Part shown: in pieces, positions 1 through 41,916 of the stretch | Layout of the letters: each line of letters opens with the position of its first letter | Numbering within the stretch: the stretch's first letter is position 1 | Source: a virus | UHGV virus genome: UHGV-0385690 | Strand: one strand, 5' to 3' | Length of the DNA stretch: 41,916 nucleotides | The notes under the pieces: generated by a model | Databases searched by the model: none | Told to the model about the DNA's origin: nothing | The model's input: only the letters and a program-made list of their open reading frames with translations | Translations under genes and position numbers: made by a program

Positions 1-127
1 TAGCGGTCACCTGGGTGATTTCATTGTCTCCCGCCCCTGCCGCCACCATAATCGGGCTTACAAAACCAACTACAGCCGCCCAAAATTTCCTGCTTGTCAG
101 TTTTCTTGTCCAGTCTATGCGCTTCAT
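1..127 (-). CDS. holin, N-terminal portion (ORF runs off the window start)
   Basis: Reverse complement of 1..127 reads MKRIDWTRKLTSRKFWAAVVGFVSPIMVAAGAGDNEITQVTA from the ATG at 127..125. The D-W-x-R-K-L-T-S-x-K-F-W N-terminus followed by a hydrophobic TM segment is typical of small Firmicutes phage holins. No stop codon occurs before position 1. Confidence 0.6.
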   Translation of the reverse strand, partial: MKRIDWTRKLTSRKFWAAVVGFVSPIMVAAGAGDNEITQVTA

Positions 128-129
128 CG

Positions 130-375
130 TCATTCCTCTCTTTCTTTTTCTAAGTCTCCAATTCTATGATTGGCCACCTTGATTTGTTCCTGCATGACAG
201 CCTGCGCTTCTTCGAGTTTGTAAGTCCGTTCAATGACTGTGTTATGCTTTTCTACCTTTTTTTCCAGTTCGCTTAAACGATATGCCGTTAATTTGGCTGA
301 CACCATGATTCCGGTAAACGTGCCCGCCGCACTTCCCAGCAGTCCAATTAATGCAACTATGACTTCCGTTGGCAC
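130..375 (-). CDS. small membrane protein: N-terminal TM, C-terminal coiled-coil (XhlA-like holin-associated protein?)
   Basis: 81-aa ORF with a hydrophobic N-terminus IVALIGLLGSAAGTFTGIMV followed by a heptad-rich charged region. It sits directly upstream of the holin in the lysis cassette. Confidence 0.5.
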   Translation of the reverse strand: MPTEVIVALIGLLGSAAGTFTGIMVSAKLTAYRLSELEKKVEKHNTVIERTYKLEEAQAVMQEQIKVANHRIGDLEKEREE

Positions 376-384
376 AAGATTCCT

Positions 385-501
385 CCATCAATCCGCCGGA
401 TTCTGTTCCAGCCATTTTTCAGTCATTGTTTTCCAAAGCCTGGGAACTTTCTCCAGTGTCATTTCATTATTCCTGATTTTCAGACCATAGTAACGTCCCA
501 T
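385..501 (-). CDS. 38-aa basic small ORF, translationally coupled (TAATG) to the upstream gene
   Basis: Minus-strand ATG at 501..499 overlaps the TAA stop of the 136-aa ORF by one nucleotide. The product is MGRYYGLKIRNNEMTLEKVPRLWKTMTEKWLEQNPAD. It is too short for the ORF track. Confidence 0.3.
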
Positions 502-911
502 TATACTGCCCCTCCTTCTGTAGTCTCCGCTACAGCACTTATGACGGCTCCCATATCTCCAATCGCGCCATCATGTACACTTAAAGTTTCACTCATGGCT
601 GCTACCTGCTCCTTTAACAGTTCCAATTCCGTTTTACCACGGATTCCAAATGTTGCCTGAATTTTTCCAGTTTCGGTCCTATCAGCCGCCCGGAAAGCCG
701 GGCTACATAGGAGCATATTGTTGTAGTTTCCTACCACAGCTCCCTCGGAATCTTTGATTGCCACTGTTGACAGATTATCGGGTGTGAGCTTGTCCCATAA
801 TGTTCCAAGTTCTGACAGATTGTCAACAATAATCTGTATGTTATGAATGCCGTCATCATTGACAATGGTTATTTCTGTGGCATCTTTTAAAACTAATACA
901 TTTCTATTCAT
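501..911 (-). CDS. hypothetical phage protein (136 aa), between the fiber/accessory genes and the lysis genes
   Basis: Long ORF in the same orientation as the operon, with no recognisable motifs. Upstream it carries a TTGCTATTTgCTAAT motif shared with the two accessory genes. Confidence 0.5.
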   Translation of the reverse strand: MNRNVLVLKDATEITIVNDDGIHNIQIIVDNLSELGTLWDKLTPDNLSTVAIKDSEGAVVGNYNNMLLCSPAFRAADRTETGKIQATFGIRGKTELELLKEQVAAMSETLSVHDGAIGDMGAVISAVAETTEGGAV

Positions 912-963
912 GAGGCTTTCCCCCTTTCTTATTATTTTTTAAAATTAGCAAATAGCAAGAATA
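912..963 (-). promoter_or_regulatory. upstream cassette copy C (TTGCTATTTgCTAAT motif) before the 136-aa gene
   Basis: mRNA-sense sequence cttgctatttgctaatttt shares its core with the cassettes at 1459..1520 and 1843..1905. Confidence 0.3.
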
Positions 964-1458
964 TTACTCAGCAAACACCCAATCCTCAGCCAGCATATCA
1001 GCCTGGCTTGCCAGCCATCCCATCTGTACGCCGCTCGTGCCAACAAACGCAATGGCTTTGTTTCCAATGGCATCATGCAAGCAGTTTACAATCTCGCCAT
1101 CTGCATTTTTATAGCTGATATCAGCTGCCAGTTCGATATGCTGATTTTTCCCGTTCCATCCCTGTCTTTTAACTTTTAATCCGCGTTTCATGTATTTAAC
1201 AGCATCGCCGAAACCAAAGGCGGCAGTTCCGCCCAAGATGGGTGTATTTTCCCCATTGGCGACTTCCCATTCATCCGACATCACATTCCTCAGTGTATAT
1301 TCCACCCTTTGTGTTTCGCGTATATCAAGCCGCTGATTATCCTTTGTGTACATGACGATGGTTTCCTCATTCGTGTCCCAACACCAAAATCCGCCCCAGG
1401 ACGGAAGCTTCATTGGAATTCCCTTTTTCATATTATTTAAGGCTTCTAAAAATTTCAT
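964..1458 (-). CDS. tandem DUF2829-domain protein (Tad2-like candidate anti-Thoeris sponge)
   Basis: 164 aa with two copies of the DUF2829 signature. Copy 1 is FLEALNNMKKGIPMKLPSWGG and copy 2 is FGDAVKYMKRGLKVKRQGWNGKNQHIEL. The gene is small and accessory, and has its own upstream cassette. Confidence 0.6.
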   Translation of the reverse strand: MKFLEALNNMKKGIPMKLPSWGGFWCWDTNEETIVMYTKDNQRLDIRETQRVEYTLRNVMSDEWEVANGENTPILGGTAAFGFGDAVKYMKRGLKVKRQGWNGKNQHIELAADISYKNADGEIVNCLHDAIGNKAIAFVGTSGVQMGWLASQADMLAEDWVFAE

Positions 1459-1520
1459 AAAATCCTCTCTTTCTGCTGTTTCAAGGACAGCTCCTTATTA
1501 GCGAAAATAGCAATCAGCCT
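1459..1520 (-). promoter_or_regulatory. upstream cassette copy A (conserved about 50 nt: TTGCTATTTT-n3-TAAT, AAGGAGCTG, small hairpin GCTGT-n7-ACAGC, GAGAGG RBS)
   Basis: About 90 percent identical to 1843..1905. Both lie immediately 5' of consecutive accessory genes. Confidence 0.4.
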
Positions 1521-1842
1521 AATCCTCGTAGATAATATCAAGTCCATATGCCTTAGCTGCCTCATGTTCAATCCGGCATCCTCTTGCATTTTCCCATCCT
1601 TTGCAGAAATAGGCCGCATGACAAAGGCTCATATTTTCAAGCGATTTCGCCAAGAAGCATAGGGGAATCTGTACAACTCCTCTTTCGGCCATTTTTTCTT
1701 TGCTGTACCACTCGTCCGTAAAAAGAGTGTTCACAATTTCATATCCTTTATTTTCTAATGTCTTAATGGCCTTTTCTCTCGTTTCTTTGATTTCATCATC
1801 TGTTTTTCCAGCCATCGGCTGGCTAAGCATGGCTCTCTTCAT
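1519..1842 (-). CDS. DUF4406-family protein (nucleoside 2-deoxyribosyltransferase-like fold)
   Basis: 107 aa with PMAGKTDDEI near the N-terminus and CHAAYFCKGWENARGCRIEHEAAKAYGLDII near the C-terminus. This matches the DUF4406 pattern GPMtG...lpGWe.SrGaraEi.lA...g..v. Confidence 0.55.
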   Translation of the reverse strand: MKRAMLSQPMAGKTDDEIKETREKAIKTLENKGYEIVNTLFTDEWYSKEKMAERGVVQIPLCFLAKSLENMSLCHAAYFCKGWENARGCRIEHEAAKAYGLDIIYED

Positions 1843-1905
1843 AATTTTACCTCTCTTTCTGCTGTTTCAAGGGCAGCTCCTTTATTATTCAAAATAGCAA
1901 TTTAG
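1843..1905 (-). promoter_or_regulatory. upstream cassette copy B
   Basis: ctctctttctgctgtttcaagg(g)cagctcctt...aaaatagcaat is shared with copy A. Confidence 0.4.
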
Positions 1906-3533
1906 CGATAATAAACGACAAAGCTGAAATTTGATTTATTATCTGCTGCGTTTATAAAAACAGAATTTATCGCAATTGTACTGGTGATGGCTATAACTAT
2001 TTTTACATCCCAACCAGATGCGTCACGACCACAACCAGTCATCCAATTACCAGTGTTTTTGCCAATCTCTGCTTTTAATATATTGACACCACATGTATAT
2101 GCGTAATCCGAAGTACGGTAAATCTTAATCATCAACTCATTATATTTTTCGGGTAACGGGCAAGTATCTGTGGCCTTGTATGTACCATTTAATTTCCATT
2201 CTAAATTGCTATTTGCAGTAACAATATCGTCCGTATTCTTCTTTACTTTGGCCGCCAGTGAGCCGGCAACATTTGGATTCATCTGCCGCGCATCCGCCAC
2301 AAATCCCTCTTCCGTAACCAGGCCCGTATTATTGATACTAGACGTTGCAATGTATCCGCTTAATATCTCAGCCAACCTGGAATTGCTCACCAATTCCAGC
2401 GCAACCTTTTGCGCCAACGCATCAAGCAACGCCTGCACATTGCTTGTTCCATCCGCTTCTCCTAATAATCCTTGTTCATCTACGGCCGAAACCGAGGATG
2501 CCTTGCCATTAAAACCACCCAGCCCCTGTGCAATCTGCTTTGCTTCCTCAGCGCTTCTCTCTGCCTCAGTTGCTTTATTCGTTGCTGTTGCGGCCGCCTG
2601 GCTGGCCGTATTCGCACTTTGATTGGCGGCTGTAGCGCTTCTTTCTGCCTCTGTTGCTCTGGTTGTTGCCGTATTAGCCGCCTGGCTGGCTGTATTCGCA
2701 CTTTGGTTGGCGGCCGTGGAGCTTGCCCCTGCTGCTTCTGCTTTAGCAGTCGCTGTGGCGGCCGCCTGGCTGGCTGTGTTCTCGCTCCGGCTGGCGGCTG
2801 TAGCGCTTCTTTCTGCCTCTGTCGCTCTAGTTGCTGCCGTATTGGCCGCCTGGCTGGCTGTATTCGCGCTTTGGTTGGCGGCTGTGGAGCTAGCCTCTGC
2901 TGCTTCTGCCTTAGCAGTCGCCGTGCTGGCCGCCTGTGTTGCTTCCTCCGCCTTTTCCGTCGCCTTTTCCAATGTTGTATTGGCTTTCGCTATGGCTGTC
3001 TCTGCCTGCCGCTGCCATTCAGCCTCATTGTTTACCCTTTGTTCTTCATTGGCTTTGCGCTGTTCCTCTGCTTCCTGTCTTTTACTCTCGTTAGCATCCA
3101 GTGTTTCTGCCTTTTGAGTAATTCGTTCCTCCAGCTGTTCAAATTCGGCAAGGTGGCCTTTGTATGCTTCCCCATCAAATATCGTGTGTCCTACGTACAC
3201 GGCCCCTGGATTCGTAGCCCATTTGATGGTTCCATTTTCATCATATGCGCGAACAGCTATCCAGACTGTACCTTTATGAGACACACATGCGGCCGGGATG
3301 CTCCAGGTCAGCAGGATATACGCTTCTTGCGTTTCTGCGTCGAGCAGGCAGGTATCCAGTATGGCATCCTCATATTCCAAATCAAGCTTGAAGCGCAGGT
3401 TAGCCAGGTCCACACCGCCCGCCGTGATGCGGTTCAGCCTGATATGGCGCACCTCCGAGTTATTATCGTACGTCGTCCCTATCTGGCTATCCTTTTCAGG
3501 AATAACAAGTTTTCTACCTACTACCGTAATCAC
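1902..3533 (-). CDS. fiber-like structural protein: N-terminal globular domain, long Ala/Thr/Ser/Asn/Glu-rich repetitive coiled-coil stalk, C-terminal globular (receptor-binding-like) domain
   Basis: 543-aa ORF with 28-aa repeats such as NQSANTASQAANTAATRATEAERSATAA, encoded by 84-bp tandem DNA repeats. It lies between the head genes and the lysis genes. Confidence 0.55.
   Translation of the reverse strand: MITVVGRKLVIPEKDSQIGTTYDNNSEVRHIRLNRITAGGVDLANLRFKLDLEYEDAILDTCLLDAETQEAYILLTWSIPAACVSHKGTVWIAVRAYDENGTIKWATNPGAVYVGHTIFDGEAYKGHLAEFEQLEERITQKAETLDANESKRQEAEEQRKANEEQRVNNEAEWQRQAETAIAKANTTLEKATEKAEEATQAASTATAKAEAAEASSTAANQSANTASQAANTAATRATEAERSATAASRSENTASQAAATATAKAEAAGASSTAANQSANTASQAANTATTRATEAERSATAANQSANTASQAAATATNKATEAERSAEEAKQIAQGLGGFNGKASSVSAVDEQGLLGEADGTSNVQALLDALAQKVALELVSNSRLAEILSGYIATSSINNTGLVTEEGFVADARQMNPNVAGSLAAKVKKNTDDIVTANSNLEWKLNGTYKATDTCPLPEKYNELMIKIYRTSDYAYTCGVNILKAEIGKNTGNWMTGCGRDASGWDVKIVIAITSTIAINSVFINAADNKSNFSFVVYYR
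2593..2930 (-). repeat. tandem 84-bp repeats (at least 4 copies, phase-preserving, 28 aa each) inside the fiber gene
   Basis: gccgcctggctggc recurs at 2593, 2677, 2761 and 2845, with flanking conserved sequence. Confidence 0.8.
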
Positions 3534-3549
3534 CCCGTCTGCTCCTTCC

Positions 3550-3786
3550 TTATCCCTGAATCAGTTCAACCTGCTTTGCCTTTTCCATAACTTCCTCGGT
3601 TACTCTTGTCTGGTCATTTGAATTCATGATTACCTCATAGACAGACCTGGGAATTTCTACTTCCTTTCCGCGTTCTATCAGGTATGATTTTCCATTCACC
3701 CCAACAAACAGCGGGGCCTTATAGCGGTCTCCATCCCAGAACAAGGTGAACTTTACCATTTCTTCCTTCTTTGTTGCTGCCATCAT
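3550..3786 (-). CDS. small protein after the major capsid gene (head completion or decoration?)
   Basis: Start ATGATG at 3786, preceded by a GGAGGT RBS directly after the major capsid stop. Product MMAATKKEEMVKFTLFWDGDRYKAPLFVG... Confidence 0.45.
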   Translation of the reverse strand: MMAATKKEEMVKFTLFWDGDRYKAPLFVGVNGKSYLIERGKEVEIPRSVYEVIMNSNDQTRVTEEVMEKAKQVELIQG

Positions 3787-3796
3787 TTTACCTCCG

Positions 3797-4801
3797 TTAA
3801 TTTGCTTTATGGTCGTTGTATGTAGATGCTGTCTCAATACGTACCATGTACTGCTGGGATAAGATTTCCGTTACCTTCATGGCCTTCCATCCAACCGTAG
3901 AACGCTGGTTCAATGGATCGGCTGTACCTCCACTTCCCAGTGCCTTTACAATCGTTTCCAGCCCTCCTCCTTCAATTTTGGTGGTTGCATATGCGTTTTC
4001 ACCCATCAGCAACGTGGAATACACATCAATCCCGTTTGCGCCGGCATTGGCAAATTTTTTCGCCTCAGTCGTTTCGATAAAACGTACACCTTCCAGCGTT
4101 CCAATTTCGCCCTCGAAAATCCGTTCCGGATTCTTGTACTTAATCGCCTCGATGAATCTTGGATCATCCGTGATATCATAGGCGCAATCCGGGTGGATAA
4201 TAGCTACATAGTGTCCATTGATTTTGGCTGTATTCTGGACCTTTAAAGCCCTCACCGCCATCTTAATTGCTTTTACCGTCAGCTTCATTTCTGCTGTCAG
4301 TTCGGAGCGGGAGGAAACCTGCCCCTCTGCGTACTGCACGTTAGTACCGGCATTTAACGCCTCTCTCGATATAGTGTCCAGGGTGCTTCCTGCCTGGTTC
4401 CCTATGGCGGTTGTGGCTTCTACAACCACGTTGTCGATTGCCGTCATGCTAATCTGGTCAGATAATGATACAAAGCCGCCGTACTGCTTTACCTCTGCCT
4501 CCTGCTTTGTTACAGTCATGGTCTGGCCTTCCGGCGTTACGCCCTCCGTTAAAGGCGTAAGCGCCTTTGGAAGCTGCTCAAAGCGTCTAAATTCAATCCG
4601 CTTTCCTCCGTTCTTAGGAATGTTTCTTGTCTGTCCAAACTGATCGTGTACCAGATGCGGTTTTGTATATCTCAGCAGATTTTTGTCGTAGAATGTTTTC
4701 ATTTCTGCCGACAGGCTTCCTGTTTCGGTCGTATTGGCTGGTACAGATGTATCAAACATCCTGAGATTTAACTTCAATGTTGCATTCATAGCTGTGTTCA
4801 T
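3797..4801 (-). CDS. major capsid protein
   Basis: 334 aa, follows the scaffold gene, AAAGGAGAA RBS. N-terminus MNTAMNATLKLNLRMF-DTS carries an L27-like Prp cleavage motif. Composition and length fit an HK97-fold capsid protein. Confidence 0.65.
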   Translation of the reverse strand: MNTAMNATLKLNLRMFDTSVPANTTETGSLSAEMKTFYDKNLLRYTKPHLVHDQFGQTRNIPKNGGKRIEFRRFEQLPKALTPLTEGVTPEGQTMTVTKQEAEVKQYGGFVSLSDQISMTAIDNVVVEATTAIGNQAGSTLDTISREALNAGTNVQYAEGQVSSRSELTAEMKLTVKAIKMAVRALKVQNTAKINGHYVAIIHPDCAYDITDDPRFIEAIKYKNPERIFEGEIGTLEGVRFIETTEAKKFANAGANGIDVYSTLLMGENAYATTKIEGGGLETIVKALGSGGTADPLNQRSTVGWKAMKVTEILSQQYMVRIETASTYNDHKAN

Positions 4802-4826
4802 AATTTCTCCTTTCTTTCCCTATCCG

Positions 4827-5702
4827 CTATCTAAGTGTGATTTGTTCTCCGTTTCGGACCCGTTCAATGATTGCGTCCATCTGTTCGTCCGTTAGGCTTG
4901 CAACGTCTACGTCTGTCTTTGTGGCGGCTCCTTTACTTGCTCCGTTTTCATTTGGTCTTGCGGCGCCGGAACGAATGGTGTCAGCCACTTTTTTCTGCGT
5001 TTCCGTCTCTGTTTTTGCCATAAGGCCCTGGCTGAGTTCAGCAAAGTGCACAGCGCGATAGGCCGCCTCCATGCTTACTCCGCTTTCAAGCATTCGTGCA
5101 AAATCTGGGTTTTGGCATTCTAATACCATGTCGAACTGTGGGAACAGCTGTTTACACCTCTCCGCCTCCATGTTCCAACGGCTGTATATCTGTTCTCTCT
5201 GCCTGGCCTCATTCCATTCTCTCTGCTGTGCAAGCAGCTGCTGATTCTGCATCTGAAGGTTCATCATGGTCCGATACTGGTCAACCGGCATTCCCGCCTG
5301 CGTAGCCGCCGCTTCATAAAAGCTGTCATCCTTCTCAATGGCTGCCACTACATCCTCTATCTTTCCTGAGTTTACCCCGTACCGGATATTCAGCAGGTTC
5401 ATGAGCGGTTCATACGCTTTTAGCTGATTCTGCATTTTCTGGTTTTCTGCATTTCTGCGGTTTAACGCTTTCTCAATGTCCTTGGTAATCAGGTCATTGT
5501 AATCCGCACGGATGCGCTCATAGGCTTCCTCGCGGTTCTCCGGCTCGTTTGCGGAAGATTCCTGTGAAGCCTGTCTTTCGGCTGGTTCCTGTCCGGTTCC
5601 CGGCTCCTGTGGCTCTGCTGCCGCTTCGGCTCCTTCTCCAGTTTCACCCGCTGCGGCCCCTTCTCCTTCAAACATCCTCAGGTTTAATTTGAGTTTGTTC
5701 AT
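4827..5702 (-). CDS. scaffolding protein
   Basis: Start MNKLKLNLRMFEGEG at 5702 with an AAAGGAGA RBS. The product is Glu/Gln/Ala-rich and helical, and sits between the Prp protease and the major capsid gene. Confidence 0.6.
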   Translation of the reverse strand: MNKLKLNLRMFEGEGAAAGETGEGAEAAAEPQEPGTGQEPAERQASQESSANEPENREEAYERIRADYNDLITKDIEKALNRRNAENQKMQNQLKAYEPLMNLLNIRYGVNSGKIEDVVAAIEKDDSFYEAAATQAGMPVDQYRTMMNLQMQNQQLLAQQREWNEARQREQIYSRWNMEAERCKQLFPQFDMVLECQNPDFARMLESGVSMEAAYRAVHFAELSQGLMAKTETETQKKVADTIRSGAARPNENGASKGAATKTDVDVASLTDEQMDAIIERVRNGEQITLR

Positions 5703-5763
5703 GTATTTTTCTCCTTTCCCATCTATTACAGGCGGCATCTTCCTGCCTCCTGCAATAACCATA

Positions 5764-6123
5764 TCACATTTCATTTTTTGTTTCCAACACCCCTAATTTT
5801 ATGTAGTCTGGGTATTCATTTTCAAGCATGCTGTAACCTACCCTGATGGTTTCCAGCGTGGCTTCCACCTCTTCTATGTGGCTCTGCTTCACAACTGCAT
5901 GCGCATCTATATTTCCAGCCTCATACCGGTTCAAGCTAAGCAGTATTTTCTTTTCCTCTGCCAATGTCAGTAGGCGCTGTACTAATGTTTGTCCCAGAAT
6001 GGATATAGCCGCACATACAATGTCATGACCTTCTGGCAGGTTATTCCTTGCAGCATATCCGGCATGGCCTTTCACAGTTATCTTCACATAGCTCTTATCA
6101 AATAACATATTGACCTTCGTCAT
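5764..6123 (-). CDS. prp: Prp-family cysteine protease (ribosomal-processing-protease-like head maturation protease)
   Basis: 119 aa. ITVKGHAGYAARNNLPEGHDIVCAAISILGQ contains the conserved His and Cys dyad (GHAG...G.DiVCAAvS) of Prp/YsxB. Confidence 0.65.
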   Translation of the reverse strand: MTKVNMLFDKSYVKITVKGHAGYAARNNLPEGHDIVCAAISILGQTLVQRLLTLAEEKKILLSLNRYEAGNIDAHAVVKQSHIEEVEATLETIRVGYSMLENEYPDYIKLGVLETKNEM

Positions 6124-8057
6124 AATTTAACCTCCGTTGATGTGGCTGCCCTCTGCCTGGCCTTTCCTGCTGCGCTGCTGTCTCCCCCGATGGCCTGTCC
6201 TATGCTATTTGTTATTACTGGTTCTCCATTGGCATTTCCTGGCTTTACTTCTCCCTGTGGCAGTCCAGCTCCATCCATAACGGCAAGGATTTTTTGATTT
6301 CCGGTCATTTCATAGATTAAATTCGCCATCTGAGCCATCGTTGCCTGCATCTGCTGCATCTGCTGGTACATAGTTCCGTTTTCTTGCACCTGCTTAATGA
6401 CTTCTTCTCGCTTGTCAAAATCCATCATCTTTATGACGGCAAGGGCCTGGTCTGCATTTTGCGGGGCAAACACGCCCATTCCATAAAGTTCTTTTGCCAG
6501 CTCATTATTTGCAATCCGGCTGTACAGGCTGGCCTTCTGGGCCGATACCTTGATATCAAAGACTGGTTTGCGCATGGACAGTTCTCCATTCATCATGGCA
6601 TCTTCCTGCGGTTTCAGTCCCTGGTTGTCCAGAGCAATGTACTCCAAACTTCCATTTGGCCGTGTAATCCTGTAACATCTCGGTATATCATAGAATTGCC
6701 GTATCAGCTCTATTACAAGCGTAACAATTTCTGAATAAGCACTATAGCTGTCCTTCAGCATATCCCTGGACAATTTACTTCCGGCCTCCTGTAGTGCGGC
6801 AATGGCGCTGGCCGCTGTCACTCCGGATGTAGTGGAACCCTGGGAGAAATCGCGATTTCCAGATGTCTCCTTCAATTCGTCAATCTTTGCCTGACGGATA
6901 CTCAACACATCATTGGACATTTCGGGCGGCTTTATCGGCTGGATATAGTTCTCACTTACATCTCCGCTACAATGCACCAGGTCCCTTGACAAGTCTGTAA
7001 ATTCCTCTTCATTCACCTGCGCAGATCCGGCAATAAAATACCTAGGCCGGCTTAAACTGGCGTGTTTTAGGATTACCTGGTCCAGCTTGTCTATGTATTC
7101 CTGCGGATTAATCATGACATCCAGATACCCAAATCCAGCTGGTGACCCCTTCTCCGGAAACATACAATCAAACACAAATGGGTATTTTCCATGGTCATAC
7201 AGTCCTGTTTCTCTATACTTCGGGTCATTCTCCGTTGCAAACAAGACATGCCCTTCTACAAATTTGCAATAATGCAGGACTGTGCGGTTTGTTCGGATTC
7301 CATTTACTTCCCCGTACACCAGGCGTTTATAGTACCAATCAAAGACGTTCACTTTCTTCGAGGTGTCCAATTTGGACACGTAGGCATATTCCGGCTTGTA
7401 AATGGCTCCTGATTGCAGTTTTCCTTTCAGCTGTGGATACTCTTCTTCCAGTGTCTCATAGTCCACCATATCAATCACAAACACATTTTTGGAATCCTGT
7501 ATATTTCTTATCCCAGGCTCCCAGAATATGTCCATCATATCTATGTGTCTGATTTCAATGTCCCCCAGGCCATTTTCTTTATCCTGGTTCCAGAATATGC
7601 CATATACCGCAGTACCCGTCTTTGGTTTATCCCAGGAACACTCCGAATAAGTCTTGTCAAATCCATTCTGCTCCATGATAACCGGCACGACATCCGACAG
7701 CATCTTAGCAATGGGTTCGTCGCTCTCCTCCCTTGGCAGGATAGCCGGGGAAGGATAATTGTCCTGAAAGTCAGCGTGTTTATTAATCACACTGTTAAAC
7801 AGCCATGCACTTGTAGGTCGCGGATCATTGGGATTGCTGGACGGGCTTGTGAACCGTTCCCAGTGATTATTTTTCCACCATTCCTCTGCATTTGTGATTC
7901 GTTTTGTCAGGTCATCCTTTGCCTCTTTATACTTTTGAAACATCTGCAAAGCATCTGCAATCGTTTTTTCATTCACTGGTTTCCAGGCTATCCCCTGTGC
8001 TTCCATGGGGGCCGCTTGCGTTTCTGGCGTCTTTTTTATTGTCGTATCGTTCTCCAT
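6120..8057 (-). CDS. portal protein
   Basis: 645-aa ORF immediately downstream of terL (4-nt overlap with the protease gene), with size and position typical of portal proteins. Confidence 0.6.
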   Translation of the reverse strand: MENDTTIKKTPETQAAPMEAQGIAWKPVNEKTIADALQMFQKYKEAKDDLTKRITNAEEWWKNNHWERFTSPSSNPNDPRPTSAWLFNSVINKHADFQDNYPSPAILPREESDEPIAKMLSDVVPVIMEQNGFDKTYSECSWDKPKTGTAVYGIFWNQDKENGLGDIEIRHIDMMDIFWEPGIRNIQDSKNVFVIDMVDYETLEEEYPQLKGKLQSGAIYKPEYAYVSKLDTSKKVNVFDWYYKRLVYGEVNGIRTNRTVLHYCKFVEGHVLFATENDPKYRETGLYDHGKYPFVFDCMFPEKGSPAGFGYLDVMINPQEYIDKLDQVILKHASLSRPRYFIAGSAQVNEEEFTDLSRDLVHCSGDVSENYIQPIKPPEMSNDVLSIRQAKIDELKETSGNRDFSQGSTTSGVTAASAIAALQEAGSKLSRDMLKDSYSAYSEIVTLVIELIRQFYDIPRCYRITRPNGSLEYIALDNQGLKPQEDAMMNGELSMRKPVFDIKVSAQKASLYSRIANNELAKELYGMGVFAPQNADQALAVIKMMDFDKREEVIKQVQENGTMYQQMQQMQATMAQMANLIYEMTGNQKILAVMDGAGLPQGEVKPGNANGEPVITNSIGQAIGGDSSAAGKARQRAATSTEVKL

Positions 8058-8066
8058 GTGTCCTCC

Positions 8067-9578
8067 TTACACTCTTATAACACGGCTCCTACGCTCCCGC
8101 TCTTCTTTGTATAGGTCAAGTGGATCTTCAAGAGGCAGTGGTTTTTCCCTGTGCTTACGGATTGCTATGATACGCGACATAAGCACATATCTGCATTCAT
8201 CATAAATATGGTCCTCCTGCTTTGTATCTACGTCCTCCACGTTTTCTTCGTCATATACAAGGTTAGGTACCGTACGAATGAAATCTTTGCAATTCTTAAA
8301 CACATAAAACATAGAGCGTCCATGTTCGTCAAAAGCCATACGATAATGACACTGCATCTTTCCAGCAATTCTATGGTTATCGCCAGGCACCCAATATACG
8401 CCCAGATTCGCCATAGTATCTGCTATGGACGGCCCTCGGTCCTTTGCAAATATGGACGGGTCTGCAATCCCTGTGATTCTCCTTCCTTTCAGGTTCGGGT
8501 CTGTTTCTTCAATGGCGCGAATCTGTCTTGCCACTTCTGCCGGCTGTATTTTAATTCCTACATTGGGGCTGTCCTTCTTCATTCCGTATAACTCCCGTAT
8601 TCGATAAATACATCCAGTATAATCCACTGCGAACCATCCAACCGAAAACGGTTTTGCATAACCATGGTCATATCCACGCATGATTTCCCATCCTTCCGGT
8701 ATCTTGAACGGGTTAATTACATGGCTCCATTGCTGCGTATCATATCCATCCTGGTCATTTTTCCATTCTTCAAATACCTGACCGTTAAAGGAATTCCAGT
8801 CTCCTTCTAACAATGCCCTACGTTCCGCCTCAGGCATCATTGCTAGGGATGCTACATAATCCGGATTATTACGTATCAGGTCCGGATTATCAAATACTTT
8901 ACTTTGAATGAAAATTCGGTCCCTGGTGCTCCGTATGATGTCTCCATTTGGTCCCTTCACTTCCTTGGTTTCTACAATTGGCGTCCCTGGTTTGGCTGGT
9001 GTAATGAATCTTGCTTTTACCCATCCATGGCCCGGTCCGCCTGGATTAGCTGTGGAACGTATGTACTTACGTAACCCCGGCGCGCTTGAACGCGTGCGGG
9101 AGAACATATAGTTATATTCATCCCAGGTGAAATGGGTCAATTCATCAAACCCTACAAAATCAAAATGCCTGCCCTGATATTTTGTGCGGTCTTTTGTATG
9201 CTGCATCGAACTGAAATATATCTTGGCTCCGCTTGGGAAAGTCCATCTATGACTACTCACATTATATTTCGCTTTTGGGTATGCACCCGCATACAGCTCT
9301 AAGGACCGGTTGATTAAGTCCTCCAGCTCCGGATATGTCTTTCGAAATATGACAGCCCTATAAGCTTTTATATGTACCTGTCTCAATGCCTCAACTAATA
9401 GATAATCTGACTTACCTCCTCCAGCAGCTCCGCCATACAAGCCTTCAAACTCCATCCGACACATCATAGCTAGCTGTCTTGCTGATGGAGCCCAGAGGAT
9501 GTTGTGGGTCTGGACAAATTCTTTTGCGTCAAATGCTTTCTGTTTCTTTTCACTCTGTAACTTGCTGTTCTTTTTCAC
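8067..9578 (-). CDS. terL: terminase large subunit
   Basis: Walker A motif GGAAGGGKSD, an ATPase core, and C-terminal nuclease-type acidic motifs. Overlaps the terS 3' end. Confidence 0.8.
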   Translation of the reverse strand: MKKNSKLQSEKKQKAFDAKEFVQTHNILWAPSARQLAMMCRMEFEGLYGGAAGGGKSDYLLVEALRQVHIKAYRAVIFRKTYPELEDLINRSLELYAGAYPKAKYNVSSHRWTFPSGAKIYFSSMQHTKDRTKYQGRHFDFVGFDELTHFTWDEYNYMFSRTRSSAPGLRKYIRSTANPGGPGHGWVKARFITPAKPGTPIVETKEVKGPNGDIIRSTRDRIFIQSKVFDNPDLIRNNPDYVASLAMMPEAERRALLEGDWNSFNGQVFEEWKNDQDGYDTQQWSHVINPFKIPEGWEIMRGYDHGYAKPFSVGWFAVDYTGCIYRIRELYGMKKDSPNVGIKIQPAEVARQIRAIEETDPNLKGRRITGIADPSIFAKDRGPSIADTMANLGVYWVPGDNHRIAGKMQCHYRMAFDEHGRSMFYVFKNCKDFIRTVPNLVYDEENVEDVDTKQEDHIYDECRYVLMSRIIAIRKHREKPLPLEDPLDLYKEERERRSRVIRV

Positions 9579-10101
9579 TTTGTTCCTGTGCCACCTCCAT
9601 CAACTTTTTAATTTCATCGGCCTGCTCTGTTCCCATCACAATCAAACCAACCCCGTTTTCATCTTCTATGTTGCTATTTTTAATTTCCTCACATCTCTTG
9701 CGCCATTCCGGCATCCGGTTCTCCAACCAGAATACAATGGCTTTTGTATCCCCATCTACATGCACAGTCTCCTCTGCGTATTCAATCACTTCATCCTCTT
9801 TTACTTTTTTGCCGTTCTCATACGTTATATGTCTTGTTTTGATGGGTTTTTTATTTGTCACCGTGTACCCAAGAGCCGCCCTATATAGGCTATTCTCCAC
9901 AAGGCGGTCTGCATAATCCTTCCCCGTTGACAATGCTTCACCTATTTTTTCATGTTTCTTTTTCCACTCCCCCAGGGTGGAGCGGCTTATCCCTACCAAT
10001 TTGGCTATTTCATCGTCAGTTTTCCCAGCCCTGGCCCAGGCCGCCAGAATAGTAAGCTTATCCTTGTTCTCTGCCCATTCCTGCCATTTCTGTCTTGCCA
10101 T
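9550..10101 (-). CDS. terS: terminase small subunit
   Basis: 183 aa with an N-terminal HTH (DDEIAKLVGISRSTLGEWKK) and an AAGGAGG RBS, directly upstream of terL. Confidence 0.7.
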   Translation of the reverse strand: MARQKWQEWAENKDKLTILAAWARAGKTDDEIAKLVGISRSTLGEWKKKHEKIGEALSTGKDYADRLVENSLYRAALGYTVTNKKPIKTRHITYENGKKVKEDEVIEYAEETVHVDGDTKAIVFWLENRMPEWRKRCEEIKNSNIEDENGVGLIVMGTEQADEIKKLMEVAQEQSEKEQQVTE

Positions 10102-10229
10102 TCCACACCTCCTTGAAGGCTATTATACGCGTTCCATTTTTTTGAATCCAACACCCCAAACTCTGGTCGATTTTGTCCGGTTTTCACCACACAAAAAAGA
10201 CGCCGAACGCGTCAGTTCATTCCGATTCT

Positions 10230-10264
10230 CGCGCGCGTGCGCATACACATGTGCGTGTGCGCGC
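10230..10264. repeat. 35-nt perfectly alternating pyrimidine/purine tract (cgcgcgcgtgcgcatacacatgtgcgtgtgcgcgc), quasi-palindromic around CACATGTG
   Basis: Read directly from the sequence. It lies in the gap between the Rep-like gene and terS. Confidence 0.8.
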
Positions 10265-10285
10265 CTTCTGGTGTCCGGTTTTGTC

Positions 10286-10612
10286 TTAACTTCCATCCCC
10301 GGTCCTTTGGTAGATTGCTTTATAGTACGGGCAAGTGTCGTACATATCGGCACAAAACAGCTCCTGATAATTTTTCTTTTCTTCATGGCTTGTAAACTCC
10401 AGCTTATTCCTGACTTCAAACCCCAGGTTATTTTCTATGTTCTCACAGGTAATGGTTGGAGATTTTTTATTATACCGGCTGACCGTTATACAATATGGGC
10501 ATCGTACCTCTTTCTTTTGGCGCACCCTCTCACATCCCTTCTTTACGCATACCAAACGGCAGCCCTTATCTGGACCGCTTTTTCTTTTGTTGTCGCTTTG
10601 CGGCCTTGTCAT
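10286..10612 (-). CDS. Cys-rich small protein (possible zinc-binding protein)
   Basis: ORF with CRLVCVKKGCERVRQKKEVRCPYC. Its start is uncertain. It overlaps the 3' end of the Rep-like gene in another frame. Confidence 0.25.
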   Translation of the reverse strand: MTRPQSDNKRKSGPDKGCRLVCVKKGCERVRQKKEVRCPYCITVSRYNKKSPTITCENIENNLGFEVRNKLEFTSHEEKKNYQELFCADMYDTCPYYKAIYQRTGDGS

Positions 10613-11372
10613 GGGCGGCCATATGGTAACCCGGTAACAATACAAGGGTGTATTCCAGGAATTCATAACCATTTTCCTGTATACCCGATTGTATGGTCTC
10701 TTTTTCCAGATAATATCCTTCTGGTACCTCAATGGCTCCTGGATCTATCCGTCTGCGTTTTCTAACTTTGGCTTTTTCCGGTTCTGGGCGTACCAGATTC
10801 TGAGATGGGTTATATCGCTTCCCCTGTAACCTTCCCTCTGTCCGCATAGTCTTATCTGAATATTTGATAAAATAAGCGGCCAACTTATGATAGCTCCCAC
10901 TCTCATCCATTGGTATTGCATTAATCCATCCATGGGGCCACGCTGCTTTTAATTCCCTTACATCTATTCCACCTGACTGAACCATATGTATATGCTCTGC
11001 ACCACGCTCTCCACGTTCGCCTACCCAGATATACTTTAAACGGATACCCGCCCTTCGATAGAGCTTCCTCAGCTGTTTTAAAAACTGCTTTACATAGGCT
11101 CTAAATTTTTTTGGTTCCCCCGGCCTCTTGTTCTTTTCAAAACTATATGTTACATACAGGTCAGCCCCAGAAAAATTCGCATCCATGATCCATGTCAAGG
11201 TACGGTATGCGTTTTTACGGTTTACCTCTGCCTGTTTCTCGCTGGTGGGCTTTTCCCGCTTTGCCCGCCTTTCTTTCATCCCTGTCAGTTTTCCATCGTT
11301 ATATTTCGCTGAATAATACGCACGGATGTTCTTAGTTCTCCCCGCATAGCATACACTTTCTATACACGCCAT
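10566..11372 (-). CDS. rolling-circle replication initiator-like protein (HUH superfamily, gpA-type)
   Basis: HUH motif AEHIHMVQ followed by a double-tyrosine motif AAYFIKYSDK (Y-x-x-K-Y-x-x-K), as in phiX174/P2 gpA-type Rep. Basic C-terminal tail. Confidence 0.45.
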   Translation of the reverse strand: MACIESVCYAGRTKNIRAYYSAKYNDGKLTGMKERRAKREKPTSEKQAEVNRKNAYRTLTWIMDANFSGADLYVTYSFEKNKRPGEPKKFRAYVKQFLKQLRKLYRRAGIRLKYIWVGERGERGAEHIHMVQSGGIDVRELKAAWPHGWINAIPMDESGSYHKLAAYFIKYSDKTMRTEGRLQGKRYNPSQNLVRPEPEKAKVRKRRRIDPGAIEVPEGYYLEKETIQSGIQENGYEFLEYTLVLLPGYHMAAHDKAAKRQQKKKRSR

Positions 11373-11409
11373 TAGCCATTTACTCCCATCCTATGATCTC
11401 TCCCCCTGG

Positions 11410-11432
11410 AAACCAGGGGGAGGTTCTTATCT
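11410..11432. promoter_or_regulatory. perfect 10-bp stem / 3-nt loop hairpin (ctccccctgg-aaa-ccagggggag) 40 bp upstream of the Rep start; candidate origin or nick-site hairpin
   Basis: Read directly. A second hairpin gcgggg-acattg-ccccgc lies at 11453..11470. Confidence 0.4.
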
Positions 11433-11505
11433 TAATAAACTTATCGAGTTGGATGCGGGGACATTGCCCCGCTCATTTTCCCCGCAAGCTGTAAATATAT
11501 GTAAA

Positions 11506-12552
11506 TTATGCTGCCTTGTTTCTTACTACCCTCAGCGTGTCTGGGGTCGACTGCGCATAATATAATGAAGTCACTCTCGAATCTGCATGTCCCATAATCT
11601 CCTGTATTGTTCCTATGTCAACGCCTTTGTTCTTCAGTTCCATTCCCAGAGTTTTCCGCATTTTATGCGGATACACCCTGCTTGTTACACCGGCCCGCTT
11701 TGCTATGTCCTTAAGAATACCTCGTACGGCGCATGTAGATAATGCCTGATGCGGCTCCTTAGAGCTTACAAATATGGCTGGGTTATGATCTGTCCTGCTA
11801 TTCAGATATTTCCTATAATGATAGATAGCGTCCGGGTCCAGATACAATGTGCGGTATCGGTTGCCCTTCTCGCCTAAAATCATTACGTCTCCTGTCTCCC
11901 AATTAACCAGGTCAATTGTAATTGCAACTACCTCGCCTACTCTGGCTCCGGTACTACGCAATACCTCCAGTATGGCTCGCTCCCTCAGGCTTTCACAGCC
12001 ATCTTTCAATCGTGCCATCTCTTCCGGTGTGAAATAGTCAATCGGCTTTTTGGTAACCTTCTGCGGCTCGATTGCTTCAACCGGATTTGCACTAATCAGC
12101 TTTTCTTTACGCATCCAGGTAAAAAATGCGGAAAGAAACCGGCGCTCATTATTGATAGTCTTTGGTTGGTTCTTTCGTCCTGTTTGCGAAACGTTCTTGT
12201 GTTCGTACCAGTCAAGGTAATAATAAATGTCTGGTTCTTCCATTTCGGTCAATGGTTTATATACCAAAGTGACCAAGCGCTTAATAGCACTTACATAACC
12301 ATACTTTGTCCCCTCTGCTAATTTCTTCTTTTTATATAGGAAGAGTTGCAATATGTATCCGTTCTGATTATCTATGCTGTCTTTCATTTCCATTGGCAGC
12401 GTATTAATCCTCTCAATCACTACGTCAACCAGATTCTTTGTTAGCACTCTTTCCAGCATTTCTAGCACGTCACTGCTCAGATAGTACGTCATTGCCACAA
12501 TTACGTTATTAATAATTTCCGCTTTTACACTCTGATTATCTGTATTACTCAT
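11506..12552 (-). CDS. tyrosine recombinase (phage integrase family), second copy
   Basis: R...HxxR...Y catalytic pattern: RSTGARVGEV, HKMRKT, GHADSRVTSLYY. N-terminal core-binding-type domain. Confidence 0.75.
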   Translation of the reverse strand: MSNTDNQSVKAEIINNVIVAMTYYLSSDVLEMLERVLTKNLVDVVIERINTLPMEMKDSIDNQNGYILQLFLYKKKKLAEGTKYGYVSAIKRLVTLVYKPLTEMEEPDIYYYLDWYEHKNVSQTGRKNQPKTINNERRFLSAFFTWMRKEKLISANPVEAIEPQKVTKKPIDYFTPEEMARLKDGCESLRERAILEVLRSTGARVGEVVAITIDLVNWETGDVMILGEKGNRYRTLYLDPDAIYHYRKYLNSRTDHNPAIFVSSKEPHQALSTCAVRGILKDIAKRAGVTSRVYPHKMRKTLGMELKNKGVDIGTIQEIMGHADSRVTSLYYAQSTPDTLRVVRNKAA

Positions 12553-12617
12553 AACCCTTCCTCCTTCGTATTGCTTAAGGAATCAGAATATGGTATACTG
12601 TCCTTAAGCGTAAGGGC

Positions 12618-12668
12618 GGTACAGATAACTTTGGTCGGTTGATGTACCGCCCGTTTTCTTTTCTCCTG
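12618..12668 (+). terminator. rho-independent terminator-like hairpin (gggcggtaca-n19-tgtaccgccc followed by gttttcttttct)
   Basis: Perfect 10-bp stem followed by a T-run on the plus strand. Confidence 0.4.
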
Positions 12669-12711
12669 TCTGGTGTTCTACGATTTCCATTGCTATCACC
12701 TCTTTCTCGTT

Positions 12712-12775
12712 TTCTTCGAATGGGCTGTCATGGATTCGAACCATGCCGCTAGGAGTAATTCAGCGGCCCCGATGG
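12712..12775 (-). other. tRNA-like element lacking a D-arm (candidate tRNA-derived att site)
   Basis: Minus strand reads GGGCTGT-TG-CCATCGGGG-CCGCT-GAATTACTCCT-AGCGG-CATGG-TTCGAAT-CCATG-ACAGCCC-A. It has a 7-bp acceptor stem and a consensus T-arm GGTTCGAATCC, but a 5-bp stem with an 11-nt loop, no D-arm, and no encoded CCA. Confidence 0.4.
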
Positions 12776-12790
12776 CAACAGCCCTATGTG

Positions 12791-13081
12791 CTATATGACC
12801 AGTATCCAACCAACTAAGTTCACATCGTGCTTTTCAATGCTTACAAGTTCTATATCCTCCATTAATTCTTTTACTGTTTTCTTGATTGGCACCTGTTCAA
12901 CGATTTTTTCAGCAGTTAACTCTGCCTGCTCTTTTAGCAAATCATTGACTTCATCACGCTGTCCTTTTCTCACTTCTTTTGGCATAAGCAAATAAGAACC
13001 ATATGCCTTCCCCGGATACCTTTCTGTCAATATCTTCACTATCTCACTCCATCTGGTTTCAACTTCATGCATCTTTTCCAT
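12791..13081 (-). CDS. hypothetical protein (96 aa)
   Basis: ORF downstream of the RHH gene in the same orientation. Confidence 0.4.
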   Translation of the reverse strand: MEKMHEVETRWSEIVKILTERYPGKAYGSYLLMPKEVRKGQRDEVNDLLKEQAELTAEKIVEQVPIKKTVKELMEDIELVSIEKHDVNLVGWILVI

Positions 13082-13132
13082 TTGCTCCTTTAACTTCTAA
13101 ATATCAGTTTTGTTGTGTAATAATACTTATCG

Positions 13133-13318
13133 TTACGCAACATTATCATTAAGATACTTGTCCAGGGCCTGCCGGATTACCCAGCTTATGGCCCTGTCCT
13201 CCTTCTGGCAGAAGGCGGTTACCCGTTTCAGTTGCTCCGGGTCCATGCTTATATTCTGCCGGATATACTTTTTATCGGTTTCTTTCTTCGGTCGTGCCAT
13301 ACTTCCGCCTCCTTTCAA
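13133..13318 (-). CDS. ribbon-helix-helix (CopG/Arc-type) DNA-binding protein
   Basis: 61 aa: PKKETDKKYIRQNISMDPEQLKRVTAFCQKEDRAISWVIRQALDKYL. Confidence 0.5.
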   Translation of the reverse strand: MKGGGSMARPKKETDKKYIRQNISMDPEQLKRVTAFCQKEDRAISWVIRQALDKYLNDNVA

Positions 13319-13619
13319 TTTCTACTTTACTTTTTTCTTTTCGTGGCCTATACTAACACTAAGCCAAGGAGAGTGAGTAACCCAAATTAATGAAGCGGCT
13401 AAAGAAGGAGATTGCTAATGCAATCTTCTTTTTTATTACAATCTCCTTTCATCTCTAAATGCTACTACAATGTATTTATGGGTAAAGTACACGACAGCCA
13501 GTCGTGTCTATATCCATCTTGTTGCTAAAGCTGTTAGAATAGAGAGTGCAATGGGCTGACGGCCAAAATGCTGGACTTTTCGTCCGTAAATTAGTCTGTC
13601 TGCCGGCCTCTCATTCGCA

Positions 13620-15030
13620 GCCGTTCGTTTTATGCAGGTTGAACTGCTGGTTACCAGTACGTCCGTGTCACACCACAGTAGATAGAATCGGCAATGAGTA
13701 AAGGTTGGGTTCCCATTACAAATCTAAATAAGGAGTTGGATCTATGAACGCAGTTGGTATTGATGTTTCTAAAGGTAAAAGTATGGTTGCTGCCCTCCGC
13801 CCGTTCGGCGAAATTGTTGCCAAGCCATTTGAAGTTCCGCATACTTCCAGTGGTTTCCATCAGCTAGTTGATCAGCTCAATTCTCTGGACGGTAGTACTC
13901 GGATTATCATGGAGCATACAGGACGGTATTACGAACCTATGGCCCGATGGCTCTCTGACTCTGGTTTCTTTGTCAGTACGGTTAATCCAAAGCTGATTAA
14001 GGATTACGGCAATAACACTCTCCGTAAAGTTAAAACAGATAAAGCTGATTCCGTTAAGATTGCACGCTATGCTCTTGACAACTGGCAGGATTTGCGCCAG
14101 TATACCAGTATGGATATCATTCGCAATCAATTAAAAACCATGAATCACCAGTTCAGCTTCTACATGAAACAGAAAACCTCTTACAAGAACAACCTCATCT
14201 CCCTGCTGGATCAGACTTACCCTGGCATTAATGACTTCTTTGACAGTCCTGCCCGCAGCGATGGCAGCCAGAAATGGGTAGACTTTGTTTCCTCATTCTG
14301 GCACGTGGACTGTGTGCGTTCTCTTGGGCTTGCTACGTTTACTGAGCGCTATCAAAAATGGTGCAAACGGCACGGCTATAACTTCCAACCAGAGAAACCA
14401 GCACAGATTTATTCGTTTTCCAAAGAACTGATTTCCGTGTTCACGAAAGACTCTGTGACTAAGTTTTTGGTTAAGCAGGCTGTGGAGCAGCTCAATACGG
14501 TATCTTTCACAGTGGAACAGCTCCGCCTGGAAATGAACCGTCTCGCCGCCCAACTGCCAGAGTATCAGGTAGTCATGGCCATGAAGGGGGTAGGCCCCTC
14601 ACTCGGCCCTCAACTTATGGCCGAAATAGGCGATCTCTCTCGCTTTTCCCATCGTGAAGCATTAACTGCATTTGCCGGTGTGGACCCTGGGGTCAATCAA
14701 TCCGGCACCTATGAGGCACGTAGTGTCCGTACATCCAAGCGAGGATCACCGCAGCTGCGCAAAACGTTGTTTCAGATCATGGACGTCCTAATTAAGTCCG
14801 CTCCTTCCGATGACGCTGTTTATCGCTTTCTGGACAAGAAACGTTCAGAAGGGAAGCCGTACTATGTCTACATGACTGCCGGTGCCAATAAGTTCCTGCG
14901 AATCTACTATGGCCGTGTGAAGGAGTATTTAGCTGCCTTACCCAAACCAGAATAACCTTGACTTAACATCCAATAGGCCAGCGTTTTACGGTGGTCTTTT
15001 TGTAGTTCCTAAACGCTGCATAAAACTTTT
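13620..15030 (+). mobile_element. IS110-family insertion sequence (about 1.4 kb)
   Basis: A DEDD-type transposase gene is flanked by an 11-bp inverted repeat: gttttatgcag at 13627..13637 and ctgcataaaac at 15017..15027. Coding runs opposite to every neighbouring gene. Confidence 0.6.
13744..14955 (+). CDS. IS110-family (DEDD) transposase
   Basis: N-terminal MNAVGIDVSKGKS...MEHTGRYYEP (DEDD/RuvC-like), a C-terminal transposase_20-like region, and an AAGGAG RBS. Confidence 0.8.
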   Translation: MNAVGIDVSKGKSMVAALRPFGEIVAKPFEVPHTSSGFHQLVDQLNSLDGSTRIIMEHTGRYYEPMARWLSDSGFFVSTVNPKLIKDYGNNTLRKVKTDKADSVKIARYALDNWQDLRQYTSMDIIRNQLKTMNHQFSFYMKQKTSYKNNLISLLDQTYPGINDFFDSPARSDGSQKWVDFVSSFWHVDCVRSLGLATFTERYQKWCKRHGYNFQPEKPAQIYSFSKELISVFTKDSVTKFLVKQAVEQLNTVSFTVEQLRLEMNRLAAQLPEYQVVMAMKGVGPSLGPQLMAEIGDLSRFSHREALTAFAGVDPGVNQSGTYEARSVRTSKRGSPQLRKTLFQIMDVLIKSAPSDDAVYRFLDKKRSEGKPYYVYMTAGANKFLRIYYGRVKEYLAALPKPE

Positions 15031-15074
15031 TTGCAAACTTCCTCAATTCTCTATTGACTTTTCATTTGCAGGCT

Positions 15075-15232
15075 AATTTACTGGTTCCCAATACCAGTCA
15101 ACCCGTTGCATGACAATTTCTTTAATATCCTCTTCTATTTCTTCGTCTGTCGCCCCGTCCGGATATTCCAGCTCATCCTCTACATCAGTACCAGCGTATC
15201 CATAATTAGCTTTATATTTTACTTTTCTCATT
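15075..15232 (-). CDS. small acidic ORF (52 aa)
   Basis: MRKVKYKANYGYAGTDVEDELEYPDGATDEEIEEDIKEIVMQRVDWYWEPVN. Not in the ORF track. Confidence 0.25.
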
Positions 15233-15445
15233 TTTCATCTCCGTCAAAATGTTAATTTTATCTGCTACTATCCTGCTCGCGGAAACTGTTGCAGAAAAAT
15301 ACTTCATGGATTCTTTCGTGCGTGATCGTCTCGCACTCACGGCAGTTATACCGTTCGCAGTTTATAACTGCACAATCTCTACATAGACACATATCCTCTG
15401 TTTGTTTACTGCACTTTGCCATTCCTTTCTCCTTAAAACCATAAT

Positions 15446-16243
15446 TTATAGGCCCAAAGGTAACTCTACCTGACCTATCTCATAATTCATCCACAAAGTT
15501 TCAACCCTGGGTATCCCAGCCTCTGCCTGTGTCTTCTTGCTAACCTTCCTCCATCCTATAAGCATCTGGTTATACAGGTCATTGTCATAGCCAGATAGCA
15601 GTACCTTTCCCGGATGCTCCACAAGCAGTTCCAACAGTTCAATATGTTCATTGTCTTCCATTTCATACCGGTAAAGATAATTTTTCCGTGTCCCATGTAA
15701 GTAAGGAGGGTCGACATACATAAATACATCCGGCGTATCATACCGTCTAATCAGTTCTATTGCTGGCAGATTCTCAATCTGAGCATTTTTTAAACGTTCC
15801 CCAGCTGCCAATAATCTCTCCGGCAAATTTCTCCATTCTTTTGTGGTATAAGGGCTTCTGGTTTGTTGGCTACTCCTGAATCCACTGAAATAGGCGTTAC
15901 TGGCCCCATAGCCCATCCAACACCGTACCGCAAACTTCCTTGCCTTTTCTATATCCGTATCCTTATCTAAATTTTCACGGGAACCATAATATTCATCCCT
16001 ACTATATGGCGTCATCTCCAGCTGGGTCATCAACTCCTGTGGCCTCTCCCGGATAACCCTAAAGTAGTTGACCACATTCCCATCCAGGTCATTCACTGTT
16101 TCGATTCTGGCCGGAGTTTTGTTAAAAAACACCGCCCCACTGCCAAAGTAGGGTTCCAGGTATACTTCATGTGGGGGTATGTATTCACAAATCCAGTCAG
16201 CAATGCGGTTCTTTGCTCCTGGATATTTCAATACACATTTCAT
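15446..16243 (-). CDS. dam: Dam-type N6-adenine DNA methyltransferase (orphan)
   Basis: KYPGAKNRIADWI, EPYFGSGAV (AdoMet motif I) and DPPY (motif IV). Confidence 0.8.
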   Translation of the reverse strand: MKCVLKYPGAKNRIADWICEYIPPHEVYLEPYFGSGAVFFNKTPARIETVNDLDGNVVNYFRVIRERPQELMTQLEMTPYSRDEYYGSRENLDKDTDIEKARKFAVRCWMGYGASNAYFSGFRSSQQTRSPYTTKEWRNLPERLLAAGERLKNAQIENLPAIELIRRYDTPDVFMYVDPPYLHGTRKNYLYRYEMEDNEHIELLELLVEHPGKVLLSGYDNDLYNQMLIGWRKVSKKTQAEAGIPRVETLWMNYEIGQVELPLGL

Positions 16244-16444
16244 AATTCACTCCTTTGCTAAATAACGATATAGTGGATGTGCGCCAGACCGGAACCCCTG
16301 GCCGTATAGTCCTCCATTATCTCTCCATAGGCACATCCGCTGCTGGTCTTACTGGTTGTGCATACACCAGAGCCATGCCAGCTATCTTTACACAGTCACG
16401 GTCCTGCGAATCAGGTACCGGTATGCGCTGCTGTATTATAAGCA

Positions 16445-16711
16445 TTACACGGGCATCTGGTATGGGCATGGGCTGCCAAGGTAACACCGGTCCACAAATG
16501 CCGCTGCCTCGCCGCTCTCCAGCGCTTTAATAGCCATCTCGTAAACCTGTATCTGCCTCTCTGCCTCTGCTATAAAAGCTATTTTTTCTGGTATCGTGTT
16601 TCCGACAATTCCAGTGCGCACCATTTGCTCCCATCCCTTATCTGTGGTTTGGTAGCGGTATGTATTAATGTGCTCCTGTAATATCGCAATTGCTCCTTGT
16701 CTATCTATCAT
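16445..16711 (-). CDS. hypothetical early protein
   Basis: ORF with a probable ATGA-coupled start at 16711. Confidence 0.4.
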   Translation of the reverse strand: MIDRQGAIAILQEHINTYRYQTTDKGWEQMVRTGIVGNTIPEKIAFIAEAERQIQVYEMAIKALESGEAAAFVDRCYLGSPCPYQMPV

Positions 16712-17043
16712 CCCTCTGCCTCCTGATGCATTTCGTCGTATTGGTACTGTAAGCGACATTCTTTACAGGTTTCGTAAGGTTCTCCATCTCCACATATGGT
16801 TCTTAATCCGGCACATAAGCCTTCTTCCATTCCTGGATATTCAAATTTGGTCATATAGCAATGAGCAATCGCATCTTCAATCCTTTTTTTATCTGCCTTT
16901 ATCTTTTTGAATGCCCAATCCAAAAGCATGAGCAAATCCGCTCTTGTTGTCGCATTATGAGTTTCCAGACTTAACTCCTTCTCTATTAAACCCATCTTTT
17001 TTTCGTACGGTAACCATTCAAATCTTTCTTTGTCATACTTCAT
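16708..17043 (-). CDS. hypothetical early protein (111 aa, Cys-containing)
   Basis: ORF with a 4-nt overlap with its upstream neighbour. Confidence 0.45.
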   Translation of the reverse strand: MKYDKERFEWLPYEKKMGLIEKELSLETHNATTRADLLMLLDWAFKKIKADKKRIEDAIAHCYMTKFEYPGMEEGLCAGLRTICGDGEPYETCKECRLQYQYDEMHQEAEG

Positions 17044-17609
17044 TCCTCTGCCTCCTTATATGACTTCGGCAATGGCATCCAGGCCAACACGTCCAGTTTT
17101 TCCCACCCATCAGTAAATGATGTTCCATTCCAAAATGCTCTAATCACACAGTCTGTATTTTTGACAGACACTAAATATAGTTCTAATGGCTTGTTATCAT
17201 ATAGCGGATTTTCTTTCGGTTTTTCCGGCATCCGCTCTTTTACGGGAGTCCACTTATGTATCAGCCCTTCTATTCCCTTCGGATTCACACCCGTATTCTC
17301 ATAATCCATAAGTGTTTCCCGTAGGTCTGCCATTGCCCACATAAGGCGGTATACCAATGCAGTGCGCCCATTTGGGTCATTGATGCTATATTGCAGGTCA
17401 TCCATGAGGATGTCAGCCAATGCTTCATTATCATCCGGCAGTTTGCTTGCCCCCTCTGCCTCGCTGAATCTGCGGATGAAGTCCCGCAGATCCATGTCTG
17501 AATCATAATCCCTGTACCATGCCCACCTGTCCTTTGCATACATGCAGTTATGTGCCAGCTCTACCATGTTCATTTCACTGGCAGGCTTTTCCGTCGTCAT
17601 TCTTTTCAT
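17040..17609 (-). CDS. DUF551-containing phage protein
   Basis: C-terminal HKWTPVKERMPEK...YLVSV...AFWNG...WMPLPKSYK matches the DUF551 pattern W.pv.e.LPe...vLv...a.w....W..hWMPLP. Start at 17609 with a GGAGGCAGAGGG RBS. Confidence 0.5.
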   Translation of the reverse strand: MKRMTTEKPASEMNMVELAHNCMYAKDRWAWYRDYDSDMDLRDFIRRFSEAEGASKLPDDNEALADILMDDLQYSINDPNGRTALVYRLMWAMADLRETLMDYENTGVNPKGIEGLIHKWTPVKERMPEKPKENPLYDNKPLELYLVSVKNTDCVIRAFWNGTSFTDGWEKLDVLAWMPLPKSYKEAEE

Positions 17610-17623
17610 CCCTCTGCCTCCGT

Positions 17624-17989
17624 TCAATTCTTTAACCACACCTTTTCGGCATCCAGAACACAGTAACATCCAGCCTTTATGTTTCTATCCTTAATCCATT
17701 TTTCTATTACTTCATTCAATTCATTATCCAGGGCCGCCTCGTCCTCGGATGACACATCAAAACCATCGGCAGCGTCTCCGCATTGTTCATACAAATTCTC
17801 GCTGATAGCCTCAATAACGTCGCTGGCTGATATTCCTGGCCACTCCAGCGTGCATTCCGTGCATGTGCCTATGTATACATATGGCGCGTTTGGCCCCTCC
17901 TCTTTTGCTGCTTTTATAGCCTCTTCTTCCGAATCAAAACTACCTCTGAAATTCTCTTCATTCCAGCTGTAACACCATTTATCCTTCAT
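17624..17989 (-). CDS. hypothetical acidic early protein
   Basis: ORF with a GAAGGAGGAAA RBS. Confidence 0.4.
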   Translation of the reverse strand: MKDKWCYSWNEENFRGSFDSEEEAIKAAKEEGPNAPYVYIGTCTECTLEWPGISASDVIEAISENLYEQCGDAADGFDVSSEDEAALDNELNEVIEKWIKDRNIKAGCYCVLDAEKVWLKN

Positions 17990-18342
17990 GAATCGTTTTC
18001 CTCCTTCAGTCCTTTGTATGATTCTATCCATTTGGGCTCTATACAAAAACATCCTTCATGTTCATATTCATTTGATTCCCAGGCCGCTTCAAATCCTTCC
18101 CGGTCGTCAATAAATACCCCTGTCATACTATCCTGCTCCATCATATAGGCAAGTTCTTTATTCTTGCTTCTATCACACAGGCCAAGGAAAACATATTCTC
18201 CTTCCATGGCTGTGCTTTCGACAACATAGGCATTCTCTCCGTCCATATATTCAGCTATACTTTTCCATAACTCATAATCGGAATCTTCTGGATTATTTTC
18301 ATCAAACATGTGAGCTGTAGCCAGTTTTGCAATCTTTATCAT
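17986..18342 (-). CDS. hypothetical acidic early protein (118 aa)
   Basis: ORF with an ATGA overlap with its neighbour. Confidence 0.45.
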   Translation of the reverse strand: MIKIAKLATAHMFDENNPEDSDYELWKSIAEYMDGENAYVVESTAMEGEYVFLGLCDRSKNKELAYMMEQDSMTGVFIDDREGFEAAWESNEYEHEGCFCIEPKWIESYKGLKEENDS

Positions 18343-19421
18343 TCCTCTGCCACTCCCATTCGTTTAAACTGCCTATTTATACCACTTCTTGGGGCTCCAC
18401 CGTACAATCCAACGTTGTTTCGTTCTGTCGCCACCATCAATATATCCTGCAAAACAAGCAACTCATCTTCTGCAATACAACTCGCAACCAACATTAATTC
18501 CCTTAATGTGTATATGGCCCATTCCCTGGTAGACCATTCCTGTTTTTCCTCTTCTGACGGTTCCGGCTGATTCATAGCTGTATCTGTAAATCCTGTAGCG
18601 GTCATTTCTGCATTTTCTGCTGCTTTCTCTGCCTGTATCCCAGCCTGTGCAGCTGCAATTTGCGCATGTTCCGCCCGCTTTGCGGCCTTTTCAGCACGTT
18701 CTGCGGCCTTCTGAGCCTCCCTGATATCCTGCTTCTCTTTGACACGTTCTGAAATTTCTTTGTGGCGGACTTCCTTCCCCTCTGCCGCAGCAGCGGCAAT
18801 TTCCTTTTGTTCCTCTGCCGGAAGTTTTGCAGTCTCATATGCAGCAGTTTTTCCTATTGTTCCTGCCTTAAACTGTTCCTTTGCCTCTGGCACCAAGCCA
18901 TTGTTTATTTTATCCATCCTTGCCACCTGGGTCTTGCTGGTCTTAAGGATATCCGCAACAATATCCCGCATTTTTCCCTTTATAATTATCCCATCTTCTT
19001 CTCTGGCCCGTATAAGGGCCGCTTTCAAACGAGCAGCTTGCTCTGTTTCTTCATATGGGGTAAGTTTGCGGTTAAAGGCATTTCCAATAATAAGGGACAA
19101 CTCAAATAGGGCAGATGTCATTTCTTTATAGAGGTATCTCGCCTTGTAGTCCCTGGGAAGCGCCCCGCATTCTATGTTATGTATATTGGCGAGATTCCTT
19201 CTATGGCCGCTTATAATTTTGTACACGCCATCTACCTGTCCAAGTACAGTCGGCTGCTGTTGTCCTACCGTAAGCATAGAATCTGCCAGCTCCTCGATAT
19301 TCTCCTGACTATAAAAATTGCTTTCTGATGGTTCCACCTCATAAGGACTCAAATAAATTTCCTTAAAATCCGGATCTGACGGTTCCACGGTATTTAATAG
19401 TTCTTTAAATGACCACGACAT
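18339..19421 (-). CDS. ParB/Srx-domain protein with a long Ala/Glu/Lys-rich coiled-coil
   Basis: VLGQVDGVYKIISGHRRNLA (ParB N-terminal GxxRxxA-type motif) followed by a helical KAAERAEKAAKRAEHAQIAAAQ region. Confidence 0.6.
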   Translation of the reverse strand: MSWSFKELLNTVEPSDPDFKEIYLSPYEVEPSESNFYSQENIEELADSMLTVGQQQPTVLGQVDGVYKIISGHRRNLANIHNIECGALPRDYKARYLYKEMTSALFELSLIIGNAFNRKLTPYEETEQAARLKAALIRAREEDGIIIKGKMRDIVADILKTSKTQVARMDKINNGLVPEAKEQFKAGTIGKTAAYETAKLPAEEQKEIAAAAAEGKEVRHKEISERVKEKQDIREAQKAAERAEKAAKRAEHAQIAAAQAGIQAEKAAENAEMTATGFTDTAMNQPEPSEEEKQEWSTREWAIYTLRELMLVASCIAEDELLVLQDILMVATERNNVGLYGGAPRSGINRQFKRMGVAEE

Positions 19422-19431
19422 TGTTCCCCTC

Positions 19432-19746
19432 CTATAGATAGCTTTCTCCAAAACGCAACCTGAATTCACTCCTTGCCATTTCTTCTGTTAACCCACAGGC
19501 AACTTCATGTTTTTCCCATGCAAGCTGTCCGGCTATTTTGGATAGTTTCTCAGCCATTGGGTTCTCATGTATGCGTTCAAGGACATCCCCCATGTTATGG
19601 CATTTATTGCAGCACGGAATTTTTATTCCATCATCCTCTGCCTTATCACGGTTCCCTTTCCCCCATATAAGATGATGTTGTGCTTCTGTCGGCTTCCCGC
19701 AAAACACGCAATAATCGTTATACTCTGTCACAATGCCCTTGCTCAC
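19432..19746 (-). CDS. HNH-type zinc-finger nuclease (GTG start)
   Basis: C-x2-C ... HH ... N ... C-C-N-K-C-H, seen as CVFCGK..AQHHLIWGKGN..IPCCNKCHN. An AGGAGG RBS lies 7 nt before the GTG. Confidence 0.55.
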   Translation of the reverse strand: MSKGIVTEYNDYCVFCGKPTEAQHHLIWGKGNRDKAEDDGIKIPCCNKCHNMGDVLERIHENPMAEKLSKIAGQLAWEKHEVACGLTEEMARSEFRLRFGESYL

Positions 19747-20542
19747 AGGTTATCCTCCTATATTCTTCAACAAATTTTCGATAACTGACTGCTGCCGCAC
19801 TTCTTGGGCTGTATTCCTCCAGCGGCTTCCCCACCATTATGCTTTCAGCCACTTTTTCGCTGTACCGTATTTTTTCCTTAAACATCTTATATCCCTGGTC
19901 CTGTAACCATTCAACACCAGCTACATTAGTATCGTTATTACGATACATTGTGACCAGGATTCCAAGTAGTTTTATTCCCGAGTTTCGCTCCCTGCATTCT
20001 GATATTTGGTTCTTGATAGTTTCCAGTCCATCTAACGCCCACTGGTCCAGTTTCACCGGCACAATTACATCATCAGTGACCATTAGTGCATTTATTACAT
20101 TAATCCCCATATCTGGAGGATTATCTATAATAATATAATCGTATGGCTTTCCATCCTCTGTCCTGGCATTATGCAATGTCTCAAACTGCCCCACTTTCTC
20201 CCCTAATTTACCCATCAACTGGTATGTGGACGTCAGCAGGGACATATTGGCATTCACCACCCCCAGGCCCGGCTCATCCGTAAATCTCATGATTTTATTC
20301 ACATCCCGCCCTGCCAGAAGCTGGGCCGTGCCGCACATATGGTCCTCTGCATGATACCTTCCCATGGCTTGGCTCAGATTCCCCTGCTTATCATTGTCCA
20401 CCAGCAATACGCTCTGTCCGTATCTATGGTGCAATATGTATCCCATTTCAAGGGCTGTCATGGTTTTTCCAACTCCACCCTTTAAATTGATTATGCTTAT
20501 AATCCTCACTATCTTCCTCCTAAAATACATGTGGATCTCCAC
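19718..20542 (-). CDS. parA: ParA/Soj-family partition ATPase
   Basis: Deviant Walker A IISIINLKGGVGKT and ParA-like length. Confidence 0.8.
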   Translation of the reverse strand: MEIHMYFRRKIVRIISIINLKGGVGKTMTALEMGYILHHRYGQSVLLVDNDKQGNLSQAMGRYHAEDHMCGTAQLLAGRDVNKIMRFTDEPGLGVVNANMSLLTSTYQLMGKLGEKVGQFETLHNARTEDGKPYDYIIIDNPPDMGINVINALMVTDDVIVPVKLDQWALDGLETIKNQISECRERNSGIKLLGILVTMYRNNDTNVAGVEWLQDQGYKMFKEKIRYSEKVAESIMVGKPLEEYSPRSAAAVSYRKFVEEYRRITCEQGHCDRV

Positions 20543-20813
20543 ACGGTCTTATATCCATTCCGCGTTTCTCCGCTATCTCCTCTAAGCATTTCTTGCGCCA
20601 TTGATGCCCTATCGTTGCTGACTGTATTTCATAATCGCGCGCTTTCAGTGACACAATTCTAAGGTCTCTCATTAATTTCTCAAATTCACCTGGATATATG
20701 GTGGCATCCGCCTCTAAAATTCGTTGTACGTCAAAAGGTGAATACCCAACTCTGGCACACACTTCTCTTTCGCTCATTTCAAAGCATTCGGCTAACTCAT
20801 GCAATACGCTCAT
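20520..20813 (-). CDS. hypothetical protein with a possible HTH
   Basis: ORF of 97 aa. Confidence 0.4.
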   Translation of the reverse strand: MSVLHELAECFEMSEREVCARVGYSPFDVQRILEADATIYPGEFEKLMRDLRIVSLKARDYEIQSATIGHQWRKKCLEEIAEKRGMDIRPCGDPHVF

Positions 20814-21376
20814 TTTTTCTCCTCACACTTCTTTATTGCCCGGATGACCGTCGCACTGCTACAGCCTAACATACGCGCTATCTCGTTCACTCCGCGGCCA
20901 GATGCTCTCAGCTTGGCAATTTCTATGTGTCTTGCATTGATTTTGTCCTTTTTTTGCTTTGCACATCGGACAACATTGGCAACCGCCTGCTGACTATATC
21001 CAGTCTTTTCTGCTATTTCAGCATTACTCAGGCCGCGATATGCCAAATTCATTATCTTTTTCCTCCGCTCTTCCATCCTTTCTTCCTCGTTCGGCATATG
21101 TATATCCGTCCGAAGTTTTGGGCGCCTTTTCACATTATAAAGAAGCGCTTCCTGGAGTGTCATGCTCCGCTGCATCCTTCCAAGCTGTAGAGTGATGATG
21201 TTTTTATAGATTCCAGTAATTAACATTCGTCTCTTGACCATCCTGGATCCTCCTATCCCATCGCTTCTTGAGACTGATTCATAATATATAAGCTGGTCTC
21301 CTATCTTAAGAGATTTTCTGTATGCCTCTAATTCATCCCTTTTTATCGGGTTTTTTGTTTCAATTCCCATATTCAT
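20810..21376 (-). CDS. DNA-binding regulator with two sigma-70 region-4/LuxR-like HTH motifs
   Basis: LAYRGLSNAEIAEKTGYSQQAVANVV and LRASGRGVNEIARMLGCSSATVIRAI. Confidence 0.5.
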   Translation of the reverse strand: MNMGIETKNPIKRDELEAYRKSLKIGDQLIYYESVSRSDGIGGSRMVKRRMLITGIYKNIITLQLGRMQRSMTLQEALLYNVKRRPKLRTDIHMPNEEERMEERRKKIMNLAYRGLSNAEIAEKTGYSQQAVANVVRCAKQKKDKINARHIEIAKLRASGRGVNEIARMLGCSSATVIRAIKKCEEKK

Positions 21377-21424
21377 CCCTCAATTTGTTTGACATATGCA
21401 TGCATTTCAGTTATACTATGGATG

Positions 21425-21498
21425 ACGTGTTTGCTTCTTTGGTTTAGGAACGGATTAGCCACCGTTCCACCGGCCGATTTTATTCGGCCGGTTTTTTA
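21425..21498 (+). ncRNA. candidate small antisense RNA (promoter, two hairpins, intrinsic terminator)
   Basis: TTGACA (21389..21394), 17 nt, TATACT (21412..21417). Hairpin ggaacgg-n8-ccgttcc (21447..21468). Hairpin ccggccga-n6-tcggccgg (21470..21491) followed by ttttttatt. Antisense to the 5' leader of the tandem-HTH regulator gene. Confidence 0.45.
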
Positions 21499-21650
21499 TT
21501 GCACCGGCCTACTGGCTGGATAAGCACCGGCTTATATCCGATTCCCTCGATTGCTGTATAATTCCGATTTTTCATCTTCCGGCAATCACACTTCTCTCCC
21601 GGGTCCAATGCTCCCCCGCAGTATTCACACGTTCTAAACTGTCTTGCCAT
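21480..21650 (-). CDS. zinc-ribbon small protein
   Basis: MARQFRTCEYCGGALDPGEKCDCRK..., GGAGGAAGG RBS. Confidence 0.4.
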   Translation of the reverse strand: MARQFRTCEYCGGALDPGEKCDCRKMKNRNYTAIEGIGYKPVLIQPVGRCNKKPAE

Positions 21651-21655
21651 ATTTC

Positions 21656-21931
21656 TTACCTTCCTCCGTACATCACCAAGTACATGATGACCATTGTTGC
21701 AAATCCAAGCAGGTACAAGAAGGCCGCCGACCAACATTTATAATGTTCTCTTTCTTTCCTGGCCTTCCTGCACTCATATCTCCAATATTCTTCTCCCACT
21801 GCACGGCCTCCTTCATTCTTCGCTTCTCTTATACTCATAATAGATTTCCTCCATGGTATTCGGCGTAAAAAACATCTCACGGTTATAGTAGCCTCCAATC
21901 CACATGAATACCTCCAGTGCTTCTCCTTCAT
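21656..21931 (-). CDS. small protein with a C-terminal TM helix
   Basis: ORF. Start ambiguous. Confidence 0.3.
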   Translation of the reverse strand: MKEKHWRYSCGLEATITVRCFLRRIPWRKSIMSIREAKNEGGRAVGEEYWRYECRKARKEREHYKCWSAAFLYLLGFATMVIMYLVMYGGR

Positions 21932-22124
21932 ACCATTCCCCAGCTAAGAAAAATGTCTGGAAAACTCTCTTGTTTCCTTTCATACTCCACGGCGATATCC
22001 TTATTTTTATCTGGCCGGACTGGAAGTAATAGCCATATTCATCTTCCTTCATTAACTTCCTGGTCCCCAGGAGCTGCATTGCCAGCTCTTCGGCCTTTTT
22101 CTTTGTGACCTTTCCTGTTCTCAT
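21813..22124 (-). CDS. hypothetical early protein
   Basis: MRTGKVTKKKAEELAMQLLG..., RBS GGAAAGGAAAG. Confidence 0.4.
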   Translation of the reverse strand: MRTGKVTKKKAEELAMQLLGTRKLMKEDEYGYYFQSGQIKIRISPWSMKGNKRVFQTFFLAGEWYEGEALEVFMWIGGYYNREMFFTPNTMEEIYYEYKRSEE

Positions 22125-22225
22125 GGTTCTTTCCTTTCCGATTCTTGTTTTTCTCCCCTCCCGTCCTATAATGTACTTGCAGGCCCCCGCCAGGGCCAAG
22201 TACACATATAACAAGGAGAGATTTC

Positions 22226-22555
22226 ATGAAACACTTTAACCACATGTTTACTGATGATGATATTTTAACTCTTACATGTACTCTTACAGCCCTTCCCCTC
22301 ATACATATGGACGGCGTATCAGAAACTCAGCAATCAATAAATGACTCCTGCTGCAAAAGCGCCCTTGAGAAATTAATAAATCATCAGACTGACATTATCC
22401 CCAATGAGACTAAAGTCATTGCCGTTTCTCTCATAGCTGCCGATATGGTTCTAAAAGGAGATCTGGAGGTTGATAGCTCCATCCGTGAACTATTCGTCCC
22501 CTACCGCTTTTCTATTAACCGTCTCCGTCCTATATTTGAAGAAATCTTTATTTAG
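22226..22555 (+). CDS. hypothetical protein encoded opposite to the surrounding operon (moron-like)
   Basis: AAGGAGAG RBS 7 nt upstream. A candidate own promoter TTGTTT-n16-TATAAT lies at 22150..22175. Confidence 0.5.
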   Translation: MKHFNHMFTDDDILTLTCTLTALPLIHMDGVSETQQSINDSCCKSALEKLINHQTDIIPNETKVIAVSLIAADMVLKGDLEVDSSIRELFVPYRFSINRLRPIFEEIFI

Positions 22556-22714
22556 ATAGTCGAAACGAATTTCTATATTATTTTTGTGTAAATCTGCCGT
22601 CATTAGCTGCTTTAACCTTTTGGCGGCTTCTTCTGTTTTCCTATTCACATTCTCCCTTGCTGTCTCTTTGTAGCGTTTTGATTCTATTACCATGCTGCTT
22701 CTCCTCTCTTCCAT
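22490..22714 (-). CDS. small basic protein (start uncertain, convergent overlap with the plus-strand gene)
   Basis: ORF only. Confidence 0.25.
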   Translation of the reverse strand: MEERRSSMVIESKRYKETARENVNRKTEEAAKRLKQLMTADLHKNNIEIRFDYLNKDFFKYRTETVNRKAVGDE

Positions 22715-22919
22715 AGTTTCAGAATGATTTTTCTTTATAATTAATTACCACATGTTGAGCATTACCCTTATCTGCTTGCTGGTAGATATTTATGGATATC
22801 TGCTTTGTTATGGTACATCCCGACAGGAGCAAAGACATTAATATGCTCACAAGCAATACGACCATCTTCCTCTTCATACTTTACCTTCAAATTTTTCTAT
22901 GGTAATATCTTGTTGATTG

Positions 22920-23177
22920 TTACACAATTTTTCGTCTTGGTATCAGATTTACAGGCTGTTTCACATGATGTTCTACGCTCTCTTTACCATTTACCATTTC
23001 AATCAGCAGGTCCAGGTTTACTAATCTTGTTTTCCCTGTTTTCCCGGCCTTGATATGCGGTATCTTCCCCTCCAGTACCCATGTCCTAAGAGTGCAATAT
23101 GTAAGTTTAGTTTCTGGATCCTCCTGCTTGAAGTAATCAGCACATTCTTTTATTGTCCTCATTCTTGGAACTGACAT
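22920..23177 (-). CDS. excisionase/MerR-like HTH protein (Xis or Cro-like)
   Basis: MSVPRMRTIKECADYFKQEDPETKLTYCTLRTWVLEGKIPHIKAGKTGKTRLVNLDLL matches the Xis-type winged-helix pattern. Confidence 0.55.
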   Translation of the reverse strand: MSVPRMRTIKECADYFKQEDPETKLTYCTLRTWVLEGKIPHIKAGKTGKTRLVNLDLLIEMVNGKESVEHHVKQPVNLIPRRKIV

Positions 23178-23193
23178 TTTTGTCTCCTTTCTG

Positions 23194-23367
23194 TTACTAT
23201 GCTGAACGCGGCTCTTTGTCTTCTCTCTTTGCCTCTCGGTCCAGTCTCTCTTTAGCTTCCAAAGCATCTGTTGCAGCCTTCACGATAATAAGCGTGCTCA
23301 TGTCCATTTGCTTCATCTTTTTTACTATCCCTACTATCACGCTCTCTTTGAGTGATTCTGATGACAT
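23194..23367 (-). CDS. 57-aa first gene of the leftward early transcript (Cro-position)
   Basis: MSSESLKESVIVGIVKKMKQMDMSTLIIVKAATDALEAKERLDREAKREDKEPRSA, with GGAGGTGAA-type RBS context. Confidence 0.3.
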
Positions 23368-23407
23368 GTATTTCACCTCCTTTGTTCTTTTCGTTATCTT
23401 TGATTAC

Positions 23408-23436
23408 ATTATAGTGTTCAAAGATTACTTTGTCAA
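23408..23436 (-). promoter_or_regulatory. leftward early promoter: TTGACA (23436..23431), 17 nt, TATAAT (23413..23408)
   Basis: Perfect sigma-70 consensus on the minus strand. It overlaps a palindrome ATCTTTGA-n14-TCAAAGAT (23396..23425) and GATTAC motifs. Confidence 0.6.
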
Positions 23437-23466
23437 GGTTTTTTTGTAATCTCTGATAACTTTTTT

Positions 23467-23495
23467 ATTGACTCTATAACGCATACGTGCTATTA
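23467..23495 (+). promoter_or_regulatory. rightward promoter for the repressor gene: TTGACT, 17 nt, TATTAT
   Basis: Read directly. AGGAGGTGA RBS, then ATG at 23516. Confidence 0.55.
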
Positions 23496-23515
23496 TCATG
23501 TCAGGAGGTGAATTT

Positions 23516-24038
23516 AATGATTGAAAATGAGCGTATAAAAGAAATTAGGAAATCGCTTAAAATGACTATGGAAAGATTTGGTGAAAGACTTGGTGTTACA
23601 AAAACTGCCATATCTAATATTGAAAAGTCGAACCGTAATGTAACAGAACAGATGCGCAAGGCAATCTGCCGAGAATTTAACGTAAATGAGGAATGGCTTC
23701 GGACCGGCAATGGGGAAATGTTCGTCCAGTTATCGCAAGATGACGAGACAGCACATATTGTTCAGGATATGCTGGGCAGTAATACAGGAAGTTTTTATAA
23801 TATCATCTTAGAAATTGCCAAGAGTTACAAAAAGCTTAGCCCTACTTCTCAAAAAGCATTAAATGAGTTGGCAGACAATTTATTGGCTGGTTTGGTTAAC
23901 AAAGAAGAGAAAGATGAATCCGAAATGACGTTTGATGAATTGATTGCTGAATGCCCAAAAACTCCAGAAGAGCTCGAACGTTTATATCCGCCAGTCAATA
24001 TCAAGCCTAAGGTTGTCAGTAAGCCTAAGGTTATTTAA
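23516..24038 (+). CDS. XRE-family HTH transcriptional repressor (CI-like)
   Basis: IKEIRKSLKMTMERFGERLGVTKTAISNIEKSNRNVT is a canonical HTH_XRE. Divergent from the early operon. Confidence 0.75.
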
Positions 24039-24300
24039 CAAAACACCCAAAATTCCGAAGGAAAATTTGGTACTGAGTTTAGAACAGCATTATTTTTTGT
24101 GTCGTTCCTGAGAAGTCTAAATTATAGTAGATAGTATGTAAACTGCGATAGTATATTGCGTATATAGTCTTTCTTTTATAATAAATGTACTTCTTACTCA
24201 ACATAATAACCACAACCTTTCTTGTCGGAAGATTGGGTGCAAATATGATTATATTACTGTAAGCATTTGGAGGAACTGGTAATTTATTCCAGTTTAAACA

Positions 24301-25521
24301 ATGAGTGAATTATTAATATTATCCATGATATTTTCAATATGCCTTTTTTTCCTTGCAAACAAGAAAAAGGTTAATTCTAATAGTAAATCAGAAGATATTC
24401 TGAATGTGAAAATTAAGCAATTGGAATTAAGCCTTGAAACTTCCCTTACTGAAAACAAAAATCTCGCCGCTCATAAAATGAGATTGCTCAAAGATTTGGA
24501 ATCTCAATTAGAGAAATATAATGCTTTGCTTTCTGATTATAACAAACTAACGTGTGATTTAAATACATATATTGAACATCGTAATGACGATTTGAAAAAT
24601 ATTTTCTCAAACTGTGACCACGCCTTTTCGTATGTTGCAACTTTATATGCAGATTATCTTCTAGTGGATTATGAAAATGCCAGCAAATATCTGTTAAACA
24701 AAAAAAGGCCAGCCACCTCTGAAGGGCTTAGAATAGGAGCCTTAAAACTTCAAACAAAATCTTATTTGGTTGAGCTCAATAAAACAAAATACCAATTAAA
24801 TTATCTGCTAAATTTATATCCAGAACTAGAAGATTTTATTGAATCTGACGATGACGGAGACAGGGAAGAAGCAGCTCGTTCTAACGATAAAATACCTGAT
24901 GATACATGGCGTTCTCTATCTGAATCTCAAAAAAGCCAATTGCTACTTACAAATTACTTAAATCGGCGCAAGAGTAAGTGGGAAATTGGACGTGACTATG
25001 AACTGTATGTTGGTTATAAATATAGTTTGCAAGGTTATTCTGTCGATTATTTTGGTTCCTATAATGGTTTGGAAGATTTAGGGAGAGATTTGATTGTCAA
25101 AAAGAAGGGGGAGACTGGCATTATCCAATGCAAATATTGGTCCTCAAAAAAGCAAATACACGAAAAACACATTGCTCAGCTATATGGAACTGTCGTGAGT
25201 TATATAATAGAGAATAATTATATTCCTTCTTTGGTTCATGGAATCTTTATAACGAATATATCCTTATCTGATACTGCAAAAAAATTTGCAGATTTTTTGG
25301 ATATTAAATATAAAGAAAACTATCCCATTGGTGAATTTCCACGTATCAAATGTAATATTAGCAAGGATGAATATGGTAATGAAACTAAAATATATCATCT
25401 TCCTACTGACCAGCAATATGATAACGTTAAAATAGAGCATACAGGAGAATGCTTTGCCTTTACAGTAGATGAAGCGGAAAAATTAGGTTTTCGTCACGCC
25501 TACAAATGGCATAATAAATGA
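24301..25521 (+). CDS. membrane-anchored coiled-coil protein with a C-terminal Mrr-cat/NERD-like PD-(D/E)xK nuclease domain (candidate defence or abortive-infection gene)
   Basis: N-terminal TM LLILSMIFSICLFFLA, coiled-coil from about aa 30 to 110, and a C-terminal GRDYELYV...GY.V...GLEDLGRDLIVKKKGETGIIQCKYW (D...D-x-K core). Confidence 0.55.
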   Translation: MSELLILSMIFSICLFFLANKKKVNSNSKSEDILNVKIKQLELSLETSLTENKNLAAHKMRLLKDLESQLEKYNALLSDYNKLTCDLNTYIEHRNDDLKNIFSNCDHAFSYVATLYADYLLVDYENASKYLLNKKRPATSEGLRIGALKLQTKSYLVELNKTKYQLNYLLNLYPELEDFIESDDDGDREEAARSNDKIPDDTWRSLSESQKSQLLLTNYLNRRKSKWEIGRDYELYVGYKYSLQGYSVDYFGSYNGLEDLGRDLIVKKKGETGIIQCKYWSSKKQIHEKHIAQLYGTVVSYIIENNYIPSLVHGIFITNISLSDTAKKFADFLDIKYKENYPIGEFPRIKCNISKDEYGNETKIYHLPTDQQYDNVKIEHTGECFAFTVDEAEKLGFRHAYKWHNK

Positions 25522-25621
25522 AACAGAAAACCGTCCCTGCGCCAACAGGAACGGCTTCATGATACTATTGCAGGAATACCCTGTATAATATCGCTCTCAC
25601 AAGCTGTATTATATCATCGGG

Positions 25622-25651
25622 CGCCCATTTCTGCAATGGGCGTAATTTTTT
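25622..25651 (+). terminator. intrinsic terminator-like hairpin (cgcccat-ttctgca-atgggcg followed by taatttttt) between the nuclease gene and int
   Basis: Read directly. Confidence 0.45.
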
Positions 25652-25671
25652 ACCCTTATGGAGGAAATAAT

Positions 25672-27015
25672 ATGGCATCTGTAAGAAAAAAGAACAATGG
25701 TTATGAGGTTACTGTTAGTGATGGATATGATTCTAACGGTAAGAAAGTCACTGTAAGCAGGACTTTTATCCCCGAACCAAATTGGAATGAAAAAAGAGTT
25801 CAAAAGGAATTAGAAAAATTCAAGGTTGAGTTAGAGAACCGGGTTAAACACGGTGATAATGTCAAGGCAGATAAAATAACCATTGAAAAATTATCAGCCG
25901 ACTTCCTGACAGATATGAAGCCGCCTGAACTCTCTCATACCACATATGAATCTTATAAAAAAATCATAGAACAGCGCATTATCCCACACATAGGCCAGGA
26001 ACGCATTACACGGGTTAATGGTCATACTGCAAAAATGTTTGAAGATGCTGTCAGATCCGAAGGGAGACTTGATAAAAGAAAGGGGCCTATCTCAGAGCAG
26101 ACTATCAAGCGAATGACTTTAGTTTTGAGCGCCATGCTCTCCTATGCGGTAAGCCTTGGGTGGCTTTCCATGAACCCACTTATTTTTTCCGGTAAACAGC
26201 GCAGGAAGCAGACCAAAAAGAAAGAATACGAGGTTGCGTATCTTTCTATAGAGCAGGTAAAAAAATTCCTTTGGATTCTGGATAATCCGGTTAAAATACG
26301 TCGGAAGGCTCATGTTTCCAAGCGCGGAAATAAGGCGATTGAAACAAAAGAATATTTTCAAGACTGGCAGTTAGATACAAAATGGCGCTTTTTCTTTTAC
26401 CTCTCCTTGTTTACAGGTGACAGAAGGGGCGAGAACATATCCCTTACCTGGGATAGCATTGATTTTGAAAAATGTACTGTATCCATCTCAAAATCAACAG
26501 CTAAAACTGAGGATGGAGTATTATTAAAAGATACTAAGACTCATGCGAGCCGTGTCACGGTCGTTCCGCCCTTTGTCATGCAGGTAGGCAAGGAGCTTCT
26601 GGCAGAGCAAAAAAGAATCTGCCTGTCCCTCGGCGATAAGTGGCAAGGCTATCGTGGCCGGAGCTTCAGCAAAAATTTCGTATTTACATCCTGGGATGGT
26701 TCCCAGATGCATCTGGACAGCCCTAGAAGGGAATTTAAACGGCTTATACGTATCTATAATGAAAATGTATCCACCGGTGAAGATGACAGGCTTCCTGAGG
26801 CTGCTACGCTTCACAGCCTACGTCATACAACGGCCTCTATACTTATATCAAATAACATGGATCCACAATCAGTTGCCGGTATTCTGGGACATGCTAAGTC
26901 TACTACTACTTTGAATATATATTCGTACTTTTTCAAATCCAAGAATCAGGAAGCAGCCAATATTATGGAGAATGTTTTACTCAATCCTACTGAAAAAACA
27001 TCAATAGTAGGATGA
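25672..27015 (+). CDS. int: tyrosine integrase
   Basis: MASVRKKNNGYEV start with a GGAGG RBS. C-terminal LRHTTASILISNNMDPQSVAGILGHAKSTTTLNIYSY (HxxR ... Y). Lies adjacent to the att core. Confidence 0.85.
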   Translation: MASVRKKNNGYEVTVSDGYDSNGKKVTVSRTFIPEPNWNEKRVQKELEKFKVELENRVKHGDNVKADKITIEKLSADFLTDMKPPELSHTTYESYKKIIEQRIIPHIGQERITRVNGHTAKMFEDAVRSEGRLDKRKGPISEQTIKRMTLVLSAMLSYAVSLGWLSMNPLIFSGKQRRKQTKKKEYEVAYLSIEQVKKFLWILDNPVKIRRKAHVSKRGNKAIETKEYFQDWQLDTKWRFFFYLSLFTGDRRGENISLTWDSIDFEKCTVSISKSTAKTEDGVLLKDTKTHASRVTVVPPFVMQVGKELLAEQKRICLSLGDKWQGYRGRSFSKNFVFTSWDGSQMHLDSPRREFKRLIRIYNENVSTGEDDRLPEAATLHSLRHTTASILISNNMDPQSVAGILGHAKSTTTLNIYSYFFKSKNQEAANIMENVLLNPTEKTSIVG

Positions 27016-27024
27016 TAGTAGGAT
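27005..27024 (+). repeat. arm-type repeat pair TAGTAGGAT-n2-TAGTAGGAT (11-bp phasing), left arm of attP
   Basis: Same 9-mer pair recurs at 27267..27286 in the same orientation, on the other side of the tRNA-fragment core. Confidence 0.55.
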
Positions 27025-27029
27025 ATCAA

Positions 27030-27068
27030 AAAGAAAAGAACCCCTATCGGAGTTCTTTTCTTTTTGAC
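27030..27068. terminator. hairpin gaaaagaac-n10-gttcttttc followed by a T-run, after int
   Basis: Perfect 9-bp stem. Confidence 0.5.
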
Positions 27069-27104
27069 TATACTTGTTTTTCCTTGTGAAACCGTACTTT
27101 TTCT

Positions 27105-27150
27105 ATCAAGCCACTGGCCGGACTCGAACCGGCGACCCACGCATTACGAA
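27105..27150 (-). other. attP core: 3'-terminal about 45 nt of a tRNA gene (T-arm GCCGG-TTCGAGT-CCGGC plus acceptor 3' strand CAGTGGC-T), with no 5' half
   Basis: Minus strand reads cgtaatgcgtgGGTCGCCGGTTCGAGTCCGGCCAGTGGCT. No complementary 5' acceptor strand is found upstream. Flanked by the AT-rich region 27151..27265 and by arm repeats. Confidence 0.6.
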
Positions 27151-27266
27151 AATCTATTTTAAGTTTGAATGATTATCATTTTCTCTTATTTTTCCTTAAA
27201 ATACGTTGTTTTTCATGCTTTAATTTTTTCTATTTTTCATTCTTTTTTGCTTTGTTTTAATTTGTG

Positions 27267-27286
27267 TAGTAGGATTTTAGTAGGAT
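27267..27286 (+). repeat. arm-type repeat pair TAGTAGGAT-n2-TAGTAGGAT, right arm of attP
   Basis: See the left-arm entry. Confidence 0.55.
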
Positions 27287-27350
27287 ATGGGTCACCGGCT
27301 AACGGTTTACTATGGGGGTGCGCATCGCTTTTATATTTATACATTTTACA

Positions 27351-30300
27351 CTATTGCTTCTTTGCATTCTCATCTCTCTCTCTTTCTTTAGCCGCTTTTC
27401 TCCAGCTTGAATAATCAGTTCCGCTGTATATATTTTTTCCGTCCACCCTCAGTACATTTAATTTTGCCTGGATTGCTTCATATTCTTTACGGTTTCCCTC
27501 CAGATATGCTGCTATCCATTTTTCTTTATAGGACCGCGTAATGGATGACTTAATGCTACTTATGGCCTCTGACTTTGTTTTCCCGGCTTTGGTTTTGCTG
27601 TCTATGATTTCAGCCGATATCGCTTTAAAGGCATCCAGGCTCTTCACTGTATTGTCTACTTTCTCAACTGCTCCGAGGATATCTCTGGAAGAGTAAATGC
27701 TCCACTCTTCTTCGTCTTTTTCCCCAGTCAGTATCTCACCATACAGTTCATCCGGATCCGTTTTCGCCTCTGCCTCCCAGTCTATCTCTTCCCCTGTACT
27801 GAGCTGATTGATTCTGGAATCAACCACGGAAGTTACCAGTTTTCCGGCATATCCTTCTGCGATTAGTTCACCAACAGCCGCTTTGTATGCTTCTGTATCA
27901 GCTTCCATTTTGGCCTGTGCTGCGGTTTCAATCCTTGGGTCTATATAATCTTTTGATATAAGTTCTCCTTTTATGAGGGACTTAATTTTATTGCTTATGG
28001 TTTCATTGTCGAACTCCGCTTTGTTTAAATCGGTCTTGATCCGCTTCTGGAGAGCCTTATCACCGTTTCTTTGGGCTTCGATCATCATTCCTGCGTATAG
28101 ATTCAAGTTATCTTTGCTTCCTATGGCATATTTTTGCTTTAACCACGTATAGTCTACTGAATCGCTCCCATGCTCATTAATAACAGTATCTACAATCGCT
28201 CTTAAATCCCTAGTTGCACTTTTTACTGGTGAACCAAACAGTTTACTACCACTCTGAATCACGTCTATTATAACCGCTTGTGGTGTTAAGCTGCTTTCTC
28301 CATCAGCAAGCTTTTTCACCCGGTTTAAAGCCCTGGCTAAATCCTGATAAGCAGCAACATCTGGGCGGTTTGGGGTGTATCCATCAATTAATATTCCGTA
28401 CGCATCTTTTACATAAGGGATACTGTTTATTAGATTCATATTGTCTTTGAAATTCCCCCATACATTATCCCAATATTTTTCTATCCATTTCTTATCCCTA
28501 TCATCATCTCTCATTGCATCCTGGATTGCTGCGGCCATTGATGTAACCAGGGCAGCTGCGGTATATACAGCGACCGCTTTAGCCATACGGCCTTTGGCGC
28601 CTTTCTTCCCTACGGCAACATCAGAGGCAGCTCGATAGAGCATATTATATGTTTTAAGTGGTTCCGCCATGAATGCAGTCAACATCTTATCCGAATCACG
28701 TTCGCTTCTCATAATCTGGGTTCTGTGCAGTACTGAATCCACTACCTGTGTTTTGTCAATAACCTCGCTGAATCGTTTCCCTACCTCAGCATAAAACGCT
28801 TCGGTACCAACAGACAGATCCGGGTGTCTGTCCATACATTCAAACTCACATGCTCTCCACAGCCTATTCCATGCGAGCTTATCACCTTTTTCAGCGAATA
28901 TCATAAATGCATTATTGATTTTCTGCGTTTTACTATCTGTCTGGAATAATACATCCTTTATCTGCCTGCTATTGTCCATACGATAGAATCCCCAGTCTTT
29001 CCACTGAGCAATTGGTGCGTATTTACACATAATGTCCCACTGGTCTTTCCTGGTCATCGTAAGCGCGCCTCTGCTCAAATACTTAGCATCTATTTCCATT
29101 GATGCTCTTATATAGGCTGTCGGTTGCTGCAAAGCTACTCTAATGTTACCCGCAACAGAAGCGACCTTCATATTTTGTGACAGTTTGTCCCAGAGATTCT
29201 TGTCTTTATTAAGGCTTCCGTTAATATCCGCTATCAACTTGTCAATATATTTGTTCCCTTCTTTTCCGTAGGTGCGCTCTATTTCCTCCTTTATACTTTT
29301 TCCATCTGCCGCGTTTCTCATATCCATATAATTGAATACTTTATTAAGGTCTGATAGAGGAATCACATAGGCATTGTATGTGCTCATTTGGTCCACTTGC
29401 CTCGAGTATACATCGAATATATCTTCAATCACGATAGGTTTATTCGCTTTTTCCACGGTACTTTTTGTGAATCCTAGGTTTTTGATAGTACTCTGCTGGT
29501 TTTTTAAGTTTCCCTGCTCCGTATGGATATGATTATCATATACTGTAATTGGAAAATAATTTCTCGCTGTATATTTCATATATCCGTACATCTGCATACT
29601 GACTTCATTTCCCCACGCTGCACAATCATCTCCCATAAATCGCTGCATCCCGTCGGCCAATGCCTTTTGTTCCGGCGTCAGAGTATTAATAATCCTTGCT
29701 ATATCTGCCTCTGTCACTTTGGTTTCTCTGTATGCCTTTTCTATTTTTGGCAATATCAGCTTTCCATCTTCGATACGCATTTTACCCGCCCTTGGAGCTG
29801 ATATAATGCCTCCCGTACGTTCATACATGTGAGTGCGCGCCTGGTTTCGCTTGTTCAATTCATATAATGACATTACTTGTGAAATAGTAAGCTCAATTGT
29901 CCCTCCAGACGTTTTATATTTACCCGGCTTTGCCTCTGGTCCAGTCCATTCTCTCAGCGTCTTATATGATATTCCATTATCCTTCAGCAACTTTTCCACA
30001 TGGTCCTGTGCATTCTTAAGTTTTATTGTCTTTTTGTCCAGCCCTTCCCGAAGGGAATTGTAAAGAGATTTGAAGTTATCACCCAGTTTTCCAAACATAG
30101 TCTGTGCATCCAGCATATCATAATTCAACATTTTATCAGCCGGCCCGATTACTCCCAGATATTCTGAGTGGTTCTTTCGGTCCTGTAAATCGTCAAATAC
30201 GCCTTCCGCAAGAATGCTGAGTTGTCCGGAACGTTTGTTACTCTTTAAGGTGTTGGCCTCCGTGATTGCCTTTTTCATAGACAACACGACCTTTTTTAGT

Positions 30301-33300
30301 TCTTCCATATGGTAAACATCCAAGTTGTCCAGTTTTTCCACGCCTTCCGCTTTCTTTGCAATTGCTTCAATCCGCTCAACAAGGTCTGGGTCTATCTCCA
30401 TATAGAACTCTCTTCCATCCTTCCCACGAAGGATACCATCTTCCTTTATAATCTTTTCAAATGCATCCTTTGCATTCCTCCAAGCCGTGGTGCGCTGGGT
30501 AGGTATCCCGTTGTTATTCAGTTCATTAGATGAAAAATCAATATTGGAAAGGAATTCTGCCACAACGGTTCTAATTTCCTCCGGGATATGTTTTGTATCC
30601 GTGGGTTTTAACAGCCAAGTCTGCATTGTCTTTACTTCCTTCATGATTATTTTCTTGGCTTCCCTAGCTCTCTGATTCTCTCTCACTCGTTTTGTCTGAT
30701 CACGGTTTTTCTGCTGCATTGCCGCCAGAGCCTGATTCTTTTCATTTCTGAGGTCATCCATCTTCTTTTTATAATATTCCTTCTGTTCCCTCTGCTGGGT
30801 TGCCGTCAGATTTTTATACGCATTAGCAAGCTTTTGAATCTCCTGTATATTCTCCCTACGAACCCGGTATAGATTGTCCTCATACTGCTTTTTCAGATTG
30901 TTCTTATACTCCCTCATTTTCTGAGAGTACTCCCGCCTCACCTTCTGTATCTCCGCCTCTTTACGGTCCGCGAATGTAGGTTTTTCCTGACGTACGTCAA
31001 AGTAAGATTGCAAGATATCCTGCCCTACCATATAGGCCATTTCATCCAGGTTGGCCTTATACGGATTTTGTACCTGTATTTCGGTCTGTTCCAGCGCATC
31101 CGCGATGGCAACTAGCTGGTCGGCCGGATGGGTAATATCTTCCGGGAATAATTCCGGATGTAGTGCTGACAATTCTTGATACAAGCTGTCTACCGGTATT
31201 CCATCGTTTCCCAATTTCATCCTGCCAAAATTACGCTTCCTAAATTCGTTATATCCGCCCGATACCGCCATGTCTGCCTTGTCCTGTTCAGAAATCTTAA
31301 TCTTGGTATTTTTTATCTGGTTTCTGACATCCTTATACTGTTGTGTCATTTCCGTATCAACCTGCCTGGATTGCTTTAGGATGCCCTTTGCAATACTCGT
31401 GGCGGCTTCTGTTAACTGGGCGCTGTCCACATGTTCGGCACTTCGGATATATCCATACAACTTATCCAGATTTTTTATAAGTGTTTCTGGTTTGTAGGTG
31501 CTGTTATATTCTCCAAGCAGTCCTTTTGCCACTTTTTCCACATCACGCTGCCTTACCTCGTTTTTGGGGGTAAGCGTAAATTGTTTTTCAAGGAGTTTAT
31601 TAGCATCTCTCAAAGCCTGATTTTCATCCAGTAACGCCTCTATATGTCTATCTGTTTCTGCTCTATCTACATCTTCCAACTGTAATCTTATTTTCTCCGG
31701 CTGGTTTTCACCGTTGACATCCATAAGTTTATTGAGTATACTGTAGATAGGCGGAAGAGTGTAAGTGTCGCTCCGTGTTTTGCCTCCTTGGAGGTCCGGG
31801 GTCTTGAACGGCATAACACTCTCCGCCTTTGTTGTGTGTACTTCATGCAGATACATTTTATTATCATCTAACAATTTCACAACTGCCAATCCATAATATT
31901 TCCCAGCATACTTTCCCTCAGAAATATTTACCTTAGCTCCTATCACGGCTGAATCATAACCCCTGTTTTTCCAGTTCTTTTTATAGTCCAATACATAGCC
32001 GTTTTTCAATATATCCGGAACAGCTGCAAATGTAATTGCCTTTGCCCGTCCTACTCCATGGCCTATATCATCCTTTACGCTATCTCTATCAAGATATATG
32101 TCTCCTACTACTTCATTGTGCACTTTTCCTCCGATTGACTTATAAAAATCAGAAACTTGGGTTACAAGGTCTTTCTCGCCCTTTTCAAATTCGTTTCCTG
32201 ATAAATCCGCTACCGAATCCATTTCTCTGACCTTTTCATAATTCTCTTCAATGTTTTCATCTGTCACCAATTCTGGTTTTTCCAAGGCGTACTGTTCCTT
32301 CTGCCCCTCTGCCTGTCCCTGTCTGTCTGCTTTGTATGTTTCGCTGGCGTCTGACAGTGCATGCATCCAGGCGTCTCTGGCATCCTCATAATATCTCAGG
32401 TCCTCTTCCAGTCCCTTTGCGGCTTCCCTGGTGCTTCCATTCTTCATCAGCTGTTTGATGGAATCAACCACATCACTCAGGAAATCCACGATTCTCTGTG
32501 CAATTGTTTTGTCCTTTTTGGCAATAGAATCAATGAATTTTGGATCATTAAAGAACTTCTGCGTGGCGTCCGCCACAACCTCATCCATGATTTCCTCCCG
32601 TGTCAACTCCTGTCCGGCCTCTGCGTACCTGTTTTCATAGCTCTCCATGAGGTTTTCCAAGGATGTGTTTTCCGATTTCATAACGGCTTCCACGGCTATC
32701 TCTGTATACAGCCTATATCCCTTTGGCGAATACTTCTTGATATGGTGTGTCAGTTCATGGGTAAGAGTTCCGTTGAAATCGTTGCTGTTAATGGAGATAG
32801 TGATTTCTCCATTTCCATAAGAGCCGGCCGCGTTGGTCTGTCCCAATCCATCCACCAGATTAATTTTTAAACCGGTCATCTTTCCTATATGCTCTGCCAC
32901 TTTACGCTGCGGTGTAGTTGCGCTTTCCGATACAGTTCCCAACCCTCCAGTCCTTAGGATTCCCTGGGGAACGGTTTTGGGCCGGCCGGTTTTCAGGTCT
33001 ATATTGTTGTCCGTGTTGTAATCCTGCGCGCCGGCTTTATATGCATCCACAAACTGTTCATTCGTTAGTACGCTCATAATGGCCGAGCGTTCTGCAATAT
33101 CCATGCTCACGTTATAGTAACCTGCATCGTAGGCACGCCCAAAAGCTTTATTGTAGGCAGACAGCTCAATGCTGCCGTCATATCCTTTCTGTAATGCCTC
33201 CTGGCCATTCTTCCCATATGGCTTTCTATATGCTTCTGTCTGATTCGGAACAGCCTGGCTGGCCACTGTTTGATTCACAGCCGGTTTCTGTGTTGGTTCC

Positions 33301-35384
33301 GTCTGGTTTTGAGCTTTGGTCGGCGCTTCCTCTGGCTCATTATACGGCTCGTATTCGGCTGTTTCGGGTTCGGTGTAAGTTTGTTCATCCGCTTCCGTTC
33401 CTGTGGCCTGCTGGCTATTCTGAGCGTTTTCCCTGGCTGCTTTTTCCTCGTTATGGCGCATGGTGTTTTCCATGAACTGCTGAAACCGTATCGCATACTC
33501 TGCCTTCTCGCGGTTAGAAACAAATTCCTTGTTGGCCTGTTTGGCCGCGTATTCCTCTGCCATTTGCTTCAGCTTAGATGCTTCCTGATAATCTGCCGGA
33601 TCTGCATAGCTTTCCGGCTTAATATCTGACAAGCCATTGACATAATCACGATAGTCTGGGTTGATGCTCTTTCCATACTGATTTTTAGCCCGATTGTTTG
33701 ATATGGCTCCAGGCGCATTCAGAATACCAGCGGTCAAGGCACCTAGTGCAAAATCTTCCCATGTCTGAGGGTCTTTAAGGTCTCCAGCAAGGTCCAGATT
33801 GTCTCCGTATATCATGCTCTTTCTGACGGATTCCGTCAGGTCCTGCACGGCCTCCTGAGTTCCTTCTGACAGCATATCACCACCATAATTAGCCGCCCCA
33901 AGGACTGCCCTACGGATTGCCGGATTTTTCGCCAAGGCATTTGATATGCCCTGTTTAGCCGCCTGGCCTACTTTACTGTTTTTTAATACCTTCCCTACGG
34001 CTCCGCCGCCATAGGCCGCGATACCGCCCAATAGCCAGTTGGTTACATATTCATCGGCGGCAGTAAGGGCCGCATTCATCTGGGCCCCCTCAACCGGACG
34101 CCCTTCCATGATATCCTGCCGATAAGTCTGACCTGCCATTTGAGCTGACATTATACCGCTTCCCAAAGCCCCCTTTGCCGCCCAAGCGGACAGTTTTCCA
34201 CCAAATTTTCCTATAGTTCCCGCGGCTCCAGCGCTTCCTGCGCCTCCCGTTGCCGCTGCAATTGCAATAGATGGAGCCAGGTTTCCAAGACCGGACGCAA
34301 GGTTGTAAGCTAATCTTTCAGCGCCTCCAGCCTGACTATTTAGCAGCTCCTGGTAATATTCGGATTCTGTGATGTTGTAGTCCGGCTGTCTGCCTAATAT
34401 TGCATCTGGCAGGTGTCCGATTCCTTTCACAGCGCTTTCCGCACCTATTCCAAATGATTTTCCAATATTGTACGGAACCTTCATGGGGTCTGGTACGGTC
34501 GTTTCGTCTCTGGTGTATTTATCCTGCGCGCTTCTCAGGTTGATTGTATCTTGCAGACTATCCAGGTATTTATCTGCCGCCTCCTTTCCGGCCTTTTCAA
34601 ATACATAATCATATGTATATCGCTCTCGCTCGGTCATAAGGGCATACTTCCGCAGCATATTATCGCTTTCCGAGCCTACTCCCATAGTTCTTTTTAGGGT
34701 TTTCTCCCGAATGTCCTCCTGGGTTGCCCCGTCTTTTCCCCACATCTTTTCCATTTGCCTGTATGCATCTTCTACTGGATTGGATGTTTTCTTCCAAAAT
34801 TGGGCGCGCTCCATCCATGAAGGGTCATTCGCTTTGGCTTTTTCAACGGTTTGGGCAAAGTCTGGTTCATTAGGCAGGTCAATGTATCGCTTAAACTGAT
34901 ATCCATCCTGATATCCTATTTTATTCAGTATTCTTTTTGCTGCTTCCCGCTCCTGTGCATCCTTTTTTCTTCTGGCAGTCGCTTCCCGTGTTCTTTCCTC
35001 AATTGCATCCCTATTTATTTCGTCCTGCATGATAGCTGCATAGGATGTTCCTCTGCTTTCGTGGTTTCCAGACAAATAAGAGGACAATATCGGCGTTTTG
35101 CTCTGCATCGTGCTTGTTGAATGCTGTATATGCTCTTTGTCGCTACGCTCTCCGTCCATCTGTTTTGGTATCTTCTGCGTAGCAGCCCCCAGACGTTCCC
35201 GTCTTCTTCGAAATATCTCTACCGGTGACATTCCAGTATCTTCCGAAACATCTCCCTCCTGATTAATTGCCTGTCTTCTTCTCTCAAAAATCCTTGCCGC
35301 TGCGCTGACCTTCTCTTCTTCTCCATCTTCCTTTAAGGATGATATAGTCATATTGTACCTATCATAGTTTTTCCTTGTTGACAT
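27351..35384 (-). CDS. giant (2677 aa) virion-associated multidomain protein: glycine-rich hydrophobic segment (aa about 360-560), DUF4157-like HExxH zincin motif, long coiled-coil regions (tape-measure-like, ejection or polyvalent protein)
   Basis: Single uninterrupted ORF with an AAAGGAGAA RBS. Tape-measure-like Gly zipper GLGNLAPSIAIAAATGGAGSAGAAGTIGKFGG...GGIAAYGGGAVGKV. Motif GNGEITISINSNDFNGTLTHELTHHI. Confidence 0.6.
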   Translation of the reverse strand: MSTRKNYDRYNMTISSLKEDGEEEKVSAAARIFERRRQAINQEGDVSEDTGMSPVEIFRRRRERLGAATQKIPKQMDGERSDKEHIQHSTSTMQSKTPILSSYLSGNHESRGTSYAAIMQDEINRDAIEERTREATARRKKDAQEREAAKRILNKIGYQDGYQFKRYIDLPNEPDFAQTVEKAKANDPSWMERAQFWKKTSNPVEDAYRQMEKMWGKDGATQEDIREKTLKRTMGVGSESDNMLRKYALMTERERYTYDYVFEKAGKEAADKYLDSLQDTINLRSAQDKYTRDETTVPDPMKVPYNIGKSFGIGAESAVKGIGHLPDAILGRQPDYNITESEYYQELLNSQAGGAERLAYNLASGLGNLAPSIAIAAATGGAGSAGAAGTIGKFGGKLSAWAAKGALGSGIMSAQMAGQTYRQDIMEGRPVEGAQMNAALTAADEYVTNWLLGGIAAYGGGAVGKVLKNSKVGQAAKQGISNALAKNPAIRRAVLGAANYGGDMLSEGTQEAVQDLTESVRKSMIYGDNLDLAGDLKDPQTWEDFALGALTAGILNAPGAISNNRAKNQYGKSINPDYRDYVNGLSDIKPESYADPADYQEASKLKQMAEEYAAKQANKEFVSNREKAEYAIRFQQFMENTMRHNEEKAARENAQNSQQATGTEADEQTYTEPETAEYEPYNEPEEAPTKAQNQTEPTQKPAVNQTVASQAVPNQTEAYRKPYGKNGQEALQKGYDGSIELSAYNKAFGRAYDAGYYNVSMDIAERSAIMSVLTNEQFVDAYKAGAQDYNTDNNIDLKTGRPKTVPQGILRTGGLGTVSESATTPQRKVAEHIGKMTGLKINLVDGLGQTNAAGSYGNGEITISINSNDFNGTLTHELTHHIKKYSPKGYRLYTEIAVEAVMKSENTSLENLMESYENRYAEAGQELTREEIMDEVVADATQKFFNDPKFIDSIAKKDKTIAQRIVDFLSDVVDSIKQLMKNGSTREAAKGLEEDLRYYEDARDAWMHALSDASETYKADRQGQAEGQKEQYALEKPELVTDENIEENYEKVREMDSVADLSGNEFEKGEKDLVTQVSDFYKSIGGKVHNEVVGDIYLDRDSVKDDIGHGVGRAKAITFAAVPDILKNGYVLDYKKNWKNRGYDSAVIGAKVNISEGKYAGKYYGLAVVKLLDDNKMYLHEVHTTKAESVMPFKTPDLQGGKTRSDTYTLPPIYSILNKLMDVNGENQPEKIRLQLEDVDRAETDRHIEALLDENQALRDANKLLEKQFTLTPKNEVRQRDVEKVAKGLLGEYNSTYKPETLIKNLDKLYGYIRSAEHVDSAQLTEAATSIAKGILKQSRQVDTEMTQQYKDVRNQIKNTKIKISEQDKADMAVSGGYNEFRKRNFGRMKLGNDGIPVDSLYQELSALHPELFPEDITHPADQLVAIADALEQTEIQVQNPYKANLDEMAYMVGQDILQSYFDVRQEKPTFADRKEAEIQKVRREYSQKMREYKNNLKKQYEDNLYRVRRENIQEIQKLANAYKNLTATQQREQKEYYKKKMDDLRNEKNQALAAMQQKNRDQTKRVRENQRAREAKKIIMKEVKTMQTWLLKPTDTKHIPEEIRTVVAEFLSNIDFSSNELNNNGIPTQRTTAWRNAKDAFEKIIKEDGILRGKDGREFYMEIDPDLVERIEAIAKKAEGVEKLDNLDVYHMEELKKVVLSMKKAITEANTLKSNKRSGQLSILAEGVFDDLQDRKNHSEYLGVIGPADKMLNYDMLDAQTMFGKLGDNFKSLYNSLREGLDKKTIKLKNAQDHVEKLLKDNGISYKTLREWTGPEAKPGKYKTSGGTIELTISQVMSLYELNKRNQARTHMYERTGGIISAPRAGKMRIEDGKLILPKIEKAYRETKVTEADIARIINTLTPEQKALADGMQRFMGDDCAAWGNEVSMQMYGYMKYTARNYFPITVYDNHIHTEQGNLKNQQSTIKNLGFTKSTVEKANKPIVIEDIFDVYSRQVDQMSTYNAYVIPLSDLNKVFNYMDMRNAADGKSIKEEIERTYGKEGNKYIDKLIADINGSLNKDKNLWDKLSQNMKVASVAGNIRVALQQPTAYIRASMEIDAKYLSRGALTMTRKDQWDIMCKYAPIAQWKDWGFYRMDNSRQIKDVLFQTDSKTQKINNAFMIFAEKGDKLAWNRLWRACEFECMDRHPDLSVGTEAFYAEVGKRFSEVIDKTQVVDSVLHRTQIMRSERDSDKMLTAFMAEPLKTYNMLYRAASDVAVGKKGAKGRMAKAVAVYTAAALVTSMAAAIQDAMRDDDRDKKWIEKYWDNVWGNFKDNMNLINSIPYVKDAYGILIDGYTPNRPDVAAYQDLARALNRVKKLADGESSLTPQAVIIDVIQSGSKLFGSPVKSATRDLRAIVDTVINEHGSDSVDYTWLKQKYAIGSKDNLNLYAGMMIEAQRNGDKALQKRIKTDLNKAEFDNETISNKIKSLIKGELISKDYIDPRIETAAQAKMEADTEAYKAAVGELIAEGYAGKLVTSVVDSRINQLSTGEEIDWEAEAKTDPDELYGEILTGEKDEEEWSIYSSRDILGAVEKVDNTVKSLDAFKAISAEIIDSKTKAGKTKSEAISSIKSSITRSYKEKWIAAYLEGNRKEYEAIQAKLNVLRVDGKNIYSGTDYSSWRKAAKERERDENAKKQ

Positions 35385-35396
35385 AATTTTCTCCTT

Positions 35397-36731
35397 TTAT
35401 CTGCCAAACATATTATTTGCAACTCCCCTGAACAAGTCTGACTTAAACCCTCCCATTTTTCCATTTCTGGCTTCTTTGGAATCATCTATTGCTTGTTGCA
35501 ATCCTGCCTCGTAATCTCCACCCGCCGCCTTCATAATTTTCTTTATTTCATCATCCGGCACTCCTCTGTCATACAATTCCTGCATTACGTCTGCATCGCT
35601 TGCATTATTTTCCAACTTCTGTCTGGTGCTATAGATGTAGTATGCCCTTCCGCCCAAATTAGACTGTTTCTGTATAGTTTGTGCTTGTTTCTGGGCACTT
35701 GAACTCTTTTTAGTTCCTCCGCTGCGTGACCCTCCCCTGCCTCCACTCCTGGCTTTGGAAGCCGACAGTGCAAGCTGCTGCTGTTGGAGCGCATATTGAA
35801 GTGCATCCTGCTGTTTCTGGTAATCAAACTGTGTCTGCCAGTTCTGCTGCGCCAATGCATCCTGTGTTTTCTTGTATGCGTATTCCTCTGCCCAGCGCTG
35901 GGCATCCTGGTTGTACTGATACTCTCCAAAGTCCTGCGCATATGTACTATCATACCGGCCGGCATAATAATTAAGGTCGTTGTAGTAATCGTTGACCGTA
36001 TCCCTATACCTGCTATAGTCAATGCTGTCCTGGTTATTGACCATTCCAAGCTGGTTATACAGTTCCTGACCTTCGTTAAGGTATTGCTGATACACCCTAT
36101 CATAGATATCCATGGTCTTGTCTCCCAGCTGGCTCATGTAGTTATCATATGCCTGCTGGCCGGCTGCTGTGGCATAGGTCGATCCATATCCGCCCGTCAT
36201 TCCGGATATGTTACCGATCGTGTCACGCATAGCCTTGTTTCCCTGCTGCATATACTGTTCCCTGTAATTTTTATATAAATCCGTATCATACACGCTGTTG
36301 GGGTCGAATTGCTTCCGGTTCAGGATGCTGTTTACAATGCTGTCTATCTGACTGTCGTACTTGCTCACATAATCGCCCGGTTTATCGTCCTCCAGGTCGG
36401 CCAGCTTATCTGCATAGCTGTTTACTCTGTCCGATGGCGTATACTTCTGGTACTGGTATCCAGTCAAGTACTGGCTGTTTTTGTTTTCGGCACTTGCATT
36501 GTTTACTGGCGTTATGGTTACATTGCTTCCTGTTGTTGCCTGATTGGTTGCCTGTGGACTGGCTGCACTTCCTTTACTTCCGCTTTGCAATGCCCTCAAC
36601 AGGTTTGTGTTCTGGGCGGCTGTTCCGGCATAGTTGGTAATTCCATACTGGCTTGCGAGATTTTTTCGATTGTTATAGGAGCTATCCTGTCCTTTGCTTT
36701 TCAAATAATCGACAATGCTTGCTACTGCCAT
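35397..36731 (-). CDS. Q/N/Y/D-rich low-complexity protein with a Gly-Arg-Ser-rich C-terminal region and an N-terminal motif resembling CW_7-type binding repeats
   Basis: 444 aa. N-terminus IVDYLKSKGQDSSYNNRKNLASQYGITNYAGTAAQNTNLLRAL. Central stretches YQQYLNEGQELYNQLG...YNDLNYYAGRYD. RBS GGAAGGAGGAAA. Confidence 0.5.
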   Translation of the reverse strand: MAVASIVDYLKSKGQDSSYNNRKNLASQYGITNYAGTAAQNTNLLRALQSGSKGSAASPQATNQATTGSNVTITPVNNASAENKNSQYLTGYQYQKYTPSDRVNSYADKLADLEDDKPGDYVSKYDSQIDSIVNSILNRKQFDPNSVYDTDLYKNYREQYMQQGNKAMRDTIGNISGMTGGYGSTYATAAGQQAYDNYMSQLGDKTMDIYDRVYQQYLNEGQELYNQLGMVNNQDSIDYSRYRDTVNDYYNDLNYYAGRYDSTYAQDFGEYQYNQDAQRWAEEYAYKKTQDALAQQNWQTQFDYQKQQDALQYALQQQQLALSASKARSGGRGGSRSGGTKKSSSAQKQAQTIQKQSNLGGRAYYIYSTRQKLENNASDADVMQELYDRGVPDDEIKKIMKAAGGDYEAGLQQAIDDSKEARNGKMGGFKSDLFRGVANNMFGR

Positions 36732-36732
36732 A

Positions 36733-36906
36733 TTATTTTCCTCCTTCCTTTTCTACTTTTTCTTCCTCTTCTACTTTTTCTCCGTTGGTCAATATATTGT
36801 TTATGGATAAAAGAAAGTTCGCCTGCTGTATGCCTTCCACCCGCAGTTGATTTAACAGCATCAGAGCCATATTGATTTTTTCTTCTTCAAATGCAATCTT
36901 TACCAT
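36733..36906 (-). CDS. 57-aa acidic small ORF coupled between the fiber and the downstream gene
   Basis: ATG overlaps the fiber gene stop (ATGGTAA). Its stop immediately precedes the next ATG. MVKIAFEEEKINMALMLLNQLRVEGIQQANFLLSINNILTNGEKVEEEKVEKEGGK. Confidence 0.3.
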   Translation of the reverse strand: MVKIAFEEEKINMALMLLNQLRVEGIQQANFLLSINNILTNGEKVEEEEKVEKEGGK

Positions 36907-37847
36907 ATATTTTCCTCCTTCATTCGGTTTATTTCCTTTTCCAGTTCATCCAATTCTCTCTGTTGGGCCCGGATGGCCCCGGCATACAAAACACTATTTG
37001 TGCTGTATGGAATTGATAGATATTCCCCTCCGTGGTCCACCAAGGGCAGGTCTGTACCCAGTCTTTTCTGGAGTTCGTCTAAATCCTGGGCAATCTGTCC
37101 CATTCCTCTCTTTCCCGAATCCTTATAGGTAAATGTGACTGGTCTGAATCCCAGGACAAGCGCAAGAGCTGTCTGGTCGGGTATCTCCTCTATATTTTCT
37201 TTTAAGCGCCGGTCCGACCGTTCTGTCAGAACCTCGCAGGATACATCATAGGTCGCATTTAGATATCGGCATGTAAGGGAACCTTCCACATTGGCATTTC
37301 CCGCAATGCGCATATAGTTGGAGTACAACAGCCCATTAACGCTTATCTGCCCGGAATAGGTAATTGCCTTGGTAGTAACGGCGCCACTTTTGCTTACAAT
37401 GAAATTGTTATTGATGTTGATGGAACCGCCGTTAATGGTTCCAGAAAACTGAGCGGTTCCATCCTTGTATAACTTAAAATTGTTACTGTCTATGATAAGA
37501 TAACCGCTCTTGAATGTGATAGTGTCCGTAGTGGCAGATATCTCTGAACACAGTTCTCCTGCGCTTACCTTCATAGAAATCTCACCATTCAGCACTCGGA
37601 TTCCGGTTTCCAAGTCATTTTTCAGGTCCTTGAATTGGGTCAGAAATCCATCCATAGTAACCTCAAGCTGTGCAATGGTTGTATCCGTCTCCTGATACTT
37701 TAAAAGCGTTTCCTGCGTGAAGTTGTCCTCTGGCGTAAGGTTTCCCAGGGTATATTTCAATTGGCGGTTCAGCAACTGAACATAGCTATATACCTTCTTA
37801 ATATCAGGATTTTGACCGCCCACTGCCGGCACGTTAAAGCTTGACAC
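36900..37847 (-). CDS. tail fiber/spike protein with a C-terminal Peptidase_S74 intramolecular-chaperone domain
   Basis: C-terminal SDRRLKENIEEIPDQTALALVLGFRPVTFTYKDSGKRGMGQIAQDL...YLSIPYSTNSVLYAGAIRAQQRELDELEKEI. Upstream beta-rich repeats. Confidence 0.7.
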   Translation of the reverse strand: MSSFNVPAVGGQNPDIKKVYSYVQLLNRQLKYTLGNLTPEDNFTQETLLKYQETDTTIAQLEVTMDGFLTQFKDLKNDLETGIRVLNGEISMKVSAGELCSEISATTDTITFKSGYLIIDSNNFKLYKDGTAQFSGTINGGSININNNFIVSKSGAVTTKAITYSGQISVNGLLYSNYMRIAGNANVEGSLTCRYLNATYDVSCEVLTERSDRRLKENIEEIPDQTALALVLGFRPVTFTYKDSGKRGMGQIAQDLDELQKRLGTDLPLVDHGGEYLSIPYSTNSVLYAGAIRAQQRELDELEKEINRMKEENIW

Positions 37848-38820
37848 GGATCCGCTCCTTTCTTTCTTTGATTTCTTGTTTTATTGCTCCTATCCTCTCT
37901 TGGTTTTTCTGGATTGCTCGGGTATAGATGGCTCCATAGCTGCTGTATGGGAGGGCCAGGTGTTTTCCATGTCGTACAACCATTGGAAGGCGTCCTGCCT
38001 CTGTTTTACGATATAGATTCTGGGCAATACAGCCAATACCAGCCCGGCCGCTATCAATAAACGTGTATCGCGTTGGCACGATTGCCTTTAATGCTTCTGT
38101 CGCTTCCTGGTCAGATATAGGTTCAATCCATTTCTTACACCGTCTGTCTGATGTCTGGTGTACTCTTCTGCATGTAAGGGTTTCCGATATATAGGCATCG
38201 GCGCACGCTATGTTTCCCGTGACCGTATTTATCCGGTCATCATCATTGTATACGTCCAATTCATAAGCATATATTCCATTTGGAGGGTTTAATGTTTCTG
38301 TTGTGAATGCCCCGTCTACATAACAGCTTCCATCTGGATACACGATAAATTTCCCATCTATGTTGATTGAGCCACCTATGATATCCCCTGAAAAATACGC
38401 ATTTCCCGCTTTATCCAGGGTCATATTTTGAGCTTGTATGATGACCTGTCCTGTCTTAAGAGTGATATGCTCCCCGTACAGCTCCATCCGTGACAGCATG
38501 GTATTTACCACGTCCCCGGAATCTACCAGGAGCGATATCTTTTCACGGGTTTGTTCCAGGCTTGTATTCATCCCAGTTTCATAGTCCATCAAATCAATGG
38601 TCAAGGCGTCTTTGCTGAAGCTTATTTCTCTAGTTTTATTCTTTCGACTATCCAGGACCTTCAGAACTGAATTATCCATATTGTCCTCCAGGGTCAGATT
38701 CGACAACGTATATTTTAAATCCCGACTGAAGCGATACAGTTTACTCATGACCTGGCTCATATCTGTTTCATCCTGGTCCAACACCAGTGGTTTAAAAACT
38801 GCCACGCCTCTCACTCCCAT
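37834..38820 (-). CDS. second tail fiber/spike paralog with a C-terminal Peptidase_S74 chaperone domain
   Basis: C-terminal SDRRCKKWIEPISDQEATEALKAIVPTRYTFIDSGRAGIGCIAQNL...ALPYSSYGAIYTRAIQKNQERIGAIKQEI. Confidence 0.7.
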   Translation of the reverse strand: MGVRGVAVFKPLVLDQDETDMSQVMSKLYRFSRDLKYTLSNLTLEDNMDNSVLKVLDSRKNKTREISFSKDALTIDLMDYETGMNTSLEQTREKISLLVDSGDVVNTMLSRMELYGEHITLKTGQVIIQAQNMTLDKAGNAYFSGDIIGGSINIDGKFIVYPDGSCYVDGAFTTETLNPPNGIYAYELDVYNDDDRINTVTGNIACADAYISETLTCRRVHQTSDRRCKKWIEPISDQEATEALKAIVPTRYTFIDSGRAGIGCIAQNLYRKTEAGRLPMVVRHGKHLALPYSSYGAIYTRAIQKNQERIGAIKQEIKERKERIRVKL

Positions 38821-40357
38821 AACCTACATATTTACCTATAGCAATCAACGTAGCCGCCCCTCTGCCCTCCAGGCGATACCGGTATTTCTGGCACCGGTGT
38901 GGAATCACGTTGAGGACATAGGTACGATATGAAGCAGCCGTATAGGTGTATACTTTCTCCCAATCCTTCTGTTCATCATATTGCAGTAGAATATCCACAT
39001 CTGTCCCTGGTTCCAATTTCATGTTGAACAGGATTCGTTTTAAATACTTGAATTCTACGCTTCCATCCAGCATGTCCCCACTTTCGAGGTACCACGTTAT
39101 TTTCTCTTCCCGGTTTCCGGCCACGGTTGAAAGATTTCCGTCTATGTCGATATAGTACAGTTCACCTTCTCCATACGACATAAACCGTACATGCAAGCCG
39201 TCCTCCTTGTGCCACAAGTTTTTTTCCAGGTCAAACACATACATGGCCCATTTTCCATTCCGTTCCAAGGAGGCGTAATACTTTCCATCATACTGCCCGG
39301 CCACGCCCTGGGATACTCTGTAGTCCCCTATGGCATCTGATATACTGGATGGATTGGCACCGTCATAGCTACATATGCAGTTACGGGCCGCGTATATTAA
39401 TGTCTCATCCACCACACAAGCCGTGCTTTCACAGCCTTTTGCAATGCCTCTGGCCGGGCTGACAGTTGTAATCTGAAAATTACTTGGCTTATCACCCATG
39501 ATGGTGTGTATAGCGTCCTCCTTAAAAAACAGCACGTATCCAAGATGGGACAGACAGCCGGTGAAATCTCCATCACTGCCCACGGTCGCCGCGTAGGAAT
39601 CCGTGCTTATCCCTTCGAACGCATTCCAGTTTGCCGGATCTCCCAACTTACTTGCGTATATTTCATGGTTTTTACTTGAACAGCCCCAGATCCGGTTTCC
39701 ATTCTCACAGATATAATCCATATCGGGAACCTTCCGGCTGATGGTGAGGCCGGATGGTTGGCTAAATGATTCGGATAGGTTACCAATAATTACGAGGTAA
39801 TCGTCCGCCTTTTCCTGTATGACCGTGGTTTTATTGAATGCATCATTTGTGCATCCCGTTATCTCTACTCCATCAAATTGATGGAATGATTTCCCTATAC
39901 CTGTGCAACTGATTTTGACCATGGTTGACCCAGTTGTTGTCTGAGCAAATGTAGCTGACGAGGTTTGAGACCATTTTGTCTCCAGGTTGGTCAGTTCCTC
40001 GGTCGAGGTGTTATACATTATCTTATCCGGAAAAATAACCAGGAACGCGCCCAATCCCACTATCTGTTTATCCGTGCTTGTCACATCTGCAATCTTTTTA
40101 TCCTTGTAATACAGCTCTGTACCGTCCACATACACCAAGCCGTTTTTATAAAACAGGCCGTGAGGCGTTGTCAGGTTCTTGATGATTTTTCCCCTGGGCT
40201 TCCGTGTAGAGATGGCTGGAAAATCATCGGAGGACATGTTCTGCATGTCGGCAAATTCATTTTCGTTTATGACCGTCCCCGTATTCAGCCCCAGAAAGTT
40301 ACCTATCTGACGGCTGTTTTCTTTTGGGGCCATAGTCAGGAATGGCAATCGTCCCAT
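38792..40357 (-). CDS. large beta-rich structural protein (tail or baseplate component?)
   Basis: 521-aa ORF between the endolysin-proximal gene and the fibers. No recognisable motif. Confidence 0.4.
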   Translation of the reverse strand: MGRLPFLTMAPKENSRQIGNFLGLNTGTVINENEFADMQNMSSDDFPAISTRKPRGKIIKNLTTPHGLFYKNGLVYVDGTELYYKDKKIADVTSTDKQIVGLGAFLVIFPDKIMYNTSTEELTNLETKWSQTSSATFAQTTTGSTMVKISCTGIGKSFHQFDGVEITGCTNDAFNKTTVIQEKADDYLVIIGNLSESFSQPSGLTISRKVPDMDYICENGNRIWGCSSKNHEIYASKLGDPANWNAFEGISTDSYAATVGSDGDFTGCLSHLGYVLFFKEDAIHTIMGDKPSNFQITTVSPARGIAKGCESTACVVDETLIYAARNCICSYDGANPSSISDAIGDYRVSQGVAGQYDGKYYASLERNGKWAMYVFDLEKNLWHKEDGLHVRFMSYGEGELYYIDIDGNLSTVAGNREEKITWYLESGDMLDGSVEFKYLKRILFNMKLEPGTDVDILLQYDEQKDWEKVYTYTAASYRTYVLNVIPHRCQKYRYRLEGRGAATLIAIGKYVGYGSERRGSF

Positions 40358-40365
40358 AGAACCTC

Positions 40366-40737
40366 CTAAAATCTTGAAAATGATGCTCCGCGCTTTGGTC
40401 GGTTCTCACGCCGGAACCATGCCGCATACGCATCATATGCGCTGTTGTACATAACCACATCATTGTTATACCGTTCTGTTTCCTGATTGTGATAATCAAT
40501 TTTAGAAAGCATGTAATGGATATACACGTCTTGGAAGCGCGTTGGTATGGTCAGCTCCTTTTCCGCGTCCAGGTCATAAGACAACGGTTTAAATGTCACA
40601 TTGTATCCCTCTGCCCGGTTCACTATCTCTTCAATCACCTGGCCCTCTATCTCATTGAGCCATCCCATCATGATATCCTCACCGTATTGGCGTCCTCTCA
40701 GTCGGATGATTGTTTCTATTAATTCCCCTACTGTCAT
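40366..40737 (-). CDS. hypothetical structural-module protein (123 aa)
   Basis: ORF. Confidence 0.4.
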   Translation of the reverse strand: MTVGELIETIIRLRGRQYGEDIMMGWLNEIEGQVIEEIVNRAEGYNVTFKPLSYDLDAEKELTIPTRFQDVYIHYMLSKIDYHNQETERYNNDVVMYNSAYDAYAAWFRRENRPKRGASFSRF

Positions 40738-40746
40738 TTCTTCCCC

Positions 40747-41721
40747 CTATTCTGCCAGGCCATATGTTTGCAGGTCCGGCATGGTGGTATCCCACTCTTT
40801 TACCCATTCTCCTGAATCGTTTACCCAGCAATACACTCCTGGAGCCGTTGATTTCACATACACATTCTTTGCTATTTCCCCTGTCTTTGTTGCATAATAA
40901 TGTTTTCCCTTGACTTCAAACCATTGGGCCGCCAGCATGGCCCCGTCATCCGGGTTCATGTAGTACCAGCCCTGTTCATCTGACCCGAACCATCCCGTTA
41001 TCATTGTCCCGGCACCATCAAATACAAACCATTGAGCCCCAGCCACGGTGTTGATAAGCTCCCATTCATCCTTGATGTATGCGCCATACCGCAAGTATTT
41101 CCAGCTTCCGTCTGGCTGTTTCTCCCACCCGGTCTGTGTTTTCTTCATGTGCTGGCGGCAGGCTTCGTATGCGCACCATGATATAAACTGCTGACACCAG
41201 TACGCAGGCGTATAACCATACCACTTTCCGTACTTTGTATAGTTTTTATCTCCTGGATTTCCAGTCTTACTATCCAGGTTTTTATTGCTTTCCTTTTCGA
41301 TGTATCCCAGTTCTCCCTCCAGTACGTTGATAAATTCATCCACCGTACAGGTATCCATACTATACATGGGGCGCCCGAATCCATTGATTTTTTGTGTTCC
41401 TCCCACTGCATCAAAGGATGCTTTATAGGTATGCCGGGCGACGCATCCTCCATTACGGTCCCCTGCGTTTCCCGATGATGTGTTTCCCTCAAACGTGACA
41501 AACTCAAATGTCCGGTTCTGGTAATCGGTTTCGACTACCGCGGCAGCACCCACATGCCCGACACGGCCCAGAGATGTATAATAGAAATAGACGATATCTC
41601 CCCTTCTAGGTACAGAAAACCATCTGCCTTTTTTGGTGAAATAAGACTTTCCAGTAGGTGTGTACTGGCTATAATCGCCACATAACAGTTTCTGCCCTCT
41701 TGCGTATGCATTATCAATCAT
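40747..41721 (-). CDS. endolysin: N-terminal CHAP/NlpC-P60-like cysteine peptidase plus C-terminal choline-binding-type (CW_binding_1) repeats
   Basis: KLLCGDYSQ...GDIVYFYYTSLGRVGHVGAAAVV (Cys/His dyad). Repeats TGWFGSDEQGWYYMNPDDGAMLAAQWFEVKGKHYYATKTGEIAKNVYV. AAGGAGGA RBS before the ATG at 41721. Directly downstream of the holin. Confidence 0.65.
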   Translation of the reverse strand: MIDNAYARGQKLLCGDYSQYTPTGKSYFTKKGRWFSVPRRGDIVYFYYTSLGRVGHVGAAAVVETDYQNRTFEFVTFEGNTSSGNAGDRNGGCVARHTYKASFDAVGGTQKINGFGRPMYSMDTCTVDEFINVLEGELGYIEKESNKNLDSKTGNPGDKNYTKYGKWYGYTPAYWCQQFISWCAYEACRQHMKKTQTGWEKQPDGSWKYLRYGAYIKDEWELINTVAGAQWFVFDGAGTMITGWFGSDEQGWYYMNPDDGAMLAAQWFEVKGKHYYATKTGEIAKNVYVKSTAPGVYCWVNDSGEWVKEWDTTMPDLQTYGLAE

Positions 41722-41806
41722 AATTTCCTCCTTATGCATAAAAGGGGAAGCCCTCTGCCTCCCCTCCTGTTGACTTGTTACATATTAGATTTCGGACCAC
41801 CTCCGG

Positions 41807-41916
41807 CTATTTGGTCGCCACCCGCTCCTCTGTCTCCGGTTCCTTTCCTGCGGCTGCCGCATCCGTCAACCCTTCACCGATTATGTATGCTATCAGTGTG
41901 GCTCCACCCATGATGA
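41807..41916 (-). CDS. C-terminal part of a small membrane protein (holin second TM plus charged tail); exact in-frame continuation of the ORF at 1..127 if the sequence is circular
   Basis: Minus-strand ORF enters from the window end and reads ..IIMGGATLIAYIIGEGLTDAAAAGKEPETEERVATK, with stop TAG at 41807..41809. Joined to 1..127, the phase is conserved (codon A|TC) and the product is a 79-aa two-TM protein with a charged C-terminus. Confidence 0.5.
   Translation of the reverse strand, partial: IMGGATLIAYIIGEGLTDAAAAGKEPETEERVATK

What the first reader, a model, noticed from the sequence alone, without database searches (positions are those of the whole stretch)
11506..12775. Second tyrosine recombinase next to a D-arm-less tRNA-like element: an extra int/att-like module inside the phage
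The phage already has int plus attP at 25.7-27.2 kb. This second recombinase (RSTGARVGEV...HKMRKT...LYY) lies 160 bp from a 64-nt element with a perfect 7-bp acceptor stem (GGGCTGT/ACAGCCC), a consensus T-arm (GGTTCGAATCC), and a 5-bp stem with an 11-nt loop, but no D-arm. The tRNA-like, then int arrangement is the classic left end of tRNA-targeting islands. It could be a second attachment specificity, a remnant of a piggy-backing satellite or island (together with the Rep gene), or a dimer-resolution system for a plasmid-state prophage (compare ParAB). A strong plus-strand terminator separates the element from the recombinase.
Basis: partly seen in the sequence, partly recalled or inferred. 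Interest (0 to 1): 0.6.

Follow-up and report, generated by a model that had tools for sequence, protein, structure and literature searches.

The report
Antisense-gated phage recombinase with tRNA mimic
Besides its normal integrase, this gut-bacterium phage carries a second, intact DNA recombinase that is a conserved internal phage gene; a small antisense RNA gene sits in its leader and, in this lineage only, a folded tRNA look-alike lies upstream, so it is a regulated core gene and not a second attachment module or a satellite remnant.

Summary
The recombinase ORF (11506-12552, minus) is intact and keeps all catalytic residues. The tRNA-like element exists, but at 12721-12784 (minus), about 9 nt beyond the stated end. 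The plus-strand terminator is real.

The int/att reading is not supported:
- No tRNA gene in 185,579 species genomes shares the element's 22-nt 3' half.
- The element carries both acceptor strands and keeps its pairing through compensatory changes across four sequence variants. A covariance model finds it only in the closest, Enterocloster-phage, clade.
- The recombinase lies inside related phages, between early genes and the terminase genes. In an E. citroniae prophage it is 10 kb from the end that carries the canonical integrase.

All clades (37-100% protein identity) share a leader cassette. It holds a convergent sigma-70 promoter (57 of 58 distinct leaders, none on the sense strand) driving a roughly 57-nt antisense RNA. 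The "terminator" is the hairpin of that RNA: 99.5% of cells paired, 7 of 9 pairs with double changes. Its loop has a conserved UUGG motif.

Best reading: a Xer/Cre-type core phage recombinase under plasmid-style antisense control. The tRNA mimic is probably an RNase P/Z processing or stability signal. The recombinase's DNA target is still unknown.

The parts
11506..12552 (-). Second tyrosine recombinase (348 aa), Xer/Cre-type, catalytic residues intact
   Evidence: PF00589 and PF13495. Below the XerA/C/D equivalog cut-offs. R199, K229, H296, R299, H322 and Y331/Y332 are conserved. The AlphaFold model has mean pLDDT 81; its best fold matches are XerA, the Brujita integrase and XerD.
12553..12720 (-). 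Leader (5' UTR) of the recombinase mRNA; the recombinase Shine-Dalgarno GGAGG lies at 12560-12564
   Evidence: The sequence itself. The cassette is conserved in all clades.
12573..12609 (-). Hairpin 2 of the sense leader (arms 12573-12581 and 12601-12609). Its loop carries the -10 element of the antisense promoter.
   Evidence: There are 16 distinct stems. Their non-Watson-Crick pairs are 4 G.U on the sense strand and 0 on the antisense strand.
12571..12599 (+). Antisense promoter: -35 TTGCTT (12571-12576), 17-nt spacer, TGn (12591-12593), -10 TATACT (12594-12599)
   Evidence: 57 of 58 distinct leaders carry TTGnnn-17/18-(TGn)TATAMT on the antisense strand; none carries it on the sense strand.
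12606..12662 (+). Predicted cis-antisense RNA of about 57 nt: short 5' tail, long hairpin with a UUGGUC apical loop, then a U-run
   Evidence: Model R2 finds exactly one copy per locus, always antisense to and just upstream of the recombinase start. There is one copy in the window (60 bits).
12614..12652 (+). Its complement is the target in the sense leader.
   Evidence: 99.5% of cells are paired, 7 of 9 pairs show changes on both sides, and slid controls give 21-55%. The wobble pairs fit the antisense strand 11 to 2.
12604..12690 (-). Leader ORF (28 aa, MEIVEHQTGEKKTGGTSTDQSYLYRPYA) with the strong SD GAGGTG at 12697-12702. It reads through the antisense-RNA target and stops at a TAA inside the 5' arm of hairpin 2.
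   Evidence: In this clade the ORF stays in frame through at least 6 different N-terminal versions (26-34 aa). It is absent in the Lacrimispora-type and the 37%-identity classes.
12721..12784 (-). D-arm-less tRNA-like element: 6-7 bp acceptor stem, GG-containing linker, central hairpin, T-arm, discriminator A, no encoded CCA
   Evidence: Not called by ARAGORN or matched to the Rfam tRNA family.
12791..13081 (-). 96-aa ORF of unknown function. Its stop codon lies 6 nt upstream of the tRNA-like element.
   Evidence: Present in part of the clade only.
13099..13110 (-). AAACTGATATTT, a sense-strand boundary motif that marks the upstream edge of the cassette in relatives
13133..13318 (-). CopG-type ribbon-helix-helix protein upstream in the same orientation; a possible transcriptional regulator
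   Evidence: PF01402. Also found upstream in L004, L009 and L031.
11373..11505 (-). Origin-like region belonging to Rep, not to the recombinase: two GC-rich hairpins (11399-11423 and 11455-11472) flanking CCAACTCGATAAG
   Evidence: It is conserved together with Rep and absent where Rep is absent.
10566..11372 (-). Rolling-circle Rep (HUH motif HIH; 268 aa)
   Evidence: PF23343 and phrog_3584.

Best explanation
The region is a regulated core gene of a temperate Lachnospiraceae (Enterocloster-type) siphophage, not an att module.

Shown:
- The gene encodes a catalytically intact, simple Xer/Cre-type tyrosine recombinase.
- It sits at the junction of the early/replication genes and the packaging genes throughout a large phage family.
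- Its leader holds a convergent promoter and a covarying terminator hairpin. Together they specify a roughly 57-nt cis-antisense RNA complementary to the leader about 60-115 nt upstream of the start codon.
- In this clade a translated-looking 28-codon leader ORF crosses that target.
- The tRNA-like element is a structurally conserved, clade-specific tRNA mimic embedded in the same sense transcript.

Inferred:
- The antisense RNA, made constitutively (for example in lysogens), pairs through its UUGG U-turn loop with the leader and keeps recombinase synthesis low. It could do so by blocking leader-ORF translation and coupled initiation, and/or by RNase III cleavage of the duplex, as in the R1 CopA/tap, ColIb-P9 Inc and IS10 RNA-OUT systems.
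- A burst of sense transcription during lytic growth titrates the antisense RNA.
- The tRNA mimic is cut by RNase P at its 5' end and by RNase Z after the discriminator. This separates the leader mRNA from the upstream early transcript and gives it a defined 5' end next to a strong Shine-Dalgarno sequence, much as t-elements do in plant mitochondria.
- The enzyme most likely manages phage genome topology, cyclising the genome or resolving multimers of a Rep/ParA-equipped replicon. It does not serve integration.
For: Recombinase identity and intact active site.

Internal, syntenic position:
- In 78 viral loci and in Lachnospiraceae genomes.
- In an integrated E. citroniae prophage, 10 kb from the integrase end and followed by Rep, TerS, TerL and portal.

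Antisense RNA:
- Antisense promoter in 57 of 58 distinct leaders against 0 on the sense strand.
- Predicted antisense RNAs in all classes fold as a hairpin followed by a U-run.
- Hairpin covariation: 99.5% paired, 7 of 9 pairs with double changes, 32 cells, no shuffle reaches the observed value.
- Wobble pairs favour the antisense strand for hairpin 1 (11 to 2) and the sense strand for hairpin 2 (4 to 0).
- Model R2 finds one hit per locus, in untrained loci as well, and none at distant Xer or hsdS-shufflon recombinases.
- Weak resemblance of the loop and tail to the pT181 ctRNA.

Leader ORF: kept in frame through indels.

tRNA mimic:
- Covariation, with G.U pairs on the sense strand.
- Always at the same place, upstream of the leader.
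- No host tRNA with this 3' half.

Precedents from papers: t-elements processed by RNase P/Z (PMC1920247). The UUGGCG loop motif, leader-peptide control and attenuation systems are cited in PMC3753616 and PMC10724649.
Against: - There are no expression data. The promoter, transcript ends and processing are sequence inferences.
- In this clade's minimum-energy fold the recombinase Shine-Dalgarno sequence is already unpaired, so how pairing 60-115 nt upstream lowers translation is unclear.
- The leader ORF is absent in two classes, so it cannot be the universal mechanism.
- The tRNA mimic is dispensable. It is missing from relatives at 85-86% identity and from all other clades.
- The central hairpin of the window's own variant carries uncompensated changes in L003, L005 and L007. 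Partial decay of a former phage tRNA gene therefore cannot be excluded.
- No recombination site was found. There is no conserved lox/dif-like site and no rearrangement among relatives.
- The closest plasmid homologs are DNA invertases of type I R-M shufflons, which points away from resolution.
Confidence: 0.6

Rival explanations
1. Second attachment module. The tRNA-like element is an attP copied from a host tRNA, and the recombinase integrates the phage, or a former satellite together with Rep, at that tRNA.
For: A tRNA-like sequence next to a tyrosine recombinase is the classic island arrangement. The T-arm is a 5-bp inverted repeat around 7 bp, like a core site. Some simple integrases lack arm-binding domains; the Brujita integrase is a top fold match.
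Against: - There are zero exact matches of the 22-nt 3' half in 185,579 species genomes.
- The element has both acceptor strands and shows compensatory changes and sense-strand G.U pairs.
- It is absent from most homolog loci.
- The gene lies inside prophages that have a separate terminal integrase.
- Rep is optional after it.
Confidence: 0.05
2. The tRNA-like element is a decaying phage tRNA gene with no present function. It merely sits between two genes in a region where these phages often carry tRNAs.
For: - Relatives carry real and odd tRNAs nearby: tRNA-Ser in L012, and a two-T-arm element scoring 26 bits.
- The central stem of variant A has uncompensated changes.
- The element is lost in L140 and L141 with no obvious replacement.
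- A phage tRNA-Lys shares the ACAGCCCA 3' end.
Against: - Four strongly diverged variants all keep a 6-bp acceptor stem, a 5-bp T-stem (98% paired, with AU->GC and UA->CG changes), an invariant GGTTCGA in the T-loop (GGTTCGAnTCC in all but L011), a GG in the linker and discriminator A.
- The position next to the leader is fixed even where the upstream gene is replaced (L006, L028).
Confidence: 0.2
3. The recombinase is a DNA invertase or shuffling enzyme (a phase-variation switch, or cassette exchange) rather than a resolvase or cyclase.
For: - The closest plasmid-borne homologs (30-35% identity over nearly the full length, N-terminus included) sit inside type I R-M hsdS shufflons.
- The early region upstream is a hypervariable array of small genes whose mosaic junctions fall on a 12-nt motif.
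- Tight antisense control is typical of enzymes whose activity is risky.
Against: - No inverted-repeat pair of a suitable kind occurs in the 42-kb window.
- No inverted segments are seen among near-identical relatives within +-4 kb.
- There are no hsdS genes.
- The 12-nt motif lacks dyad symmetry and flanking conservation, so it is too short for a tyrosine-recombinase site.
Confidence: 0.15
4. Hairpins 1 and 2 are DNA-level sites (a lox-like recombination site or an operator) rather than RNA elements, and no antisense RNA is made.
For: Both are inverted repeats directly next to the recombinase gene, as loxP is to cre and difSL to xerS (own knowledge). Hairpin 2 spans the spacer of the putative promoter, as an operator would.
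Against: - Arm spacing ranges from about 3 to 19 bp for hairpin 2 and is 17-24 bp for hairpin 1, not 6-8 bp.
- Wobble pairs are strand-specific.
- The stems covary freely while a promoter and a U-run stay in fixed register.
Confidence: 0.07

Closest known systems
Antisense-RNA control of plasmid replication initiators: R1 CopA/CopT/tap, ColIb-P9 Inc RNA/repY-repZ, pT181 ctRNA, pMV158 RNAII with CopG
   Same: - A convergent constitutive promoter inside the leader.
- A short antisense RNA that is essentially one long hairpin doubling as its own terminator.
- A U-turn type UUGG(N)CGG loop, like the 5'-UUGGCG-3' motif (cited).
- A leader ORF crossing the target, as with tap and repY.
- A CopG-type RHH gene upstream.
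- Stems that differ between lineages, like incompatibility groups.
   Different: - The controlled gene is a phage tyrosine recombinase, not a Rep.
- There is no U-run after hairpin 2, so pT181-type attenuation is unlikely.
- The Rfam ctRNA_pT181 score is 20 bits against a gathering score of 56.
- The leader ORF is not universal.
- No pseudoknot partner was found.
IS10/Tn10 RNA-OUT control of transposase
   Same: A DNA-rearranging enzyme held at low level by a small, stable cis-antisense hairpin RNA made from a promoter inside the element. The logic is multicopy inhibition and protection against read-through transcription.
   Different: RNA-OUT covers the transposase Shine-Dalgarno and start codon. 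Here the target lies 60-115 nt upstream of the start. The sequences are unrelated.
t-elements of plant mitochondria and other RNase P substrates embedded in mRNAs or phage regulatory RNAs (P1/P7 c4, P4 CI; the latter from own knowledge)
   Same: An incomplete tRNA fold (acceptor stem plus T-arm retained) sits between coding regions and serves as an endonucleolytic punctuation mark (PMC1920247).
   Different: Cleavage has not been shown here. The host is a Bacillota phage. The element is optional within the family and is replaced by plain GC hairpins or by nothing in sister clades.
Extra Xer-like tyrosine recombinases in Bacillota phages (for example Tyrovirus gp19/gp50/gp175) and P1 Cre
   Same: A phage carries a Xer/Cre-type recombinase in addition to, or apart from, its lysogeny integrase, in a lytic-cycle transcription context. 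Dimer resolution or cyclisation is proposed but not proven (PMC9703825).
   Different: In Tyroviruses a site of 11-bp arms around a 6-bp core lies next to the gene. No such site was found here. The antisense-RNA leader and the tRNA mimic are not reported there.
hsdS-shufflon tyrosine invertases of type I R-M loci
   Same: They are the nearest annotated homologs outside phages: 30-35% identity, the same length, and a shared N-terminal extension.
   Different: There are no hsdS genes or inverted repeats here, and the antisense-RNA model does not hit those loci.

Membership tests
Canonical tRNA gene | Cloverleaf with a D-arm and a 7-nt anticodon loop; recognised by tRNA finders and Rfam RF00005 | tested here: not met
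   ARAGORN finds 0 genes. There is no RF00005 match at E<=10. The D-arm is replaced by an 11-nt linker and the central loop is 9-11 nt.
tRNA-derived phage attachment site (attP) | Sequence identity with the 3' part of a host tRNA gene | tested here: not met
   The 22-nt T-loop-to-discriminator string has 0 matches in 185,579 species genomes. Limit: only exact matches in one genome per species were searched, and the actual host strain is not known.
tRNA-derived phage attachment site (attP) | Lies with its integrase at the prophage end; usually only the 3' fragment of the tRNA is present | tested here: not met
   The recombinase is 10 kb inside the E. citroniae prophage and mid-contig in viral contigs. 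The element has both acceptor strands, unlike the fragment at 27105-27150.
Tyrosine recombinase superfamily (PF00589) | Catalytic R-K-H-R-H/W-Y residues and the two-domain C-clamp fold | tested here: met
XerC / XerD / XerA / XerS / integron integrase equivalogs | Score above the NCBIfam curated cut-off | tested here: not met
   XerA 164 against a cut-off of 220; XerD 126 against 330; XerC 112 against 335; IntI 64 against 265.
Lambda-type integrases with an arm-binding domain | N-terminal beta-sheet arm-type DNA-binding domain | tested here: not met
   In the model the N-terminal 150 residues are all helical.
Recombinase-fold phage repressors (YopR/MrpR, SroF) | Recombinase fold used for DNA binding, with an impaired active site (own knowledge) | tested here: not met
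   They appear among the fold matches, but here the active-site residues are invariant across the family.
cis-antisense RNA control cassette | Convergent promoter within the leader of the controlled gene | tested here: met
   57 of 58 distinct leaders carry it; 0 on the sense strand. This is sequence evidence only.
cis-antisense RNA control cassette | Structured antisense RNA ending in an intrinsic terminator, its structure kept by covariation | tested here: met
cis-antisense RNA control cassette | The transcript exists and represses the target | not testable with these tools
   This needs RNA-seq or a Northern blot, plus reporter assays.
Rfam ctRNA_pT181 (RF00242) | Gathering score of 56 bits | tested here: not met
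   20.1 bits, E = 7.8. The resemblance is limited to the AACUUUGGUC loop and the U tail.
t-element-like processing signal | Acceptor stem stacked on a T-arm with a T-loop consensus | tested here: met
t-element-like processing signal | Cleavage by RNase P and RNase Z at the tRNA-like ends | not testable with these tools
   No transcript-end data are available.
hsdS-shufflon invertases | Embedded among hsdS genes that carry inverted repeats | tested here: not met
   The window has no hsdS genes and no suitable inverted repeats. The homologs' own context is seen.

The most novel reading that the evidence does not exclude
The conserved leader RNA (and, in this clade, the tRNA mimic) might not be only a regulator. 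It could work with the recombinase. One version is an RNA cofactor or guide. Another is that the enzyme drives exchange of small early-gene cassettes at the 12-nt AAACTGAnATTT boundary motif, where mosaic junctions pile up directly upstream of the recombinase cassette. That would amount to an integron-like gene-shuffling system in gut phages. My data do not exclude this. They speak against it in three ways: the motif is short and asymmetric, the conserved loop of the antisense RNA is the same in lineages that would need different specificities, and no second site was found.
Probability: 0.04. Interest if true: 0.85.

Novelty: new variant of a known kind. Interest (0 to 1): 0.5.

Why it matters
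Many temperate phages of gut Lachnospiraceae carry this second recombinase: 434 protein clusters at E<=1e-20, found in Enterocloster, Lacrimispora, Hungatella and C. scindens phages. It is routinely annotated as 'integrase', which misleads prophage-boundary and lifestyle predictions.

The gene turns out to be internal, catalytically intact and placed behind a plasmid-style antisense-RNA switch. That defines two RNA families absent from Rfam and gives concrete, cheap experiments. It also raises a specific open question: what does a tightly throttled Cre/Xer-like enzyme do at the early-late junction of an integrating phage?

The tRNA mimic would be an unusual bacterial/phage case of tRNA-like mRNA punctuation (P1/P7 c4 and P4 CI RNAs are RNase P substrates). 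It is also a warning that tRNA-like sequences beside recombinases are not always att sites.

Tried and rejected
- ARAGORN and Rfam (gathering and E<=10) on the window gave no tRNA, tmRNA or other family. The only weak hits were ctRNA_pT181 and, by chance, PYLIS/snoRNA.
- Near and distant DNA search of 10100-13400 against GenBank phages found no match.
- Exact search for a host tRNA with the same 3' half found none.
- A degenerate T-arm/acceptor pattern in viral contigs returned only the same clade plus ordinary phage tRNAs scoring 23-27 bits, against 55-87 bits for the family.
- I looked for a recombination site in several ways: short-range inverted repeats, window-wide repeats, k-mers shared across classes, a dif-like reading of TGTAAATATATGTAAAT at the stop codon, and the 13+7+13 repeat at 11454-11486. 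All were rejected as not conserved or as belonging to Rep's origin region.
- I looked for inversions among relatives and found none.
- I tested whether the central loop of the tRNA mimic (CCUCC-like in variants A-C) pairs with the Shine-Dalgarno sequences. The match is inconsistent and absent in variant D, so I dropped the idea (reading).
- The tmRNA-like and type I toxin-antitoxin readings of the leader ORF were rejected. The peptide is hydrophilic with no Ala-rich tag, and G3.U70 occurs only in L009 and L139.
- PADLOC finds no defence-system match.
- Pseudoknot pairing of the hairpin 1 loop with the start region gives only 4 bp, so it is not claimed.
- A trans target for the antisense RNA elsewhere in the window was not found.
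Full report
1. What is in the sequence

The ORF at 11506-12552 (minus strand, 348 aa) is a tyrosine recombinase: PF00589 at E 6e-31 plus a SAM-like core-binding domain. NCBIfam places it nearest XerA, XerD and XerC but far below every equivalog cut-off. In an alignment of 38 homologs at 53-89% identity, R199, H296, R299, H322 and Y331/Y332 are invariant and K229 is nearly so. An AlphaFold model (mean pLDDT 81) shows an all-helical N-terminal half with two extra helices and no beta-sheet arm-binding domain. Its best solved matches are XerA, the simple Brujita integrase, the Tn1549 integrase, IntI and XerD. Recombinase-fold repressors (YopR/MrpR, SroF) also appear in that list, but the conserved active site argues for a working enzyme.

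The tRNA-like element is real. On the minus strand it runs from G1 at 12784 to C72 at 12722, with discriminator A at 12721. This is 9 nt beyond the finding's end coordinate. It has:
- a 7-bp acceptor stem;
- the T-arm CATGG-TTCGAAT-CCATG;
- a central stem CCGCT/AGCGG with an 11-nt loop;
- an 11-nt linker in place of a D-arm.

ARAGORN calls nothing in the window. Rfam gives no tRNA match even at E<=10. Its folding energy is only mildly unusual (z = -2.06).

The plus-strand terminator is also real: a 10-bp stem at 12614-12623 / 12643-12652 followed by GTTTTCTTTTCT.

2. Context

The window is a temperate siphophage. On the minus strand lie:
- TerL (8067-9578) and TerS (9550-10101);
- a rolling-circle Rep (10566-11372);
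- the recombinase;
- a 96-aa ORF and a CopG-type RHH protein;
- a Dam-type methylase;
- a weak ParB-like match (E 1e-4, below the Pfam cut-off) and ParA.

On the plus strand lie an IS110-family transposase, a repressor-like HTH protein and the main integrase (25636-27015). A bona fide att-type tRNA 3' fragment sits next to the main integrase.

3. Relatives

The recombinase has 78 relatives in viral contigs (37-100% identity). It has 434 protein clusters at E<=1e-20, named only 'tyrosine-type recombinase/integrase' or 'XerD', from Enterocloster citroniae, Lacrimispora and Hungatella. A 51% homolog lies in C. scindens phage phiCs5676-1.

In every case the gene sits inside the phage, after the early/replication genes and before the packaging genes. 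In an integrated E. citroniae prophage the order is integrase, repressor, early genes, methylases, this recombinase (10 kb in), Rep, a small protein, TerS, TerL and portal.

Rep follows the recombinase only in some clades. Elsewhere the next gene is a small sigma-r4-like protein or another small ORF. This rules out a satellite remnant and a terminal att module.

Rep brings its own upstream region: two GC hairpins flanking CCAACTCGATAAG. From my own knowledge this resembles the phiX174/pC194 nick site. The region is present only where Rep is present.

4. The element shared by all clades is a leader with an antisense RNA gene

Upstream of the start codon every class has, in order: an A-rich run, hairpin 1, a short linker, hairpin 2, and the Shine-Dalgarno sequence.

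On the opposite strand, 57 of 58 distinct leaders carry TTGnnn, a 17-18 nt spacer and (TGn)TATAMT. The -10 element lies in the loop of hairpin 2 and the -35 element in the conserved CAATAC. No leader has such a match on the sense strand.

Transcription from this promoter would give a roughly 57-nt RNA. It consists of a short tail, the complement of hairpin 1 with an inner stem and a UUGG-containing apical loop, and a U-run.

On a 23-sequence alignment covering eight stem classes, the 9-bp lower stem is paired in 99.5% of cells. Seven of nine pairs change on both sides (32 cells). No shuffle reaches these values, and slid controls give 21-55%. I trimmed these sequences to the hairpin, which favours pairing but not covariation.

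Non-Watson-Crick pairs are wobbles on the antisense strand for hairpin 1 (11 to 2) and on the sense strand for hairpin 2 (4 to 0).

A covariance model of the hairpin finds exactly one copy per locus, always antisense and 70-130 nt upstream of the recombinase start. This includes 20 loci not used to build the model. It finds nothing at distant Xer homologs or at hsdS-shufflon recombinases.

In the window the coordinates are:
- -35 element at 12571-12576;
- TGn at 12591-12593;
- -10 element at 12594-12599;
- transcription start near 12606;
- 3' end near 12660.

The loop is conserved (antisense UUGGUCGG / UUGGCGGG / UUGCCGG) while the stems differ completely. It recalls the 5'-UUGGCG-3' U-turn loop of IncI/IncB/R1 antisense RNAs (cited). 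It also explains the weak Rfam resemblance to the pT181 ctRNA.

5. Leader ORF

In the window's clade a strong SD (GAGGTG, 12697-12702) precedes a 28-codon ORF (12690-12604). The ORF reads through the antisense target and stops at a TAA in the 5' arm of hairpin 2. It stays in frame through at least six different N-terminal versions of 26-34 codons. Other classes have analogous ORFs, but two classes have none. Leader-peptide coupling therefore cannot be the whole mechanism.

In classes 5-7 the folds show alternative pairings in which the 3' arm of hairpin 2 can sequester the Shine-Dalgarno sequence. In the window's class the Shine-Dalgarno sequence is free in the minimum-energy fold.

6. The tRNA mimic

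Twelve distinct sequences fall into four variants that differ greatly in the middle. All keep:
- a 6-bp acceptor stem;
- a 5-bp T-stem (98% paired, with AU->GC and UA->CG changes);
- an invariant GGTTCGA in the T-loop (GGTTCGAnTCC in 11 of 12);
- a GG in the linker;
- discriminator A.

Overall 87.9% of cells are paired against 34-51% for slid partners, and RNAalifold predicts the same helices. The G.U pairs lie on the sense strand.

A covariance model finds the element only in the clade with recombinases of 87% identity or more, and always directly upstream of the leader. This holds even where the upstream gene is different, as in L006 and L028, whose homology to the window starts exactly at 12666. 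It is missing from relatives at 85-86% identity. In Lacrimispora-type phages a plain GC hairpin occupies the equivalent place.

The exact 22-nt 3' half matches no genome among 185,579 species. A degenerate pattern in viral contigs returns only this clade plus ordinary tRNAs.

The element is therefore a selected RNA fold, not an att site. An acceptor stem stacked on a T-arm is what RNase P and RNase Z recognise, and the lack of an encoded CCA with UU after the discriminator suits RNase Z (own knowledge). I therefore infer a punctuation or stability role like that of mitochondrial t-elements (PMC1920247). The uncompensated changes in the central stem of variant A and the element's dispensability keep 'decaying tRNA gene' alive as a rival.

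7. What the recombinase does is not settled

I found no lox/dif-like site next to the gene that is conserved across classes. I found no suitable repeat pair in the window, no inversion among relatives and no trans target of the antisense RNA.

The nearest plasmid homologs (30-35% identity) are hsdS-shufflon invertases.

Extra Xer-like recombinases of unresolved role are known in other Bacillota phages (PMC9703825).

Four things make genome cyclisation or multimer resolution my preferred guess, at about one chance in three: the simple Xer/Cre architecture, the position next to the packaging genes, the presence of Rep and ParA (with a weak ParB-like match), and the tight antisense control.

8. 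Verdict

The int/att and satellite interpretations are not supported. The dimer-resolution idea remains possible.

What is there is a conserved phage recombinase under plasmid-style antisense-RNA control, plus a lineage-specific tRNA mimic. Neither RNA is in Rfam.

It is a new variant of known kinds of system and of moderate interest.

Noticed in passing
window 13465-15071: An IS110-family insertion of 1607 bp, with its transposase at 13744-14955 on the plus strand. It is precisely absent from the otherwise near-identical relative L004, and the junction shows a 4-nt overlap. The 280-nt region upstream of the transposase contains nested inverted repeats (13400-13448) and could encode a bridge-type RNA.
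   Followed up: partly
window 13099-13110 (minus); many loci, e.g. L029 1913, L032 3281 and 3818, L043 3542 and 3818, L012 3738: A 12-nt sense-strand motif, AAACTGAnATTT, sits between a stop codon and the next Shine-Dalgarno sequence in the early regions of these phages. Identical upstream flanks are joined to different downstream genes exactly at the motif, and at least seven different upstream genes are joined to the same recombinase leader there. It is a hot spot of mosaic junctions, or a start-associated signal.
   Followed up: partly
window 11373-11505: The region upstream of Rep has two GC-rich hairpins flanking CCAACTCGATAAG (GACTTGATAAC in L004). This resembles the phiX174/pC194 rolling-circle nick site (own knowledge). 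It suggests that this 40-kb phage replicates from a Rep-nicked origin.
   Followed up: partly
window about 10286-10530 (minus): A small Cys-rich protein (CPYC...TITC...CPYY) is encoded between Rep and TerS. It is conserved in L010, L014 and L139, and no family matches it.
   Followed up: no
L012 1577-1666; also L030 about 3440-3550 and L042: A second odd tRNA-like element of about 90 nt has a 7-bp acceptor stem and two T-arm-like hairpins. It scores just below the Rfam tRNA threshold (26 against 29 bits).
   Followed up: partly
L009 1195-1270 and L139 9761-9835: Variant B of the tRNA mimic has a G3.U70 pair, the alanine identity element, in two independent sequences. Its sister L011 has G3-C70.
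   Followed up: no
window 27105-27150 (minus): A true att-type tRNA 3' fragment (variable region, T-arm GCCGG-TTCGAGT-CCGGC, 3' acceptor strand) lies just after the main integrase gene, with a hairpin at 27026-27067.
   Followed up: partly
window 18339-20542: A ParA ATPase gene (strong match) and a weakly ParB-like gene (PF02195 E 1e-4, 22.8 bits, below the 26.3 cut-off) sit in the early region of a phage that also has an integrase and an attP. The related E. citroniae prophage L139 shows no ParA or ParB Pfam hit in the listed stretch.
   Followed up: no
window 2530-2949: Four tandem 84-nt (28-aa) repeats lie inside the 543-aa ORF at 1902-3533, downstream of the capsid genes.
   Followed up: no
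window 24301-25521: A 406-aa protein with an Mrr-type restriction endonuclease domain is encoded between the repressor and the integrase. It is a likely moron or defence gene, but PADLOC does not match it.
   Followed up: no

What the first reader, a model, noticed from the sequence alone, without database searches (positions are those of the whole stretch)
21389..21500. Compact sRNA gene (consensus promoter, two hairpins, terminator) antisense to the leader of the tandem-HTH regulator
The plus strand carries TTGACA, 17 nt, TATACT. About 30 nt further are the hairpin ggaacgg/ccgttcc, then the hairpin ccggccga/tcggccgg, then ttttttatt. All surrounding genes are on the minus strand, so this unit of about 75 nt is antisense to the junction between the zinc-ribbon gene and the start of the sigma-70-r4-like regulator. 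The geometry resembles lambda OOP RNA, which modulates cII. It could time expression of the regulator.
Basis: seen in the sequence. Interest (0 to 1): 0.55.

Follow-up and report, generated by a model that had tools for sequence, protein, structure and literature searches.

The report
Conserved antisense small RNA in gut phage
A temperate phage of human-gut Clostridia carries a small, self-contained RNA gene pointing against its early lytic operon; relatives keep its promoter, hairpins and terminator while its sequence diverges, so it is most likely a new family of the well-known phage antisense regulators such as lambda OOP.

Summary
On the + strand TTGACA-17-TATACT (21389-21417) is followed by a 7-bp hairpin (21448-21468), the strongest intrinsic terminator in the region (21469-21492) and a T-tract. 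This predicts a transcript of about 77 nt (21424-21500). The combination appeared in 0 of 200 simulated windows.

I collected 25 distinct versions from related human-gut phage contigs, in eight sequence types. All keep TTGA..-17-TATACT, a G 7 nt after it, and a terminator with T-tract. The terminator helix covaries at 5 of 11 pairs. Wobble pairs favour the + strand about 8 to 1. The stem is conserved as nucleotides even where the overlapping zinc-ribbon ORF reads it in another frame.

No Rfam family matches. The unit lies inside the early lytic operon, downstream of a cI/cro-type switch. It is antisense to the last 21 nt of the zinc-ribbon gene and to 56 nt of the regulator's leader, and it ends 48 nt before the regulator's Shine-Dalgarno sequence.

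Expression and mechanism are inferred. The likeliest mechanism is duplex formation with the early mRNA followed by RNase III-type processing. No attenuator, RBS switch or second target was found. The locus is a sharp divergence island (45-68% identity against 90-100% in the flanks), which hints at allelic specificity types. It is a new family of a known kind.

The parts
21389..21394 (+). -35 hexamer TTGACA of the sRNA promoter
   Evidence: 11 of 12 match. TTGA is invariant in all 25 distinct relatives, as TTGACA or TTGATT.
21412..21417 (+). -10 hexamer TATACT; the spacer is exactly 17 nt
   Evidence: TATACT and the 17-nt spacing are invariant in all eight sequence types, although the spacer sequence differs. 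Hexamer positions are 10 of 12 invariant against 18 of 43 for the other leader positions, Fisher p=0.012.
21424..21424 (+). Predicted transcription start (G, 7 nt after the -10)
   Evidence: Inferred from promoter geometry. A T-G at +6/+7 after the -10 is invariant in all types. Not determined experimentally.
21424..21447 (+). Single-stranded U-rich 5' tail of the predicted sRNA
   Evidence: The sequence is not conserved between types.
21448..21468 (+). Hairpin H1 (GGAACGG / CCGTTCC, 8-nt loop)
   Evidence: A hairpin of different sequence sits at the same place in seven of eight types and is absent in type C. G.U wobbles occur on the + strand at three sites and one site favours the - strand.
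21469..21492 (+). Intrinsic terminator hairpin (9 bp, 7 G-C, 6-nt loop); the loop holds the stop codon of the zinc-ribbon ORF
   Evidence: top-ranked terminator. Covariation on A7: 5 of 11 pairs change on both sides (1 of 500 shuffles reach this), score 0.199 (0 of 500), 91.7% paired against at most 46% when partners are slid. All wobbles in properly aligned rows are G.U on the + strand.
21493..21500 (+). T-tract (TTTTTATT), the predicted 3' end of the sRNA; it also encodes Lys-Lys-Asn of the zinc-ribbon protein on the other strand
   Evidence: A T-tract is present in every relative. Third-codon-position diversity is 0 under it, against 0.27 in the rest of the ORF.
21480..21650 (-). Zinc-ribbon ORF (56 aa; CxxC...CxC). 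Its last 21 nt overlap the sRNA
   Evidence: No Pfam, PHROG or NCBIfam match. Hydrophilic, maximum Kyte-Doolittle 15-residue average 0.75.
21371..21479 (-). Leader of the regulator gene within the early operon. Positions 21424-21479 are complementary to the sRNA; the Shine-Dalgarno GAGGG is at 21381-21377
20810..21370 (-). Regulator with an N-terminal domain of unknown function and two HTH motifs (186 aa from the ATG at 21370)
   Evidence: Pfam HTH_23, HTH_38, Sigma70_r4_2 and GerE. Start codon from the alignment of homologues. A gene of this family follows the sRNA locus in every relative.
21377..21556 (.). Divergence island. Identity to the otherwise 90-100% identical relative L003 is 45-68% here, with a sharp edge at the regulator start codon
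23408..23436 (-). Perfect TTGACA-17-TATAAT early promoter, the presumed source of the target transcript, facing the cI-like repressor gene (23487-24038, +)

Best explanation
This is a gene for a cis-encoded antisense small RNA of about 70-77 nt.

How it is made: a near-consensus housekeeping-sigma promoter on the lysogeny (+) strand starts transcription at about 21424. A strong intrinsic terminator stops it at about 21497-21500. The promoter carries no repeat shared with the cI/cro operator region, so the RNA is probably made constitutively, including in the lysogen.

What it is complementary to: the RNA is perfectly complementary to the polycistronic early lytic transcript that starts at the consensus promoter at 23436 (- strand). 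It covers the last 21 nt of the zinc-ribbon gene and 56 nt of the leader of the N-domain/HTH regulator gene.

Proposed action (inferred): the sRNA pairs with that transcript into a duplex of about 75 bp. A double-strand-specific nuclease (RNase III in Firmicutes) cuts the duplex. The cut exposes the upstream piece to 3' exonucleases and the downstream piece, which carries the regulator and the ParA/ParB-like genes, to 5'-to-3' decay. A constant pool of sRNA would then set a threshold. Leaky early transcripts in a lysogen are neutralised. After induction, strong early transcription titrates the sRNA and can also occlude its convergent promoter.

Status of the steps: the promoter, terminator, structure, strand and conservation are shown by computation. 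Expression, pairing in vivo, the nuclease step and the direction of the effect are inferred.
For: 1. All elements are present and jointly improbable by chance.
2. There are 25 distinct homologous loci in eight sequence types, from IMG/VR, ENA, JGI and Logan human-gut assemblies. All keep TTGA..-17-TATACT, a G 7 nt downstream, and a terminator with T-tract, while the spacer, the 5' tail and the hairpin sequences differ. The hexamers are conserved more than the rest of the leader.
3. The terminator helix covaries.
4. Strand: about 8 independent wobble sites are G.U on the + strand, which would be C.A mismatches on the - strand. One site favours the - strand. The + strand folds more stably in most variants. 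The T-tract follows the stem only on the + strand.
5. The constraint is on nucleotides, not on the peptide. Synonymous sites under the T-tract and 3' arm are frozen. The stem CCGGCTGA is kept while the ORF reads it in different frames, giving the tails ...NKKPAE*...KKTG* and ...NKKQTG*.
6. The seed-like parts are not conserved between types, as expected if complementarity comes from being encoded opposite the target. No second complementary site longer than 12 nt exists in the phage.
7. Context: the unit lies about 2 kb downstream of a cI/cro-type switch with a 12 of 12 early promoter. It is on the same strand as cI and the integrase.
8. Precedents: OOP (77 nt, RNase III), sar and aQ in PMC12197685. 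RNase III silencing of prophage genes through antisense RNAs in B. subtilis in PMC3531473. RNase III-dependent countertranscript control in pCF10 in PMC3181467.
Against: - There is no transcript evidence of any kind.
- The sRNA does not reach the regulator's Shine-Dalgarno sequence or start codon; the gap is 48 nt.
- Folding of the leader shows no conserved sRNA-dependent switch or attenuator.
- The direction of regulation is not fixed by the data. Duplex formation or processing could also stabilise one of the fragments.
- In the window's own type A, an SD-sequestering helix uses bases at the very edge of the target, so an activating effect cannot be excluded.
- H1 is missing in one type.
- Covariation in H1 alone was not significant on the small first alignment.
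- The wobble asymmetry is modest: 8 against 1 gives a one-sided binomial p of about 0.02, and the events are partly related by descent.
Confidence: 0.6

Rival explanations
1. Interference or insulation without a functional RNA. The convergent promoter matters because RNA polymerase bound or firing there collides with or blocks early-operon transcription. The terminator only stops antisense transcription from running back into the immunity region. The RNA product itself is irrelevant.
For: A strong promoter faces the early operon at a fixed distance (15-19 nt between the start codon and the -35) from the regulator gene in all types. The sRNA sequence itself is poorly conserved. Convergent-promoter switches are established, for example in the pCF10 literature found.
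Against: A hairpin upstream of the terminator is kept in seven of eight types with different sequences and with + strand wobbles. Pure interference does not require that. A unit of only 75 nt gives a very short collision zone. The two mechanisms are not exclusive.
Confidence: 0.12
2. A trans-acting phage sRNA, with the antisense location incidental. A pyrimidine-rich, anti-Shine-Dalgarno-like motif (CCUCC or CUUCUUU) in H1 or the tail binds ribosome-binding sites of host or phage mRNAs, as C-rich sRNAs of Firmicutes do.
For: Most types carry CCUCC-like motifs in the H1 loop or 3' arm (B, D, E, F, G, H). Types A and C have C/U-rich tails. The promoter is probably constitutive and lies on the lysogeny strand.
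Against: Pairing to the regulator's own translation start is no better than for shuffled sRNA, with z between -1.2 and +0.9. No second site exists in the phage. The motif is not conserved in the window's type A. The motif-bearing types fall into only about three homologous groups, so the recurrence is weak evidence. G+C-rich hairpins contain such motifs by composition. Host targets could not be searched.
Confidence: 0.12
3. The conserved hairpins work in the - strand early mRNA, for example as a processing or stability element at the end of the zinc-ribbon cistron or as a protein-binding site. On this reading the + strand promoter-like hexamers are not used.
For: Hairpins form on both strands and the energies are similar in type A, -30.2 against -30.0 kcal/mol. 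One variant (L014) and types C, E and F fold slightly better on the - strand.
Against: Wobble sites favour the + strand about 8 to 1. The U-tract is on the + strand only; on the - strand the stem is followed by GGUGGA, so it is not a terminator there. This reading does not explain the invariant TTGA-17-TATACT in otherwise unalignable leaders.
Confidence: 0.06
4. A type I toxin-antitoxin pair. The small zinc-ribbon protein would be a toxin, and the convergent sRNA overlapping its 3' end would be the antitoxin, as in txpA/RatA or bsrG/SR4 of B. subtilis prophages.
For: The geometry is convergent with 3' overlap, the location is a prophage, the ORF is 56 aa, and there is a precedent in PMC3531473.
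Against: The protein is hydrophilic and basic with no membrane segment: maximum Kyte-Doolittle 15-residue average 0.75, mean -0.76, four Cys in CxxC/CxC. It has no promoter or terminator of its own and lies inside a long operon. The overlap with the ORF is only 21 nt.
Confidence: 0.03

Closest known systems
Bacteriophage lambda OOP RNA (77 nt, promoter pO; PMC12197685, PMC5869508)
   Same: The size is about 77 nt. It has its own promoter and an intrinsic terminator. It is transcribed against the early operon of a temperate phage. It overlaps the 3' end of the upstream gene and the following intergenic region. RNase III-dependent destruction of the target is the model mechanism.
   Different: There is no sequence or structural homology detectable, and no Rfam family reaches threshold. 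The host is a Gram-positive gut Clostridium-type bacterium. The overlapped gene is a zinc-ribbon ORF of unknown function, not cII. The ORF overlap is only 21 nt, and most of the RNA faces the leader of the next gene. OOP favours lysis by lowering CII, whereas here the sign of the effect is unknown.
Phage P22 sar RNA (68/69 nt; PMC12197685)
   Same: It is a small antisense RNA within an operon, opposite the intergenic region that precedes a regulatory gene, and it is made from a constitutive-type promoter.
   Different: sar covers the ribosome-binding site of ant. The RNA here stops 48 nt upstream of the regulator's Shine-Dalgarno sequence.
Phage P1/P7 c4 antisense repressor of the immI region (from my own knowledge; not checked in the paper library)
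   Same: In P1 and P7, allelic RNA/target specificity types define heteroimmunity. This matches the sharp divergence island with discrete sequence types seen here.
   Different: c4 is processed from the same transcript as its targets and blocks a ribosome-binding site. Here the RNA is a separate countertranscript. Immunity function was not tested.
Countertranscripts of Gram-positive plasmids: pCF10 Anti-Q (PMC3181467); pIP501 RNAIII and pT181 RNAI (from my own knowledge)
   Same: The host phylum is Firmicutes. They are small structured RNAs with hairpins plus a terminator, directed against the leader of a regulatory or replication gene. They involve convergent promoters, and RNase III takes part in pCF10.
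   Different: Those act mainly by transcription attenuation at a leader terminator. No hairpin with U-run exists on the - strand between the target and the regulator start here.
Antisense antitoxins of prophage type I TA systems in B. subtilis (RatA/txpA, SR4/bsrG; PMC3531473)
   Same: Convergent 3'-overlapping sRNA on a prophage, with RNase III-dependent decay.
   Different: The overlapped ORF is not a hydrophobic toxin and is not an autonomous transcription unit.

Membership tests
Any described RNA family (Rfam 15) | Covariance-model score at or above the family's gathering threshold | tested here: not met
   There were 0 hits at gathering thresholds in the whole window. With permissive settings the best hit was Hrs13 at 23.7 bits against a threshold of 52, and it aligned only through the generic terminator.
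Cis-encoded antisense sRNA (class) | Own promoter on the strand opposite the target gene(s) | tested here: met
   The match is 11 of 12 consensus positions. The hexamers, the 17-nt spacing and the +1 G are invariant in eight diverged types. This evidence is computational only.
Cis-encoded antisense sRNA (class) | Defined 3' end (intrinsic terminator) giving a short discrete transcript | tested here: met
   It is the top-ranked terminator. The helix covaries. A T-tract is present in all relatives.
Cis-encoded antisense sRNA (class) | Perfect complementarity to a transcribed mRNA | tested here: inconclusive
   Complementarity is by construction. That the early operon is transcribed through 21500-21424 is inferred from the 12 of 12 promoter at 23436 and the absence of a convincing - strand terminator in between.
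Cis-encoded antisense sRNA (class) | The RNA is actually made and changes target expression | not testable with these tools
   No transcriptome data are accessible.
Lambda OOP-type RNA | Antisense overlap with the 3' end of the upstream early gene, and RNase III-dependent cleavage of that mRNA | tested here: inconclusive
   The overlap of 21 nt with the zinc-ribbon ORF is met. RNase III dependence is not testable. Homology to OOP is not detectable.
Attenuation-type countertranscript (pIP501/pT181/pCF10 kind) | A leader terminator (hairpin plus U-run) downstream of the antisense target, whose formation depends on sRNA binding | tested here: not met
   There is no - strand terminator-like site between 21424 and 21371. 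Constrained folds of nine leaders show no such hairpin.
RBS-occluding antisense RNA (sar, Sok, RNA-OUT kind) | The duplex covers the Shine-Dalgarno sequence or start codon of the regulated gene | tested here: not met
   The sRNA 5' end at about 21424 is 48 nt from the SD at 21381-21377. Trans pairing to the translation start is no better than shuffles.
Type I toxin-antitoxin | The overlapped ORF encodes a small hydrophobic, membrane-active toxin with its own transcription unit | tested here: not met
   The protein is hydrophilic. It has no promoter or terminator of its own.

The most novel reading that the evidence does not exclude
The sRNA and its target form an allelic specificity cassette, a second RNA-based immunity layer in Gram-positive gut phages.

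The idea: a resident prophage constitutively makes the sRNA. The sRNA then also acts in trans on the early transcript of an incoming phage that carries the same allele, and blocks it. Phages with a different allele escape. Selection for escape would explain two things. First, this 180-bp stretch is 45-68% identical between genomes that are 90-100% identical on both sides. Second, at least eight discrete types circulate with the same architecture.

This would parallel P1/P7 c4 heteroimmunity and plasmid incompatibility groups, in a lineage (Enterocloster-type Lachnospiraceae prophages) where nothing of the kind is described.
Probability: 0.2. Interest if true: 0.65.

Novelty: new member of a known kind. 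Interest (0 to 1): 0.45.

Why it matters
Regulation of the lysis-lysogeny switch in the abundant temperate phages of gut Clostridia is almost unknown, and known phage antisense regulators come nearly all from enterobacterial models. This locus is a clean, well-delimited and widespread candidate. The linked zinc-ribbon protein clusters were seen on hundreds of contigs, and one cluster is named from Enterocloster. It can be tested directly by Northern blot or RNA-seq and a single promoter mutation. The natural set of allelic types offers a ready-made specificity-swap experiment. It also shows how an sRNA terminator can dictate the C-terminal residues of an overlapping protein. If it proves inactive, the loss is small: it would be one more conserved antisense promoter.

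Tried and rejected
1. Rfam, at gathering and at permissive thresholds, gave nothing meaningful.
2. GenBank phages, searched by DNA and by protein with the locus and the regulator, gave no match. Only distant hits to uncultured human-faecal phages and Flavonifractor phage Cormatin appeared, for the ParB-like protein and the portal.
3. GTDB species-representative genomes gave no hit, neither by regulator protein pattern nor by terminator DNA pattern.
4. Operator sharing with the cI/cro region was tested. The palindrome ATGCATGCAT in the promoter spacer is not repeated there, and no shared repeats were found. I therefore have no evidence that cI controls the sRNA promoter.
5. An sRNA-dependent RBS switch or attenuator in the leader was sought. 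Constrained and unconstrained folds of nine leaders gave weak SD-sequestering helices that were not conserved and that do not depend on the sRNA target.
6. A second target inside the phage was sought. Nothing longer than 12 nt was found.
7. Anti-SD pairing of the sRNA body to the regulator's translation start was no better than shuffles.
8. A peptide encoded by the sRNA was considered. There is only a 6-codon GTG frame without an RBS, and it is not conserved in other types.
9. The type I toxin reading was rejected because the ORF is hydrophilic.
10. The first covariation count, on a small alignment fitted to the covariance model (A6), was not significant, because type A H1 does not align to type B columns. 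It was superseded by the broader terminator alignment.
11. The identity of the regulator stayed generic. Pfam, PHROG, NCBIfam and PDB profile searches matched only the HTH parts.

Full report
**1. What is in the sequence**

- TTGACA at 21389-94, 17 nt, then TATACT at 21412-17. This is an 11 of 12 match. In the 11-kb scan it is second only to the perfect early promoter at 23436-23408 on the - strand.
- A hairpin GGAACGG/CCGTTCC at 21448-21468.
- Directly abutting it, the hairpin ACCGGCCGA/TCGGCCGGT at 21469-21492, followed by TTTTTATT. This is the top-ranked terminator-like site.

With a start at G21424, 7 nt after the -10, the product would be 77 nt. It folds into exactly these two hairpins at -30.2 kcal/mol, z = -5.16.

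In a simulation of 200 first-order Markov copies of the window, a promoter matching at least 11 of 12 positions within 150 nt upstream of a perfect GC-rich 8-bp stem plus T-run never occurred. No Rfam family matches.

**2. Context**

The window is essentially one temperate phage genome.
- The lysogeny genes are on the + strand. They are a cI-like XRE repressor (23487-24038), an Mrr-like nuclease (24301-25521) and a tyrosine integrase (25636-27015).
- A 12 of 12 consensus promoter (23436-23408) faces cI. It heads a long - strand operon.
- The operon runs through small ORFs, then the 56-aa zinc-ribbon ORF (21480-21650) and the 186-aa N-domain plus tandem-HTH protein (20810-21370).
- It continues with a 97-aa ORF, ParA, a DUF968/HNH-like protein, a ParB-like protein and a methyltransferase.
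- Further on come a rolling-circle-type Rep, terminase, portal and capsid.

The predicted sRNA is therefore a countertranscript inside the early lytic operon, about 2 kb from its promoter, on the lysogeny strand. It is complementary to the last 21 nt of the zinc-ribbon ORF, whose stop codon lies in the terminator loop. It is also complementary to 56 nt of the 109-nt leader of the regulator gene. It ends 48 nt upstream of that gene's Shine-Dalgarno sequence.

No - strand promoter or terminator was found in the leader.

**3. Relatives**

The regulator and the zinc-ribbon protein form narrow families.
- They are absent from GenBank phages.
- They are absent from the GTDB representative genomes.
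- They are present in IMG/VR, ENA, JGI and Logan assemblies, several of them labelled human gut.
- One zinc-ribbon cluster is named 'MULTISPECIES: hypothetical protein [Enterocloster]' and was seen on 446 contigs.

From 51 loci I obtained 25 distinct versions of the junction. They fall into eight sequence types, A to H.

**4. What is conserved**

*Promoter.* All versions keep TTGA(CA or TT), a spacer of exactly 17 nt, TATACT, and T-G at positions +6/+7 after the -10. Between types the spacer, the 5' tail and the hairpin sequences are largely unalignable. Within types A and B, 10 of 12 hexamer positions are invariant, against 18 of 43 other leader positions (Fisher p = 0.012).

*Terminator.* All versions end in a strong hairpin plus T-tract. 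On a 15-sequence alignment of that helix:
- 5 of 11 pairs show changes on both sides, reached by 1 of 500 shuffles.
- The covariation score is 0.199, reached by 0 of 500 shuffles.
- 91.7% of cells pair, against at most 46% when partners are slid.

*Hairpin H1.* A hairpin of different sequence precedes the terminator in seven of eight types. Type C lacks it.

*Copy number.* A covariance model of H1 plus terminator finds one copy per locus and none elsewhere in the window.

**5. Which strand carries the structure**

Hairpins are symmetrical, so I used wobble pairs. In properly aligned rows, every non-Watson-Crick pair inside the terminator stem is G.U or U.G on the + strand. On the - strand these would be C.A mismatches. 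They occur in L028/L032, L010-13, L045 and L049.

H1 adds three + strand wobble sites and one site that favours the - strand. Overall about 8 sites favour the + strand and 1 the - strand. The one-sided binomial p is about 0.02, and the events are not fully independent.

The T-tract follows the stem on the + strand only. Most variants fold better on the + strand; the exceptions are L014 and types C, E and F.

**6. The constraint is on nucleotides, not on the peptide**

The 3' arm and the T-tract also encode the C-terminus of the zinc-ribbon protein. Third-codon-position diversity is 0.27 over codons 1-49. It is 0 in the N, K, K, P and E codons. The only variable codon (Ala, GCC/GCT) is matched by a compensating or wobble change in the non-coding 5' arm.

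In more distant types the same stem, CCGGCTGA, is read in another frame. The tail becomes ...KKTG* or ...NKKQTG* instead of ...NKKPAE*. The residues just before the tail are the most variable in the protein. The protein tail is therefore dictated by the terminator, not the reverse.

**7. A divergence island**

The window (type A) and locus L003 (type B) are 90-100% identical over about 1 kb on either side. They are only 45-68% identical in 21377-21556. The left edge is sharp and falls at the regulator's start codon.

This cannot be neutral drift on the same time scale. It is a cassette exchanged by recombination. The sRNA type goes with the zinc-ribbon allele and not with the regulator allele.

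Within type B the most variable part is the H1 loop.

**8. Mechanism**

Shown by computation: a conserved promoter, a structured RNA on the + strand, a terminator, and full complementarity to the early operon.

Inferred: the RNA is made constitutively. It pairs with the early transcript, and the duplex is processed. RNase III is the established route for such duplexes, in lambda OOP (PMC12197685, PMC5869508), in B. subtilis prophages (PMC3531473) and in pCF10 (PMC3181467). Processing would lower expression of the flanking genes and set a threshold that strong early transcription overcomes.

Alternatives tested and not supported:
- An attenuator in the leader.
- A conserved sRNA-dependent RBS switch.
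- A second target in the phage.
- Anti-SD pairing to the regulator's translation start.
- A peptide product.
- A type I toxin.

In type A, a weak SD-sequestering helix uses bases at the very edge of the target. An activating effect therefore cannot be excluded, and the sign of regulation is open.

Because the sequence between types is free to change while the architecture is kept, a cis-antisense role fits better than a trans-acting seed. Pure transcriptional interference remains a partial rival.

**9. Comparison and novelty**

In geometry and size the unit is closest to lambda OOP. In position before a regulatory gene it resembles P22 sar. In host phylum and hairpin-plus-terminator build it resembles Gram-positive plasmid countertranscripts. 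Its allelic types recall P1/P7 c4; that comparison rests on my own knowledge.

It is not a member of any described family. It fails the defining features of attenuation-type, RBS-occluding and type I TA systems. It is best filed as a new family of a known kind.

The sRNA gene is well supported. Calling the regulator the target and timing the function is plausible but untested, and the overlapped zinc-ribbon gene is an equally good candidate.

**10. Scores**

Interest is 0.45. The element is clean, conserved and widespread, sits in an understudied phage group, and is directly testable. The kind of element is familiar, however, and expression is unproven.

The most novel reading not excluded is allele-specific RNA immunity. 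I give it a probability of about 0.2 and an interest of 0.65 if true.

Noticed in passing
window 13744-14955 (+): An IS110-family transposase gene (DEDD_Tnp_IS110 plus Transposase_20) lies on the opposite strand in the middle of the - strand phage operon. It is probably an insertion sequence that has landed in this prophage. I did not check whether relatives lack it.
   Followed up: no
window 21163-21134 (-): A second strong promoter-like site (ATGACA-18-TATAAT, 11 of 12) lies inside the regulator's coding sequence on the sense strand. It could drive the distal early genes (97-aa ORF, ParA and others) independently of the sRNA-targeted leader.
   Followed up: no
window 24301-25521 (+); also L014 1-1111 and L045 1-652: An Mrr-like restriction endonuclease gene sits next to the cI repressor on the lysogeny strand. 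It recurs at the same place in relatives. It is a likely prophage-borne defence moron.
   Followed up: partly
window 22226-22555 (+); L015 2831-3157; L010 273-704; L011 2725-3165: This is a slot for a variable opposite-strand gene inside the early region. The window has a 109-aa ORF with no family match. Relatives carry different genes there, for example DUF6173 in L015.
   Followed up: no
sRNA hairpin H1 in loci L010, L018, L045, L047, L048, L049, L050 (for example L045, reverse strand of 2761-2862): Most sequence types carry an anti-Shine-Dalgarno-like CCUCC or CCUC motif in the H1 loop or 3' arm, so the mRNA leader carries a GGAGG-like motif about 70 nt upstream of the real start. The window's type A does not. 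Pairing to the regulator's translation start is no better than shuffles. The possibility that the GGAGG in the leader is itself functional (ribosome stand-by or stabiliser) was not tested.
   Followed up: partly
window 11506-12552 (-) and 10566-11372 (-): A second tyrosine recombinase lies next to a rolling-circle-type replication initiator, in addition to the integrase at 25636-27015 and the ParA/ParB-like genes. This is an unusual mix of integration, partition and RC-replication functions for one phage.
   Followed up: no
window 23390-23430: The repeated motif GTAATC(T/A)TTGA overlaps the spacer of the 12 of 12 early promoter and the bases just downstream of its -10 (inverted repeat I7; sequence). 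These are probably the cI/Cro operators. The motif is absent from the sRNA promoter.
   Followed up: partly
window 27351-35384 (-): A single 2677-aa ORF, presumably a tail or tape-measure-type giant protein, was not analysed.
   Followed up: no

What the first reader, a model, noticed from the sequence alone, without database searches (positions are those of the whole stretch)
24039..25651. AT-rich single-gene island between repressor and integrase: membrane-anchored coiled-coil Mrr/NERD-like nuclease (candidate new defence or abortive-infection gene)
The 406-aa protein has an N-terminal TM helix, about 80 aa of coiled-coil, and a C-terminal PD-(D/E)xK core (GRD...EDLGRDLIV...GIIQCKYW) of the Mrr-cat restriction-endonuclease fold. 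The gene is far more AT-rich than the rest of the genome. It has its own promoter region and a terminator hairpin before int, and it sits in the classic cI-int defence-moron hotspot. A lysogen-expressed, membrane-tethered nuclease is a plausible exclusion or Abi effector. This domain architecture is not one of the well-known named systems.
Basis: partly seen in the sequence, partly recalled or inferred. Interest (0 to 1): 0.7.

Follow-up and report, generated by a model that had tools for sequence, protein, structure and literature searches.

The report
Membrane-tethered Mrr nuclease in prophage hotspot
A temperate gut phage carries, in an exchangeable slot between its repressor and integrase, a nuclease anchored to the inside of the cell membrane that probably cuts incoming rival phage DNA, resembling the recently described SNIPE defence but built from unrelated parts and not yet tested.

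Summary
ORF 24301..25521 (+) encodes a 406-aa protein with these parts:
- an N-terminal membrane anchor, predicted N-out/C-in;
- a 74-residue coiled-coil helix;
- a conserved helical module and an acidic linker;
- an Mrr-type PD-(D/E)xK nuclease with invariant E234, D263 and Q276-x-K278;

No NERD match was found. GC is 0.32 against 0.44 for the rest of the phage.

Sister phages with the same repressor and integrase lose homology at 24291 and regain it at 25527. They carry other AT-rich membrane proteins in between, so only the ORF is a swappable cargo cassette. The promoter region and hairpins belong to the backbone.

The family has about 1,050 clusters at 50% identity and is spread patchily over many phyla. 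In Clostridia prophages it recurs between an HTH repressor and a tyrosine or serine recombinase, once beside AbiD. It has no conserved partner gene and matches no PADLOC model.

The best analogue is SNIPE/PD-lambda-1 (Nature 2026), a membrane-bound GIY-YIG nuclease that cleaves phage DNA during injection. The layout and conservation gradient are the same, but the nuclease and central domain are not homologous.

Verdict: a plausible, untested single-gene defence family and a new variant of a known kind. The function is inferred, not shown.

The parts
23487..24038 (+). XRE/CI-type repressor of the lysogeny module. It is context, not part of the cassette. The likely start is ATG 23517, giving the 173 aa called elsewhere.
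   Evidence: HTH_19 8.5e-13 and HTH_3 1.5e-11. Called as 173 aa in L001-L008. Divergent promoter-like sites lie at 23408-23436 (-) and 23468-23496 (+).
24039..24291 (+). Conserved backbone intergenic region upstream of the cargo slot. It holds a candidate sigma-70-like promoter, TTGTCG-16-TATGAT, at 24222-24249. No terminator-like site separates it from the repressor gene.
   Evidence: 90-95% nt identity to sister phages L093, L095, L096 and L097 up to 24291. The promoter scan gives 9/12, which is weak.
24292..25526 (+). The exchangeable cargo cassette. It is essentially the ORF alone and is replaced by unrelated DNA in sister phages.
   Evidence: blastn breakpoints at 24291 and 25527 in four IMG/VR phages whose integrase is 97-98% identical.
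24301..25521 (+). The 406-aa membrane-tethered Mrr-type nuclease gene.
   Evidence: An identical protein (P0001) is listed in 124 blocks of the contig collection.
24310..24363 (+). N-terminal transmembrane anchor (residues 4-21), followed by KKK. The predicted topology is N-out/C-in.
   Evidence: KD score 2.47. In 94 of 112 full-length homologues an anchor starts at about residue 4-5. Flanking K+R averages 0.18 on the N side and 3.0 on the C side.
24388..24609 (+). Coiled-coil stalk (residues 30-103). It is poorly conserved and varies in length across the family.
   Evidence: A single helix H30-103 with pLDDT 83-97. Hydrophobic periodicity of 3.5 residues. The region N-terminal to the middle module spans 59-193 aa, with conservation 0.29.
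24610..24816 (+). Conserved helical middle module (residues 104-172; consensus ..PY.AG..ADY.T.D.E.LA..L.WG....R.KKV..IREIR..AK..I.E.K.A.YQL.YL..LFP.L.D). It matches no Pfam family and is duplicated in some longer homologues.
   Evidence: conservation 0.54; D118, Y164 and P174 are invariant. No DUF4041 hit. A profile search found the module only within this family.
24817..24897 (+). Acidic, low-confidence linker (residues 173-199; charge -8 here, family mean -6.5).
   Evidence: pLDDT 52-62.
24898..25320 (+). Nuclease module: lead-in helices (residues 200-243) plus the PD-(D/E)xK alpha/beta core (244-340). Catalytic candidates are E234 (25000-25002), D263 (25087-25089) and Q276-x-K278 (25126-25134).
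25333..25509 (+). C-terminal 'sunset' domain (residues 345-403), a small beta-beta-beta-alpha unit. It is the most conserved part of the protein and its function is unknown.
   Evidence: NCBIfam NF051437 scores 23.9 bits against a cutoff of 27 for this protein, and is hit by 70 of 72 homologues at E<=0.01. PHROG 21287 matches at 2.9e-5. Conservation is 0.77.
25527..25558 (.). Conserved backbone hairpin that marks the downstream cassette junction. Its T-run lies on the minus strand only.
25621..25652 (+). Intrinsic-terminator-like hairpin plus T-run that ends the repressor-cargo transcription unit, just before the int ribosome-binding site.
   Evidence: It is conserved in sister phages.
25672..27015 (+). 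Tyrosine integrase (447 aa). It is context, not part of the cassette.
   Evidence: Phage_integrase 7.3e-18. Gene calls in L001-L008.
27109..27150 (-). attP core, identical to the 3' 42 nt of host tRNA-Thr(CGT). It shows that the element integrates and excises.
   Evidence: Homology between the circular and integrated forms ends at 27150. The tRNA lies at L002 12809-12881.

Best explanation
This is a cargo ('moron') gene of a temperate phage. It is probably transcribed with or just downstream of the repressor in the lysogen.

**Proposed structure**
- It encodes a single-pass, N-out/C-in inner-membrane protein.
- The coiled-coil stalk presumably dimerises it.
- The stalk holds an Mrr-type PD-(D/E)xK endonuclease, with a C-terminal sunset domain, on the cytoplasmic face of the membrane.

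**Proposed mechanism**
- The most likely role is single-gene anti-phage defence by location: the nuclease cuts foreign DNA as it enters through the membrane.
- The chromosome and the resident prophage would be spared because the enzyme is sequestered at the membrane and probably auto-inhibited. The conserved middle module and the acidic linker are candidate inhibitory elements.
- The fast-evolving N-terminal region would tune localisation or target range.

**Shown here:** the anatomy, intact catalytic residues, predicted topology, cassette exchange, recurrent position in lysogeny modules, absence of a partner gene, and mobility across phyla.

**Inferred:** expression in the lysogen, dimerisation, DNA as the substrate, defence function, and the entry-site mechanism.

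I put about 0.7 on 'defence gene of some kind' and about 0.4-0.45 on the SNIPE-like entry-cleavage mechanism specifically.
For: **Nuclease**
- Mrr_cat scores above threshold and the fold is confirmed.
- E234, D263, Q276 and K278 are invariant across 72 homologues.

**Membrane anchor and topology**
- The anchor is present in 84% of full-length homologues.
- Charge bias is strongly positive-inside: 0.18 K+R on the N side against 3.0 on the C side.
- Some anchor-less variants start with MGLFDF-like sequences or have DivIVA-like N-termini.

**Transcription context**
- The gene is on the same strand as the repressor and integrase and opposite to the lytic genes.
- No terminator-like site lies between the repressor and the gene, and one follows it.

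**Hotspot behaviour**
- Exact cassette swaps occur in sister phages; the alternative cargo is also AT-rich membrane proteins.
- In another lineage a RelE/ParE-like cassette has overwritten the 5' two-thirds of the gene.

**Recurrent position**
- IMG/VR loci (69): HTH upstream in 40, recombinase downstream in 33, both in 28.
- Genome loci (79): 27, 19 and 14 respectively.
- The same slot is used in an unrelated C. symbiosum prophage with a serine recombinase, next to AbiD (PADLOC 3e-64).

**Distribution**
- No methyltransferase or other conserved neighbour was found.
- Distribution across phyla is patchy, and the gene occurs on Hymenobacter plasmids.
- 1,053 clusters reach E<=1e-30.

**Analogy with SNIPE (PMC13190303)**
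- SNIPE is an experimentally characterised N-out/C-in membrane-bound nuclease that cleaves phage DNA during injection.
- Removing its TM helix makes it toxic.
- Its conservation runs nuclease > central domain > variable N-region, the same order seen here.
Against: - No experiment exists on any member of the family.
- No homology to SNIPE was found: no DUF4041, no GIY-YIG, no PD-Lambda-1 HMM hit. The analogy is architectural only.
- The hosts here are Gram-positive-type Clostridia, whose injection machinery differs from the lambda ManYZ and tape-measure-protein system that SNIPE uses.
- The promoter prediction is weak (9/12), and the start codon lacks a Shine-Dalgarno sequence.
- About half of the genome loci, mostly outside Clostridia, are not next to a repressor or recombinase.
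- The substrate could be RNA. The TM, coiled coil and nuclease layout also describes RNase Y.
- The function of the sunset domain is unknown.
- No homologue was found in 50,697 GenBank phage records, so no cultured model phage carries it.
Confidence: 0.45

Rival explanations
1. Abortive-infection effector. The membrane-tethered nuclease stays inactive until infection triggers it, for example through membrane perturbation or a phage protein sensed by the middle module. It then degrades host and phage nucleic acid indiscriminately and kills the infected cell.
For: - PD-(D/E)xK nucleases are common abortive-infection effectors. Structural neighbours here include Can2, Card1, Cap4, NucC and LmuA.
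- One homologue sits beside AbiD, and AbiH occurs near two others.
- The conserved acidic linker and middle module could act as an auto-inhibitory switch.
Against: - There is no sensor or signalling partner and no nucleotide-binding domain.
- The experimentally studied protein with this layout, SNIPE, gives direct rather than abortive defence.
- A permanent membrane tether is not needed for a nuclease that is meant to destroy the chromosome.
Confidence: 0.2
2. Type IV (modification-dependent) restriction endonuclease of the Mrr kind. It would recognise modified phage DNA, with the sunset domain or middle module reading the modification. The membrane anchor would be secondary.
For: - The catalytic domain is Mrr_cat.
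- MspJI, AspBHI and LlaBIII are structural neighbours.
- There is no cognate methyltransferase nearby, as expected for a Type IV enzyme.
- Sources annotate family members as 'restriction endonuclease'.
Against: - No known modification reader (Mrr N-terminal winged helix, SRA, or YTH/ASCH-like) was detected by Pfam or fold search.
- This reading does not explain why 84% of homologues keep a membrane anchor, nor the variable stalk.
Confidence: 0.12
3. A non-defence role for the element or host. Options include a prophage-addiction toxin, a nuclease that degrades host or competitor DNA or RNA at the membrane (RNase Y-like RNA turnover, or processing of DNA taken up), or a helper in the phage's own lytic cycle.
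For: - The layout of TM, coiled coil and nuclease also fits RNase Y, and one homologue gives a weak RNase_Y hit driven by the coiled coil.
- Many copies outside Clostridia sit in ordinary-looking chromosomal neighbourhoods.
- A RelE/ParE-like toxin-antitoxin pair occupies the same slot in another lineage.
Against: - Sister phages do without the gene, so it is dispensable for the phage life cycle.
- Its strand and position tie it to the lysogeny unit, not the lytic operons.
- No antitoxin-like partner is conserved. The upstream HTH gene is the phage repressor and is shared with phages that carry other cargo.
- Patchy distribution on mobile elements is typical of defence or accessory genes, not housekeeping ones.
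Confidence: 0.15
4. A decaying or non-functional relic with no current role.
For: - The start codon has a weak ribosome-binding site.
- Truncated remnants exist in another lineage.
Against: - The reading frame is full length, the catalytic residues are invariant, and distant relatives share 40-50% identity over 300 residues.
- An identical protein is listed in 124 blocks of the contig collection.
Confidence: 0.03

Closest known systems
SNIPE / PD-lambda-1 (E. coli; Saxton et al., Nature 2026, PMC13190303)
   Same: - Single-gene system.
[quoted passage not shown]
- A poorly conserved N-terminal region of variable length. In SNIPE homologues it often resembles FtsB, PilO, ATP synthase subunit b or DivIVA.
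- A moderately conserved central domain and a highly conserved nuclease.
- A minority of homologues lack a TM helix but have other membrane-targeting N-termini.
- Carried on mobile elements and spread patchily over many phyla.
   Different: - The nuclease is Mrr-type PD-(D/E)xK, not GIY-YIG.
- The central module is not DUF4041 by Pfam or PADLOC HMMs.
- There is an extra C-terminal sunset domain and a conserved acidic linker.
- The gene sits in prophage lysogeny modules of Clostridia.
- Nothing about activity, ManYZ or tape-measure-protein contacts, or protection has been tested.
Mrr and the Mrr_cat (PF04471) nuclease family; closest solved structure AF1548 (PDB 1y88)
   Same: - The catalytic fold and the E...D...QxK motif.
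- The score is above Pfam's gathering threshold.
   Different: - It lacks the N-terminal winged-helix DNA-binding domain of E. coli Mrr.
- Instead it has a membrane anchor, stalk, middle module and sunset domain.
- Modification dependence is unknown.
Superinfection-exclusion genes of Gram-positive prophage lysogeny modules, such as lactococcal Sie2009 and S. thermophilus TP-J34 Ltp (from my own knowledge, not tested here)
   Same: - They lie between the integrase and the repressor.
- They are expressed in the lysogen and are membrane-associated.
- They act at the DNA-entry step.
   Different: Those are small membrane proteins or lipoproteins with no enzymatic domain. This protein carries a nuclease on the cytoplasmic side.
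RNase Y (Firmicutes)
   Same: An N-terminal TM anchor, then a coiled-coil region, then a cytoplasmic nuclease.
   Different: RNase Y has KH and HD domains, targets RNA, and is a core housekeeping gene. There is no homology beyond coiled-coil noise.
Zorya and Kiwa (membrane-associated defence systems that act at phage entry)
   Same: The concept of defence staged at the inner membrane during genome injection.
   Different: They are multi-gene systems with unrelated proteins, and there are no significant HMM hits. ZorA and ZorB each appear once, at E>=4.8e-4, through coiled-coil or TM noise.

Membership tests
Mrr_cat PD-(D/E)xK nuclease (PF04471) | Profile score above Pfam's gathering threshold | tested here: met
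   36 bits against a cutoff of 21, E=8.3e-9, residues 231-331.
Mrr_cat PD-(D/E)xK nuclease (PF04471) | Catalytic acidic residues and the (Q/E)xK lysine are present and conserved | tested here: met
   E234, D263, Q276 and K278 are invariant in 72 sequences.
Mrr_cat PD-(D/E)xK nuclease (PF04471) | Restriction-endonuclease-like alpha/beta fold | tested here: met
NERD (PF08378) | Profile match | tested here: not met
   No hit at E<=1.
SNIPE / PD-lambda-1 | DUF4041 central domain | tested here: not met
   No DUF4041 hit at E<=1. The middle-module profile found only members of its own family.
SNIPE / PD-lambda-1 | C-terminal GIY-YIG nuclease | tested here: not met
   The nuclease is Mrr_cat. No PD-Lambda-1 model is among the 25 most-matched PADLOC families listed for the 72 members at E<=0.01.
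SNIPE / PD-lambda-1 | Single N-terminal TM helix with N-out/C-in topology | tested here: met
   This is a prediction only. The KD score is 2.47, and the positive-inside bias is 0.18 against 3.0 K+R across 94 homologues.
SNIPE / PD-lambda-1 | Membrane localisation, toxicity of the delta-TM form, and cleavage of phage DNA during injection | not testable with these tools
   These need microscopy or fractionation, toxicity assays and labelled-DNA injection assays.
Type IV restriction enzyme Mrr | N-terminal winged-helix or other DNA-modification reader domain | tested here: not met
   No such domain was found by Pfam or fold search. The N-terminus is a TM helix plus a coiled coil.
Type IV restriction enzyme Mrr | Cleavage depends on DNA modification | not testable with these tools
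   This needs a biochemical assay.
Type II restriction-modification system | Adjacent cognate methyltransferase | tested here: not met
   No methyltransferase family appears among the recurrent +/-2 neighbours of about 70 loci, and none flanks the gene in the window.
Sunset domain (NCBIfam NF051437) | Profile score above NCBI's cutoff | tested here: inconclusive
   The window protein scores 23.9 bits against a cutoff of 27. 70 of 72 homologues match at E<=0.01, with a best E-value of 2.5e-7.
Prophage cargo ('moron') in a lysogeny-module hotspot | Present or absent, or replaced, between otherwise near-identical phages, with atypical composition | tested here: met
   Breakpoints lie at 24291 and 25527, with three alternative cargo sets. 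The GC z-score is -4.5.
Toxin-antitoxin pair with an XRE antitoxin | A dedicated upstream HTH partner that co-varies with the toxin | tested here: not met
   The same HTH gene precedes unrelated cargo in sister phages. Upstream neighbours often carry S24 or ImmA domains, typical of phage repressors.

The most novel reading that the evidence does not exclude
This family would be an independent, convergent invention of defence by location. A membrane-tethered, coiled-coil-dimerised Mrr nuclease, with a new central module, an acidic pseudo-substrate linker and the uncharacterised sunset domain, would cut phage DNA at the point of entry in Gram-positive gut bacteria. If so, self/non-self discrimination by subcellular position would be a general, repeatedly evolved immune strategy rather than a peculiarity of SNIPE. 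The sunset domain would gain its first function, either DNA binding or recognition of the injection machinery.
Probability: 0.35. Interest if true: 0.8.

Novelty: new variant of a known kind. Interest (0 to 1): 0.62.

Why it matters
**Link to the SNIPE principle.** SNIPE showed in 2026 that a nuclease can tell foreign DNA from self DNA simply by where it sits. This family has about 1,050 clusters at 50% identity, spans many phyla, and matches no model in PADLOC v2 (2023). It has the same design built from unrelated parts. It offers a direct test of whether that principle is general.

**Convenient genetic setting.** Natural sister phages differ only in the cargo ORF, which gives ready-made isogenic controls.

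**Relevance to gut phage ecology.** The family is common in prophages of human-gut Clostridia, where it could shape phage host range.

**Practical use.** It adds a candidate family for defence-prediction tools. It also flags the repressor-integrase slot of these phages as a place to find more membrane-acting defence genes, including a J-domain membrane protein and two small TM proteins.

Tried and rejected
- **NERD similarity:** no Pfam hit.
- **Known defence family:** PADLOC gave nothing for the protein. For 72 homologues it gave only weak hits, mostly to coiled-coil-rich proteins (LmuB, JetC).
- **PDB sequence search:** no hit at E<=1.
- **Homology of the middle module to DUF4041, or fusion to other nucleases:** the profile search returned only short fragments of the same family. 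All hits were under 250 aa, so the test is weak.
- **Structural comparison with SNIPE:** not possible.
- **AFDB fold search:** the library was unavailable.
- **Cultured-phage homologues:** megablast of the region and tblastn of the protein against GenBank phages found nothing.
- **Toxin-antitoxin reading of the HTH plus nuclease pair:** rejected, because the HTH gene is the backbone repressor.
- **R-M reading:** rejected for lack of any methyltransferase.
- **Literature:** a search for 'sunset domain' found nothing relevant. Two papers on recombinase-linked and metagenomic defence screens do not mention this family.
- **Alternative start at ATG 24325** (as in the 398-aa P0004): rejected, because it would cut the anchor to 11 hydrophobic residues.
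Full report
**1. What is there**

The window holds an ORF at 24301..25521 (+) of 406 aa. An in-frame TAA at 24295-24297 fixes the N-terminus, and ATG 24301 has no close Shine-Dalgarno sequence.

The gene lies between an XRE/CI-type HTH repressor (23487..24038; HTH_19 8.5e-13) and a tyrosine integrase. The integrase really starts at 25672, where GGAGG is followed by 7 nt and ATG; it is called as 447 aa elsewhere. All three genes are on the + strand, while almost all other long ORFs are on the - strand.

The ORF is much more AT-rich than the rest of the phage. Its GC is 0.321 and its GC3 is 0.265. The 31 other ORFs average 0.444 +/- 0.028 and 0.462 +/- 0.051, giving z = -4.5 and -3.9.

A terminator-like hairpin with a T-run lies at 25621-25652 (+). 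A second hairpin at 25527-25558 has its T-run only on the minus strand. No terminator-like site separates the repressor from the ORF.

**2. Anatomy of the protein**

- **Nuclease.** Pfam finds Mrr_cat above its gathering score (36 bits against 21; residues 231-331). It finds no NERD.
- **Model.** An AlphaFold2 model built on 72 homologues is confident (mean pLDDT 88.9). It shows:
  - an N-terminal helix (residues 2-19);
  - one continuous helix over residues 30-103;
  - a helical bundle (105-243) interrupted by a low-confidence acidic stretch;
  - an alpha/beta core (247-338);
  - a small beta-beta-beta-alpha unit (349-394).
- **Catalytic residues.** E234, D263, Q276 and K278 are invariant.
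- **Anchor.** The hydrophobic 17-mer at residues 3-19 (within the anchor, residues about 4-21) is the only TM-like segment. Hydrophobic periodicity over residues 28-104 peaks at 3.5 residues.
- **C-terminal domain.** The last 60 residues match NCBIfam's 'sunset' domain. This protein scores just below the cutoff, and 70 of 72 homologues match at E<=0.01. It also matches PHROG 21287, annotated 'membrane associated protein'.
- **Middle module.** Residues 104-172 match no Pfam family.

**3. The family**

The word-indexed search found 3,569 clusters at 90% identity with E<=1e-3. The best 120 all had E<1e-85 and 41-100% identity to the query (most about 45-55%), typically over 70-100% of its length. 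An exhaustive HMM search of 1.84 billion representatives found 1,053 clusters at E<=1e-30.

Of 112 full-length members, 94 have an N-terminal anchor starting at about residue 4-5. The 12 residues before it average 0.18 K+R and the 12 after it average 3.0. By the positive-inside rule this predicts N-out/C-in, which places the nuclease in the cytoplasm. Several anchor-less members start with MGLFDF- or MSLLDIF-like sequences, and one has a weak DivIVA-like N-region.

Conservation rises from the N-terminus to the C-terminus:

| Region | Conservation |
|---|---|
| TM anchor | 0.33 |
| Coiled coil | 0.29 |
| Middle module | 0.54 |
| Acidic linker | 0.51 |
| Lead-in helices | 0.73 |
| Nuclease core | 0.69 |
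| Sunset domain | 0.77 |

The region N-terminal to the middle module spans 59-193 aa. The linker keeps a mean charge of -6.5. Close relatives show the same gradient. Some long members duplicate the middle module.

Species representatives that carry the gene include:
- many Clostridia;
- Bacteroidota (Flavobacterium, Chryseobacterium, Nonlabens);
- Patescibacteria;
- Melainabacteria;
- Pseudomonadota;
- Scalindua;
- Omnitrophota.

Four Hymenobacter plasmids also carry it. No GenBank phage record does.

**4. Context: a true cargo hotspot**

The identical protein occurs in the same phage in two forms. One is integrated, with host genes after int (L002, L004). The other is circular or excised, with the 2677-aa ORF after int as in the window (L001, L003). 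Homology between the two forms ends at window 27150, inside the 3' 42 nt of host tRNA-Thr(CGT). The window is therefore a temperate phage. It encodes a large terminase and a P22-like portal.

Four IMG/VR phages with a 97-98% identical integrase match the window up to 24291 and again from 25527. Between those points they carry other cargo:
- a 120-aa TM protein;
- the same protein plus a 303-aa J-domain/TM protein;
- a 125-aa TM protein.

All of these have GC of 0.30-0.38. So only the ORF is the mobile unit. The upstream region, with its candidate promoter at 24222-24249, and both hairpins belong to the backbone.

Across the family the position recurs:

| Set of loci | HTH regulator within 3 genes upstream | Recombinase within 3 genes downstream | Both |
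|---|---|---|---|
| 69 IMG/VR loci | 40 | 33 | 28 |
| 79 genome loci | 27 | 19 | 14 |

A separate Pfam census of the two nearest neighbours on each side gave:
- upstream: HTH_3 (28), ImmA-type M78 peptidase (8) and S24 peptidase (7);
- downstream: Phage_integrase (15) and serine recombinase (4).

A 51%-identical homologue sits in an unrelated C. symbiosum prophage between the HTH repressor and a serine recombinase, right beside AbiD (PADLOC 3e-64).

In another lineage a RelE/ParE-like pair has overwritten the 5' two-thirds of the gene, leaving residues 276-403 as a remnant.

Outside Clostridia most copies lack these neighbours. No partner gene or methyltransferase recurs.

**5. How it most likely works**

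The anatomy implies a cytoplasm-facing nuclease held at the membrane on a probably dimeric stalk.

The literature search found SNIPE/PD-lambda-1 (PMC13190303). SNIPE is a single protein with:
- an N-out/C-in TM helix;
- a variable N-region;
- a central DNA-binding and tape-measure-binding DUF4041 domain;
- a C-terminal GIY-YIG nuclease.

It sits constitutively at the membrane, cleaves lambda DNA during injection, gives direct (not abortive) defence, and becomes toxic when the TM helix is removed. Its homologues show the same conservation gradient and the same range of N-terminal membrane-targeting solutions as seen here.

I therefore propose the same logic for this family: defence by location, with entering DNA cut at the membrane and resident DNA spared by sequestration and auto-inhibition. 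The acidic linker and the middle module are candidates for the inhibitory element. These steps are inferred. No member of the family has been tested.

**6. Rivals**

- **Abortive-infection effector (0.2).** Many structural neighbours are abortive-infection nucleases, and AbiD and AbiH occur nearby. However, there is no sensor, and the tether would be pointless for that role.
- **Type IV modification-dependent restriction (0.12).** The catalytic domain is Mrr-type and there is no methyltransferase. However, no modification reader was found, and this does not explain the anchor.
- **Non-defence role (0.15).** The layout resembles RNase Y, and many copies outside Clostridia sit in ordinary contexts. 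However, sister phages do without the gene, and it is mobile cargo.
- **Relic (0.03).** Strong conservation contradicts this.

**7. Membership and novelty**

The protein is a member of the Mrr_cat nuclease superfamily, and all three tests for that were met. It is not a member of the SNIPE family: DUF4041, GIY-YIG and the PADLOC model were all tested and not met. It shares SNIPE's architecture and plausibly its mechanism. It matches no PADLOC v2 model.

I rate it a new variant of a known kind: an untested, widespread, probably convergent counterpart of SNIPE in prophage lysogeny modules.

Interest is 0.62. The rating is supported by the family's size, the clean natural cassette swap and the timely analogy with SNIPE. 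It is limited because the function rests entirely on inference.

Noticed in passing
window 13744..14955 (+): An IS110-family transposase (DEDD_Tnp_IS110 1.4e-31 plus Transposase_20) is inserted among minus-strand phage genes. This explains the local reversal of GC skew.
   Followed up: partly
window 27351..35384 (-): A giant 2677-aa ORF lies next to attP and has no Pfam domain at E<=1e-3. ORFs of about 1,970 aa lie tail-to-tail beside family members in IMG/VR loci L130-L137.
   Followed up: no
window 27109..27150; L002 12809..12881: The attP core equals the 3' 42 nt of host tRNA-Thr(CGT), which sits in a Thr-Glu-Pro tRNA cluster. Phages whose integrase is only 52% identical (L098, L099) share a 35-nt core.
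   Followed up: partly
window 27026..27067: An imperfect palindrome of about 40 bp (about 90% self-complementary) lies about 10 nt after the int stop codon. It is probably the int terminator.
   Followed up: no
window 11506..12552 (-): The same phage has a second tyrosine recombinase (Phage_integrase 6.4e-31, SAM_4 domain), in addition to ParA- and ParB-like genes at 19718..20542 and 18339..19469.
   Followed up: no
L096 4545..4907 and 4936..5847; L093 5438..5800; L097 5475..5852: Sister phages carry alternative cargo in the same slot. It is a 120-aa TM protein, a 303-aa protein with a DnaJ J-domain, a TM helix and an unknown C-terminal domain, or a 125-aa TM protein with a weak hit to a PADLOC '2TM effector'. 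All are AT-rich, have no known function, and are candidate membrane-acting exclusion genes.
   Followed up: partly
L153 5506..6393 (and L152-L169): In one phage lineage an 83-aa ORF plus an 84-aa RelE/ParE-like ORF has replaced the 5' two-thirds of the nuclease gene. This is judged from the sequence only. A start-less remnant (residues 276-403) is left before int.
   Followed up: partly
L009-L012 (C. symbiosum prophage), e.g. L010 9051..10010: AbiD (PADLOC 3.2e-64; Pfam Abi_2) lies immediately downstream of the 51%-identical homologue and upstream of a serine recombinase. That slot therefore stacks two cargo genes.
   Followed up: yes
L171 (Hymenobacter plasmid NZ_CP141185.1) 8917..10113: A 36%-identical homologue lies on a non-mobilizable plasmid between metal-resistance operons, next to a DUF4238 gene. 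A VbhA/Fic pair lies 8 kb away.
   Followed up: no
homologues P0027, P0031, P0035, P0044, P0051: Family members without a TM helix start with MGLFDF-, MGIFDIF- or MSLLDIF-type N-termini that run straight into a coiled coil. This may be an amphipathic membrane-binding helix.
   Followed up: no

What the first reader, a model, noticed from the sequence alone, without database searches (positions are those of the whole stretch)
27005..27286. Intact attP: tRNA 3'-fragment core flanked on both sides by phased TAGTAGGAT arm repeats
The core (27105..27150, minus strand) is the last about 45 nt of a tRNA (T-arm plus acceptor 3' strand) with no 5' half. That is the signature of a phage that integrates into, and reconstitutes, a tRNA gene. 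Identical pairs TAGTAGGAT-nn-TAGTAGGAT with 11-bp phasing lie about 90 bp to the left (overlapping the int stop) and about 120 bp to the right, and an AT-rich spacer lies between. Having both arms on one molecule means attP is uninterrupted. That fits the circular-genome inference and argues against this being an integrated prophage junction.
Basis: partly seen in the sequence, partly recalled or inferred. Interest (0 to 1): 0.55.

Follow-up and report, generated by a model that had tools for sequence, protein, structure and literature searches.

The report
Intact phage attP in tRNA-Thr
This is the intact attachment site (attP) of a temperate gut phage that inserts into, and rebuilds, a threonine tRNA gene of Enterocloster-like bacteria using a lambda-type integrase; it is well supported but textbook biology.

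Summary
The observation and the interpretation both hold. TAGTAGGAT occurs exactly four times in 41.9 kb: two 11-bp-phased pairs at 27005/27016 and 27267/27278 (0.31 expected by chance). Between the pairs, the minus strand of 27109-27150 is 42/42 identical to the 3' part of tRNA-Thr(CGT) of Enterocloster and related Lachnospiraceae. The identity starts exactly at the anticodon loop, not only at the T-arm.

All four att forms were recovered:
- attP: the window and five other assemblies.
- attB: L110 and L111, an empty site with the complete tRNA.
- attL: L004 and L008, the same chromosomal flank, then core and right arm.
- attR: L009, int, left arm, core and tRNA 5' half.

The window ends join inside a holin gene that is contiguous in related prophages. 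So the window is the circular, excised form.

Relatives keep the 9-mers and their exact offsets while the spacers diverge to 69% identity. Sister integrases (52-61% identity) use the same core and geometry with different paired motifs (TAGTCGGAT, TAGTGGGAT, GTTAGTCAAAT), and the motif tracks the integrase N-terminal domain.

This is a canonical heterobivalent tyrosine-integrase attP, closest in layout to mycobacteriophage L5. It is a new member of a known kind, of low to moderate interest.

The parts
25636..27015 (+). int, a tyrosine integrase. The longest ORF is 459 aa. The probable true start is MASVRKK at 25672 (447 aa).
   Evidence: Pfam PF00589 (7e-18) and PF14659; PHROG integrase phrog_1 (2e-49). 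Relatives start at MAS(V/I)RK. In a 71-sequence alignment R251, K286, H381, R384, H407 and Y417 are invariant. AF2 model: mean pLDDT 85.6, with an N-terminal beta3-alpha domain. Best structural matches are Tn1549 Int and full-length lambda Int.
27005..27013 (+). Arm-type site P1 (TAGTAGGAT). It encodes the last Int residues and overlaps the stop codon.
   Evidence: Conserved at offset -105 from the core in L009, L016, L017 and L112.
27016..27024 (+). Arm-type site P2 (TAGTAGGAT), 11 bp after P1.
   Evidence: Offset -94 is conserved.
27026..27067 (.). Bidirectional terminator hairpin (19-bp arms, 4-nt loop). It would end int transcription and, after integration, transcription of the rebuilt tRNA.
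   Evidence: Inverted repeat I1. RNA fold -22.3 kcal/mol on the + strand (z -5.8) and -28.4 on the - strand (z -8.2). The consensus terminator scan missed it. Its role is inferred.
27109..27150 (-). attP core: the 3' 42 nt of tRNA-Thr(CGT), made of anticodon loop TTCGTAA, 3' anticodon stem, variable loop, T-arm, 3' acceptor strand and discriminator. Identity with the empty site extends to 27107.
   Evidence: Identical to complete tRNA-Thr(cgt) genes in L005, L007, L020, L110, L111 and many Enterocloster genomes. There is no 5' half in the window.
27144..27150 (-). Inferred 7-nt overlap (crossover) segment, the anticodon loop TTCGTAA.
   Evidence: Inference. In more than 10 independent arm lineages, identity to the tRNA starts exactly here. 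L108 tracks its own host's variable-loop allele. Class I sites such as L5 cross over in the anticodon loop (PMC1762012).
27151..27266 (.). P' spacer: 116 nt, 19.8% G+C, with T-tracts roughly every 10 bp. Its length is invariant and its sequence is free to drift.
   Evidence: Length is 116 nt in L104, L106 and L112, with identity down to 69%. A bending role is inferred.
27267..27275 (+). Arm-type site P'1 (TAGTAGGAT).
   Evidence: Offset +157 is conserved in L004, L008, L012, L015, L016, L017 and L112.
27278..27286 (+). Arm-type site P'2 (TAGTAGGAT), 11 bp after P'1.
   Evidence: Offset +168 is conserved.
22920..23267 (-). Weak candidate for the excisionase (RDF), an HTH protein of 115 aa in the divergent early region.
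   Evidence: PF12728 HTH_17 E 0.046 and TIGR01764 excisionase domain E 0.056. Both are below the curated cut-offs, so this is a lead only.

Best explanation
Window 27005-27286 is the complete, uninterrupted attP of a temperate phage of Enterocloster-like Lachnospiraceae.

Shown:
- The core is a 42-nt copy of the 3' part of the host tRNA-Thr(CGT) gene.
- Recombination with the chromosomal tRNA gene yields attR (int, P arm, core, host 5' half), which is a complete tRNA whose 3' part is phage-derived.
- It also yields attL (chromosomal downstream flank, displaced 3' fragment, P' arm, late genes).

Inferred:
- The adjacent 447-aa tyrosine integrase is heterobivalent.
- Its N-terminal beta-sheet domain binds the four TAGTAGGAT arm-type sites, one 11-bp-phased direct pair on each arm.
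- Its core-binding and catalytic domains act at the core.
- The fixed 84-nt and 116-nt spacers, the latter AT-rich with phased T-tracts, let the arms fold back to build an intasome as in lambda and L5.
- Strand exchange most likely occurs in the 7-nt anticodon loop at the P'-proximal edge of the identity block.
- The bidirectional hairpin between P2 and the core terminates both int and the rebuilt tRNA.
For: 1. The 9-mer statistics: 4 exact copies against 0.31 expected.

2. The core is 42/42 identical to tRNA-Thr(cgt) genes called by ARAGORN in L005, L007, L020, L110 and L111, and present in Enterocloster genomes.

3. All four att forms were found. attP: the window, L001, L016, L017, L104 and L112. 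attL: L004 and L008, which keep only the right pair. attR: L009, which keeps only the left pair. attB: L110 and L111, whose flank matches the attL flank at 99.3% and stops at the core edge.

4. Circular permutation relative to the prophage: the window ends are contiguous in L116, L118, L119 and L121.

5. Purifying selection on the sites and on the geometry. In L112 (Int 85% identical) the 9-mers are 39/40 identical and the offsets are exactly -105, -94, +157 and +168. The spacer lengths are identical although the P' spacer is 69% identical and the next 60 nt are 55% identical. L017 shows the same pattern.

6. Co-variation in sister integrases that target the same core with the same layout. TAGTCGGAT: L113, with the matching right arm in L068. 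TAGTGGGAT: L115. GTTAGTCAAAT: L007, L023 and L108, with right arms in L003, L037, L080 and L108. L108 and L007 share the motif and are 77% identical in the N-domain against 57-60% elsewhere. The window Int is 43-46% identical to them in that domain.

7. Int has the catalytic residues and about 65 extra N-terminal residues, predicted as three strands plus a helix at pLDDT 77-86. It aligns over 424-435 columns with full-length lambda Int.

8. The architecture matches the literature. Paired 11-bp arm sites flank a tRNA-derived common core in L5, Giles and Cluster K phages (PMC3203893). L5 crosses over in the anticodon loop (PMC1762012).
Against: - There are no binding or recombination data. Assigning the 9-mers to Int rather than to another protein is comparative inference.
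- Pfam arm-binding-domain models did not hit the N-terminus, even at E up to 10. The N-domain fold was not searched on its own.
- attL and attR of this exact lineage come from different assemblies, and attR (L009) is cut 25 nt into the tRNA 5' half.
- attP has no inverted repeat around the anticodon loop, whereas the T-loop has a perfect GCCGG/CCGGC dyad. The crossover position is therefore not settled.
- The excisionase is not identified with confidence.
Confidence: 0.9

Rival explanations
1. Same attP, but strand exchange occurs in the T-loop (class II sublocation), using the perfect GCCGG-TTCGAGT-CCGGC dyad as core-type sites. On this view the anticodon-loop boundary of identity is incidental.
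For: The T-arm is the only perfect inverted repeat with a 7-nt spacer in the core. attP shows no symmetry around the anticodon loop (sequence, my reading). T-loop crossover is documented for Ms6 (PMC1762012).
Against: In every lineage examined, identity to the tRNA begins exactly at the 5' edge of the anticodon loop. This holds even though the flanks differ completely. L108 matches its own host's variable-loop allele. That match is needed only if this segment becomes part of the functional tRNA, which means the crossover lies 5' of it.
Confidence: 0.2
2. The TAGTAGGAT pairs are binding sites for another phage protein (excisionase/RDF, repressor or a replication initiator), not for the integrase N-domain.
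For: No binding data exist. Similar TAGGAT-rich iteron arrays occur in an unrelated phage outside any att context (L196 and L198).
Against: - The pairs sit symmetrically on both arms at exactly conserved distances from the core.
- They segregate with attL and attR as arm sites should.
- The left pair is physically tied to the int stop codon in three sub-lineages.
- The motif changes with the Int N-domain.
- As far as I know, RDF sites usually lie on one arm only.
Confidence: 0.07
3. The tRNA fragment is a relic, or this is a prophage junction in a chromosome, not an active attP.
For: The window has no terminal repeat. No complete tRNA is present.
Against: - Phage genes lie on both sides.
- The ends close through a holin gene.
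- The same uninterrupted arrangement is present in five other assemblies.
- attL, attR and attB counterparts exist.
- In metagenome 3300029084, contigs break at the core in both attP form (L012) and attR form (L009).
Confidence: 0.02

Closest known systems
Mycobacteriophage L5 attP/Int (tRNA-Gly; also Giles)
   Same: - A tyrosine integrase gene lies next to attP.
- The common core of about 43 bp is the 3' part of a tRNA gene starting at the anticodon loop, where L5 strand exchange occurs (PMC1762012).
- Arm-type sites occur as directly repeated adjacent pairs on both sides of the core (PMC3203893).
   Different: The host phylum differs (Bacillota gut anaerobes against Actinomycetota). The target is tRNA-Thr(CGT). 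Only four arm sites are detectable here, whereas L5 has additional ones. P1 overlaps the int stop codon. There is no detectable sequence relationship beyond the recombinase fold.
Cluster K1 mycobacteriophage attP sites (CrimD, Anaya, Adephagia)
   Same: Two pairs of 11-bp repeats flank a t(m)RNA-derived common core, with a terminator between core and arm. Arm-site consensus differences between close relatives correlate with substitutions in the Int N-terminal region (PMC3203893).
   Different: In K1 the two pairs are inverted relative to each other and the target is tmRNA. Here all four sites are direct. The motif series is broader, running from single-base changes to unrelated motifs.
Bacteriophage lambda attP/Int
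   Same: A heterobivalent integrase with separate arm-type and core-type recognition. Long AT-rich arms are needed on both sides. Full-length lambda Int is a structural match.
   Different: To my knowledge lambda's attB is not a tRNA, it has 5 arm sites with mixed orientation plus IHF, Xis and Fis sites, and it has a 15-bp common core. Here the common core is 42-44 bp and the architecture is a simple 2+2.
Tn916/Tn1549 conjugative-transposon integrases
   Same: Closest solved relatives by sequence (6emy, E 1.5e-9) and by fold (6en2, E 5e-13). To my knowledge, the Tn916 Int N-domain binds 11-bp direct repeats near the element ends.
   Different: Those elements integrate with low target specificity into AT-rich sites and carry no tRNA-derived core. 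This one is strictly tRNA-specific and phage-borne.

Membership tests
Heterobivalent (lambda-type) tyrosine integrase attP | Adjacent tyrosine recombinase with the catalytic R-K-H-R-H-Y residues. | tested here: met
   PF00589. R251, K286, H381, R384, H407 and Y417 are invariant in 71 homologues. Fold matches Tn1549 Int and lambda Int.
Heterobivalent (lambda-type) tyrosine integrase attP | Separate N-terminal arm-binding domain (three-stranded sheet plus helix). | tested here: inconclusive
   About 65 residues precede the SAM-like domain. They are predicted as E3-7, E10-19, E25-32 and H40-59 at pLDDT 77-86. Alignment to full-length lambda Int spans 424-435 columns. No Pfam arm-domain model hits, and the domain was not fold-searched alone.
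Heterobivalent (lambda-type) tyrosine integrase attP | Repeated arm-type sites on both sides of the core, unrelated in sequence to the core. | tested here: met
   Four exact TAGTAGGAT copies at -105, -94, +157 and +168, conserved across relatives.
Heterobivalent (lambda-type) tyrosine integrase attP | Integrase binds the arm sites, and the arms are required for integration. | not testable with these tools
   Only co-variation of the motif with the Int N-domain is available.
Heterobivalent (lambda-type) tyrosine integrase attP | attP x attB gives attL + attR, with the arms partitioned between the two junctions. | tested here: met
   attB: L110 and L111. attL: L004 and L008. attR: L009. The junctions come from different assemblies.
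Class I (anticodon-loop) tRNA integration site (Williams 2002, as cited in PMC1762012 and PMC4383910) | The phage carries the tRNA 3' segment from the anticodon loop to the 3' end, and the gene is regenerated on integration. | tested here: met
   Identity covers 27109-27150 and starts at TTCGTAA. Complete tRNA-Thr is called at attR of the sister lineages L109, L113 and L115. L009 is consistent but cut.
Class I (anticodon-loop) tRNA integration site (Williams 2002, as cited in PMC1762012 and PMC4383910) | Strand exchange occurs within the 7-nt anticodon loop. | not testable with these tools
   Inferred from the uniform identity boundary. The T-loop alternative is not excluded.
tmRNA (ssrA) integration site | The core matches the tmRNA 3' end. 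| tested here: not met
   The Rfam tmRNA hit scores only 14.3 bits against a gathering score of 47. The acceptor strand CAGTGGC pairs with GCCACTG of tRNA-Thr genes.

The most novel reading that the evidence does not exclude
Many gut Lachnospiraceae phages compete for one tRNA-Thr(CGT) site. They keep the same core and the same 2+2 arm geometry but have diversified their arm motifs, which tracks changes in the Int N-domain.

The motif series runs from single-base steps (TAGTAGGAT, TAGTCGGAT, TAGTGGGAT) to unrelated motifs (GTTAGTCAAAT, TAGTAGTCAAA).

The most novel reading is that this diversification is selected. It would make co-resident or tandem prophages at the same attB mutually orthogonal, so that one phage's Int cannot excise or scramble another. 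On this reading the series is a natural recognition-code panel for arm-binding domains.

Genomes with several displaced fragments carrying different motifs (E. lavalensis L053, L058 and L068) are compatible with this but do not prove it.
Probability: 0.3. Interest if true: 0.5.

Novelty: new member of a known kind. Interest (0 to 1): 0.25.

Why it matters
- It assigns a host (Enterocloster and related Lachnospiraceae) and a lifestyle (temperate, integrating at tRNA-Thr(CGT)) to an otherwise unannotated metagenomic phage.
- It defines a compact int-attP cassette of about 1.7 kb (25636-27300). This could serve as a single-copy integration vector for gut Clostridia, which lack genetic tools.
- The set of sister integrases shares one attB but uses different arm motifs. 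That offers candidate orthogonal integration modules and a way to read the arm-recognition code.
- Conceptually it adds nothing new to site-specific recombination.

Tried and rejected
- Rfam on 26500-27900 gave no tRNA hit and only a sub-threshold tmRNA hit. I considered a tmRNA target and rejected it on acceptor-stem identity with tRNA-Thr.
- GenBank phage records: blastn found only a 42-nt match to the core in one unannotated record. So there is no described close relative.
- The consensus terminator scan found nothing. Folding showed a strong bidirectional hairpin.
- Single-sequence AlphaFold gave a useless model (pLDDT 36.8). I repeated it with a 71-sequence alignment.
- An exact 26-nt pattern across the window junction found nothing in IMG/VR. 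Retrieval through the holin protein followed by blastn did span the junction.
- The fifth, inverted one-mismatch copy at 26984-26992 lies in int coding sequence and varies at synonymous positions in relatives. I judged it to be chance.
- No Int remnant lies next to the chromosomal flank of the empty site. So whether that flank is an old prophage scar stays open.
- A scan for the 9-mer pair in IMG/VR returned 8 loci of this family and 3 unrelated ones. It gave no core variants that could map the crossover.
- The excisionase search gave only sub-threshold HTH_17 and TIGR01764 hits.

Full report
**1. Observation**

Reading 26700-27600 shows int ending at 27015, with TAGTAGGAT-GA-TAGTAGGAT at 27005-27024 overlapping its TGA stop. 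Next come a 19-bp-arm hairpin (27026-27067) and a G+C-rich block. An extremely AT-rich stretch follows, and then TAGTAGGAT-TT-TAGTAGGAT at 27267-27286.

The 9-mer occurs four times in 41,916 nt, only at these positions and all on the + strand. The chance expectation is 0.31, and 0 of 100 shuffles reach four. One-mismatch copies are at chance level. No other non-coding 9-mer in the window is clustered like this.

ARAGORN finds no tRNA in the window. Rfam gives only noise plus a sub-threshold tmRNA hit caused by the T-arm.

**2. The core is the 3' part of tRNA-Thr(CGT)**

I scanned IMG/VR with the 29-nt T-arm and acceptor sequence and did the same for GTDB genomes. The scans returned 20 and 81 loci.

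Complete tRNA-Thr(cgt) genes containing the sequence are called in L005, L007 and L020 and in L110 and L111. They occur in:
- Enterocloster aldenensis, lavalensis, citroniae, alcoholdehydrogenati and hominis
- [Clostridium] clostridioforme and asparagiforme
- related Lachnospiraceae
- Paludibacteraceae, in an identical 41-nt form

The window matches the tRNA from the first base of the anticodon loop (TTCGTAA) to the discriminator. This is 27109-27150, 42 nt. It diverges completely 5' of the loop.

**3. All four att forms exist**

- attP. The same uninterrupted arrangement is present in L001 (Logan SRR20082985, 99.5% identity), L016, L017 and L104, and L112 (Int 85% identical).
- attL. L004 and L008 come from two isolate-genome prophages. 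They carry a non-phage flank, the core, and the window's right arm with only the right 9-mer pair. L003 has the same flank (98.5%) joined to a different phage arm, so the flank is chromosomal.
- attR. L009 has int, the left arm with only the left pair, the core, and then the tRNA 5' half, which is cut after 25 nt by the contig end.
- attB. One metagenome scan recovered L110 and L111, the latter on a 386-kb contig. They carry the same flank followed by the complete tRNA-Thr(cgt), tRNA-Glu and tRNA-Pro. Homology to L004 (99.3% over 2178 nt) stops exactly at the core edge.

In metagenome 3300029084, contigs break at the core in both the attP form (L012) and the attR form (L009). This is expected if both states coexist in the sample.

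**4. The window is the excised or circular form**

There is no terminal repeat. However, an 80-aa holin-like ORF (phrog_297) reads seamlessly from the window's end into its start. The joined sequence aligns continuously at 96-98% identity with four related contigs. These include the contigs that carry attL (L118 with L008, L121 with L004) and an isolate prophage whose contig ends at the int stop (L116 with L103).

The window is therefore a circular permutation of the prophage map, with attP closed.

**5. The 9-mers behave as arm-type sites**

*(a) Selection.* In L112 the 9-mers are 39/40 identical and sit at exactly -105, -94, +157 and +168 from the core. The spacers are exactly 84 and 116 nt. 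The P' spacer is only 69% identical and the following 60 nt are 55% identical. L017 shows the same pattern.

*(b) Co-variation.* Sister integrases use the same core boundary, the same position (a pair at the int stop, a terminator, the core, then a pair about 157 nt to the right) and the same 11-bp phasing, but with other motifs:

| Motif | Where seen |
|---|---|
| TAGTCGGAT | L113 attR, Int 61% identical; right arm in L068 |
| TAGTGGGAT | L115 attR, Int 61% identical |
| GTTAGTCAAAT | L007, L023 and L051 left arms; L003, L011, L018, L037 and L080 right arms; both arms in L108, Int 52% identical, whose attR is L109 |
| TAGTAGTCAAA | L006 and L098 |
| TAGTAACCAAA | L058 |

L108 and L007 share the GTTAGTCAAAT motif and are 77% identical over Int residues 1-65, against 57-60% elsewhere. 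The window Int is 43-46% identical to them in that segment.

*(c) The protein.*
- It has PF00589 and PF14659 and the catalytic residues are invariant.
- About 65 extra N-terminal residues are predicted as three strands plus a helix, at pLDDT 77-86 in an alignment-based model with mean pLDDT 85.6.
- The best structural matches are Tn1549 Int and then full-length lambda Int over 424-435 columns.
- Pfam arm-domain models do not hit, so I score that defining feature as inconclusive.

**6. Mechanism**

Shown: the core identity, the partition of the arms into attL and attR, the regeneration of the tRNA, and the circular form.

Inferred:
- Int bridges the arm pairs and the core.
- The fixed-length spacers (116 nt at 19.8% G+C with roughly 10-bp-phased T-tracts) provide the bends.
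- The hairpin 27026-27067 (-22.3 and -28.4 kcal/mol on the two strands) terminates int and the rebuilt tRNA, whose own terminator is displaced to attL.
- The crossover is in the anticodon loop.

The last point rests on two observations. The identity boundary is identical in more than 10 lineages with unrelated flanks. L108 also tracks its own host's variable-loop allele. It agrees with class I sites such as L5 (PMC1762012).

The T-loop dyad, together with the lack of symmetry around the anticodon loop in attP, keeps a T-loop crossover alive at about 0.2.

The excisionase is not identified. ORF 22920-23267 has only sub-threshold HTH_17 and TIGR01764 similarity.

**7. Comparison with known systems and verdict**

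The layout is a tRNA-derived common core of about 43 bp starting at the anticodon loop, flanked by directly repeated pairs of 11-bp-phased arm sites, with int adjacent. This is the layout described for mycobacteriophage L5 and Giles.

Cluster K phages show the same layout with inverted pairs. There, arm-motif differences were also linked to N-terminal Int substitutions, and related integrases sharing a site were noted to have different arm sequences (PMC3203893). Tens of hundreds of tDNA islands with anticodon-centred sites are catalogued in Islander (PMC4383910).

No close relative is in GenBank phage records.

The finding is correct and well supported. It is a new member of a known kind, and its interest is low to moderate. 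Its value is practical: host assignment, an integration cassette for Enterocloster, and a natural panel of arm specificities.

Noticed in passing
L108, L109, L113, L115, L068, L006/L098, L058, L007/L023/L051, L003/L037/L080: Sister attP, attL and attR sites share the tRNA-Thr(CGT) core boundary and the 2+2, 11-bp-phased geometry. They carry other arm motifs: TAGTCGGAT, TAGTGGGAT, GTTAGTCAAAT, TAGTAGTCAAA and TAGTAACCAAA. The motif tracks the Int N-terminal domain.
   Followed up: yes
L002, L010, L014, L042 (also L019, L021): Another phage lineage uses the same core with a different arm architecture. It has five TGGTGGAA (or TGGGGGAA) copies in mixed orientation, all on the int-proximal side, about -177 to -128 from the core. 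No right-arm copies were seen.
   Followed up: no
L110, L111 and L004, about -92 to -70 nt from the core: The chromosomal flank of the empty site itself contains TAGTAACCAAATAGTAGCCAAA, an 11-bp-phased pair like the L058 arm motif, at the position of a P arm. It may be the scar of an older element. No integrase remnant lies next to it.
   Followed up: partly
L051 and L080 (both on CAAEIR010000123.1, 18,346 nt, Anaerostipes sp. MAG): attR and attL of the GTTAGTCAAAT lineage lie on one contig, at most 17.6 kb apart. This could be a small or defective element or satellite, or an assembly collapse.
   Followed up: no
L053, L058, L068 (Enterocloster lavalensis KCTC 15153); L048, L098 (E. alcoholdehydrogenati): Single genomes hold one complete tRNA-Thr(CGT) plus one or two displaced 3' fragments attached to arms with different motifs. 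This suggests several elements at the same target.
   Followed up: no
L022-L102: The 41-nt 3' part of tRNA-Thr(CGT) is identical in Paludibacteraceae (Bacteroidota) and Enterocloster (Bacillota). All Paludibacteraceae loci showed a complete tRNA with a hairpin flank, and none had arm motifs of this family.
   Followed up: partly
window 27072-27103; L113 2905-2945; L115 2050-2088: Phage P arms carry complete or degenerate copies of the host-type tRNA terminator (CCCTTG...CAAGGG) right after the tRNA end. In the window only a half remains (CCTTGTGAAACC). So a 'hairpin plus complete tRNA' arrangement cannot by itself distinguish attB from attR.
   Followed up: partly
window 2593-2850, inside ORF 1902-3533 (-): Four tandem 84-nt (28-codon) repeats lie inside a 543-aa ORF. 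Apart from the arm sites, this is the only other clustered exact 9-mer repeat in the window.
   Followed up: no
window 19718-20542 (-): A ParA/AAA_31-type ATPase (E 9e-36) is encoded in an integrating phage. This hints at a partition function or another role.
   Followed up: no
window 24301-25521 (+); also L001 and L112: An Mrr_cat nuclease-domain protein (406 aa) lies between the repressor-like HTH gene and int. It is conserved at this position in relatives and may be a lysogeny-expressed defence or moron gene.
   Followed up: no
window 27351-35384 (-): A 2677-aa ORF ends 65 nt from P'2 and becomes the first gene inside attL. It matches only phrog_22978 (unknown function) and contains an HELTHH metalloprotease-like motif.
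   Followed up: no
L196 and L198, about 9000-9260 in L196: An unrelated phage has a dense array of (A/G)TAGGAT-type repeats in both orientations, including TAGTAGGAT pairs, after a gene end. It looks iteron-like and is not an att site of this family.
   Followed up: no
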